Source: Gordius albopunctatus
Lineage: Eukaryota
Reading direction: 5' to 3'
DNA: 64,000 nucleotides
Assembly (NCBI GenBank): GCA_964276515.1
Contig: OZ193909.1
Span: 13,144,001 to 13,208,000, forward strand
In this document: positions 1-64,000 of the stretch, in pieces
How positions within the stretch are numbered: position 1 is the first letter of the stretch
Layout of the letters: each line of letters opens with the position of its first letter
Notes under the pieces: generated by a model
The model's input: only the letters and a program-made list of their open reading frames with translations
The model's database searches: none
Told to the model about the DNA's origin: nothing
Made by a program: the position numbers and the translations under genes

Positions 1-190
1 TTCTTCAAAACCCAGGGCCTCACAAAAGAATCGTTGGTATGGGACCCGATGTATGAGTGTTATACTAGTTGATAGCAATAATGAAGTAACATTTACAGAA
101 TCATGTTTGGATATACCAAAAGACATTAATACCCTTACAGTTGTGCCTGACAAGTGGACAACAACCAAACATTCTTTTAAATTGGGATAA
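1..190 (+). CDS. TANGO2: 3' end of an upstream copy of the TANGO2/NRDE-family gene (continues beyond the window start)
   Basis: Matches 10691-10880; encodes ...NRWYGTRCMSVILVD...HSFKLG*. Part of the tandem duplication with 10,690-bp offset. Confidence 0.75.
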   Translation, partial: SSKPRASQKNRWYGTRCMSVILVDSNNEVTFTESCLDIPKDINTLTVVPDKWTTTKHSFKLG

Positions 191-685
191 TTTAATACTT
201 TTAATTTTGTATTCTACTAAATCTATATTTTATTTCACTTTTTATAATTCTGAAGCAATAGGTTTATTTATTACAAAATGTCTTCTATTCTGTATGATAT
301 AGAATGGACTATAGTTTTAAAGGTCAAAATTTAGCCTATTTTGATCCACAATTCAATAATTTCATAAGATATTCTAAGTTTTATAAATATCTTATGGCTG
401 CCAATGTGTCTACTGCCCAATATATAATTTGTTTTACAATCTATATGATATTTACCTTTAAATATGCACATCATGTTGGTATAACTATATTAGTGGTGAT
501 ATAAATGACCGAATGGTTAAAACTAACCCATCCTATTTTGGTAATAAAGTTTTAAAAGTATAAAAAAAGGTGTGAGTGCGCCAGTTATGCCAAATAAGGG
601 GCTTAAAATTGCCCATGAGTGAGTGACTTAACGTCGATTAACATCATAACAAAATTCGAAATAGGAGGGGGGATGATAACATAGG

Positions 686-1545
686 TTAAGAAGTATGAAG
701 AGGGTCAATTAATTTGCTATTTAGGCGTTCTCTAAGTTTTCGTTCTTGTTCGGATTGTTGCATCCACAGGCGGTAGTAGTAATTATTTGCGGTCCCCCCA
801 GACCCCAAGAGAGAGTAATGCGTACCCCGTTCAACTATACCACCCTGACCCATCACTAATATTTGGTCGGCATCCATTACAGTTGTCAACCTATGTGCTA
901 TGACGATGGAAGTCCTATTCATGGTAGCCTTGCTTAAAGAATCCTGTATGTTCTAAGGTTAAATAGATTGCTAATTTTGGTTAAGCCTATAGTAAGTTTG
1001 GCATTATATTATTGCGTTGCCCGCCATGGAATAAGTTATATATCTTAGCATGTAAAGTAAAGTAGTCTCACTTTTAACTAAAAATAGGCAAATATTTTAG
1101 GTGTCAACTTGCGACGTTAAAATAGACATTATTTATACGACGCCAAGTAGTTTATTAATCTAGTAAGGGAATGTGACATAGCTCAATAACACCTTACCTA
1201 AAATTAACTATATTACTAAAGTGAACTTTAACATACAATTAAACTATAAAAATTATCGAATCTTAAACATGCATAATGCAATCTATAAAGTGTTTATAAC
1301 AAAATTGAAATGACACTCAAAAAGTATTTACTTCATTTGATGAGTCATCTTTAAACTAAAATTCAATTTGTTAAATTGTCTCAAGCAAATTACTTGGCCT
1401 AAATAAAATATGGAAAGATAGCACTATAAAAAGATTCTAACCTTTTCGGTTATGGCATCTAATGATGAAGTCGCCTCGTCGAACAAAAAGATGGATGGAT
1501 TCTTTAAAATCACCCTCGCTATGGCTATCCTCTGCTTTTCACCAC
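686..1545 (-). pseudogene. ABCB7: Duplicated last two ABCB7 exons (1442-1545, 686-952) lacking the upstream exons
   Basis: Same sequence as exons 13-14 ([11 protein letters not shown]...[15 protein letters not shown]), with intact AG/GT sites. Confidence 0.8.
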
Positions 1546-2181
1546 CTACATATATATCAAAAGCGTAACCTTAATTACCAAAGGTATACATTTAAATATT
1601 GAGATTTGCTCAAGAAAATTAAAGTAAGCACAGCATCATATCTCACTGATCTCAGCCTGTCTGGAGCTGACATGATACAAACTAGCAAAAATTTAAATAA
1701 AAATATATTTTATTATTAAAAAGCGGAAAAATATGATTAAATTTTATCCATAAATGTGTAACATGATATTTTTATTTAACGTATTGGCTTACATATTACT
1801 GAATAATTCATAAACCAGCTGGAGCCCTACCCGCATCAAACTGACCATTTAAAAAATATGATTTAAAGAAACCTTTTATAAAAAATAGATATTCTCGAAG
1901 GTGTATAATTTAGTTTCCAAGCTCCAGGACCTCGCTCCTGTCTACAATAATATTTTAATCAAAATTGCAATTTCATTAAATATAAAGCCATAGTAGCTAT
2001 TCGAATTCTAAAAATAAAAAAGTAAATTTTTTAAAAAGCTCATTTACATTAAACTGTTAAATAATTTTTTTTACAAAATAGATTAGTGGGTTAATATTAT
2101 TAGTTAATGAAATGTGAATTCTCTGTTTCGAACGCATCCTTGTTTCAAATTACGAATAATCACAATTAAATTTATTTTATA

Positions 2182-4358
2182 CTAGCTGACCCAGCAAACG
2201 TTGTTTTGCTATATACATTATTTCTAGAAAATACTATAGGCGATGTGCATGCTCATCCTTATGCCTCGATCATATAATGAGATAATGAGCGATTAAAATA
2301 TAATTGTCCTATGGGAAATAATTTACTAATTTAATGTAGGAAGAATTATTAACACGCTAAATGTAAACACAAAAAGCAAAGTACTTAACATCAAATTTTT
2401 TATTGCTTTGCTTTACACATTTTGCCATATAAATATACTGTCAAATAAATTAATACATGCCTAAAGAATTATTTAATTTGTAAATTGCCACAGGTTTATT
2501 TTTTTATTAAAGGTGTAAAAAACTTTTTTTGCCCCTACCGCAAAATCACGATTCTGGCAAATGGCCGTTTTCGGACTTCAATCAAAACCCCAACACCCCC
2601 CCTTGAAAATCTGTTTTATTTTTGCGCCTGAACATATTTTAGCGCGTCCAGCTTTTCACTTATTTCGGCAAACTACAATTCAGCTCCCATCTGCTTACAA
2701 ACTTTAGGTATATCATTGGCCGCCAACTGAGCTTTATTGCAATAGAGTCTCATTGTTATCATGTTTAGCTGATATATTGTGTAGTTTAAGCCAACAGGTA
2801 CCATTATAGACGTAGCCCGACCCTCTACCCTCAATTTGCCCTCCGTTAATTTTTACTATTGCTTAAATTGTATAGGAAATCAATGTTCCTATACGAAGAA
2901 GAGCCTAATAAGGCCACACAAAGACAGCAAGTGGATGGGGTTTAAGGGGCAGAGCCCCTTGAGTAAGATTTAGAGGGGCAGCCCCAACCGGGGTACAGGG
3001 GTGAAGCCCTTTGTTTGAATCTTCTTCTTCTTTATCAGTTATTTGGTCCCACGGTCGTGGGGTTTATTTTGATAAGTTTCTTGCATCTTGACCGGGTGAG
3101 TGCCATGTCTTGACTACTCTTTCGTTTTCATAACTTTATCGCGTTGCCCGTTCCATGTGACACGGGGTCGTCCTCTTACTCTCTTGTCCGGCACCTCTAT
3201 GTCGAGTACTTTTCGATTTAGATCATTTGTGTCCCCCTTAGTATATGTTCATACCACTTTAACCGATTTTCGTCAATCATGTCCGCCATAGGTTGAATAT
3301 TCATTTTTGTCATGAGAAAGTCATTCGTCATATGGTCAAGCTTAATTTACGCCACCCTTCCCTGGTGTTTATTGCGGATGCTTAATAATCAATTTTTAAT
3401 TCCTTAAATAATTTATTATCATAATGTCAAGTTCGATAAAAAATAAGGTTTTTTTAGTCTCACTTTGTTGTTCACATGTATTCCATCTTTATTTAGTTAT
3501 TTTAATAACCCACAGTCCAGGTTTAATATGATCCATAAAATGACCACTGTCTTACGTTAATTTGTATGAGTAGTACGGCCCCAGACGAAAAGCAATTTTT
3601 ATTTTTGCCCCGAATCGAGCCCGGAGCAACATCATTAATCTCGCTTATTTCCGAAACATGCGAATATTCGCTAACTTCCTAAGCAAATCCTCCTTTTTGT
3701 TTAAAATATTCCTAGATATACAACATTAAAAACTGAGATATTATGAGGGGTCGTAAAAAATCATTGCCCACAAACCTTACTTTGGTCAATAAGCTATCAG
3801 TGTACTCAGATAATTCATAAAAACTTAAAGCAACCGGTAGGAGTTAGGGGCGGAGTCCTTCTTAGAGGTCCGAAGAACTGAGATATATCAACATTTATTG
3901 GCACTTTGTTAAAAGTATTTTCATTTTTCTCCTTATTTAACGCGCAAAAATGACAAAATTAGATTTTTTAATTTATTTAGCCACGCAGGAGGGGACACGA
4001 CCGTCCTATAATAATAATTGACGTGAAAAATAAGCAAAAAAATGACTTTGATATTTAATGTTTCAAATCGTAAAAAGTTTCCATTTTCCGCAACACATGC
4101 CTACTGCATTTATCACACTACCTACACCATAGATACGCAGTATATGTCATGAGGTGGCGTTTGAGTGACATTTAAGTAAACGTCAAAACGTCTAAAACTA
4201 AATAACATGATTGTCTTATGACTTAGAAATTTGGAATATAGTCAAAAACCTAGGCTCAGACCTACCAAGCATTCGCAGAAATTTCCATCTAAATCGGTCC
4301 AGCCGTTTCGGAGGAGTTTAACCACCCACACCGTGACACGTGAATTTTATATATTAGA
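2182..4358 (-). mobile_element. Non-autonomous Helitron-like element with nested fragments (second copy at 12872-15048)
   Basis: Minus strand starts A|TCTAATATATAAAATTCACGTG and ends GCAAAACAACGTTTGCTGGGTCAGCTAG|T, giving TC...CTAG termini, a subterminal hairpin and an A|T insertion site. Confidence 0.6.
3020..3360 (-). mobile_element. RTE-like non-LTR retrotransposon 3' fragment (copy at 13710-14050)
   Basis: Minus strand encodes a [12 protein letters not shown] C-terminus followed by a (GAA)n tail; homologous to 49950-50424. Confidence 0.55.
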
Positions 4359-5224
4359 TGATAAAATAATTTTCAAATGTAAAATTTGCCCAAAAAGTTT
4401 TTATTTAAGAAATCGGGCCGAGGCTGGGTTGGGCCAAAATAAAGCATTCGGGCTTGGGCCGAATAAATTCCATTTTCCATGGCTCTAGCCATAATAAATA
4501 CCTTTTAAATATTATTATTATTTATGGTCAAACTACGGTTTTGTCATAATAAGGCTTATTGCTCCTTTCAATTTAACGTTTCTCGTTTATAGGAATTATT
4601 TTAAAATTACCGTCTCAAAGCAGTGCATTCCATTTTTAAAAGCTTTAATCGCAATAAATCAAAATTATTCTTATCCCCAACTTTCTTACATACCAAACAA
4701 TTGCCAATTAAATTATTTTATACCGTTCAATTTTAAAGCCATCTGTTTACGTTGAGTTTTAACTAATTAATAATCCTATATTCATTACTATATACACCAT
4801 GATTTTTGTCAAAAGATGTTTATGGCAATATAAATAAGGTTTTCTTTCAGAGAGATCTATCCCCCGTATAAACATTTGATCGCTGTTTTTAACTTTCGTT
4901 AAATGGTTTTGTTCATAATCCCTTCCCAGAAGATAGCTGAAGTTTACAAAATTTCCAGCTAAAATACTTATAAAATTGAGCGTGGTCTTGAATAATCCAA
5001 TAAAAAAAACAATATAAACCACGACAACTTCAGTGCTTGAAGGGCCATGATCCCCTGTCAGCGATTACAATTTTATCAAATAATTTGGAAACCCTTTGGG
5101 TGTTTTTTACGAAAACGCCAAACGCCAAAGCCCTCCCAAGAAAATTCACCTAACACTGATAGGGTTGGGTGAAAAAAAACGCCAACGCTTGCAGGCGACC
5201 AATAGAAACCCTTGGTTTTTTACA

Positions 5225-6010
5225 ACACTAGTATATACCATACATACTTTTTATCGCAATCACATGCTTCCTGTGATATATGCATTATTGCCTAATAAAA
5301 CGTATGCGACCTACTTTATGCTGTTTAGCAAATTGAAGGAAATATGTTCTGAATTTGGTTTGGTTTTAAACCCGGATTATGTCCAAGTAGACTATGAAAT
5401 TGCCAGTATGCAAGCCTTACGCCGATGCTTTCCTGGTGTGACCGTTAAAGGTATTTATCTTTTATAAAATACTAATCTAATTTAGGTTGCCTTTTCCATT
5501 ATTCGCAAGCCATTTTTAGGAGGCTTGGGAGTGATGGGATTCGACCTATTTACGACCGCGATCCATATTTCAGAACTTTAGTAAGAAGGACATTAGCACT
5601 TCCATTCTTGCGTATTAATGATATGAGGGCCGTTTTTGACCTCATTAGCAAAGATCCTATAGTGACGTTTTTTAAGTATGTTGAATCAACTTGGGTCGGA
5701 TCCTCTGCTAATTTTGATCATTCGATATGGAAGAGGGTTGATACTGACGGGCCTAGGACAAACAATCATCTTGAAGGCTACCACAACAGCCTGAAAATTC
5801 TTGTAGGCCAGGCTCATCCGATAATATATGATTTTATACATTCTTTAATTCATGTTCAATCTAAATGCGAATCAAACAAGGAAAGCAAGTCTTTCTTATA
5901 AATAGAAAATATGATATAAATTCGAATATAAATCGCTTGCGGCATTTATACCTCCATAATGATATCGAATTATTGGAATATCTAGATGAAATATCGATTT
6001 ACAATCTCAT
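5225..6010 (+). mobile_element. Mutator-like (MULE) transposase remnant
   Basis: Motifs VYTIH...PVIYALLPNKT, VDYE, KG|CLFHYSQA (across a 35-nt GT-AG intron at 5451-5485) and RTNNHLEGYH are typical of MULE DDE transposases. Frameshifted and 5'-truncated. Confidence 0.8.
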
Positions 6011-7269
6011 GACGCACCACCCGCATGTCAATAAATATATTTGTTATATGATTTCATTAAGATTTGTTTTTGGCACTTTATATCCCCTTTTAAAATATTA
6101 AATAGCTCATATTTAAATTATTCGATATAGAAGCTTTTATAACTGTAAATTAAAAGCATTAGACAAAATGTAATTATTAAGAAGTCTCAATACAAGTAGA
6201 TTATTTTTATTTAAGAAACATGAATTTAATTACAATAGTCAATAAATAATGGGCTCGTGTAACTATCAGAATTTCGGTCCTTTTAGACAACTATATTGAT
6301 AAAATAAAACGATAAAATGGATAAAATAAAACGATAGAGTTATAATAATTTTTGCGGTTTTTTGGCTCCTATTTCCTTCCAGGATGAGTATTATCTTTCC
6401 TAAATATATTTTTCGGGATCTTCTAGGTCTCGACCAACCTAAAAATAGATTTTGAGTTGGAGTTCCGGAAGTCGGCCATGTTTTTAGCTAATGTAATTAT
6501 TGTCGAATTTTTGGTCGTAAGAAGCTTTTTTCCGGTTTGAATTCATGTCAAAAAAATTCGAACGAGACGTAGAAATGTTGCTCGAGGTCAGGTTCATCAA
6601 ATAAAGCAGGGAGATCGAGGTATCTATCTAGTTCGGCCAAAATATACGCCATTTTGTTATAAATTTTTGAGTCAATTTTCGAGTTGGCGCGCTTTAGAAG
6701 CCATTTTCGAGATCCAAACCTCAGTCATTTTAAACCATTTTTTTCTAATTTATAGTTCAAACCTCATGCTACCTAAATATAATAATTTTTTGACATATAG
6801 ATTGATTTTAAATATCTAAATCGCCGTTTTAATCTCCTTTACCCTTAAAAAACGCGGAAATTTCGACTTTAAAAGTTAATAAAACCAAAAGTTGTTGACC
6901 AAAACTCTTAATTTTTACTTTAAAATGTCGGGCAGGTTGAGGACTAAGTTTTAGGAGTTTTTGGGCCTCCGATAGTCACGGCCAAAAATATAGGCACGAA
7001 TAAAGCCGCTAAAACTGTACGCAAAAACTCGTAGTCATTTGTGTACATTTTTATCCATACTATATATTTCCATATATTTTTGTGAATTGTTTTAGGATAT
7101 ACGTTGTAAAACAATAATTTGGCATCCTTAGACCGACTAAAGTTCGTAACAAACGATATTCATAATTATCCACCATCTTGGAAAGCTTTAAATCGTACTT
7201 TCGGTCATTCGTCATATTAGAATTTTGGCGCAAAACTCATTAAAATGGCGTTTTAACACTAAAAAATTA

Positions 7270-9300
7270 TGAAAAATATTCCTTGTGGTAACTTTTCTGA
7301 CGCCTCCGACTATAAGTTTTGCCTCTGGTCAACTCAATTTTAGTCAAATATATCACTGATTCCACCGTCAACTTAACATAAAACTTATATTTTAACTAAA
7401 AGTATTCAACCAAACCCTCATCAACTGAGCTTAAATTACAAAATACCATCGCAAACTTGATAATATTCCATGTGCTAACTTTTCTGACGCCTTCGACTTT
7501 AAGTTTTGCCTCTCATCAACTTAATTTTAATTAAATATATCATTAATCCCATCAAAACTTGAATTTTAGTGAAAGTAATCAATCAAACCACCGTCAACTT
7601 AGCTTAAATTTTAAATGTAACCTCTCGTCAACTTAATTTAACCTAAAATTATAATTACATTAAGAATTTATCCTCTGGTCAACTCACTAAAAAGTTAAAT
7701 TATTAGGTATCAATCCTCTCGTCAACTCAACTCAAACTAAAATATTAAATTCAGATTTCTCATCGTAAACTTACGATTTAAACCTATTAAATCCTTTAAA
7801 TAAGCAGTTAATAACTCAAAGCTTCAATTACATTTTTTATAATGTATTTAATCCTATGCTACAATAATCTATACCACAACATCTTATATAAATTCTTAAG
7901 GTATTCTGTTAACACACTTTGTATTTAAACCAGGCGCGTAGCCAGGATTTTCTCAAGGGGCCAGAAAGATTCAAAAAAATTTCCGACACTTTTATTTTTA
8001 ATATAACAAAAATAAACTTCGCGTACAATAGGACAAGGGCTTTCAACTTTTGATCCCCTTTACCACCATACCTTGGTCCAAAGAACACACAAAATTTACA
8101 ATAAGCACCATTTTCTCGGGGAGAATAGGAGAGCCAGCTCCATTTATGAAACCAAGAGAAATTAAATTTCAGCTTTTTAGCTGTTTCATCACGAGGGAAA
8201 TTGAATAAAAGTGGTGGTTGATAAATTTTATCAAATTCTGCCAACTTATCTTCATAATGTTGTATGGAGTTAACATACAAAGATATGTCATACGGCTGTT
8301 TTACAAATTTTAATTAACTCTAAAAATAAACTAAAAAAGATAAAATTATACATATACATATACCATTTGACTTTAGAATAGTTGAGGCATTTTCATCAAT
8401 ATTATTGTTTAAGGCAATAGGTGTAAGTGTTTCAATTGATATTGAATCTTCTTCTTGTTCTTCATCATCTAGAAATTTTTAAAATTGGCAATACAATGTA
8501 ATCACAATAAAAATTAATATATATAAGAGATCAATACTATATAAACATAAAATAAAAGCCTAAGTCACTTACTAGAAATACCAGGGTTTGGTATTTTAAG
8601 GGGGAAAAATTTTTGTATAGAATTCTTCATAATTTACAACTCTTCGCGGCAATCATACATACATACAATTTACAATCAACGGTGGAAAATTATAATGTTG
8701 GGTGCAAGTCGAAAATTAAATTCTAAAAATTGAATGTATATATTATGTTTACAGACTTTTATAAGTCTCTCAAAATCTTTTTTGCAACTAAACTATAATA
8801 TTTCATCCCATTGAATCTAATTATTAAACAAAAAAATTTTCAAATTTAGGTCAAGGGGCCAGAAACGTCCCACTTTCTGGCCCCTTGGCTACGCGCCTGA
8901 TTTAAACCTATTAAATCCTTCATATTAAAAATTGGTAATAACTAAAAATTCATAACATTTAATCCTATACTACAATATTCTACGCTATAACAACTAAAAT
9001 AAACTCTTACGGTATTCTGTTAATACACTTTGTATTTAAACCTATTAAATCCTTAAAATTAGCAGTTAATAACTCAACACTTCAAGTTATTAGATTTTAT
9101 ATAATGTATTTAATCCTATGCTACAATAATCTACGCTCTAACATCCAATATAAACTTTTTAGGTATTCTGCTAAAATATTTTATATTCAAGCCTATTAAA
9201 TTCTTCATATATAAAACTGGCAATTAGTAATAAATTCATATTATTAGATTTTATATGGCAGTTTAACCTTAATCGTATAAAACAATTTATTTATTTTTAT
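7270..9300. repeat. Degenerate tandem repeats (TCAACTT-rich units, then ~130-bp units starting TTTAAACCTATTAAATCC), interrupted by a hAT element
   Basis: The motifs recur visibly at about 7290/7477 and at 7777, 8900, 9035 and 9187. Confidence 0.55.
7931..8899 (-). mobile_element. Internally deleted hAT element with a TTF-type (ZMYM1-like) zinc-finger fragment
   Basis: TIRs CAGGCGCGTAGCCA/TGGCTACGCGCCTG; 8-bp TSD ATTTAAAC; ORF FNFSWFHKWSWLSYS...AYCKFCVFF. Confidence 0.85.
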
Positions 9301-9567
9301 ATACCTATGTTACAATACGTTAAGTTAGAACGTTTAATATAATCCTTTTTAGTATCATGTCAATGTATATAATACTTCATTTAATTTATCTATATTTACA
9401 TATACCTATTATTTGGTATAAACTATTCATTTAATCTATATTTTATACAATATATTATGTGTGTAGTTTTTCTTTTTCAACCATATGATACATCATCATA
9501 CATGTCATACATTTAACTTTTATTTTGTCTCATTGAATTTTGGGCCCGATTCCTCGAATTCAATTAA

Positions 9568-10880
9568 ATGTGTTTTATTATTTTTTATCACAACCCCTTA
9601 TCAACGAAAAATGAATTCAAATTAATTTTCGCTCATAACAGAGACGAGTATTTTGATAGGCCTTCACAATCTGCATCATTTTTGCAAAATAATTCCGAGA
9701 TAATATGTGGTAATTCTATAATTTATCAAGAATCTTAAAACGGAAAAATTATTATTTAATCCATACTCTAAAAATCAGAAAAAAATGCTATGTAATGATT
9801 CGAATTTTTATGTATTAAGGTAAAAATACATATTTTGTGAGGATTACTAAGATAAATTATTAAGTTTTAGATTAGAATGATTAATAAAGTCATATGGACA
9901 AATGGATTAATTTTTATCAAATATTTAATGTATTTTTTATATAATTTAAATAAAATTTAATTTCTAAAGGAATGGATTTGACCGAAAATGGAACATGGTT
10001 GGGAATTTGTAAAAAGACTGGTTGTTTAGCCACAGTGCTTAATATACCAAACATAAGGGGAGATTGTGATTTGAACTTAGAGAACACTAAGAGTCGGGGT
10101 TCATTATGTCTTGATTTTTTGGAAGATTCTAATTATTCCAATCGCCTATGTGATTTCAAAAATACTGTGAAAAAATATAGAAATTTAAGATTCACCCTAT
10201 TACTCTTCAAAGATATCATTCAATATCCTCATATTTATTATTATAATAACTTACGCCGCGAAGAATTGTATAAACTAAATCCCGGCATATATGCCTTTGG
10301 TAACTCAAAAGTTCCAGAGTCATCATTAAATACAGATACAGATAATATGGTAACAACTGCAAGTTGTGTTGAGCTTCCTCGATTGAAAAAATTGGCAAAG
10401 GGTAAAGAAATATTTGCAAAGATTTTAGATGATTATAAAACTACTAATCTTACAATTGAGCAGTTATCTTCCCGTCTAATAAATGAATTATTACGTGATA
10501 AAACAAAGTAAACTTTTTCTATAATTTTAATAACATAAAATTTATTTAGCAAATATACATCCATGTTTTTTGCAACTCTCAAATTTAGAAATTCACCAGA
10601 CCCTTCATACGAATCAGAATGCATAGATTATGGTTTTGGTAGTGAAGAATTGTACCAAAAATCATCAATATTTGTTGAACCATTCAAACTTTCTTCAAAA
10701 CCCAGGGCCTCACAAAAGAATCGTTGGTATGGGACCCGATGTATGAGTGTTATACTAGTTGATAGCAATAATGAAGTAACATTTACAGAATCATGTTTGG
10801 ATATACCAAAAGACATTAATACCCTTACAGTTGTGCCTGACAAGTGGACAACAACCAAACATTCTTTTAAATTGGGATAA
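9568..10880 (+). CDS. TANGO2: Transport and Golgi organization 2 (NRDE-family) protein; 3 exons: 9568-9709, 9970-10507, 10589-10880; 323 aa
   Basis: N-terminal MC, then HNRDEYFDRP, GTWLGI, SRG and C-terminal YGTR motifs. GT-AG introns join in frame (972 nt). Confidence 0.9.
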
Positions 10881-13800
10881 TTTAATACTTTTAATTTTGT
10901 ATTCTACTAAATCTATATTTTATTTCACTTTTTATAATTCTGAAGCAATAGGTTTATTTATTACAAAATGTCTTCTATTCTGTATGATATAGAATGGACT
11001 ATAGTTTTAAAGGTCAAAATTTAGCCTATTTTGATCCACAATTCAATAATTTCATAAGATATTCTAAGTTTTATAAATATCTTATGGCTGCCAATGTGTC
11101 TACTGCCCAATATATAATTTGTTTTACAATCTATATGATATTTACCTTTAAATATGCACATCATGTTGGTATAACTATATTAGTGGTGATATAAATGACC
11201 GAATGGTTAAAACTAACCCATCCTATTTTGGTAATAAAGTTTTAAAAGTATAAAAAAAGGTGTGAGTGCGCCAGTTATGCCAAATAAGGGGCTTAAAATT
11301 GCCCATGAGTGAGTGACTTAACGTCGATTAACATCATAACAAAATTCGAAATAGGAGGGGGGATGATAACATAGGTTAAGAAGTATGAAGAGGGTCAATT
11401 AATTTGCTATTTAGGCGTTCTCTAAGTTTTCGTTCTTGTTCGGATTGTTGCATCCACAGGCGGTAGTAGTAATTATTTGCGGTCCCCCCAGACCCCAAGA
11501 GAGAGTAATGCGTACCCCGTTCAACTATACCACCCTGACCCATCACTAATATTTGGTCGGCATCCATTACAGTTGTCAACCTATGTGCTATGACGATGGA
11601 AGTCCTATTCATGGTAGCCTTGCTTAAAGAATCCTGTATGTTCTAAGGTTAAATAGATTGCTAATTTTGGTTAAGCCTATAGTAAGTTTGGCATTATATT
11701 ATTGCGTTGCCCGCCATGGAATAAGTTATATATCTTAGCATGTAAAGTAAAGTAGTCTCACTTTTAACTAAAAATAGGCAAATATTTTAGGTGTCAACTT
11801 GCGACGTTAAAATAGACATTATTTATACGACGCCAAGTAGTTTATTAATCTAGTAAGGGAATGTGACATAGCTCAATAACACCTTACCTAAAATTAACTA
11901 TATTACTAAAGTGAACTTTAACATACAATTAAACTATAAAAATTATCGAATCTTAAACATGCATAATGCAATCTATAAAGTGTTTATAACAAAATTGAAA
12001 TGACACTCAAAAAGTATTTACTTCATTTGATGAGTCATCTTTAAACTAAAATTCAATTTGTTAAATTGTCTCAAGCAAATTACTTGGCCTAAATAAAATA
12101 TGGAAAGATAGCACTATAAAAAGATTCTAACCTTTTCGGTTATGGCATCTAATGATGAAGTCGCCTCGTCGAACAAAAAGATGGATGGATTCTTTAAAAT
12201 CACCCTCGCTATGGCTATCCTCTGCTTTTCACCACCTACATATATATCAAAAGCGTAACCTTAATTACCAAAGGTATACATTTAAATATTGAGATTTGCT
12301 CAAGAAAATTAAAGTAAGCACAGCATCATATCTCACTGATCTCAGCCTGTCTGGAGCTGACATGATACAAACTAGCAAAAATTTAAATAAAAATATATTT
12401 TATTATTAAAAAGCGGAAAAATATGATTAAATTTTATCCATAAATGTGTAACATGATATTTTTATTTAACGTATTGGCTTACATATTACTGAATAATTCA
12501 TAAACCAGCTGGAGCCCTACCCGCATCAAACTGACCATTTAAAAAATATGATTTAAAGAAACCTTTTATAAAAAATAGATATTCTCGAAGGTGTATAATT
12601 TAGTTTCCAAGCTCCAGGACCTCGCTCCTGTCTACAATAATATTTTAATCAAAATTGCAATTTCATTAAATATAAAGCCATAGTAGCTATTCGAATTCTA
12701 AAAATAAAAAAGTAAATTTTTTAAAAAGCTCATTTACATTAAACTGTTAAATAATTTTTTTTACAAAATAGATTAGTGGGTTAATATTATTAGTTAATGA
12801 AATGTGAATTCTCTGTTTCGAACGCATCCTTGTTTCAAATTACGAATAATCACAATTAAATTTATTTTATACTAGCTGACCCAGCAAACGTTGTTTTGCT
12901 ATATACATTATTTCTAGAAAATACTATAGGCGATGTGCATGCTCATCCTTATGCCTCGATCATATAATGAGATAATGAGCGATTAAAATATAATTGTCCT
13001 ATGGGAAATAATTTACTAATTTAATGTAGGAAGAATTATTAACACGCTAAATGTAAACACAAAAAGCAAAGTACTTAACATCAAATTTTTTATTGCTTTG
13101 CTTTACACATTTTGCCATATAAATATACTGTCAAATAAATTAATACATGCCTAAAGAATTATTTAATTTGTAAATTGCCACAGGTTTATTTTTTTATTAA
13201 AGGTGTAAAAAACTTTTTTTGCCCCTACCGCAAAATCACGATTCTGGCAAATGGCCGTTTTCGGACTTCAATCAAAACCCCAACACCCCCCCTTGAAAAT
13301 CTGTTTTATTTTTGCGCCTGAACATATTTTAGCGCGTCCAGCTTTTCACTTATTTCGGCAAACTACAATTCAGCTCCCATCTGCTTACAAACTTTAGGTA
13401 TATCATTGGCCGCCAACTGAGCTTTATTGCAATAGAGTCTCATTGTTATCATGTTTAGCTGATATATTGTGTAGTTTAAGCCAACAGGTACCATTATAGA
13501 CGTAGCCCGACCCTCTACCCTCAATTTGCCCTCCGTTAATTTTTACTATTGCTTAAATTGTATAGGAAATCAATGTTCCTATACGAAGAAGAGCCTAATA
13601 AGGCCACACAAAGACAGCAAGTGGATGGGGTTTAAGGGGCAGAGCCCCTTGAGTAAGATTTAGAGGGGCAGCCCCAACCGGGGTACAGGGGTGAAGCCCT
13701 TTGTTTGAATCTTCTTCTTCTTTATCAGTTATTTGGTCCCACGGTCGTGGGGTTTATTTTGATAAGTTTCTTGCATCTTGACCGGGTGAGTGCCATGTCT

Positions 13801-15783
13801 TGACTACTCTTTCGTTTTCATAACTTTATCGCGTTGCCCGTTCCATGTGACACGGGGTCGTCCTCTTACTCTCTTGTCCGGCACCTCTATGTCGAGTACT
13901 TTTCGATTTAGATCATTTGTGTCCCCCTTAGTATATGTTCATACCACTTTAACCGATTTTCGTCAATCATGTCCGCCATAGGTTGAATATTCATTTTTGT
14001 CATGAGAAAGTCATTCGTCATATGGTCAAGCTTAATTTACGCCACCCTTCCCTGGTGTTTATTGCGGATGCTTAATAATCAATTTTTAATTCCTTAAATA
14101 ATTTATTATCATAATGTCAAGTTCGATAAAAAATAAGGTTTTTTTAGTCTCACTTTGTTGTTCACATGTATTCCATCTTTATTTAGTTATTTTAATAACC
14201 CACAGTCCAGGTTTAATATGATCCATAAAATGACCACTGTCTTACGTTAATTTGTATGAGTAGTACGGCCCCAGACGAAAAGCAATTTTTATTTTTGCCC
14301 CGAATCGAGCCCGGAGCAACATCATTAATCTCGCTTATTTCCGAAACATGCGAATATTCGCTAACTTCCTAAGCAAATCCTCCTTTTTGTTTAAAATATT
14401 CCTAGATATACAACATTAAAAACTGAGATATTATGAGGGGTCGTAAAAAATCATTGCCCACAAACCTTACTTTGGTCAATAAGCTATCAGTGTACTCAGA
14501 TAATTCATAAAAACTTAAAGCAACCGGTAGGAGTTAGGGGCGGAGTCCTTCTTAGAGGTCCGAAGAACTGAGATATATCAACATTTATTGGCACTTTGTT
14601 AAAAGTATTTTCATTTTTCTCCTTATTTAACGCGCAAAAATGACAAAATTAGATTTTTTAATTTATTTAGCCACGCAGGAGGGGACACGACCGTCCTATA
14701 ATAATAATTGACGTGAAAAATAAGCAAAAAAATGACTTTGATATTTAATGTTTCAAATCGTAAAAAGTTTCCATTTTCCGCAACACATGCCTACTGCATT
14801 TATCACACTACCTACACCATAGATACGCAGTATATGTCATGAGGTGGCGTTTGAGTGACATTTAAGTAAACGTCAAAACGTCTAAAACTAAATAACATGA
14901 TTGTCTTATGACTTAGAAATTTGGAATATAGTCAAAAACCTAGGCTCAGACCTACCAAGCATTCGCAGAAATTTCCATCTAAATCGGTCCAGCCGTTTCG
15001 GAGGAGTTTAACCACCCACACCGTGACACGTGAATTTTATATATTAGATGATAAAATAATTTTCAAATGTAAAATTTGCCCAAAAAGTTTTTATTTAAGA
15101 AATCGGGCCGAGGCTGGGTTGGGCCAAAATAAAGCATTCGGGCTTGGGCCGAATAAATTCCATTTTCCATGGCTCTAGCCATAATAAATACCTTTTAAAT
15201 ATTATTATTATTTATGGTCAAACTACGGTTTTGTCATAATAAGGCTTATTGCTCCTTTCAATTTAACGTTTCTCGTTTATAGGAATTATTTTAAAATTAC
15301 CGTCTCAAAGCAGTGCATTCCATTTTTAAAAGCTTTAATCGCAATAAATCAAAATTATTCTTATCCCCAACTTTCTTACATACCAAACAATTGCCAATTA
15401 AATTATTTTATACCGTTCAATTTTAAAGCCATCTGTTTACGTTGAGTTTTAACTAATTAATAATCCTATATTCATTACTATATACACCATGATTTTTGTC
15501 AAAAGATGTTTATGGCAATATAAATAAGGTTTTCTTTCAGAGAGATCTATCCCCCGTATAAACATTTGATCGCTGTTTTTAACTTTCGTTAAATGGTTTT
15601 GTTCATAATCCCTTCCCAGAAGATAGCTGAAGTTTACAAAATTGCCAGCTAAAATACTTATAAAATTGAGCGTGGTCTTGAATAATCCAATAAAAAAAAC
15701 AATATAAACCAGGACAACTTCAGTGCTTGAAGGGCCATGATCCCCTGTCAGCGATTACAATTTTATCAAATAATTTGGAAACC
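10691..15783. repeat. Tandem segmental duplication, copy 2
   Basis: Matches 1-5093. Confidence 0.95.
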
Positions 15784-18700
15784 TGATAGTTTAAGGCCAC
15801 GTTCCCCCACTAGGGTGTCATACTGATGAGGCATGTGCATGATAGAGGCGTGAATATCTGCCATCTGAGCTGCTTCGTACACCTTCTCGATTGGCGCTTT
15901 CAAATTGCCGTACCAAATGTTGTGTAGGATGGTGTCGTGGAATAAAATTGTATCCTAAGCACGTAAAATGTTAGTCGAATATACAGGGAAGGATTAAAGA
16001 ACTCATTATTGAATGGCAACTCATAGCGGTACTCACGGGCGTAGCCGGCTAAATCCAAAAAATTATTCAAAATACGGCTAAAATTTCTAAAAATTATGAT
16101 TATTTTGCCCCTCCCTAAATCATTATTGCCCCCCCCTCTAATCCCAATGCTGACTAGGCCCATCACATGACGGTACTTATTTAATCAAAATAATTTTTGC
16201 AAATTTTATTGTCATGCAATTCATTTATTCCATTCGTGCGATTTTATAGTGACTTGAAAATACATAAATTTTATATGCGGCGATAAAAAGTAGCACCCCA
16301 AGCAAAGCTATAGCGCGCTACATTTTTAAAATTAACTTTAACAGCTCTGTTGCAAATTAATCTTTATAATACAGTTATCTTCAAGGGTTTTTAGATTTCA
16401 AATGTGGTGCAATTTTTATATTTAGAGCAAAAAAATTTATAGGCAATCAATTACAGACTGCAAATGAGATAATGAATGATCCTCAGTGAATTACAATAAA
16501 TTTTCAACGATTGAGGAGGTACAATACTATTTCAATATACCAATAATTTCTACCGTGATTTAGTGAAAATCATGTAGACCACACCAAAATTGTATAACCC
16601 TTACTATTCACACCACGTTAAGATTTTGCCATTTAAAATATAACAATAGTTTTTAAATTAAATTATTTTTATCCAAGGCCAGAGTTGTTAAACGCACCTC
16701 AAAAACCGGTGCGCGCACTCGCACTCGCACATTGAGGAAAATCCGGTGCGGGCACTCGCACCCGCACCTAAAATTTTATTGCACTATAACAAAACAAAAT
16801 ATAGAGCAATGTTCAATGCATAACCTTTATTTTGTCTAATGCAAAAAACTAATAAATTTATTATAATTATAAACCTACAAGTGATTCTAGATGTCAATGT
16901 CTGTCGACACATGACATCAACATGAGATTTTGAGAAAGCACTTAGTAGCTTTCTAAAGGATGGATTATCCACAATTGAAAGAGGCTGAATTGTGTTGATG
17001 ACATAATTCACGAAGGCTTCTTCCCGACTTACCTCTTAAGTAAAATTTACAATATTCTGGTTAGATTTATCTAAGACTTTCTTTTTCTTATTGTCATTTC
17101 TAAGCTTTTGTAATGTACTATTATGAAATCTCTATAAATTTTTTTATAAAATAAGTAACAAGATTACCTTTAGATGCCTAGTCAAATTGAAACAAGATCT
17201 AGAAGAAGTCTTGAGTTTGGCATTGCATAAAAGACATTGCACCTCAAAATTAAGTATATTATGCTGATTATCTTTAAGTTTAAAAAAACAGGCATATTTC
17301 GGAAATGGAAAAATTGTCATGCATGATGTGCTTGCTATATTTATGCTTGATTCTTCTATTTCCATAACTCACTATCATATTAAAGTGTTATATATAAGCA
17401 GTGAGAAAAGAAAAGAGTAAAAAATTGGATAAGGAGTACTATGATAACAATACAATAAATAATATAAATTAATAATTAAAATTAATTAACTAATTTAATA
17501 TATTTTAATGAAAATTAATTGTAATTAGATCATTATATGTGATTAAACTTACGATAGCAAATATAGGTTCAAAAATCAAAAGTGTAAAGATTAATCGTTG
17601 ATTGATAAAGTAAATACGTGAATAATGTGAAATTGAAATATCGCGATTAGATTATTTTTATTGTCTATTGATAGTAACCAATTTCCAGCCTTGTTATCTT
17701 CTCCACCAGGAACATAGATGTATGTTATATATATATAGTAAATCAGTAGAAATTTAATTTGTGAAATATGCGATATAATACAATTTCGAATAAATTAATA
17801 AATTGTAAAACTCTTAATGTGCGCAAAAAAGGAGCGCAATTGCGCACCCGCACCGACTTAATCAGGTGCGCGCACCCGCACTCGCTCTTCGTTATAAAAA
17901 AGTGTGCGCACCAGCACGTCGCACCACAAATCCGGTGCGCGCTCTTGATGTGCGCGCTCCTTAACAACTCTGTCCAAGGCAAAATATCGAGCCGTGAGAG
18001 CAAACTCACATCAATAAATTTGTTTAATATATCCGCATGTGCCTAACCTTTTCAAAGTTGTTTCATTCTAAAAGCTCAGGGTCAAAAGTGTTGCATGCTA
18101 AATATGACTCAACACTTAGTACTTGCAAATTATTATATGCGTTTAAAGAAATAAAACGACGGTGTCCATATAAAAAGCTTTAATGTAAAAGAAAGGTTGC
18201 TGTTAAGTGTAGTACTTGAGGCACGACTCCTATTTCTTTTCTCAAGCTATCCAAGCAAACTTGCCGAATATCTCTGTGATTGATATCGATTGAACCAGAA
18301 CGCGGATCGTAGAAACGGAAGAGTAAACGAATTATGGTCGATTTGCTAATAATGTAATCATATATTAAATCATATTAAATGGTGTCAACTTTTAAATTCA
18401 TGATTGCGAGTGCGCCAGTTTTTGATGAGCGCTCTGTTATTTTAGCGTCAAAAGTTTAAATGCGTGATATGTTGACCACAAATAATTGAATTTTAAAACA
18501 CCCTTTTAAACTATGGTCTTTTTTTATGAAATAATTATAGCTCACACCCAAACTAGGTATTATGTATTTATGATTCACTTAAAATCTCAGCAAACATGAT
18601 TAGTTGCAAAAATTTTGAAGTAATAGCTATACGTTAGCTTTTATGTCGCATTTTGCATACATTTATGAATAATTTGACTGGCAATTGTTATTTAAAGTTA

Positions 18701-21700
18701 AAGGCACCATCAAAGTGAAGAAATTTAAACGAACCAAAATAAAAATCCGTATAAAATGATAACAGCACAAATATCGTCCACGAGGAGCGGTCACGGTGAT
18801 TTAATAGTAAATTTGGCAATTAAGCCAAGTTTTTTGTTTAATAGAAGGTTTGCGAAATAATTTAAGGATTTATCATAAAAAAATAAAATGCACGGAGTGC
18901 GAAAGTTGCTAAGCTTAAAAAAACGTTTGAGACAAAAATGTTGAATGGCACCAAGGCTTCTTTTTGGCTGTCTTGCGGTCCTCTAGGAAGGCGGAATTTA
19001 GTTGGAAGGTCAAAAATGTATACCGAGGTAAAATCGTATGTCAAGATGAGACATCGGGTAGCATTTTTACAATCAAAAAATGGTCAGGTAAATTCTGAAA
19101 TTTGAGAGCCCTTTTTTTGCTATGCCCTATATATTATTTTCTAATGTGTTACACGTTCAGCAGTTTACAGCAATTAAGGCCTGAATCCCCTCAATCCTTG
19201 AGCCGTCAGATCCCTCCCTTGAAGGTAGGATGCGCCCTGACGGCTCTTCTCTAGTCCCCTGGCAAAATGGACTATCCCTCAAATGGGATTTTACTTGTAT
19301 TGACCTTTTTGCACCTTCCCATTTTAATTACAACCCTATTTCTACAGCAGAAGGCCGTAAAACTAGAAAGTATTCTACCCTTTTGGCATCCAATATTTTT
19401 ATCCCTGTCGTTGACACGTGCTCCGGTTCCTTTGGCAAACAGGCAATGGGGTTTTTTAAAGAAATCGGAAAACGCACCCCGAAATCTAAAATTTCTGCGT
19501 CCTTTTTACTCAGGCAACTAGGAATTCTTGACTTTAAATCCTTTGCCGACTCATGGCCCATTTTAGAAGAGAATGATATAGATCATTGTATTTAACCAAT
19601 ATGTCTGTATTTTTGTATTTCGCTTATTTATGTAACTTTGTTTCTTGAAAATAAACTTTTTAACAAAAAAAAAATTTAAAAGGAAATAGGATAAAAAAAT
19701 TTACTCCTCTAATATCAACCCATAGGAAATAAAAAAATGGCAAAGAGGTAAAACTGGTAATGGACATCCCACAGCATTTAAATCCTTTTCCCTCGAGTAT
19801 AGAATATATGGGGTGTTTGGATTGAATATAGCAGATCAGTCACCTAGAGCCAGCACGAATAACTGGCATTTGATCGGTATGTTAAGGATGACATTTAGGC
19901 GATGACCGGTATATGATAAGTCAACGAGTTTAAGGGAGCTGGGCGTCCTAACCGTTGGCTTTGGTAGGCAGTGCAGTTTGGAGGCGATAGGGAGTCTTAA
20001 ATCTGATGTTAAGAGTTTTTGAACAATTACACACTTCCGTATGATATCGGGTCGCAAAATTGCAGTCGGGGGGGGGGGGGGGAAGCAGCTCATTATGGAC
20101 ACGTAAAAGCAATTTTGGGTGGTGTAAAAGGCATGGTGTTTTTGTCTAAGGCATTATGGAGCTCTATTGTAAACTCCCGGGGTAGAAGCTAAAAGGTTTG
20201 AAATTCCTAACTCTATAGCCGTAGAATTTAATCGTGAAAGCTTTCAAAATGTGAACTTAATAGGCATCCCCTGGATTGTTATTATACCAAATTCAAATAT
20301 GGCGGAGCAAAACAAGGCGCTCATTATAGTCCTTTTTTCATTTGATTTTTCATTGCGAGGAGAAATGCCAACATGTGGCCCCTCTCCCATAAATGTTTTA
20401 AACCGTATAAACATTCCGCCTCGAAACCAAAACTAAAGCTAGAGAGTCAAAAACCAAGCCTTCCTTTCATCTAACATTTTTATCCAGGGGGCCTTAGTTT
20501 AGGAACTGTCGAGCCCCGTGTAATTAGTTTTCTTATTTTGCAGGAGCGGTCCATCCTCAAATTCCACAAGCCTAAAATTCTGTAAACTAATTGAGAAGAG
20601 TGGTGTTTGTAGTGTACTTAACGTTTTTTTATTACCCCTTTTATTCCCCCCCATCACGCATACTTGTACGCGTTTCGTTTATGATGATTCATATTTGTAG
20701 TATCGCGATGATAAAAATAGATATTTTAATTACCATGATTTAGTGATTTTGATTACTACACATTTTTTATTATTTTCGCTTGCAGAAAATATATATATTC
20801 TCCGAAAATGTAACCCTTCAGAAAAGAGAACTTAATAAACCTTTTTCGCGGATCCATAAATTTTAAATAAATAAATGTGAAGCTCGAAAATATTCTTCAA
20901 TTTGGACTCTAAATCAATAAAGCCTTTCGTTATCTATTTTTGGAAATATAAACAGAAGTGTGATTTTTATTATCACTCTTCTACAATTGTCAGTTACTTT
21001 GTGGATGACAAATGTATTATTAGGCATGGTAATCTTTAAGTTTTATTTTTATTGGTTTAATAATAAACCGATTGTTTAAGGGCTTGTCTTAATATCGGAT
21101 TTAGCTGCGCAGCAAAAATCGTCGTACGGGTTATAACATAGCTGCCGTGTCTTAACTTCGAATTCACACCAGATTTGCATATTAGGTGCTTAACATAACA
21201 GCGATTTTGTAAGATGCAAATTTTTTCCTAAGCTTAAATGTTGTATGTTGTTAAATTTATAGGCATCGACAAAGTTTAGATTTAATATCTAGAGTTAAAA
21301 TAAACAAGGAACGTTTTTAACTATCAAAAAACAAAATATTATTAATTACAACCGAGTTTGACTCATGAAATTGAATCATGGGATATTTAGACAAAGATAA
21401 ATTCGCGCGATTTGAATCTGAATCCGATATTAAGACAAGCCCTAAGGGCCATCTATAATTTGACTATAAGAAAGCGATGGTTAGCACCGACGCAGCTTAA
21501 AATAACATACCTCGTCATGGGCGTAGCCAGAGGGTGGCAAGGAGGGGGGCGGCTGCCCCTCTAAATCCAAAATTTTGTCAAAATCTAATATATAATTATC
21601 ACTAAAATTACTAAAAATCTTCATTTTGCCCCCGATTCAATCCTGGCTATGCCCATGCACCTCGTCTTCCAAATAAGTGTAGAAATGATATAATATTAGA

Positions 21701-24700
21701 TTTAAAAAAAATGATAAAAATTTTAAGGTTGTTTAAGGCTTAGTAATAAAATATAAATTAAACGAGAGCGTACCCGCATCCGCTACCTCCCACTATAGCC
21801 ACCTTTTTGCCGGCAGGGACGTGAAAGGATAAATCTTTAACGATATCCCTATCATCTGTATACCCGAATGTTACGTCTTTGAACGTTACTTCCGCACTAT
21901 CTCTACCATTCCCAGACGGAAACAGGGGAGGCAAGTTGGGGACATCCTTAAAGAACAAATATAATTAAAATAACATTTTAAATTTTTTAAATAAGCGGTA
22001 AACATTTATTTAGGAAACATACCAATTCCTTTAAATAAAAAATAAAGAGGGCTAAAAGGTATGAAATTAAGGGCAAAGTTTATCCTTTATTAAATCAGTC
22101 TTTTAATTAAACTTATTGATGCTCAAGGAGCTCAACAAATTAAAAACGTCCATTGATATAATATAAATTTTAAAAAAAAATCAGAAGCATATTTAGAAGG
22201 TGGGAGCCTCATAATAACATATTAATAAGGGAAGGTCAAAGTGGTTTAAACAAATTAAGTGTAACTTTGACCATTTACACTGTAATTTATTGGTTTTTTT
22301 GAGAGCGCACACCCAAAGTCTAGACTTGGGTCAAGGGGCGTAGCCAAGAAGGAGAGGCAATCTTCACCCACAAATTATATTAAAAGTTATTTAATTATAT
22401 TAAAAGTAATTTAATTATATTAAATTTAATTATGAATCATCTCGCTATATAACCAATTCTTACCCCATTCTCCTTAATTCCTGTATAAGCCGACGTTCAC
22501 TTGCATATACCCTGCACGGGCCGAGCCCCCCAAAAATTAAATAAATAAATGGGACTAACTTAGTCCTAATAAATTATTTAATTTCTAATGCTGTCCGGGG
22601 ACGACAGGAAGCAAAGCGGGTAGAAGCCCCTCCCCGTCTACCCCTGGCTACACCCGTGCTATTTGATTAAGACGGTAGCAATAAAATGAAATAGCCAGAG
22701 TTTGTTGTTGTATTACGTGAATCACGGGTTTGAGTTTAATGAGCGAAAACATGGCTTGCATATCTATTTGTTGCTGCTTTAGTCCTCGTAAGGTAGTCCC
22801 ATATACTAGTTCAGCACTAGAACAGGCTAGATCTTCTTTGATTGTCGTTCTAATGCCTAGTAATATCAACGGAAGTGATTCGGACCACTTGTTAGTGTTG
22901 TTTTTTGTCATGATCGAACTCTTTAATTGACGATGGAAACGTTCGACCAGCCCATTGGCTTGTGGGTGATAGGCAGTTGTAGTTATGTGATGATAACCAA
23001 GAAGTTGGGAAAATTGTCGGAATAGCGTTGAACGAAACTGCGATCCTCTGTCGGAAGTTATCGTGCTTGGGACGCCGAAGTTTGCTATCCAATGTGTTAA
23101 AAATGTACTACTTACAGTTTCGGCAGAGGTATCTTTTATAGGTATTGCTATTGGCCACCGGGTGTATCTATCTATGGCTGTAAAAATGTAGTTGTAACCA
23201 TTGGATGGTGGTAAGGGGCCAACGATGTCTAGGTGGACATGGCTGAATCGAGCATCTGGTTGGTTAAATGTACCTGGCGTAGAAATAACATGTTTATGTA
23301 TTTTGCTGACCTGGCAATTATGACATTGCTGAGCCCATCTTCGTACATCATGATTCATTTTAGGCCAGACAAAACGTTTTAAAATAAGTTTTAAGGTTGA
23401 ATTGATACCCGGATGTGATAATCCGTGATATTGATTAAAAACTGTTTGTAGCAAGGTAGCAGGTACCAGGGGTCGAGGCGTTGCTTGAGAAACATCACAA
23501 ATGATATTTTGTTTGGAATCTGGTATAGGGAATTGTTCCAATATTAAGGATTTCATTTCATCATTTGTGTAATTTTCAAGTTTTTGTCTCGTAGCTATTA
23601 GTTCCAGCAATGACTGTGATGCTAGGAGTTGGATTGTATCAATGTCTGTACGTGACAAAGTATCGGCCACAATGTTTGTGTTACCTCGGATATATTGGAT
23701 GTCCGATGTGAATTGAGATATGTAGTCCAGTTGACGAATTTCACGAGGAGAGTATTTGCCTGACTTTGCCTTAAGTGCATAAGTTAAGGGTTTGTGGTCA
23801 GTATATACTGTGAAATGTCGTCCTTCGAGAACATGGTTGTAATATTTTATCGTAACACCCACTCCTGTATCATAGTCAAGGCACATGACTTGACATTCTT
23901 ACTAATCCTGTTGATAATCCTATTTCTTGAAGTTGTCTGATTGTTCTTTTGTGTTATTATGGCGCGCGTCTTTGAGACTCCAACATACACCCTACAAACT
24001 GCTCATGCCATTTTGAACATGATGAGCGTAGCCAATGAAATTCTAAAGGAAAACATCCCCGACCTCTCAAAAAGAATATTTGCATGTGAGAACATAGGAT
24101 CGGAATCTAACGCATTCTTGTATGGATATAGCAATATCCACCTCCCCGAGTTCGATGACCAATTGGCTGGGGTGGATTATGAAGACATTGATGCCCACAT
24201 GAGGTACTGTTACGCCGAAGGTTTAAAAATAAAAAATACAGATAAGTTACTAAGGATTGCCTCGTACGGTGTACTCTTTGATTTAGAGTATATACTACCT
24301 TCGACATTGACATGGTCTCCAGAGTACACTGCCATAGGATTTGCTATGACACCCATGGCCGTAGGTGGTTTTAGACTCTTGTTGATGAATGCCATGGCAT
24401 ACTTGTTTAGTTTTCTCCTCATATTCATGTCGCTCATTTTCTCTTTTAGCTTACATGCCCCAAGCCTCTTGGGGCATGGAAGGCAACCACTTGCTGGAAT
24501 CTGTCCAACCGCTCTATCACGTTGTTAGATTGAAGTGTGAGGTCAATTGCGCGCCTGATTGCGTAATAATAGCACAACATGGGGTCGGATCCGCGAGCAG
24601 AGGATGCTCTGGCTGAGCCTAGAACTGTATCTACTTGTACTATCGAGGATGAGAGCCTTCTGGTGTAATCACGGTCTATTTTGGCAAAAGTCTCCATATC

Positions 24701-27700
24701 AACGAAGACCTCTGATCCTTGGCAGTACATCCTGTTAAGATAGATGAACTTTATTGTTGAATATATGGTCTTGGACAGGTTCAATTCAGCACCCATATCT
24801 CTCCACACGGACACTGTTGTATCGAAGTGCATAGATGCAGCCCTCTGGCATTCTTCCTTGGTCATTGAGCTTGGGAATTGGACCCCCTGTACGGCATCAT
24901 CAATCAACCCGGCTGTATCAGCTCTAGTTTCATCAGGCAAATATCCTGCCTCTTTGCCCTTCCTAACACAATATGTACTTATGTGGACATTGAAAATTGA
25001 GTCTGCGGTGCCAGTCCAGCCTTGGAATAAGCCACCATCTGCTGGGTTGTGCTGGAGTATTCCTCTCTTGGATATCGCTATCTAGATGCCACTGAGAATC
25101 TTCTCCAACTTTAGCCATGTGCCATTGCTCGTAAGACCAACGCTATAATCGTGGTGCTTCGACCATAGATGCCTGGGTGCGCTTGGGCTCCAGCCGCTAG
25201 CATCGTTGGATATGATGACACCCATTCTTCTATCGATTGCGTATGAGTTTATTCTGTCAAATATATTTTAAACTGCGCAGTCGTCTTTCCTTGAGGTCAC
25301 ACCACTGTACAAATAAGCGAGCTGAATCAAGCTTTGATCATACTCTGACATTAATTCCCTCGTTATGGCATCAGCCGAGAGTGTCTCTCTCATTTTGTCC
25401 CCACTCTTTGTGTTCTCAGCTTTGAAGGCAACATCTGCGAGTTTGTCCCAAGGCATTGTGCCTGCTTTACACATGTCGTAGATTTTCTTCGGTGGATAGC
25501 CTGGCTCAATCTCAGGTGCGTTGTTAAGCATGTAGAGCAATTCGTTTCCCTCAAATGGTTTGACCTGTAGTCTGGCTGTTACAGTTTTGTAATTACTCAA
25601 TAATGGTGGGATCCTCGTTACGTCGCCAACTGTTAGGTACCATGTGTGCAGCCTGATGGGAACCTTGAAATAGTTCACAACATATGCCTTACCCCATTCA
25701 TTTTTGGGTGGCAGACAAAGATCCCCTTTCTTGCACCTATCTGCCCATTTCTTTCCTTCGATGGAGTAATCCCCTTCTGTTTCCAATTTTACACTACCCT
25801 TGGATTTAGCCAACAATTTTGCTAAGTCAGATGCTTTCACGTAATTTAAGAATGTCTCAAACTCCCTTGGATTGCCCTTGTTGGTCTCTCTCAACTGTTT
25901 CTCAAAGCGTCTGTAGGCAGACAGGGGGGGGCATCGGGACAAGGCAGCAAGTGGTACATGTATGCTAGGTTAAGTGCTTCTCTACAGTTGGCCCCAGACT
26001 CTATTAGAGCATCAAACCAAGTTGGGCTATATATCGCTATATCTTTTAAATCCTTCATCAATGTTTGCAGCCTCTTCGATGCACCGAGCTCTAGCTTCTC
26101 TGCATGGTTGTGTAGGTTGTTTTGCAAGATAGACATGCATTGTTTCATCCATTTGCCAAGAACCTCAGGGTTCCTGAACTGCATCATGGTTTAACAGAGC
26201 CATTTAAACAAGTACCTATAAGATTGCAGAAAAGAAGTGACGCGCTTTGCTTGGCCAATCCTGTAGAAATGGGCATAGAACTCCATGCCATACCATGTCT
26301 TCATGAGAGCCCTGATCTGGTCGAGGTGGGCATGATCAAGGATGAATATTACATCGTTAGTGATTAACACTGTCATGGCAGAGATCCTGTAGATGGCTCT
26401 AACGCCAAGATTTCTTCCTGGGTAGTTTCCCTTTATCCTAAAGCATTCCAAGTATGTTCGTGTAGACATGATGTCACTGTGTGCCTGGGCCATTTCCTTA
26501 GTTGAGCCAGCCAATCTCATCTTTTCCCAGACCTCACATACATGTAACGCCCCGATTAATTCTTTGGTGTACCCACTATAGGAGGGTATACGTGTAGACA
26601 TGTTATCAATTACTTCTTTACCCAAGTTGCAGGATATGAGCCCAGATGCTGCTACATTCATGGCTATTGAATGTGAATCGTTCAATCTGCAATGCATCAG
26701 AGAAGGCCATGAGCAGATGGAACCATTCACATTCTTATAGGTACTTGTTTAAATGNNNNNNNNNNNNNNNNNNNNNNNNNNNNNNNNNNNNNNNNNNNNN
26801 NNNNNNNNNNNNNNNNNNNNNNNNNNNNNNNNNNNNNNNNNNNNNNNNNNNNNNNNNNNNNNNNNNNNNNNNNNNNNNNNNNNNNNNNNNNNNNNNNNNN
26901 NNNNNNNNNNNNNNNNNNNNNNNNNNNNNNNNNNNNNNNNNNNNNNNNNNNNNNNAGGCAACATCTGCGAGTTTGTCCCAAGGCATTGTGCCTGCTTTAC
27001 ACATGTCGTAGATTTTCTTCGGTGGATAGCCTGGCTCAATCTCAGGTGCGTTGTTAAGCATGTAGAGCAATTCGTTTCCCTCAAATGGTTTGACCTGTAG
27101 TCTGGCTGTTACAGTTTTGTAATTACTCAATAATGGTGGGATCCTCGTTACGTCGCCAACTGTTAGGTACCATGTGTGCAGCCTGATGGGAACCTTGAAA
27201 TAGTTCACAACATATGCCTTACCCCATTCATTTTTGGGTGGCAGACAAAGATCCCCTTTCTTGCACCTATCTGCCCATTTCTTTCCTTCGATGGAGTAAT
27301 CCCCTTCTGTTTCCAATTTTACACTACCCTTGGATTTAGCCAACAATTTTGCTAAGTCAGATGCTTTCACGTAATTTAAGAATGTCTCAAACTCCCTTGG
27401 ATTGCCCTTGTTGGTCTCTCTCAACTGTTTCTCAAAGCGTCTGTAGGCAGACAGGGGGGGGCATCGGGACAAGGCAGCAAGTGGTACATGTATGCTAGGT
27501 TAAGTGCTTCTCTACAGTTGGCCCCAGACTCTATTAGAGCATCAAACCAAGTTGGGCTATATATCGCTATATCTTTTAAATCCTTCATCAATGTTTGCAG
27601 CCTCTTCGATGCACCGAGCTCTAGCTTCTCTGCATGGTTGTGTAGGTTGTTTTGCAAGATAGACATGCATTGTTTCATCCATTTGCCAAGAACCTCAGGG

Positions 27701-30700
27701 TTCCTGAACTGCATCATGGTTTAACAGAGCCATTTAAACAAGTACCTATAAGATTGCAGAAAAGAAGTGACGCGCTTTGCTTGGCCAATCCTGTAGAAAT
27801 GGGCATAGAACTCCATGCCATACCATGTCTTCATGAGAGCCCTGATCTGGTCGAGGTGGGCATGATCAAGGATGAATATTACATCGTTAGTGATTAACAC
27901 TGTCATGGCAGAGATCCTGTAGATGGCTCTAACGCCAAGATTTCTTCCTGGGTAGTTTCCCTTTATCCTAAAGCATTCCAAGTATGTTCGTGTAGACATG
28001 ATGTCACTGTGTGCCTGGGCCATTTCCTTAGTTGAGCCAGCCAATCTCATCTTTTCCCAGACCTCACATGCATGTAACGCCCCGATTAATTCTTTGGTGT
28101 ACCCACTATAGGAGGGTATACGTGTAGACATGTTATCAATTACTTCTTTACCCAAGTTGCAGGATATGAGCCCAGATGCTGCTACATTCATGGCTATTGA
28201 ATGTGAATCGTTCAATCTGCAATGCATCAGAGAAGGCCATGAGCAGATGGAACCATTCACATTCTTATAGGTACTTGTTTAAATGGCTCTGCCAAACCAT
28301 GATGCAGTTCAGGAACCCTGAGGTTCTTGGCAAATGGATGAAACAATGCATGTCTATCTTGCAAAACAACCTACACAACCATGCAGAGAAGCTAGAGCTC
28401 GGTGCATCGAAGAGGCTGCAAACATTGATGAAGGATTTAAAAGATATAGCGATATATAGCCCAACTTGGTTTGATGCTCTAATAGAGTCTGGGGCCAACT
28501 GTAGAGAAGCACTCAACCTAGCATACATGTACCACTTGCTGCCTTGTCCCGATGCCCCCCCCTGTCTGCCTACAGACGCTTTGAGAAACAGTCGAGAGAG
28601 ACCAACAAGGGCAATCCAAGGGAGTTTGAGACATTCTTAAATTACGTGAAAGCATCTGACTTAGCAAAATTGTTGGCTAAATCCAAGGGTAGTGTAAAAT
28701 TGGAAACAGAAGGGGATTACTCCATCGAAGGAAAGAAATGGGCAGATAGGTGCAAGAAAGGGGATCTTTGTCTGCCACCCAAAAATGAATGGGGTAAGGC
28801 ATATGTTGTGAACTATTTCAAGGTTCCCATCAGGCTGCACACATGGTACCTAACAGTTGGCGACGTAACGAGGATCCCACCATTATTGAGTAATTACAAA
28901 ACTGTAACAGCCAGACTACAGGTCAAACCATTTGAGGGAAACGAATTGCTCTACATGCTTAACAACGCACCTGAGATCGAGCCAGGCTATCCACCGAAGA
29001 AAATCTACGACATGTGTAAAGCAGGCATAATGCCTTGGGACAAACTCGCAGATGTTGCCTTCAAAGCTGAGAACACAAAGAGTGGGGACAAAATGAGAGA
29101 GACACTCTCGGCTGATGCCATAACGAGGGAATTAATGTCAGAGTATGATCAAAGCTTGATTCAGCTCGCTTATTTGTACAGTGGTGTGACCTCAAGGAAA
29201 GACGACTGCGCAGTTTAAAATATATTTGACAGAATAAACTCATACACAATCGATAGAAGAATGGGTGTCATCATATCCAACGATGCTAGCGGCTGGAGCC
29301 CAAGCGCACCCAGGCATCTATGGTCGAAGCACCACGATTATAGCGTTGGTCTTACGAGCAATGGCACATGGCTAAAGTTGGAGAAGATTCTCAGTGGCAT
29401 CTAGATAGCGATATCCAAGAGAGGAATACTCCAGCACAACCCAGCAGATGGTGGCTTATTCCAAGGCTGGACTGGCACCGCAGACTCAATTTTCAATGTC
29501 CACATAAGTACATATTGTGTTAGGAAGGGCAAAGAGGCAGGATATTTGCCTGATGAAACTAGAGCTGATACAGCCGGGTTGATTGATGATGCCGTACAGG
29601 GGGTCCAATTCCCAAGCTCAATGACCAAGGAAGAATGCCAGAGGGCTGCATCTATGCACTTCGATACAACAGTGTCCGTGTGGAGAGATATGGGTGCTGA
29701 ATTGAACCTGTCCAAGACCATATATTCAACAATAAAGTTCATCTATCTTAACAGGATGTACTGCCAAGGATCAGAGGTCTTAGTTGATATGAAGACTTTT
29801 GCCAAAATAGACCGTGATTACACCAGAAGGCTCTCATCCTTGATAGTACAAGTAGATACAGTTCTAGGCTCAGCCAGAGCATCCTCTGCTCGCGGATCCG
29901 ACCCCATGTTGTGCTATTATTACGCAATCAGGCGCGCAATTGACCTCACACTTCCATCTAACAACGTGATAGACGGTTGGACAGATTCCAGCAAGTGGTT
30001 GCCTTCCATGCCCCAAGAGGCTTGGGGGGAATGGGGATACCACATATCATTGGCTTCCTTAGCAAAGAGCGCCTAGACCCATACACAATGTTCACTGCAA
30101 TTGTGTGTAAGCTAAAAGAGAAAATGAGCGACATGAATATGAGGAGAAAACTAAACAAGTATGCCATGGCATTCATCAACAAGAGTCTAAAACCACCTAC
30201 GGCCATGGGTGTCATAGCAAATCCTATGGCAGTGTACTCTGGAGACCATGTCAATGTCGAAGGTCGTATATACTCTAAATCAAAGAGTACACCGTACGAG
30301 GCAATCCTTAGTAACTTATCTGTATTTTTTATTTTTTAACCTTCGGCGTAACAGTACCTCATGTGGGCATCAATGTCTTCATAATCCACCCCAGCCAATT
30401 GGTCATCGAACTCGGGGAGGTGGATATTGCTATATCCATACAAGAATGCGTTAGATTCCGATCCTATGTTCTCACATGCAAATATTCTTTTTGAGTGGTC
30501 GGGGATGTTTTCCTTTAGAATTTCATTGGCTACGCTCATCATGTTCAAAATGGCATGAGCAGTTTGTAGGGTGTATGTTGGAGTCTCAAAGACGCGCGCC
30601 ATAATAACACAAAAGAACAATCAGACAACTTCAAGAAATAGGATTATCAACAGGATTAGTAAGAATGTCAAGTCATGTGCCTTGACTATGATACAGGAGT

Positions 30701-33700
30701 GGGTGTTACGATAAAATATTACAACCATGTTCTCGAAGGACGACATTTCACAGTATATACTGACCACAAACCCTTAACTTATGCACTTAAGGCAAAGTCA
30801 GACAAATACTCTCCTCGTGAAATTCGTCAACAGGACTACCTTACGTCTTCCGGGCGACTTCATACAACATTCGTCACTCGACAGCAATGCTAGGGAGTTT
30901 ATACAACGCCTTAGACAACATTTCGACAACGTACGTTTTTCACCACCACGTCAGCCTAACACTAAACAACAAATCCCTACCGATTTGTTTTCTACACCTT
31001 ACATTTTTATCCGAACTGATAAAGTTCGAAAAAGCTTATCCCCACCATATGAAGGCCCTTTCAAAGTTATTGATAGACAAACTAAATACTTTGTAGTAGA
31101 CAGAAACGGGAAACATGATAACATTTCTATCGATCGGTTAAAACCAGCTTATACTGAATCAGTCAACCATACTGAACCACTCTTAAAAGGCCCGCTTATT
31201 CAAACCAAACCTTCCACCTCTACGTCCACAACAACCTCAACTAACACTACAACAAATCATACAACAACAAAATCAGGACGAAAAGTGCATTGGCCAGTTA
31301 AATTAGCTGAATACATATATTTTTAGCACTCCTTGCAAACTGGAGGGGGAATTATATGGTTACCTAGGCAATTTGAATAAAGCAACTCACATCGGTTACC
31401 TAGGAAAAAAACTTAACCTTTATTATTCAAGTATTCATACGTCTTAATCATAAAAATGAATAAATTCAAGTATTTGAATGTCTGACATTTCAACGTTATT
31501 ATTCACACAAATAACCTCGCCAGATGTGTATATAAACGCGATTTTTGAAAAGTATTTATTCATTTGTTTTTCTTTCTATTATTTGGAAATAAAATAGTTG
31601 TTTGTTCTCCTACATTTCTTTGTTTAATAAATACTATATTTATTTTACTATATAGGACTAAAGCAGCAACAAATATTGACCTTTTTGCCCCTTCCCATTT
31701 TAATTACGACCCTATCGCTACAGAAGAAGGGCGTAAAACTACAAAGTATTCTGCCCTTTTGGCATCCAATATTTTTATCCCTGTCGTTGCCACGTGCTCC
31801 GGTTCCTTTGGCAAACAGGCAATGGGGTTTTTTAAGGAAATCGGAAAACGCACGCCGAAATCTAAAATTTCTGCGTCCTTTTTACTCAGGCAACAACTAG
31901 GGATTCTTGTTGCACGATACAACTTTAAATCCTTTGCCGACTCATGGCCTATTTTAGAAGAGAATGATATAAATCTTTGTATTTAACCAATATGTCTTTA
32001 TTTTTGTATTTCGCTTATGAATGTAACTTTGTTTCTTGAAAATAAACTTTTTAACAAAAAAAAAAAAATTAAGTGTAACTTTGACCATTTACACTGTAAT
32101 TTATTGGTTTTTTGAGAGCGCACACCCAAAGTGTAGACTTGGGTCAAGGGGCGTAGCCAAGAAGGAGAGGCAATCTTCACCCACAAATTATATTAAAGGT
32201 AATTTAATTATATTAAATTTAATTATGAAAAAATCTCAGAAAATAATGACTTCCTCTCGCTATATAACCAATTCTTACCCCACTCTCCTTAATTCCTGTA
32301 TAAGCCGACGTTCACTTGCATATACCCTGCACGGGCCGAGCCCCCCAAAAATTAAATAAATAAATGGGACTAACTTAGTCCTAATAAATTATTTAATTTC
32401 TAATGCTGTCCGGGGACGACAGGAAGCAAAGCGGGTAGAAGCCCCCCCCCCGTCTACCCCTGGCTACACCCGTGCTATTTGATTGAGACGGTAGCAATAA
32501 AATGAAATAGCCAGAGTTTGTTGTTGTATTACGTGAATCACGGGTTTGAGTTTCATGAGCGAAAACATGGCTTGCATATCTATGACGGATTGTCTAACCT
32601 CTCGATAAACGGTGCCCAAAAAGTTGAGAGGCAAGGAAAGTTGGAAAATTAATCCATTGACTAAAACCAAATCGCCAACCGTCATTGCACCTAGTATGAA
32701 CGAAAGAGAATAATATTTTAGTGGGGAAAAAGAGTCGATTCAAAACTATACCATATTGTAATATTACATTGGCCGAAAAACCGAAAAGTAAATTATAATT
32801 TTACCGGTTAATATTTCTTGGCCCGCCATGACCATAGTGAGAGACAGGGCTCCACTAAAAATGAAATTTTGGCCGAAATTGAGGACAGATAGACTGGTAG
32901 CAGTTTTTATGGAAGCGCGTTCGTAATTGGCTTGCAGCTTATCGTATTTATCAGCTTCGTAAGATTCGTTGTTGAAATACTGGATAAAAGTTTTTTAAAA
33001 ATAGAGTATATAATTTGAAAAATTTGGATTAACTACGTAAAAAATTCTTTGAATTTTAATATAAATATGGCTAAAATTTGAAAAAATTATCGTTTTGCCC
33101 CTCCCTAAATCATTATTGCCCCCCCCCTCTGATTCAAACCCTGGCTACGCCCATGCGTAATTATAAGGCGTTAAGACTCAAAAAAATAATGAAGCAAGTG
33201 GAAAAATGTAGCATTTCTATAAATAATTCATTAGATGAGTGTTTAAGCTTATTATTATCCAATCCAAGCTCTACTATCCCCCACAGCGTTTATTGATTTT
33301 GTTTATAAAAAGATATGTAAGAAGTGTATTTTCATGTGATGTAAGACGCGTAGCGTAATGTGTAATGTATGACGTCGTAAGGTGTGAATAAGCGGTTACG
33401 CGGTAAGCATGGAATATATATTAAAAGTGCGGTGGCGAAATTTTAGGATAATAAGATATGATTGATAAAATGGAGGTGCGTGAAAGCGCGAAATGCCAAA
33501 GAGCGATTCAAAAACCAACGGTTTTCCTTTTATATGCGCTCAGAGTGTGCGCGGATAAACATGCGCTTTTTATATAGATATAAATTAAGGAAAAAACATT
33601 TGTTTTTCAAAAAAATAAAAGTCCCCTTACGAAAGTATATCTTGCTGAGTTTGTCAAATCTCCCCGCCTCAAAACATATATAAATGTTTTTGGCCATAAG

Positions 33701-36266
33701 TCACACTATGATGTATAAATCATTAGAATTCAAAAAAACTGTTGAGATTGAGATGTCAAATTAGGATTACTACACTCTAATTTCAAATGAACTATTTATT
33801 GATTTATAATGAAAAACGAACTTTAACAGTCTCGAAATTGATGAGGGAATCTATGGCACGATTGCCGGCCTCGTTATCTGCTTTGTTCATTTGCACGCGA
33901 AACTTGGTCCTAGACAAACATGCGAAATAGGATGTTTTAGAAAAATTTGTTCAAAGGCAAAAATTAATATATGAATCTTAGTTTAATTAACAACGTGTGA
34001 AAATTTTGTGTAAAATTAACATCAGTTTGATTGATATATATAGCGCTTAACAAAAATTTAGTATATTACCTCCAGGCTGTTATTCCCAGAGTCCAGGCCG
34101 TATAAAAGGTCATACAAGAAAGAGTGACAACTGCATACTGGTAACCAAATTTGTACCACTAAAACATATAATTCATTTATCAGTCTTAAATAAATCAATT
34201 CTATTTAAATAAAAAATGCATAGAAATTAATAAAAAATTGTATATAGCCATTTAACATTAATAATATTTTTACAAATATAGTTATAGGTTAATAGAGAGC
34301 TAGCTTACTAACAATCCGGTAACGATGGAAACTTCTAGAATGGTGGGGACGAGATTGAAAACCAAGGCGCTTAGCACGAAATTAATACCCCTTAATTTCA
34401 AATATAAAAATATCATGTACACTTAATTGCATTTATTAACACTTATTAATCATTCAGTAGTAATTTAAGTCTAAAAGGGAAAGTTAAATACATCTTTCAA
34501 CATGTCTATAGTTTAAAACGAATATATGATAAATAATTAATTTTTAAATTTTTAAGAGATTAAAAATGCTCAACACTTCCAAACTATTGGGAGAAATGGA
34601 TAGATGCATGTATAAAAAGCAGACGGAAAATTCCCCCCCCCGGATTTTTTACGAAAAAAAAATGAATTTAGATCTTAAGTTGATATTCTATAGTTGTGCA
34701 ACGTAACTGACCAAGTTAATTATTAATAATGACTTTATTTATGTTTTACACCAGATTTTATAATTTTGATGTTGAAATAAAAATGTTTAAAAATAAATTT
34801 GGAAATTTCCCCCCCCCCGGGAGAAAATTCTGGCTACGCGCCTGATAAAAAGTCGTCTGCCTTCCTTACCTCGTACCCCTGTCTATGGTTTTTGCTAAAG
34901 CGCCCGTTTGGCGTGACAAATGGAAACTCAAATCGAGGGAATGCAAATGAAGGAATAACGATTTGGCAACCCTTCTGATAGAATTTTGAGCCACTTTGGC
35001 GAAAATAGCGGTTCGCATCTCGTTGAACAGTGAACTACCTGACCTTGCAAGACCATCTAGGGATAAATTTGTAGCAATATTGAATTTGACATATAAACTA
35101 CAACTCAAATTTTAATTTTTTCAGGTTTATTTTTAATAAATCATCATTTTGCAATTCAGCAGCAGATGTTAACATCTGTTATATTTTTTATTCATAAAAT
35201 AAAAAAATTATATACATACATATCAATAATAAATTGCCAAAGTTCCACCTTACATCCAATCAAAATGGCAATAACGAATTTAAAGGCAGTTTCATAGGGT
35301 TCTAGGGTGAGAGGGAAGTCTAATTTTCCACCAGTTAACTCATTTAGATAATCAATTGTGTACTTGAAAATGAAAGGAACTTGAACATTCAAAATCTATG
35401 TAAAGAAATCAAAGTAATAAAATTATCTTTCATTTTTTAGTATATTAACTAAATAATATATCATAAATACAATAATTTAATCATTGTTTATTTAGGTTTA
35501 GCACCAAGAAAATATCAGCTCACCCCTAATTAACACAATAAAATCAATTTTTTATCTAACAGATATGTACTATTAATATACGGACTCTAAAAATATTCTA
35601 TAAATCTATCTCTGTTAGTGGTAACTCCTATTTTAATAGCCTTTTTATTGTTATTGATTTAAAGAATTGCATTTTTCAGAAAAATTAAAGCAAATGGGAG
35701 ATAAGATTAATAATTGCCTTGTGTATATGTATTGTGATGATCTTCCAAAAATAATACAAATCGTAAACTAACAAAATTTATCAACAGTTTTATTTTACTC
35801 TAATTAAAAACTAAGATTCATCAAATCCTAAATTAACTTCTTGTAACTATTATTTTAACAGAATTAACAAATATATACTATTCAATAATTTGTAAATATA
35901 GTAAAAAAATATTACTTTTGAACCAATCAATAGACCCAAAGCTATGATAACCCTAAATTTTATAGAAGGTGCATCTTTAGGCCAAACATATTTTATCATC
36001 TTTTTAACTATTTCCCATCCTGAAATATGTGTACCCGATATTATACTGAGAGCTTTATCCTTTTTAGGCGTTAATTGTTGCCCACTTAATGATCTTTTAA
36101 AAATTGTCTAAATGGTATCCATAATATTTCAATAGACACTTAATTTATGTACCAATTTAATTTTGTTTTCTTTGTTGTGAAACTTATAAAATGCATGTTT
36201 ATGGTACTCCCTAAATTGCACGTTTCTGCAACACAATTTCAAAATTGGTAAGCGAATAATCATCAT
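11376..36266 (-). CDS. ABCB7: Mitochondrial ABC transporter ABCB7/Atm1; 14 exons: 36266-36153, 36107-35916, 35395-35254, 35056-34870, 34390-34309, 34158-34070, 33909-33822, 32979-32805, 32690-32533, 21946-21774, 18345-18216, 15954-15783, 12235-12132, 11642-11376; 690 aa
   Basis: Spliced by hand with GT-AG sites; 2073 nt in frame. Motifs: [23 protein letters not shown]...[38 protein letters not shown], Walker A GGSGCGKST, signature LSGGEKQR, Walker [14 protein letters not shown]. Exon 1 (basic, presequence-like) is the least certain. Confidence 0.93.
16680..17972 (-). mobile_element. Internally deleted hAT element with BED zinc finger, in ABCB7 intron 11
   Basis: TIRs CAGAGTTGTTAA/TTAACAACTCTG; 8-bp TSD TCCAAGGC; GCGCAC subterminal repeats; VQCLLC...NLTRHLK and [15 protein letters not shown]. 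Confidence 0.88.
19130..19674 (+). mobile_element. 5'-truncated non-LTR retrotransposon (restriction-like endonuclease type, CRE-like) with poly(A)
   Basis: RPDG...PW..G..L.WDFTC.D...[10 protein letters not shown]...FIP endonuclease-like C-terminus; 3' UTR with AATAAA and an A-tail at about 19666-19674. Confidence 0.7.
21080..21442. mobile_element. PIF/Harbinger-type (Tourist-like) MITE
   Basis: 22-bp TIR GGGCTTGTCTTAATATCGGATT with TAA target duplication. Confidence 0.8.
21516..21657. mobile_element. hAT-type MITE (CATGGGCGTAGCCA family)
   Basis: TIRs CATGGGCGTAGCCAG/CTGGCTATGCCCATG; TSD TACCTCGT/CACCTCGT. Confidence 0.8.
22252..22767. repeat. Direct repeat copy A: last 51 nt of ABCB7 exon 9, its splice donor and ~465 nt of intron 9
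   Basis: Matches 32066-32583 with a few substitutions and two small indels; flanks the insertion. Confidence 0.92.
22648..23886 (-). mobile_element. Ty3/gypsy RNase H C-terminus plus integrase (22787-23850) within a 412-aa chimeric ORF ending in ABCB7 exon-9 sequence
   Basis: YTDHKPL and NIVADTLSR (RNase H); HGLSHPG...CHNC (HHCC); HLDIVGP, SDRGSQF and NGLVERFH (D-D-E). Then GLKQQQ and [17 protein letters not shown]. Confidence 0.93.
23851..26732 (-). pseudogene. Endogenous viral element: negative-strand RNA virus RdRp, Qinviridae-like (left arm plus loop)
   Basis: Reading through stops and a frameshift gives [18 protein letters not shown] (pre-A/F), [10 protein letters not shown] (A), [10 protein letters not shown] (B), GLIDDA (C), ELNLSKT (D) and FIYLNRMY (E). 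Intronless and visibly more GC-rich than the flanks. Confidence 0.85.
26756..26955. other. Assembly gap (200 N)
   Basis: Run of N. Confidence 1.
26956..28285 (-). repeat. Direct duplicate of 25426-26755 (viral RdRp N-terminal part and fold-back junction); probable unmerged contig overlap
   Basis: Offset 1530. One substitution noticed (LHVCE vs LHACE). Both copies abut the gap. Confidence 0.85.
28263..30710 (+). pseudogene. Endogenous viral element: Qinviridae-like RdRp, right (inverted) arm
   Basis: Reverse complement of 23851-26223. Same motifs A-E, including GLIDDA at about 29576-29593. Stops at 29216-29218 and 29402-29404; frameshift in the C-run near 28555. Confidence 0.85.
30711..31675 (+). 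mobile_element. Ty3/gypsy 3' end: RNase H stub, post-integrase GPY/F region, polypurine tract and 3' LTR-like sequence
   Basis: [16 protein letters not shown]...[10 protein letters not shown]...ISIDRLKPA...TKSGRKV; PPT TGGAGGGGGAA at 31341-31351; then TATATAAA (~31529) and AATAAA (~31588). LTR termini are not canonical TG...CA, so the boundaries are uncertain. Confidence 0.85.
31676..32067 (+). mobile_element. 5'-truncated copy of the same CRE-like non-LTR element, ending in poly(A)
   Basis: Homologous to ~19301-19674 ([10 protein letters not shown]...EENDI); A-tail at about 32056-32068. Confidence 0.8.
32066..32583. repeat. Direct repeat copy B (native exon 9 end and intron 9 start)
   Basis: Matches 22252-22767. 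Confidence 0.92.
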
Positions 36267-38648
36267 ATGGTGGACAAACGCATCGATGCATTCCAAAATG
36301 TAGCGTTCCCTACATGTCAAAGGGTGGTAGTAACTTAAAACCTAGAGTTTGAAAAAAATTTTACCATCGGGTTCTTCCTATAAAATTTCCTCTAGCGACC
36401 TTTTAAATTATATATATGTACATGTTTTGACATCGATGTATCACATCACCTTTAATCCCGTTTATTGTACGTTTTTAACCCCTTATGTTATTTGATCTTA
36501 ATTTTTTTAGCATTTAGTAAAATAGATGTGTAAAAAATATATATTATTTTACCTGATAGAAGATCTATGTACACATGTAATATCGTCGTGAGTTTTCGGA
36601 AATGTAATAGAAGAGAATTTAAAAGTGTATCTTAAATTTAATGGAAAATTGTCTTAAATTTATTCTACGAGGCATCAAAAAATTCAAAAATAACATGAAT
36701 TTCTTATTGAAAATTACATACGTCTACAATAAACGTCCCGCAATCCTTCTAATATCTCTAGTGATGCGCAAAAACCTAAAAAAATCTCGGTCTTGAGACG
36801 AGACGAGAGAATTTGAAAAATTGAGTCTAGATAGAGACGAGAATTTTTACCCCAAGACGAGACGAGACAGGATTTTATCAGCGAGATCTCGGCTTTAATT
36901 TTTATTTTTAACTATTGAGACTTAATTTAGCTAATTGAGAATTTTTGATTTTATGAGATTTACATGTAGGATATTAAATGCAAATTAATATGATTTTGAA
37001 ACTTTTGATACTAAATTACTTAGGCACCTAATTATTAGTGATGCTGAAAACCCGAGAAAAAACTCACCCGAGATCGAGACGAAAATTTTGATGTCGAGAC
37101 GAGAAGAGACGAGATTTTTTTCTGCGAGATCTTGACTTTTTTTGACCCTTAGATTTTAGTAAATTATTGTGTATTTTAATTTGCATGATTTACAATTAAG
37201 ATATTAAGAGTAAATCAATAGGTATGGATGGAATATATTTGATATTAAAAAATATCATAAGTGTAGTAAATATTATATATTTTTGCATAAATTTAAAATT
37301 TGGCAATCATTTCCCTAACTATGGTTGACCTTTAGGGTATGTGAATAATTTTATAATATATTTATCACATATTTGTATCCATTACAGAATTTTAGGCTTA
37401 GAATGAGTTCTGATGGAATAGTAAATATTATTAAAGCATATTTGAATTTCGCAGTTACTCATACTCTATGATGCGGTATTTATAAATTGGTGGACTCTCA
37501 GTTTGAATAAGGGGTGTTTTGCCCCTCCCCCCCTATTTTTTAAGCACTTTCTCACCAAGGCACCCCCCCCCCTGGTGAGAAAGAGCGTAAAAAATAGGGG
37601 GGGGGGGGCAAAACAACGGGACAAATAAAGGTAGGAGGCAAAGTTCTTTATAATATATTTTAATTTTTTTATCACCTTTTAGGATTAATATTATATGATT
37701 GAAAAATATTGATTAGCATTATATGGCAGCTGCCAACTCTAATAGTAGCTAAAATTGAATTTGCTAAAAACCATGTTTAGTTTAAAATGAGCCTGGTCGA
37801 TACCACGGTTCATATCAATCCAATCTGCCAAATGCCCGGTTACTTACATCTCTCTCAACCAAGCAACCATGGCTGCCAGTGATAGCAACCGGGTTATTAA
37901 GCAGCATGGTGCTGGTTATGATGATGGTTATGGGCGAGATGTATGCTACTACCATAGGTTATGGTAGTAGCATTTTGGCATATTAACAACACTAAATTGT
38001 GCAATAAAAAATAGATACACAAACATATACTGTATTCGATAAATAACTATTTAATGGCAAAGTTAGTTAGAATTGGAATGTAGTTATTTGGAATATAAAT
38101 TTAATTATACTGATTTTTGTCATAAGTTAAAATACGTGCACCTTAGTCTTATAATAATGCTGCTTTTATTGTTGTTTTTACATCGTTTTAATATGTGCAA
38201 TTAGTTATCAATTCTGTAAATAATAATAATAATATTATAAAAAGTCACTCGCACTTTGAGGTTTATAACGCTATAGTAACATACAAAGTACTATATTAGC
38301 TATAATTAATTATGGGGATATCAATGGTCTTAAACGTTTGCCTTAAATATGTTAAGTTCTACTTTGAAGCTTTAGCCAGGGTTAATATAGGGTTTCAATT
38401 CGCTCATTTAGGCAACTAAGCCAACTATAGACGAACTTATAATTATCTAGGCCTATATGTAGTTTACAGACACAGTGAATTAAATACAAATGTTATAATT
38501 TGCTTAAAATTTAATTTTCTATACGTCAAAATTATTTATTGTTTTTTTAGTCTGCACTTTCCATAGAAAATGTTATCTTTATGAATTAATTGATATTTTT
38601 ATATTGTCAATGAAATGTCGTGTCCCACTATAACTTTAAGAGTTTGTG

Positions 38649-39377
38649 TGTAGCGTTGCGTCCATTACCTCGCGACGTTAATTGACCAATCACAAACACC
38701 TCGAAGACTCAACACTAAATTTAATTGTTTATTCAATTAATGCGCGATTGTATAAACGCACTACCTCTACATAGACAACAACAACGTCTGCCGAACGCCC
38801 GTCCACTGCTGCGCATGGCCCTAATCACAAAACCCATCTCAACATCAACACCACATGGCCTCTTGCAACGAGCAAAGACTACGTTCGGCAAAACAATGAC
38901 ACCTACTACCAACGTTCTCACCACCGCTTGCCGGTTTAGTTGATGACCGATTGCAATTCCAATATAGATACCTCTGTCCGCGGCATGTATCTTATTAATA
39001 TATTGGATAGCACCACAACAACATACACGCAACTCACACCTCGGTCACCTCACTAACAACGAAGGTAGGCGGAAACAAAACTGGCTGGTAGTACGAACAT
39101 CCTTTACAAATACTTTACATCAACCAAAAAATTTTTTCAATTTTAAGTAACGCTCCACGTCTACGAAGGGGACTATTTGTAGCGTTGCGTTCATCACCTC
39201 GCGACGTTAATTGACCGATCACAAACACCTCGAGGACTCAACACTAAATTTAATTGTTTATTCAATTAATGCGCGATTATATAAACGCACTTATTTTCAA
39301 AAGACACTTGCTCTTTTTTTTTGGATATTTATTAAAACACTTATTACATTAATTGGTATATATATCCCATCTCGACA
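38649..39377 (+). mobile_element. Internally deleted LTR retrotransposon
   Basis: Direct repeats start TGTAGCGTTGCG at 38649 and 39178. The 3' LTR (39178-39377, TG...CA) follows a purine tract GAAGGGGA. 4-bp TSD TGTG. The 5' LTR is truncated at about 38760. Confidence 0.8.
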
Positions 39378-39541
39378 TGTGTAATAAAATTTTTCAAAAA
39401 ATATAAAAGTTTGCTATTTTATTTTTTAACACTTATTTAATATTTTTAATATAACAGGAGAAAATTTTTCCCATCTATATTTTTTTTTAAAGTCATGACG
39501 AAACGAGACCGAGATTTTTCTAGATCGAGACGAGATTTTCA

Positions 39542-40558
39542 TAGTGCTGTAAGGGAACGCGTTCATGAACGGCGTTCTTCTATTTTTTGGTGAACTTTGA
39601 ACGTGAACGCGTTCCTTTTTTGATGAACGCGTTCGAATTCAACGTTTGTTCAATTTTAAAAACCCTTTTTTGTTTTTATTTATTTGAAAATTAATGTCAA
39701 TCCGAATTTTTAACAAAAAAGTATTATATTTTTTAATCAGCTGTTTTTCCTGTTTCCTATTACCAATTCCGAAATACTTTTAACATACTATAACGTGAAA
39801 AAGAAGATAAGATTAAAGTTAATTAGTTTAATATTATTAATTATAGTTTAATTTATAGGTTAATATGGACAATCATAATATTATATCGTCGTCATCTTCA
39901 GATTCTGAATATTCAAAATCAGCAGATGAATTGAAATTGCCATGGCCAAAATATGAAAAATATTTTTCACTCGTTTCATATAAAAGACCAAATTCAATAA
40001 TTTAAATGAACCTATAAAGAATAAACTTTTAGTGTTATTGAAAAAAGGGATTGAAACCCCTAGAATTGATAATGAAAGAGCTGTCAATTCCGAGATATAA
40101 TTTTTTGGCGAGGAAGTAGAGGGCGCATTGGAGGATGATATCTTGTCGTAATTTTTTGAAGCGAGGGACAAAACATTAAAAGTTTTTAATAAATTTTATT
40201 AAGTATAATACTCCAATCCCCTCATCTGCCCCTGTGGAGCAGGTTTTTAGTATAGCTAATGCTGTATTAACTGCCAAGCGTTCCTGCTTATCAGAAGACA
40301 ATTTTGAAAAACAATTATTATTAAAAATAAATAAGAAAATAGATTATATTGATTTATAATTATATTGTCGAAATAAAACTATTATTTTTTATCATGGCTA
40401 TTTATTGTATTAAAAAATATAAGAAATTTATTTATATTAAATTAAACTTTAAAAAAATGTATCATAAAATCTTGAACGAACGTGAACGCGTTCCTTTTAT
40501 TTTTAGACGAACGTGAACGTGAACGCGTTCGATTTTTTTACAAATGTTTACAGCACTA
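39542..40558 (+). mobile_element. Internally deleted hAT element
   Basis: TIRs TAGTGCTGTAA/TTACAGCACTA; TSD GATTTTCA; GAACG(T/C)G repeats; hATC remnant FIKYNTPIPSSAPVEQVFS at about 40195-40335. Confidence 0.88.
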
Positions 40559-41924
40559 GATTTTCATAGTCGCTCCCGAGATGAGACGAGATTTTGTTTT
40601 TGAGACCGACATGAAACGAGATCGAAACAATACTAATTATCCGCTTCGCGTCTTATTTAGTACACAACATAATATTAGTGGCCCTTAGGGTTTATGAACA
40701 ATTATTTATGTGTTTATTACTTATTTGTATAGCAAAATTATATAATGTAAAAATTTTATACCTATTATAATATGCGCAACAAGTTCATCATCCAACTCAA
40801 AAAAGAGCAAGCAGCTCATACATTTTACAGTATCGAAGGATAAATCAAATAAAATGGGGGAAGAGTAAATTGTGCTTTAAAGCAGAAAAAATGACTGAAG
40901 CAATACTTCAGGTCTTCACCGACATATTAAACGTTACCGTTACAAGGATTACTATAACTTTTACCCTACTCAAGTTAATAAAGAATTAAACTGCCCAAAA
41001 ACTTCTTTTCAGCCAACCTAGATGCTTCAATCTAAGCATTTAACAGTTATTAAATATCAAACATATATTTTAAAAATGATTAAATAATTACATATATTAT
41101 ATAATCAGTTGATTAACAAAAATAATTATCCCAATTTAGCAGTAATAGCTAAAGTTCTGAGCAATTCGGCGACCTCGGTGCCTTCCGAAAGATTGTTTTT
41201 GAAGGCGTCTCTGACTATTCGAAAACATCGTAATAGCTTAACTCATGAATCTGTCAGGAGCTTGCTATGCCTAAAATCATGGCACACCTCAACAATTTTC
41301 AACCCATCACATTCATAACATTTTACGTCAAAATTTAGGCTTCGCAGATGCATTCAAATTCACTGCATTTTTCGCAAAATGCCGCAATTTATCAATAAAT
41401 TAAAATATATGAACATAAATTTTTTTAGTACGTAATTATTTTATGCGAAAATTAATAATAAATGAATTAATTAAATACTTTGTTTTATATAATGGGATGT
41501 CACACTATAATAGAATTATTTAAATTTTATATTTAACAACTTAATCAAATTATATATGTGCAATTAACGTAAGATCTCAAAACTTTTATGTTCTTCAAAC
41601 AATAATGCCTATTGAATCTGCAGTGTTCAAATAATTACTTGTTATAAATAATGATAATATTTTTAAAAGTTTACTCTAGCATTTATGTCATTATTTTAAC
41701 GTTATTATAAAAGATCTCAATAAATTTATTATGTTATAATATGATGATATTATTAAACTTTATCCTTTTATTGAGCCTTATCCAGGAAATAAAAGTTATT
41801 TATTATCAACTTTATATTAAGCAGTATATAACACCTCTATTAATGCTTTAAGTTACTCATCTAGCTTGTGTTTTGGGGTTTGAGATAAAAAATTGGTTTC
41901 ATTATGACCAATTTATATCTTATA

Positions 41925-43100
41925 CTAGATGAACCCGGCAAACGTTGTTTTGCCATTTACCCGGGTGTATTAAATTATGTTGGAATTTTAGGGCATACAT
42001 GATGATAAAGCGGTTATTGAAGTAAAAATAAAGTTTGATAATTTTTAAACAAATAGTTAAAGAGGGTCCAAGGCCCAGGCCCATCCAAGAGATAAAACCT
42101 GGCCCCATGCCCCCCCAAGGGAAAAATCTTTGGCCCCCTGGCCCTTCAAGCAATTTTTTATATTTTTTTGTAATTAACAAACAATATCATAATTATTTGT
42201 TTCTGAATAAAACTTTTAATTCTGAACTTAATAATGTCCGAAGAACTGAGATATATCAACATTTATTAGCACTTTGTTAATTGTATTTTCATTTTTCTCC
42301 TTATTTAACGCGCAAAAAATGACAAAATTAGATTTTTAAATTTATTTAGCCACGCAGGAGGGGATACGACCGTCCTATAATAATAAAAATAAATGACGTG
42401 GAAAATAAGCAAAAAAATGACTTTGATTCATGGGCGTACCCCCCCCCCCTAATTAGCCAGGGAAGGGCAAAAAGGGTGGCTACCCCCTGCGGGTCTCAGG
42501 AAAATTTTAGGAATTTAGTAGTCGAAGACCTTTTTTTGCTCTCATGAAAATTTTTGGATAGTCGAAAAAAAAATTTTTTTAAATCTGCCCCCCCCCAATT
42601 CAAAACCTGCTTATTATACAATAATACCATTATTTTATTTTTATAGTTAGCTGATTTATTTGAAATACAATTTTCTTTAATATAATAAAAAAATTAATTG
42701 AAGGATGGATAATTATTAAAAATATGCTTCCATGATCGACCACGTGATAATAATTTAAATATTATTTATTTAATTTAAATAGTTTGTTAAACCCCAATAA
42801 TTTTGACCGTATACTGTAACATTTTTATTATACTTTTAAATATCTAATGCGAGAAAACTTCAGCCTTGTATGTATGGCGTCATTATTGTATATGCTGCTA
42901 TAAATTAAACCTGCCGGGAAATGTGCGATATTTTTAAAACGAAAAGGTATTTTAGGAATCTGAAAAAGCTATTTTACCCCTGGCCCCCCTGGGCATCTAT
43001 GGTTAAATTTTAGCGCAAATCGGGCCGGTAGTTTCAGAGATTAGCCCTTACATACATACATATATATATATATACATAGACTTTATTTTATATATATAGA
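41925..43100 (-). mobile_element. Composite non-autonomous Helitron-like element
   Basis: Minus-strand 5' end TCTATATATATAAAATAAAG with a (TATG)n tract; 3' hairpin plus CTAG|T. 42608-43100 is an inverted homolog of 51396-52230. Confidence 0.6.
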
Positions 43101-43699
43101 TAGTCATCTATAAGAGCCAGGAAAAAATATATATGGTATAATTATTTTTAGAAGTCGAGACGAGACGAGAATTCTCGCCGAGACGAGATTTTTCTAGGCC
43201 AAAACGAGATCGAGATTTTAACAATCGCACCCGAGACGAGACGAGAATTTGCTTTCGAGACCGATACGAGATCGAAACACTAAATATCTCTATTAGAGAC
43301 TTTTACCTTGAACGATAGTACGTTTTCAGTTTTTTTCCTAGTCGTCTAGATTTTGTGATAATAAGGTTAAAGATGCAAAAAATGTCCTTCTTAACGTTTT
43401 TTAGGCTATATTCCCGCGCCATTTCAAATTTATTTTTAATAATATTTTTATAATCATATGTCGTATTATCTTTCCCACTACTTTTATTAATCCATCTTTA
43501 CCACTTGTTAAATATCCATAGGAAAAGGGCTTGGGGGATTATAGTCAATTATCATGCCAAATTCTTTTACCTAATACTTCTTTTTGTCCTAAAATAACAA
43601 AAATATTCAGTTACAGCGTTTTTCTAAACTTTTGCACTTCTTATTCCTCTCCTGCACACTAGTAGGAGAGAAAAGGGGTAATCCATCATAGCGTTTAAC

Positions 43700-44705
43700 A
43701 TGAAATGTGCCGGGACATCTCCTTGACCAATGGACGGAGGTGGGACTGGATAGCGACAGCCCACCTATCATTAGCGAAGCGTCCAATATCCCCTCATTCC
43801 CCTCCCACCCCTTATCCTCATTCTCTCATTTCACCCTTCCATTATCCATACGCACTTCCATTCTCAAGCCCCATCATTTGCAGTCGCGGTTCACCCACAA
43901 CAAATCATGCTGGACTTGTGTAAAAAATCGATCACGAAAAGTAAATACAATGTGTATTTGGATGATATACTCATCTATAGGCGCTCAAAAACCTTGGTAA
44001 AAGCGGCTGGTAAAATGCTGGAACTTGACCATAAACCACAACAAGTCCTCCCTCGAGCCACGGACGGTGTTGGACTATCTCGGTATCAATGTGAACCTGG
44101 AAAACCATACACTCAAGGTAAACAAGAATTTTATTACGAAGATAGACGCCGCCATCCAGATCATTAACCATTTCATCACCACCAACAAACGACCGCACCC
44201 TTTGGTTACCCAGACCTGTCTGGGAATCCTCACACATTACGTCTACATGTTTACCGGGTGGTCGAAGTTTCTCTCTCCCGCCTACAACATTTTCTTCTCA
44301 GGAGATCCGATTCCGTTCCATTCAGATTGGCTCATCAAGAAAATCCTCATGGTCCAGAATCACTTTTCCACACCCTTCCGCAGAAGACATGAGCCCAACG
44401 GGTTCACAGCCGGAGACGCTTCTCCATTATAGACACACCCAACATCACGCCGAGAGTCATCACAGATTCAAAGACGGCGTTTTACATTTTTAAAAAAGGT
44501 GCTGCACATGCACCCCACTTAGATTAGAGCTAGGATTCACCAAGATCTGTCACACAATGGGCCTGGACCACATGCTCCGGATTAAGCAAAATATTCGAAT
44601 CCAGCAGATGTTCCATCCCGGGAAAGTTTTTTCGACGACAACCAGCTATGTCGAATTGTGTATTGGGCGCGCTCGAATATTTCACATCGCCAGAACAGCA
44701 CCTAG
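43700..44705 (+). mobile_element. Degenerate RT-RNase H retroelement relic (DIRS/Ngaro-like or hepadnavirus-related)
   Basis: VYLDDILI; INHNKSSLEPRTVLDYLG; RNase H motifs GDASP, ITDSKTA and NPADVPSR. Frameshifted. Confidence 0.7.
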
Positions 44706-46743
44706 TTTGCCTAACGACAAAGACCGTGAAACTTCTTAAGAAATGCACTATAATTCACAAGGTGTTTTTTACCCATTTTATCGTTTCTCTCGCGCAGTAC
44801 TAAACCCTTGTCGCTCGTTGCTGTGAAAATTTCTCGCGCGATTTATATACATATATATTTTTAATATTTGTTCACATTTTAAATCTTAGATATGATTGTA
44901 TGGATATTGGTAAAAATAAAAATAAAACAAGAGTTAGGGGATATCCCGATTGGGACTCTCCCTTATAATGTGTTTATATCATCCTATGCTTTCTTTGGTA
45001 CTTTATCTGGTCCATTTACTTGACTTTTTTGATTTTTCTTTTTCCCTGTCTCTTATAGAAGCTAAGCCATATCGATGTTAAGCTTAAAAACTGGGAGGAG
45101 ATCTTGTTATTTCCAATTATTTTTACCTATCCATCCCCTCCTTCAGCTTTAATATAGTTTGACCTTTTACTTAAAGAACCATGACATCACAAATTATCGC
45201 CTCCCTTATCTTCGCCAATTTCAATTAGTCATTCGCCCCAATTTTCTAGCCATCTCAAAATGAGCAACGTTTTTAGTTATTGCAACGGCTTTTTATCCTG
45301 CTCTCTTCGTCTCATGATATACTTTATAATTCTCCTACTTTCGATTCATACCACTGTCTATATAAAGTTTTCCTTCCTCCGATAAAATCCCAAATCGATT
45401 CATCCCATCACCATATTTATCTAGTTTTTCCTCCTTTATGTCCTCAAAGTTCTAATGCATTTGTTCGCAGTCAGCGTCTACTATTCCTCGTTTAAGTTTT
45501 GCCCCACCCAATAACGTAGAGGCCTGGAAGTGGTATCCATCGCCTCTTTACATTTTTTCGACCTCGTCTAGTGATGCTGAAAAATATTAATTGCTATGCA
45601 ATTTATGGACTCGCTTTTCGTTGTCCATCCGTCCGTCCGTTGTCCAACTTGTATCTACGGATGTGGGTTCAAATAGCTTGTAAATATTTTATTTCATATT
45701 TTTATCCTGAGTATTAATATGATATGAACATACAAACTTGAGTTTTGATAAAGTAGTAAATAATACTAAAACATCCTGAAATTTGGCAACAACCATCCTG
45801 TCTGATGAGATGACATTCTGAATCGCTAATTAAACAAAGTACTTATATGAATTAGCTAAATGTTTAAAGATTTTTTGATCACCCTAACCATTTCTGTGCC
45901 TAGAGTTGTTAAATTGCTAACTTTCTTCAACTCCAGCTACCATCAGCTCGAGTTTCTGCTCGGTCCTCGAGCATTTTTATATGCTAATGTTCTACCTAGT
46001 GCACCGAACAGAGAGCGCATATAGTTCTAACGCGCATATTAAGCAACTCAGTGTGCGTGCTCGCGTCTGGAGTTTGAAGAAAGTGTGCCTACCGAATAAT
46101 TTTTGAGGGCATCCTCACACTTTTAAAAGACAGTATTTAATCATGAGTATGCCAAGATTTATTGTTTAACTCTTCATGCCACAGCTCTGAAACTCTCAAG
46201 CGACAATTCATACTATGCATTTGTAGGATATTTCGGCGAGTTGACAAGATGAATGTATCGAATAGTCAATACACAGCTGAGATATTCACGGAAATAATGA
46301 GAAGAATCAAGATTCTTCTGGAACAATCGTTTTTTAGATATAAAGCAATTATTCAATAAGAATTATTATTCATTAATTCACTATTCACCTATCGCTACTT
46401 ATCCCATTATTATCTATTAATTCATGATACACTACTTAACGATACTATAGTCCACCACTCTACTCTAACATTTCACCTTCTCATCAACTTATCCCATTAT
46501 TATTCTTGCTCTACTTACGTTCGCCGCTACTTTGCGTTAATAAAACATTAATTCCACAGCATATTTTTTTATAAATTTATTTTGCCATATTATAGTGCTA
46601 GGGTTGGCAGGTGTATTTTAATTTATTAAATTTTCTGTAATTGAAAACAATAATATATATGAGCTTTAATAAATATTTTATGGCTAAATTATTTTAATGG
46701 TATAACTAAATATTTTGGGACATAATACAATGTGGTTTTACAC

Positions 46744-46908
46744 CATGGGCGTAGCCAACATTGGGATTCCAGGGGGCAATAATGATTTAGGGAGGGTCAA
46801 AATAATTCATTTTAAAATTTTAGGCATAATTTTAATATATTTAAACAATTTTTAGGATTTAGAGGGGGCAGCCGCCCCACCCTGCTCCCCTCCTTGGCTA
46901 CGCCCATG
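46744..46908. mobile_element. hAT-type MITE
   Basis: TIR CATGGGCGTAGCCAA; TSD TTTTACAC. Confidence 0.85.
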
Positions 46909-48147
46909 TTTTACACTATAAAAGAAACGTTTACTTTTTGAATGTAAAAGTATTTTTTATGAAATTATACATGCACCGCAAATTTCTTGTGTTACTAATT
47001 TAGTAACTTTTATATATTCATATCAACGAAAAGTTTTTTATATATTATTTTTTCCACCTAGCGATTCATGATATACATATATATTCCATAATATCTTGCG
47101 TATTTATGACATAAAGTTAACATATATAACATATTGGGTTTCTTCCAAAATCTTTCTGTATCTTGATATCGCTCATACCAGAAGATTGATTAATGGTGCA
47201 TGGATGTCATTAGAAGCTTCATTACGAGATGTACACATTATAATTTTAGTGGAGGATTTTATTACTAGCATTTAATTTTATTTTGTCAGAGGGCTTATAA
47301 CGCTTAACCAAGATTAAAATAACTTAATTCGGCATATAATTTAATATCGACATATGCCACAGTAACAATGCTACTATTATGGGTTTTATTACGACTTTGT
47401 AACGTGTGCAACTATTTATTTATGCTATGAATAGTGTTGTGATGGGCGCGGTAGATAGCGCGCCCTAGGGTGTGCTGGGGGGGGGGGGGGGTATTATAGT
47501 CTTAAGAAAAAGAGCCACACCCACACTGTTAGTCTCCTTTTCTGGTGAAGAAATTCAGTGTGGGTTTGTTGAATACCGACCATTAGCTAGTCTATTATTT
47601 TTTCATAGAGACCCGATGGACCCTTAGGTATATGCTAAGGGGGTGTTATTAGTTAGTTGTTATTGTCATCATCATCAACACGATGTGTGCTGTTGTTGTG
47701 CCTGAAGTGAAGTCAAACTTGTTAATCTCTAAGGTATCTTCCTATCTATAAAGTGTACTAATATTAAATTAAAGACTTTGCTAAGCTAATACGAAACGAT
47801 TAACGGACAGGACATTCAACTTTTATTATAAAAATTAGGCCAGGGGCGTACGCAGGGTTGTATAATTTTTTTTTTTTTTGGGGGGGGGGGTAGGGGGAAG
47901 GGAGGGTTACAATATCCAATAAACTGTATCTAAGCTTGGTGTTTTTGTTATGCCCCTCCAAAAATATAATTTTCTTAAGTCCTTGTAATTATTACACAAA
48001 TTATAAATTATTTTTATCTTTCGACTAATTTTTATCTGTAAGAAGTAAAAGCACAACAAAGATTCGATTGCAAAAAAAAATTATTTTTATCCAAAAAAAT
48101 AAATAGTTACAAAAAAAATTTAACCATGAAAATTTTATAACCCCTAC

Positions 48148-49594
48148 CAGAGACCAGAAATGCCCGGCACGGCCCACGGGCCGGGCAACTGCCTTAAATT
48201 TTAATTTTCGGGCGGGCACGCTGATAAGATTCGGGCATGCCCAAAATTTTATCAAATTAATTTTCCTTGAAAAAAGAAAAATTCGCATATAAACAATTTT
48301 GGGCCATAAAAAATTTGACTAGATTTTTTTCCATCGCTTAAATCTTCATTGTACGTTTATATAATGCCCTAATTTCAATTTCTTCAAAATTAAATTTTAT
48401 TTCGAATAAATTAGTTTAACTGGTTTGTCTCAAGATCAAAAATTTTTAATTTTCAGATTTTATTATAAAAGAATAAAATCACAACGATTTAAACTGCCAT
48501 GGGCGTAGACAGGGGGGGGGCAGGAAAGGGCAGCTGCCCCCCCCCTCTAAACTCAAAAATTTGTTAAAATTCATTAAAATTATGGCTAAATTTTCAAAAA
48601 TGATCATTTTGCCCCTCGTTAAATCATTATTGCCCCCCTCTAATTTTAATGCTGGCTACGCCCATGTAAACTGCTACTCTAATCTAATACTATGGAAGAA
48701 ACCATTTTACTCTCTGGTAGTAAATTATTTTATTACATTTTTATCGCGTTCAGTTAAATCTTTGCCCTACTCCATTATGGAAAGGATTAGATTATTTATA
48801 TTTATGTAGTAGCCAAAGCCATTTCATTGTTCGCAATACACTACACATGTGTGCCGTCTAGACTTAAAACAAAGGCCCATGCCATTTTCTAACAATGCGC
48901 ATAATTGTAATTCATTTAATTTCTTAACAACTAAAAAACATGTTGGAAAAATAAAGCAAACAAGTCACATTAAAGTTATAAAAAATTATAACTATTTTAT
49001 GTATCGTAAATTAGCGAGGTTTACAAAAAATACTCTTTGCCATCCCGGCGACGAGTGATGCTAGTGAAAGAAGTTTTTCTATCGCAGGAAGATTAATAGA
49101 GGAAAGACGCACAAGATTATCCCCGGAAATTGCAGACAATTTGTTATTTTTACATAATAATTATGAATAATAAAATATTGTCATCTTTGTTTGGATCAAT
49201 ATGCCATTAATTTAATGCTTATTTTGTAATAGAAAGATTTTGGGATTGGATAATTTCGGGTCTACCGGAAAATTTTATTAATCAGGCCGGGCAGCTCTAA
49301 TGGTTTAGGCATGGCTGAGCTGACACTTAGAAGGGTTCAGGCGGGCAATTTAGTTAAAAATTTGGACCGTGCCGGGTTCGGGCAGAAAAATTTAAACTAC
49401 TCCGACCTCTTTTTGGGACTTCATAAATTCGGGACTAACGGGAAAATTTAATATTTCGGGCCGGGCAATTCGGGCAGCTTTAACAATTCGGGCGGGCCAC
49501 GGCGGACACTTAGATGGGTTTGGGCGGGCAATGAAGTTAAAAACTTTAGTCGGGCCGGGTTCGGGCAGAAAATTTCCAACAAATCTGACCTCTG
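48148..49594 (+). mobile_element. hAT remnant with CGGGC subterminal repeats; nested MITE at 48498-48666 (TSD TAAACTGC)
   Basis: Ends CAGAGACCAGA/TCTGACCTCTG; hATC remnant IPATSDASERSFSIAG...RTRLSPE at about 49030-49170. No matching TSD. Confidence 0.7.
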
Positions 49595-49949
49595 ATTCTC
49601 GCTCCTTCCCACCTTTCTCGCCCATAAATTGCATAGCAAATATGCTACGTTTATACGGAGTATAGATGAGTTTCGGTCCCCCTTCCCTTCCCCCCTCCCC
49701 CTTCCAACGAGGGCCGAAGGCCCGAGTTTGTTTATCTAGACTATATGCTACTATTAGAGACCTGCACGGCCCAGCTTGGACGGGCTTCTGCTTGAACTTA
49801 AGTCAACGAGCCGGGCCTGTACGGGCCTTAAAATAATCTAACTGGTTCGGGACGGGCCTAGATATACGTAAGGCCCTCTAAAATCCAATTTAAAAAATGA
49901 ATTCGATTTTAATTTATGTTTTATAAAACGGAAGTTAATGTCCGGATCC

Positions 49950-50424
49950 AAAAAGGATGGCTTAAATGGCGAAGTATATCCGGTGTAATGTGCGACAAGA
50001 AAATGCCAATATAGTTGAAGAGCAAGGGTTACAAATCCATCGTAAGACCGGTGTTACTCTATGGAAGTAAAACATGGGCATTAAACACCATAGCTCGACC
50101 ATATGACGAATGACTTTCTCATAACAAAAATGGGTATTCAACTTATGGCGGACATGATAAACGAAAATCAGCTAAGGTGATATGGGCATATACTAAGAAG
50201 GGACACGGATGACGTAAATCGAAAAGTACTGAACATGGAGGTATCTGGGAAAAAGAGGATGAGGACGAACCCCTGTCATATGGAAAGGGCAAGTCGATAA
50301 AGCTATGAAAACTCAAGAGATTAGTCAAGAAATGTCACTCACCAGGTCAAGATGGAAGAAACTTATCAAAACTAAACCCCACGAATGTGGGACCAAATAA
50401 CTGATGAAGAAGAAGAAGAAGAAG
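49950..50424 (+). mobile_element. RTE-clade non-LTR 3' fragment
   Basis: WLKWRSISGVMCDKK...YKSIVRPVLLYGSKTW followed by a (GAA)n tail. Confidence 0.75.
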
Positions 50425-51395
50425 AGATTAATTTGCAAGTTATTGACGTTTATAAACGTTAAAATCGCGGTTATTAACAACTTTGACGGTAAATATTTAA
50501 AAAACTTGACGTATAGGAAAAAATTAAAAATAAATTCGTGTTCATTGCGAAAAACTCTCCCAATATCTGCAAACAATTTGTCGGTCAATTTTTCTTGTTG
50601 AACCGTGTTATTGATCGAAATATTTCTGGTTTTTTATTATTTAATTATATTAATTAATTTTTGTATCCATTTGGATTTTAAATTCAAAATTAAATATCAG
50701 ATTGCGAGAGCTTTAAAATATATTATTTTTCGGGCACGTAAAATTTAAATAAAACACCAGCCTCGGGCCGATGTGAGCCCAATGACAAGGAATTTGTAGC
50801 AGAGGTCAGATTTGTTTGGAATTTTATGCCCAAACCCGGCCCGGTGCAATTTTTTGACCTCATTGCCCGCCCGAAACCTTTTAGGTGTCCGCCCGGGCCC
50901 GCCCAAAACATTAGAGCTGCTTAAAATGCCCGGCCCGGAATATTAAATTTGCCTGTTAAGCCCGAAATTTTGCGATCTCAAATTCTTTAAACCACTATTA
51001 AAAAATAAGCATTAAATTTATGGCATATTGAATAAAAGAAATATAGCAATATTTTATTTTCCCGGAGAAAATCTAACTTCTTATATTATTTAAAAGTCGA
51101 ATGATATTTCCAAATGAAACTTTTGATCTTTAAGTTTAATCCTAATAGGTCAAAAAAACGTAGTATTTGGTCTTTCTAAAAGATTTGGCCAGAGTTCCTT
51201 TAAAATATTGTTATCACTGGCAAAACCGCTCTAGGTCACAATATTTTAATATATTAATTGCTAATGCATTTAGGTACAAACATGTTAAAACGTTTACAAA
51301 TCATTTAACAGTAAAAATTAATTAAATGCAGCCGATGTCCATGAAAATATCTATGTAGTAATTTTTAATTAAGTTTAAAGTATACATCTATCTTA

Positions 51396-52510
51396 TCTAT
51401 ATATATAAAGTAAAGTCTATGTATATATATATGTGTGTATGTATGTATGTCAGGGCTAATCTCTGAAACTACCGGCCCGATTGGCGCGGAAATTTAAACG
51501 TAGATGCCCAGGGGGGCCAGGGGTAAAATAGCTTTTTCAGAATCCTAAAATTCCTTTTAGTTTTAAAAATATCGCACATTTCCCGGCCAGTTTAATTTAT
51601 AGCAGCATATACAATAATGACGTCATACATACAAGGCTGAAGTTTTCTCGAATTAGATATTTTAAAGTATAATAAAAATGTTAGAGTCTACGGTCAAAAT
51701 TATTGGGGTTTAATCAACTATTTAAATTAAATAAATAAAATTTAAATTAATAGCTTTTGCAGAATCCTAAAATTCCTTTTAGTTTTAAAAAAGGGATAAA
51801 TTCTGAAACTACCGGCCCAATTCGCTCGAAACTTTACCCGTAGGTTCCCAGGGCGGCCAGGGGTAAAATAGCTTTTTAAGATTCCTAAAATACCTTTTCG
51901 TTTTAAAAATATCGGACATTTCCCGGCCAGTTTCATTTATAGCATCATATACAATAATGATGTCATGCATACAAGGCTGAAGTTTTCTCGAATTATATAT
52001 TTAAAAGTATAATAAAAATGTTACAGTATACGGTCAAAATTATTGGTGTTTAACAAACTATTTAAATTAAATAAATAATATTTAAATTATTATCACGTGG
52101 TCGATCATAGAAGCATATTTTTAATAATTATCCATCCTTCAATTAATTATTTTATTATATTAAAGAAAATTGTATTTCAAATAAATCAGCTAACTAGAAA
52201 AATAAAATAATGGTATTATTGTATAATAAGTAATAGCATTGATCAGCAATTTTTTCAAAAACATTTAATTTTAGTTGGATTTGATGACTAAAACAGAATT
52301 CGCATTTGGTTTGTCTTATACTAAAAATAGTAGGTTCATAAAATCCATGTCGTGATAAAATTCGTGCTCTAAATAAATATTATGGATATTTTATTTATTT
52401 GAATTATTATTTCATATATGACCCCATTTTAGATAAGTCTTATTAATAGGTTACACTTATTTAACCACTCAAGGACTGAGCCAAAGCAACGCTTGGCCGG
52501 GCACAGCTAG
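51396..52510 (+). mobile_element. Non-autonomous Helitron with an internal tandem duplication
   Basis: A|TC start; (TATG)n tract; 3' hairpin GCCAAAGCAACGCTTGGC then CTAG|T. Confidence 0.8.
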
Positions 52511-52868
52511 TATATATATAAATAATCATACAATAAAAAAAATTATAGTCCCCTTTTGGGTTAACCCGTTTAAGCCCCTACCCTATAAATAAACTTCTTA
52601 ATGAATAAAATTAGTTCAATTAGTCAATCTGTGCTCTGTTAAAACTTACTTTTTTGAAAAACAATAATTAATCAATAGAATTTAAATTTAATTTAGGGGA
52701 AAATTTTTCAAATTTAAAGCATAAAAAGAAAGGTATCGAAATTTATTTTTATAAAAATAAGTATTAGCTTAGCGATAGCAACGAGTGATAAGGGAATAAT
52801 AACGGCAAATTGGGGAAGCTTTGTTTAAAAAAATTAAATGATATTAGAATGAAATTTAACACTTGAAC

Positions 52869-53148
52869 CAGCCGCGTAGCCAGGAATTTCTCAAGGAGGA
52901 AGAAAAATTCAAAAAAATTTTCGAAACTTTTATTTATTGTGTAACAAAATCAAACTTCGGATACAATATATGCGAAACCTCAAGGCGCTATATAACCAGC
53001 TTTGTAAAAATCTCTTCTCTGCATTAATCAGACCATTTACTACCGATTTTATACCTTAAAAAAGGACATGGAGGTTAAAAAAAATTTTTCAAATTTTGGC
53101 CAAAGGGGCAGTAAATTCCCGCTTTCTGCCCCCTTGGCTACGCGCCTG
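52869..53148. mobile_element. hAT MITE related to 7931-8899
   Basis: Same TIR family; TSD ACTTGAAC. Confidence 0.85.
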
Positions 53149-54516
53149 ACTTGAACGCATTGTGTCAATTTGAGCATGACGCTTTTGTATTATGTAGCAA
53201 TGGAAGAGCTCCATAAATATAAATATTTCAAATTTCTATCATTTACATGAAAGTAGGTAGGGAAATAACTTGGGGACGGATGGCGAAATCAAGTTTCTTA
53301 ACTCTTTTCAAATTATCATATAGAATCAAATAAAAAAGTAGCAAAATAATACATTATCTAAAAAATTTCAGCCCGAATTGCCTGAATCCTATCATCGTGC
53401 CCGCCCGAAAAAAATTTGTTGGGGCAGGGGGCCGGGCAATCTGGTCTCTGATTTGCAGGGCTCTTTCTACATTTGCTTAGGCAGATGTTATTAAAATATC
53501 AATCTTCTAGACATATCGCAAGCATTAAATACTCTAGAATTGCAAAGTTAAAACAAATCAAAACTAATTTTGGTGGTAAAACATAAGTTTTTTAATTTTT
53601 AAGGGTTTTTGCATTGAAATTTTTTTGTCATTTAGAAAAGGGGGGAGAGGGGTGGCCAGACAATCACAAAGTGAGACCACGTTAAGATGGGAATAAGTAG
53701 GATTGCAATTAGTAAGGGGCAATAATGATTTACGGAGGGGCAAAATGATAATTTTTTTGTAGTTTTAGTCGTAATTATATTAACTAGAAGTATTTTGGAT
53801 TTAGAAGAGGGCAGCCGCCCCTCCCTGCCCCACCCTCTGGCTACGGCAATGTGTTTAATATTCATTAGTTGCAAATTTATAACAGATGAAAATCCAATTT
53901 AATTATGCTTTTAATTGAAATATGTGCTTATTTTTAACATATAACCTATAGTTTTTTGCCACGTATAGGCTTTTTACTTCTAATTGTAAAAATAATTGTA
54001 AATTGTTTAATAACTATACGCATTTAATATCTTTCGGTATAGTTGTAATTTTATAAAAGGGATAAATATCTTAACAATTATAATTTGATTATGTGGGCGA
54101 AATGGTAAGTTGAAGACCTCTTAATTATGCTTTTTTATTATTACCATAATAAAATTTATTATTAACTCTTTTTATTAATTTAAAAATATTCTAAATTATA
54201 AATAAAAAGTAATATAATGATTTTATCTAGGAATGGAGCAAAATAGAAAAAATAAGGACAACTTAAAACGATGAAATTTTAGTTATTTGACCATTAATGT
54301 TTTACTGTATAATTAATTAAATATTAATCAATATGAAAATATATCGTCAATAGATACAAATTTATAACCGTTTAAAAATCTAAGATGTTTTTACAGATAA
54401 ATTACCGTTAAAATTTCATTTTTGCGGCCTCAGCTTTTATCTTAAATTTATTGATGTAAATTTTAAACAAATTGCCAAACTATCACCTAAAGAATTTATT
54501 GCCTTAATTCTTAGGT

Positions 54517-55187
54517 GAGTGGTTCTTAACCTTTTTATATACGCGGTCCCCCATTTTTTTCATAATAATTTATATTTGTTAAATTATCTATAATATATTG
54601 ATTTTCTATTATTGTTTCATTTTATTATATAATAAACATAAAACACAACTTTATTATTTCATTATATATTTAAATAACATAAAAAGCATTCATTTATAAT
54701 AAAAAATATATGCATTCTGAAATATATTTAATGAGATTTCTGCTGCGGAACATCATCAACCAATTTGTTAATTCTTGGTTCAATTGATTGTAATGCTATC
54801 CTCATGCAGGAATCTAGTCACAATCGATTGCGTTCTTTTTTACTTTTTATATCCACCATAGTTGAGAAGCCTTTTTCACAATTAATATGTACTAGCGAAA
54901 GGCAGCAAATTTTGCATTGCTGCTGAAAATAATGGAGGATATTCTGCACGATCCAAAATTGCGGCAAACTTTTAGTTTTAAACAAAGATTTTAAATTACA
55001 ATCATTTATTAATTCTAATAATGAATCTTCATCATCTGATGATAAATTGGTATTTTTATAATTGTTGTTTGGATCTTGAATCCAGAAGCTTTTCTCAATA
55101 TTTTTATTATATTCTAAAATTTTTTGCATAATTTGGCGGCCCCCGGCAAACTTCTCACCGCCCCCCCCCCCCGGTAAAGAATCACTG
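54517..55187 (-). mobile_element. hAT (Charlie/Buster-like) deletion derivative
   Basis: Degenerate (C)AGTGGTTCTTAACC-type TIRs; CEKGFSTMVDIKSK..RNRL C-terminus. Confidence 0.75.
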
Positions 55188-58100
55188 CTTTAGGTGTTAC
55201 TTACAATTTTAACACACTATTTGCCTGTTAACCTTGCCTATAAATTGTAAACTTATGGCAAAATATAGACTTTGATAGCTCAAACGAAGCGCAAAGATTT
55301 AATTAATATATATAAATGTAGGATTTCAGACATGGGCGTAGTAGCCCGGAGGGGGGCGCGACGCCAAAAAATTTTCAATACATAAACCCTTAAAAAAATA
55401 TTAATTAAACTTAAACAATTTTTGCCCCCCCCCCAAAAAAACTTAGCATGGGCGTAGCCAAGGGGGGGGGGCAGGGAGGGGCGGCTGCCCCCTCTAAATC
55501 CAAAAATTTGTTGTTATTAAAATTCTGGCTAAATTTTCAAAAAATATTCATTTTGCCCCTCCCTAAAGGCTACGCCTATGTATGATCAGATATGAATTCT
55601 TTATAATTTTAAAATTGCAGCGGGTTAAATTTCTGCGTCATATTGACCCGTAAAAACCAACTGCTAAGGGTTGAGAGATGATTTTGTGGTTTTTCTTCGT
55701 ATTGCACATAATTGGCAGGCGGTTATGATGATTGACACATGGAACATCAAATTTTAGATCAAAGTTTGCAAATGTTGAATGAAAAACAAAACAAAAACTA
55801 AGTTAGACATTGCCACGTTTATTTATTTAATTAGTTAAAAAAACACGATTTTAGCTAAGGAAATGTAGAGGAGCAGATGCCCTCGTCTAAAATCAAAAAA
55901 ATATTAATTAAACGTTTATATAAATAGTATAAAATCATAATTTCGCCCGTTCCTAAATAATTGCCAATCTTTTTTCCCCCTTTAATTTAATACGTAGTAG
56001 TTACAATGTATAAATTTGAATAGAATTTGAACGTTGGCCATATTGAAACGTTAATGAGACGGATGCAATTATAAATTTGAAAGCTATTTAATCAACAACC
56101 CAGCGACAATTAAAATATTTTGCAAGCTTTGAATTAATACTCCTATTTTTTGTAGTGTTTTGCAACAACTGTTTTTGTTCCATTTTAATTAATTTTGGAC
56201 CTAATATTTATTACGGTGCCCTTTTTGTGTGATTGCGAAAAAATGTTATACAAATTATTTAGATACATTTTTGCAATTTTGTATCACTAGGGGTAGTGTA
56301 GCTGCAAGCATTATCCGTTTAAATGTAACCCTAAAATGTTGTAAAATCCTTTTTTAAGATTAACGTTAATTGCCAAACATTGAAAATAATATTCCACTTG
56401 CAGTTTCCTGTTAAATAAATTAACGAAGCAACACTAGGTATCACATCCTTGTTCCAAGAAATAAATGTTAAAATTTGGAGAGCTCTATAAATTGCCCTAA
56501 AGCGAATAGATTAGAAAAAATTCTGCCCGTGCAAAAAGGATCAGTATGAATTCGCGTTTATAATGTAACATCATAACTTAGCAGCACAAGCGCATAAAAC
56601 ACATCAATCAAACGCGCGCATTCTCATGTGTGACCTTATTTTTTGGAAAGAAAAAATTATTTTGGGGCAAGGGGCAGCCTAAAATCACCCCTCAAGAATT
56701 CAGACACAAGGCATGATATTATAGAATGTAAGGGCCTAGAGCGCCACCCCTGCCTATCACATTCAGTAAAGCCTTATCTAAATATTATAAGCGCTGTTGA
56801 TGCTTATTTACCGGAAGAAGGAAGTAAGCTTGCAATATAGGAGGGGGGGCCTAGCCTGCCCGCCAATATTAAATGGGAGGGAATAAAAATGGGCGAGGGG
56901 GTAAAAGCTTTTAAACAGACACCTGGGGCAAGAAAATGCAATAGTGTAAATAAAAGTATATGATATTTATTTAGAGGTAGCAAGCTGGATTTGGGGGGTA
57001 GTAGAGACGCAAATATATACAACACATCTATTTGCTTTACCCCAGCCCTCTGATAATTTGGTAGGGCCCTTTATTGGCACCACTGTGATTTTGGGCGCGT
57101 CTTCTTTAAACGATTGCCTAAATTTGGAAACTTGTAAAGGTGTTTGAAATTGTAAAATATAATTTACTAAATTAGAGAATTCTATGTTATAATAAAATTA
57201 ACGAGATAGTTGAAATAATGTGTAAGGTTTAATGGATAAAATTTACTTGCCAGCCCATTTGAGGAAGTGGTACAATTTTGAGGGGGCTTTCTGAAAACCC
57301 ATTTAATTTATTTTTTATAGTAAGGTATCCATAATGTCGATGAAAGGGTATAGCCGTATCGTAACGTGGCAGTATTAGAGAGTAGCTTTGACTTTTACTA
57401 ATATCATCTATATACAGCCCGTTGCGACAAAGCTCAACCCATACATTCACTCTCTCACCCAGTAAAACTTGTAGGATGCTTTACTCTGCCATTCAATTTC
57501 TCCCTAAAAAGATTACTTGTTCACAATTATAAGGAAAACGATGTGATTTCATTGAAATAAACCACTTACTTGGCCACTCGCTCCAATGTCAAGGATAAAA
57601 GAAATACGTAGCAATGATAGAATCCGGGGTAAACAGACGCGGGCGTCGTATAAAAGCGAAAGAGGGAAAAGTTAACAGCGAAGTCGAATTAAAAATTACG
57701 TTATAATTAACATGTTGAGCATTAAGAAAGAAACTATTTAATTCCAATAAAAAACAATTTAATATACACACATACAAAACACTACATATGCACACACTAG
57801 TTATAACAAATAACAGGGATAATTTCGTTAGGGCGAAGAGGAAGGGGTGGTGAAGGAGCAGGGATAGGGGATGAGGAAGGGGGTGGGAATTAATCGGCAG
57901 AATGAGTAAGCCTACCTCCGCCCGTCGGAAAAGCCCGAGCGCAGAGAGCTCGTTAACGTGTCATCGCATTATTGGAAGATATATATATATGTAAACGCAC
58001 ACGCAGTAATCTAACACCCCCCCCCACCCCCTTTATACATTTGTTGCCAGCGGGCGACCCTCCAAAAATTAAGCAGTCGAACATGACAAAGGAAAAAATA

Positions 58101-59973
58101 ACAGGCAATACTTTATAAAACTAAAATTAAGAAGCAGCCAAAATGTAGGGCTAAAAAATTTTTAGTGGGATTAGCAATCAGAGGGGGGGGCGAGGGCTTA
58201 TAAATTAAATGGACGAGTAGCTTTTTGATTGGGAGATAGGGTGAGGGTGTTTAAGGAAAACGATTGGCGCCAATTAAAACCCAACAAAAACAACACAAGG
58301 GTGGACAACAATCATAGCGGGTATGAGGCTATATTTGATTCGTCATCATGCAATGTCAAAACATAAATAATAATTATTATTATTATCAATGTTTTTTCCT
58401 AAAAATGGTGGGCTAGGCTAGGAGGTAAGATTTGCTATGATGTCTGACCCCTACCCATCCATGCCGCCTCGCTTAGCATAATATTATACATCGTGTGAGG
58501 TCCTGTCGTCTCTTTTACCCTCTCCACCCCCCCCCCTCTCTTAATTCCTTTCAATGCTAGTATGCCAATGGGTGATAGAGGGCAAACGAATATGGAGGAA
58601 TGCACGCTATGTGGACTACTAAATATTTGCCCGTTGGAAAGAGCAATTATAGTTTGAACTTGTTCAAGTTTTTTAAATTTTATTAATAAAATGCTTTTTA
58701 AAAGTTAATATTTAATAAAGAAAAAAAGGCTGAAAATATAAAAAAGAACGGTTATGGTAAATGTATGTTACCAAAAAAGCTCCGAGACATAAAACGGAGG
58801 GGCGAGAGTCATAATGAATTTGGGGGGGGGATACACATAACACATGCCAGACATAGTTGAGAATAAGCTAAGAAAGTGTGTTGTATATCGCGTAAATAAA
58901 ATGTACGATACAAAATTGCCGATTCAGTATTAAGTATTTCCACAAAAAAGCTCACTTTGTTCCTTTGTGTTGGATAACGTAAAATATTTGCTTCAAATAA
59001 TGTAGAGATATAAATTACCCAAACAAATTTTAAGTTATGATGGAACTTTCAATGTCAAGGGTATTATTAAATTAAGCGGAGGAGCATGACAAGTAAGCCA
59101 ACACGACATGAGTTGAAAATTTATAAAGGTCGAATAAATTGGTAGGGGGGGGGGATGTCGATATATAATTATCGCTGATTCATGTACCTAGATGGCGTTT
59201 TTTTTTGGGGGGGGGGGTAAACCCAGCAGTTAAAATCAGGGTGAGTAAGGATATCTCGCCCTCCTATCAGCACACTCGCCCTTTTTTTATTCGTTCGTGT
59301 TTTATCGATTATTTACACTTGGCAATACGACTCATCTAAACTTGGGTCGTCGACGCGATTGATAATGACAAATGCCAATTTTTACACAATTACTAACTTA
59401 ATAAGGAAAGGTAGAAGAGCCAAGATCTACAAATTTCATCAAATAAATTAAATCAAATATAGTTACTGGAAGATGCTTCTTTTTCTACCAAATATTTGTT
59501 TTAAAATATCAAACATTAGAAATAATTTTTTACGTCATATTTTTTAGAATTATTGTCCGTTATTTCCTTATATTAGCTGACGTAATAAATTTCGGACTTG
59601 GGATGAATTATACGGTTGAAGGAGAAAGTTCTGCGATGATAAAGGGGGGGGGGCGATGCGAGTCATTTTTCTAATTTTAAACATACTTAATTTTTTTTAT
59701 TTTATTCATAAAATATATTTAATATTTTTTATTGAAGGAGGTACAGATACCCTTCAATGCCTCCTCCTTGTTGCGCCTTTTATAATTAAGCTTTAAAAAG
59801 AATATTTTATAAAAATATTGGTTTTTAGAGTATTTTCAATTTCAAAATTTTCATTAAATAGTGATAAGTGCAGATACTCAATACCTTAACGAAATTTACC
59901 ATATGACCCAATTATTGGGTTCTTCGATATTAAATCTTTATGCTCATCATGATAAACTAAACCAACCCATTTC

Positions 59974-60089
59974 CATAAGCGTAGCCGGGGCGGGGGGCGG
60001 TTTTTCCAATGAAAAGAGCCTTAAAAATTAAAAAAATTTATGTTTTGCCTCACCCCCCCCCCCTAATCCAAAACCTGGCTACGCCCATG
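59974..60089. mobile_element. hAT-type MITE
   Basis: Degenerate family TIRs; TSD CCCATTTC. Confidence 0.75.
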
Positions 60090-60765
60090 CCCATTTCCAA
60101 TAAGAAAGAACTGATGTCGAAGTTTTTTTAATTGTCAGAAAAAGCTTTTCAATGCATAAAAAATTAAAAACGCGCATTTTAAAAATTTATTTTGAGATTC
60201 TTGCCGCTTTTATGGGCCATTTGTTATATCGTAACTATTTGTTATATTCGACTTTTTATGATTTGATTCTCTAAATCAACATTTTAAAAAGCTTCTAGGT
60301 ACATGATGAAAAAAATATTTATTTTAATGTTAATAACTTTAATATATCTATTGTATACCATTATTAGAAAAGCTTTATTTATGGAGTAATTTACATCTAT
60401 CCAACTGAAATAATGTAAATCAAAGAAATTAAAAACGCGTGAATAATAAAAAAAGTTAAAAAACATGATATTCACCAGTTTATCTTTATTTTAAAAACGG
60501 ATAAATCGAGCAAAAATTGTATTTCATTTTTTTAAGACTACTATACTATATGTTCATATGTATGATGAGGGTATATAATTTATCCAAAATATTTTTTTAG
60601 AGTAATCTAACTCCTTGTAAACAATAATTATTTTGGTTAAATTGAAAACTTCCAAAAAATTTAATCTGTAGGAATTTAATTTTTTATGAAATAATTAAAT
60701 TATATAATATAAAAACATTCGGGAAAAACGTGAAGATAGAAAATTGATTATACTTGAGGCACGAT

Positions 60766-61116
60766 CATGGGCGTAGGCAGGGGGGGGCAGGGGGGGGCGG
60801 CCCCCCCCCCCTGAATGAGAATTTTTCTATTTTTTAATGTAAATTTATGTAAAAATTGGAAAAAATTAGTGTTTCGCCCCCCCCTGATTGAAATTAAGTT
60901 TTATGTTGAAAATTTTATTTCACGAACTTTTGACGCAAATTTAAATTATTATTGAGATTAGTAGTTGCGTTTGTGTTAGTTCCTTCATACATCGTTTACA
61001 TATCCTCTGTACACTGTACTGTTGATTAATAATGAGTTTTTATGTGGGTTGAGGCCAAAGAATAGCAAAATATTTTAATTACTAACGTTAAATACCAAAA
61101 AAAGGTCTTGGCGACC

Positions 61117-61147
<31 letters not shown>

Positions 61148-61218
61148 CTCACTTAGTCTCGGCGATTTTTATTTTTTTTGCTCGCCCCCCCCTGATCCGA
61201 AAGCTGGCTACGCCCATG
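60766..61218. mobile_element. hAT-type MITE
   Basis: TIR CATGGGCGTAG; TSD GGCACGAT. Confidence 0.85.
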
Positions 61219-64000
61219 GGCACGATATTCTAGTGTATTAATTAATTTATAAACTTTTACATATCGCTTCAACTTTATAATTTGATTTGTTTTTGATGAA
61301 ATTAAATATAGTATATACGGATAAAATTTTGCTTTATTCCTCTGTAGCTATTTTATCACCTTTATTTAATGATATGTGTAAATTATTCATTCATACTTTC
61401 TAGTACTTTAAAATTAAATTTATGGCGATATAAAGTGTCAACAGTTTCCTGCAAATGACATTTACCATCGGAGAGCTACGCTTGCCGCGACGTAAAGATA
61501 TCAATAATGTACTTAGTTGCATTTTAATCACAATATTTCTTTAATTTACTATAATTCATAAATTCGATATATCATCGAAATTTGAATTTAAGGCCGAAAA
61601 ATGAATAAAAATTCATAAAATTTTAGACGAGTTATAATAAGAGGATAGCTACGACTCCCTGCCAAGCCCTAGCCTTGTTAGATGTTTGTTTCCTTATTTT
61701 ACTTGTTTTTTTTAACAGATATCAAATTTATATCCCTTGTTTTTCAAAAAATTTCATTCTTGCGACATTAAAATATCTCATGGTCACGTTTATAGAATCT
61801 TGATCCTTTGGTTTTTGCTTAAATTATTATAATAGTTTATTAAATGAGCATTTGCAGCTGCCCCTGGCCACCCCTCTTATGTCATTTATTTGAAAAATCA
61901 TGGTTAGCCAAAAATTATCATTTTGACTCAACAACGTGAAGTGGGCAGCCCTATAATTCCAAAAATTCTTATAAATTTAATTTAACTAACCGTTAAAATT
62001 AAAATAATAATCATTAACTTGCCTATCACTTAATTTATTAACCCCCTCAGCCCTCCTAATTAAAAATAGGCTGATCCTATTTAAGATAATTTTATCCAAG
62101 TTAGGAATGCTTTTCATTCGTATCATCATTCATTACAAGTAGCATGTTAGTATTTAAAGTTCATTATGTCTATAATAAATGATGATAGGGGCAAAGCAAT
62201 TTAATCCTCATAAATATGGGCTAAATTCCATTCGACCCATTCCCCCAGGTAAATCCTTTGAAAAAATGAATAAATGTTAATGTTGATCACCCACCCAAGT
62301 AGGTAAAATTAAACTTTGTGATTTTAAAAAGTCAATAAAATTGCTCGTACGATTCTATTTAATGTCCCAAAAGGGGGTGTTGAGTACATAGTGCATCAAA
62401 GGGAAGGAGCGGATTAACTTCCCCACAAATAAAATAGATTTATAAAATCATGATAGAGTTTTTCATTGTGGTGAACAGGAAATATACACGTCAAGTTGAA
62501 ATATTTGCTGTCTAAGTTGCTAAAAACAGCATTTTGTTCGTGTTTACCGTGAAAAACTCTACCAGAATCTGCAAACAGTTTGGCGCTTGATTTTTTTTTG
62601 TTGAACCGTGTAAAAACTTAAACCATTATATTTTAAACAAGAGTTTTTCCGGTTTTAACTATTGTAGAGTAATTTACTGCAAAGCATAAAAATTTCTACC
62701 GCCAAATAGTTCTTATTTTTTGAAAAACATTGCCATGAAAGCAAAGGAGGCGTGCTTTGAAGATTGCTCGATCTTTAGCTTTCCAAATGTTCAAATTGTA
62801 GCCTTAAGATTATTAATTATTTTGGTTCCTAAGAATTTTTAATACCTTTGATAATGATTGGTAAAGATGATTCTTACAGAAATTATAAGTATTTCAAATA
62901 AGTTGCCATAGGCTTCTATGATGACCAAAGATTTTCCAAGGAACATAAGCACTTAACTCCCCCGCAGTGTAAAATCGCATAATTTTTAATAATCCTGCTT
63001 CTTTATTTAATACACTACAACTGAATTTCAGGCAATAGGAACTTCAAAAATTTTTTAAATTGCTTCAAATAAATTAAATCTCAGTTTGACATAAAAAACA
63101 TTAATCGTATTATTCAGGCCTTCATATTTGATAGATATAATACCGATTTAGTTAATTCCAACTAAATTATTAACTTGCATCAAGTATTACAAAGATTTTA
63201 AATTATTCAGATCCGTTACAGATTGTATGCAAAAATTGAGTGAAAAACTTGAAGGTCCTACGCCTAGTTGATGTTGATAGAATTGTCCATTTAATCCAAA
63301 AAGTTAAGTCGAAGTTTTATTTAACAAATTACATCAAATAAATATGGACAATAATTTTTAAAGTTCAGGTATCTTTGTAACTGGGAAAATATAATAATTT
63401 AAATATGAAAGCTACATAGGTGACGAAAGCAATGCCGACATAATATAGTTATCTCATGTATTTTAAAATTAGCTACCAAATAAAGCTGTTAATTTGTCTA
63501 AAAAATGTAATCTGAATTCTGGTCTATTTAGCGCCATCGAAGTATTTGGAGTCATTTTTATCATATATTTCATACTTTTTTTACAATTTATATTAAATAT
63601 TGTTAATAGTAGGATTTGAAGGTTAGTTTATGTAGTAGTAAGAGAAGAGTTATAAAATACGTTGCTCTAATATTTTGTTCTATTGTATGAATCTAGCAAT
63701 AAAAATAAATTTTTTCATCATTCTGACTAACTACGTTTTTGCAAAAAAGGCATCAATTAAAAAACACAAAATTGCACTAAAATAAGTTATTTACGAGGCC
63801 TTAGTCAGAGTTTGGATTCGACCCAATAAAGCGGAGGGTACAATTTTATTCAAAAATTGCTATTAATACATGTCGAGCGTTTTGAATTCTTCCCATTCTA
63901 GTACAACTGCTAGTTTTAAGAAATCGCGTTTTAATTTTCACTTTATATCATCACTCGCTTTTAGCTCCATCATATCAAGTAACAAGTTACAATTAGATAC

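What the first reader, a model, noticed from the sequence alone, without database searches (positions are those of the whole stretch)
23722..30839. Virus-derived ~2.5-kb inverted repeat inside an intron of ABCB7: candidate natural antiviral hairpin-RNA locus
Seen: 23722-26223 is the near-perfect reverse complement of 28263-30839 (arms of 2502 and 2577 nt). Once the gap-side duplicate is collapsed, a ~510-nt loop separates them. The arms are almost entirely viral and cover RdRp motifs A-E. The structure lies in intron 9 of an intact ABCB7 gene. Established: ABCB7/Atm1 is a broadly expressed housekeeping gene, long fold-back RNAs are Dicer substrates, and non-retroviral EVEs yield small RNAs in arthropods, mostly single-stranded piRNAs. 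Inference: each ABCB7 pre-mRNA would contain kilobase-scale viral dsRNA without needing its own promoter. That would be a heritable siRNA source against the cognate virus, resembling an engineered hairpin-RNAi cassette. Coding lesions would not affect this role.
Basis: partly seen in the sequence, partly recalled or inferred. Interest (0 to 1): 0.92.

Follow-up and report, generated by a model that had tools for sequence, protein, structure and literature searches.

The report
Viral hairpin inside a hairworm intron
A worm that is most likely a hairworm carries 2.4 kb of an RNA-virus polymerase gene as a head-to-head repeat inside an intron of a housekeeping gene, so each transcript would fold into long viral double-stranded RNA that could be cut into antiviral small RNAs, a role that is untested.

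Summary
The inverted repeat is real. The arms (23722-26226 and 28260-30839) differ by 17 substitutions, a 76-nt deletion and a 1-nt indel. They enclose a loop of about 505 nt once an assembly overlap is collapsed. Contigs of two public runs bridge the loop, with arm-specific letters on both sides.

The arms are 95% qinvirus L gene (motifs A-E) and 5% Gypsy RNase H. They lie in an intron of an intact ABCB7 whose best match is a hairworm (Gordionus). That points to a young reverse-transcription accident.

Read-through dsRNA is a sound inference. Dicing, protection and selection are untested, and no cognate virus is known (best relative 67% protein identity). The design is known in plants (soybean CMV repeat, tomato intronic repeats); my ten paper searches showed no animal case. 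Published surveys find freshwater hairworms largely lack PIWI and RdRP, so a hairpin could be their only route to inherited small-RNA immunity.

The parts
32533..32690 (-). ABCB7 exon upstream of the host intron (8th mapped exon)
21947..32532 (-). ABCB7 intron holding the element; 10,586 nt as assembled, 9,056 nt after collapsing gap and overlap; GT-AG
21774..21946 (-). ABCB7 exon downstream of the host intron, single copy
22248..22767 (.). Left copy of a 520-bp direct repeat (exon tail, duplicate splice donor, intron start); likely target-site duplication
22768..22786 (-). Last 19 nt of the Gypsy LTR end, inverted, at the left junction
   Evidence: junction supported in X2 by depth arithmetic
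22787..23721 (-). Gypsy integrase zinc finger and core, present on the left side only
   Evidence: Pfam PF17921, PF00665; native family continues at 22787
23722..26226 (.). Left arm: Gypsy RNase H 23722-23855 (-), presumed viral leader 23856-23958 and L residues 1-112 at 23959-24270 (+), L residues 991 to 314 at 24273-26226 (-)
   Evidence: residue numbers of P0001
26756..26955 (.). 200-N assembly gap
26956..28285 (.). Redundant copy of 25426-26755 (contig overlap, assembly artefact)
27757..28259 (-). Loop, about 503 nt, qinvirus L from about residue 150 to 313
   Evidence: bridged by X1 and X2 contigs
28260..30839 (.). Right arm: L residues 314-991 at 28263-30288 (+) with motifs A-E, L residues 112 to 1 at 30291-30602 (-), presumed leader to 30705, Gypsy RNase H 30706-30839 (+)
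30833..31326 (+). Gypsy integrase C-terminal part, present on the right side only, joined to RNase H by an internal deletion
31342..31673 (+). Polypurine tract (31342-31351) and LTR of about 315 nt ending at 31671-31673
   Evidence: sequence; high-copy depth and an X3 contig ending at 31672; LTR limits inferred
31674..32068 (+). 3' fragment with poly(A) of a very high-copy repeat, likely a LINE
   Evidence: LINE label recalled from motif, no Pfam or Atlas name
32062..32583 (.). Right copy of the 520-bp direct repeat, continuous with the functional exon

Best explanation
A fold-back insertion of qinvirus polymerase sequence joined to Gypsy retrotransposon pieces sits in an intron of an intact ABCB7 gene of a likely hairworm, and each ABCB7 transcript would fold into about 2.5 kb of mostly viral double-stranded RNA that is likely cut by Dicer into small RNAs. 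Origin (inferred): Gypsy reverse transcriptase switched onto a rearranged, already partly broken viral L template at its start; the cDNA folded back and copied itself; the product was joined into a LINE-type break with a 520-bp duplication. Action (inferred): ABCB7 transcription supplies the promoter, splicing removes the intron so the host protein is unharmed, and the released duplex yields small RNAs from the arms but not the loop. Shown: structure, junction support, intact host gene, viral identity. Not shown: RNA, dsRNA, small RNAs, protection, selection.
For: Loop bridged by contigs of X1 (631 nt) and X2 (629 nt) whose ends fall 30 nt past arm-specific letters on both sides. In X2, contig depth is 585 on the loop, 580 on the left-arm deletion joint, 595 and 590 on the two alleles at 24224, 1161 on an arm contig, against 296-644 (median 506) on 7 flank contigs. 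I read this as full dose, although the tool warns that depth is no copy number. ABCB7 is intact across the element. 2149 of 2560 21-mers of the right arm pair perfectly with the left arm; longest perfect run 535 bp. The Gypsy-virus junction is the same in both arms (23855/30706) and both outer ends carry the same LTR end. Analogues give arm-derived siRNA: soybean CMV repeat (PMC6256188, passages) and tomato intronic repeats (PMC9868043, abstract and section 7). Hairworm miRNAs imply a Dicer (PMC4323106, passages).
Against: No RNA evidence was obtained. A Dicer and Argonaute able to use long dsRNA are not shown for hairworms, and I could not test it; hairworms are reported to lack RdRP amplification (PMC13650160, PMC4323106). 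An intronic nuclear duplex may be edited or degraded instead (general knowledge). Three AATAAA hexamers lie in the arms on the transcribed strand, 11 in the intron, and could end transcripts early. The element looks young: arms 0.7% apart, Gypsy part 1 of 377 and 6 of 477 letters from the family's majority contigs. The G-U bias among arm transitions (8 of 10) is not significant (one-sided p=0.055). X1 and X2 belong to one study and either may be the source of the assembly. The left junction is not covered by an X1 contig, and the junctions at 30839, 31673 and 32062 were not seen bridged in the listed contigs.
Confidence: 0.45

Rival explanations
1. The structure is real but silent: a young, tolerated accident whose intronic duplex is spliced out and edited or degraded in the nucleus, reaching full dose by drift.
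For: Young age. Origin is fully explained by retroelement activity. No significant sign of selection on pairing. No target virus found. A related qinvirus-like protein is annotated on a 54.6-Mb Gordionus contig (P0003), so such insertions recur in hairworms.
Against: A second haplotype appears to share both arms and the loop, so the palindrome has persisted. Large deletions removed almost all Gypsy pairing while the viral arms stayed. Plant analogues of the same design are diced.
Confidence: 0.42
2. The main effect is on the host locus or on the Gypsy family: the duplex slows splicing or draws silencing onto ABCB7, or small RNAs from the 134-bp Gypsy stem restrain a young retrotransposon family.
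For: 134 bp of each arm are Gypsy RNase H. The family is high-copy with near-identical members. The transcript carries Gypsy sequence in both orientations.
Against: 95% of the duplex is viral. Full dose in X2 suggests ABCB7 function is tolerated.
Confidence: 0.08
3. The palindrome is an assembly or library artefact (fold-back chimeric reads or joined haplotypes).
For: An assembly gap with a 1330-nt overlap sits inside it. X1 depth falls towards the centre: 110, 57, 12. Both supporting runs are of one study. Three outer junctions were not seen bridged.
Against: A chimeric read would give identical arms, yet the arms differ at 19 places. One contig side alone holds 801-nt arms with 7 differences. 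Two runs bridge the loop, and X2 differs from the assembly at several arm sites. The next ABCB7 exon lies only beyond the left flank, so the gene needs both sides. The X1 gradient fits loss of snap-back molecules in library making (inference).
Confidence: 0.05

Closest known systems
Soybean CMV RNA1 inverted-repeat EVE (Da Fonseca et al. 2016; seen only as described in passages of review PMC6256188)
   Same: Non-retroviral RNA-virus sequence as an inverted repeat of kilobase arms with a 0.5-kb loop, next to an LTR retrotransposon; proposed hairpin siRNA source.
   Different: Plant; positive-strand virus; loop of plant origin; promoter from a Copia LTR; siRNAs measured. Here: animal, negative-strand qinvirus, viral loop, intronic in a housekeeping gene, no RNA data.
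Tomato intronic pararetroviral inverted repeats, TSAs (PMC9868043; abstract and section 7 read)
   Same: Viral inverted repeats inside introns, transcribed from host gene promoters, host gene still spliced; proposed heritable RNA immunity.
   Different: DNA pararetrovirus with its own reverse transcriptase; 22-nt siRNA and reporter silencing shown; many loci. Here one locus from an RNA virus captured by Gypsy.
Viral DNA-retrotransposon chimeras from defective genomes in insects (PMC5857290; passages)
   Same: Discontinuous viral pieces joined to LTR-retrotransposon sequence, with viral sequence opposite to the retrotransposon next to the junction.
   Different: Those are somatic, unintegrated, from positive-strand viruses. 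This one is chromosomal, inherited and palindromic.
Arthropod non-retroviral EVEs that yield piRNAs (PMC8048955; passages and search listing)
   Same: RNA-virus fragments inserted in an animal genome; association with LTR elements is recalled.
   Different: They act through single-stranded piRNA; PIWI was not found in freshwater hairworms (PMC4323106, PMC13650160). This one is double-stranded by structure.
Qinviridae L protein (Collembolan qin-related virus OKIAV112, P0001; Gordionus P0003)
   Same: 54% and 61% identity over the core; IDD motif C; same clade 100/100.
   Different: Broken, rearranged, about half of L only; no second segment seen.

Membership tests
Qinvirus-derived endogenous element | L-protein homology with best hits among qinviruses | tested here: met
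   best hits P0001 (63%), P0002, P0003, Wuhan insect virus 15
Qinvirus-derived endogenous element | IDD motif C (recalled as typical of the family) | tested here: met
   IDD at 29582; LIDDA in 15 of 17 homologs, LMDDA in 1, none found in 1
Qinvirus-derived endogenous element | Present as host DNA with host flanks and coding lesions | tested here: met
Hairpin-siRNA locus from a viral inverted repeat | Long near-perfect inverted repeat of viral sequence in the genome | tested here: met
Hairpin-siRNA locus from a viral inverted repeat | Both arms within one transcription unit | tested here: inconclusive
   gene model puts both arms in one intron; no RNA seen
Hairpin-siRNA locus from a viral inverted repeat | Dicer-type small RNAs from arms, not loop | not testable with these tools
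   no small-RNA data available
Hairpin-siRNA locus from a viral inverted repeat | Silencing of a cognate virus or reporter in trans | not testable with these tools
   closest known relative 67% protein identity
Gypsy-virus chimeric cDNA insertion | Direct junction of viral sequence to Gypsy pol (RNase H then integrase) with PPT and LTR | tested here: met
Canonical integrase-made LTR insertion | Two direct LTRs and a 4-6-bp target-site duplication | tested here: not met
   LTR ends are inverted; the flanking duplication is 520 bp
piRNA-cluster EVE | Host has PIWI and the locus yields 25-32-nt 1U RNAs | not testable with these tools
   literature reports no PIWI in the freshwater hairworms examined; this species not examined

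The most novel reading that the evidence does not exclude
In an animal lineage that has lost both piRNAs and RdRP, a Gypsy-made fold-back copy of a virus gene, parked in the intron of a housekeeping gene, acts as a selected, inherited antiviral hairpin-RNAi cassette against a hairworm qinvirus: a natural animal version of an engineered hairpin transgene and a piRNA-free form of genomic immune memory.
Probability: 0.12. Interest if true: 0.88.

Novelty: new variant of a known kind. Interest (0 to 1): 0.62.

Why it matters
Inherited antiviral memory from RNA-virus insertions in animals is known mainly through piRNAs. Freshwater hairworms are reported to lack PIWI and RdRP (PMC4323106, PMC13650160), so only a self-pairing transcript could turn an insertion into small RNAs. 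This locus gives a clean test with a built-in control (arms against loop) of whether these worms have a long-dsRNA siRNA pathway. It also preserves, in a chromosome, the kind of virus-retrotransposon chimera so far described as transient DNA in infected insects, and it is indirect evidence for a qinvirus lineage of hairworms.

Tried and rejected
Expression: no RNA holder listed among 7 runs; this is no evidence either way.

Related species: 3 of the 4 listed runs of organism B were laid (X4; X5, X7). They cover Gypsy and, in X4, ABCB7 exons (14 other letters in 183), but essentially none of the viral part. A part without cover proves nothing, so lineage-specificity is not claimed.

Other read data: X2 has little or no cover at 23904-24103 and one contig there starts with 22 unlaid letters; unexplained. 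X3 has one short piece at 29212, not followed.

Cognate virus: none in viral contigs (0 of 3 candidate stretches); 1 weak locus of 80 stretches in metagenomes (36% over 50 residues, treated as chance); 0 of 84 similar-length candidates; best 63-67% among 167 hits.

ADAR signature in the arm differences: 8 of 10 transitions give G-U on the transcribed strand (p=0.055). Of the 4 that could be polarised, 3 fit A-to-G and 1 weakly does not; not accepted.

A 3.5-kb duplication with later loss of the duplicated exon was my first reading of the flanks. It is less favoured because the two LINE-like copies differ by 18 of 382 against 6 of 447 for the 520-bp repeat outside its AT-rich tract (p=0.006), but it is not excluded.

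No whole genome is held, so other copies, Dicer and Argonaute could not be searched. Earlier-findings look-ups were empty. Ten paper searches showed no animal hairpin EVE and no hairworm siRNA study; the library lacks most subscription papers, and supplements of most papers were not read.
Full report
1. Observation. The repeat is at the stated place. Arms 23722-26226 and 28260-30839 align at E=0. They differ by 17 substitutions in about 2503 aligned positions, a net 76-nt deletion in the left arm and a 1-nt indel. A 200-N gap at 26756-26955 is flanked by a 1330-nt overlap with 1 difference, so 26956-28285 is redundant. Both contigs pass through the same fold-back junction near 28260. The collapsed loop is 503-509 nt.

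2. Host. An exon query hit ABCB7 of Gordionus (Nematomorpha) first, at 89%; the other 119 listed hits of 880 reach at most 82%. I take the host to be a hairworm (inference). Thirteen exons give an open 633-residue frame, 455 of 613 residues identical to P0018, with 12 of 12 introns GT-AG. The element lies in intron 32532-21947. The N-terminal exon was not found, so the number 9 is plausible but not shown.

3. Virus. The best named hits are qinviruses. Against P0001, each arm holds L residues 314-991 in one direction and residues 1-112 plus about 100 nt of presumed leader in the other; the loop holds roughly residues 150-313. Motifs A-E, with IDD at 29582, are inside the arms (labels recalled). 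A tree of 18 rows puts the element with the Gordionus protein P0003 (89/82, weak) in a 100/100 clade with P0001 and P0002. Both arms share two stops (P0001 residues 632, 694) and a frameshift near 412. The left arm alone has a stop at 324 and the deletion; the right arm alone has a stop at 97 and a frameshift near 885. So the template was already partly broken before the arms separated, or the arms were later homogenised.

4. Flanks. Each arm ends in 134 nt of Gypsy RNase H, with the same virus junction on both sides; family contigs run on at 23855 and 30706. The left side continues into the integrase core (Pfam). The right side continues into the integrase C-terminus, a polypurine tract and an LTR. 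Family contigs show these two integrase pieces are contiguous in native copies. Both outer ends finish in the same 19-nt LTR end. On the right follows a poly(A)-tailed high-copy fragment, likely a LINE 3' end (label recalled). The whole insert sits between 520-bp direct repeats that include an exon tail and splice donor.

5. Is it real? Seven runs hold part of the stretch; two (X1, X2, one study) hold 0.90 and 0.84 of its words. Either may be the source of the assembly. In each, one contig spans the loop and ends 30 nt beyond arm-specific letters on both sides. The left-arm deletion is seen as a joint in both. In X2 the depths are 585 (loop), 580 (deletion joint), 595 and 590 (two alleles at 24224) and 1161 (arm contig), against a median of 506 (range 296-644) on 7 flank contigs. 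I read this as full dose; the tool warns that depth is no copy number, and 3 of 16 tested X2 contig ends fall on restriction sites (background 0.018 per position), so X2 may be a proximity-ligation library with uneven depth. The left junction is supported in X2 only, by depth arithmetic that matches a contig of depth 714 crossing 22767 by at least 14 nt. X2 lacks the arm difference at 27723/28293. At 7 of 7 arm differences where both its state and a direction were visible, X2 has the state of the arm that better matches homologs or keeps the frame, which suggests a second haplotype. Against: X1 depth falls from 110 to 57 to 12 towards the centre and is 48 on the left flank; X2 has a hole at 23904-24103; junctions 30839, 31673 and 32062 were not seen bridged in the cut tables. 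I put the artefact reading at 5%.

6. Origin (inferred). The junctions fit a template switch by Gypsy reverse transcriptase onto a rearranged viral L template at its start, as described for virus-retrotransposon chimeras in insects (PMC5857290, passages). Model A, about 50%: the cDNA folded back and copied itself, giving two identical LTR ends, and was captured at a LINE-made break; this explains both ends stopping at the LTR end. Model B, about 35%: a read-through RNA of an older copy was retroposed by LINE machinery with twin priming; this explains the poly(A), the duplication, the shared lesions and the complementary Gypsy deletions. The remainder covers a larger duplication with later deletion. 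The element is young: arms 0.7% apart, Gypsy part within about 1% of family contigs.

7. Action (inferred). ABCB7 is transcribed from the minus strand through both arms; the LTR points away from the arms. 2149 of 2560 21-mers pair perfectly and the longest perfect run is 535 bp. Splicing would leave the protein intact. Whether the duplex is diced or edited and degraded is open. A hairworm study found miRNAs but no piRNAs, PIWI or RdRP (PMC4323106, passages and supplement 13). A survey of four nematomorph genomes found them largely without PIWI, GTSF-1 and RdRP, except PIWI and GTSF-1 in Nectonema (PMC13650160, passages). This makes a self-pairing transcript the only obvious route from an insertion to small RNAs, but it also removes amplification, and a long-dsRNA Dicer is not shown. 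I give dicing 0.45, silence 0.42, host-locus or Gypsy effects 0.08, artefact 0.05. A selected antiviral role is a subset of the first, 0.12. No virus close enough to be a target was found.

8. Comparison. It works like the soybean CMV RNA1 inverted repeat (3.4-kb arms, 0.5-kb loop, siRNA from arms only; seen through review PMC6256188, original not read) and the tomato intronic pararetroviral repeats (PMC9868043, abstract and section 7). Membership of that class is met for structure and untested for small RNAs and silencing. It is a qinvirus-derived element and a Gypsy-virus chimera by the tests listed. It is not a canonical LTR insertion. Papers seen only as passages: PMC6955108 (qinvirus host range), PMC6649704 (palindromes in hairworm mitochondria, no evident link), PMC11642819 and PMC8048955 (no animal hairpin EVE in the passages shown). 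Ten searches listed no animal example; the library is incomplete.

9. Verdict. Observation confirmed, interpretation partly supported. New variant of a known kind: a verified, probably full-dose viral hairpin in an animal intron, in a lineage where it would matter, with function untested. Interest 0.62; most novel reading 0.12 likely and worth 0.88 if true.

Noticed in passing
window 1-5093 and 10691-15783: Tandem duplicate (2 differences in 5093) of the last two ABCB7 exons and the end of a TANGO2 gene. One boundary falls at an ABCB7 splice donor (15783), with a MULE transposase fragment at 5084-5464. Recent duplication or assembly redundancy.
   Followed up: partly
window 9954-10880 (+): TANGO2 family gene pieces (PF05742), tail to tail with ABCB7.
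   Followed up: partly
window 42610-43102 and 51394-52230: Second long inverted repeat (about 93% identical, 360-440-nt blocks) about 8 kb apart, with a reverse-transcriptase-like reading frame at 43775-44432 between (no Pfam hit).
   Followed up: no
window 22785, 22799, 23728, 30833, 31655: The two deletions in the Gypsy parts are complementary and both break at or beside copies of the hexamer GGACTA; together they remove nearly all Gypsy-Gypsy pairing. Unexplained.
   Followed up: partly
arms, run X2 against the assembly: X2 contigs differ from the assembled arms at several sites and carry one letter (24547/29939) seen in neither arm, but show 0 other letters in about 4.5 kb of listed flank contigs. 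Either the arms mutate faster, or X2 holds a second haplotype or another copy.
   Followed up: partly
protein P0003: Qinvirus-like protein annotated on a 54.6-Mb Gordionus contig, sister to this element in the tree (89/82, not starred). Its surroundings should be checked for a similar inverted layout.
   Followed up: no
window 19185-19674 (+): Longer copy of the same poly(A)-tailed high-copy repeat in the next intron; unnamed eukaryotic Atlas clusters at 0.96.
   Followed up: partly
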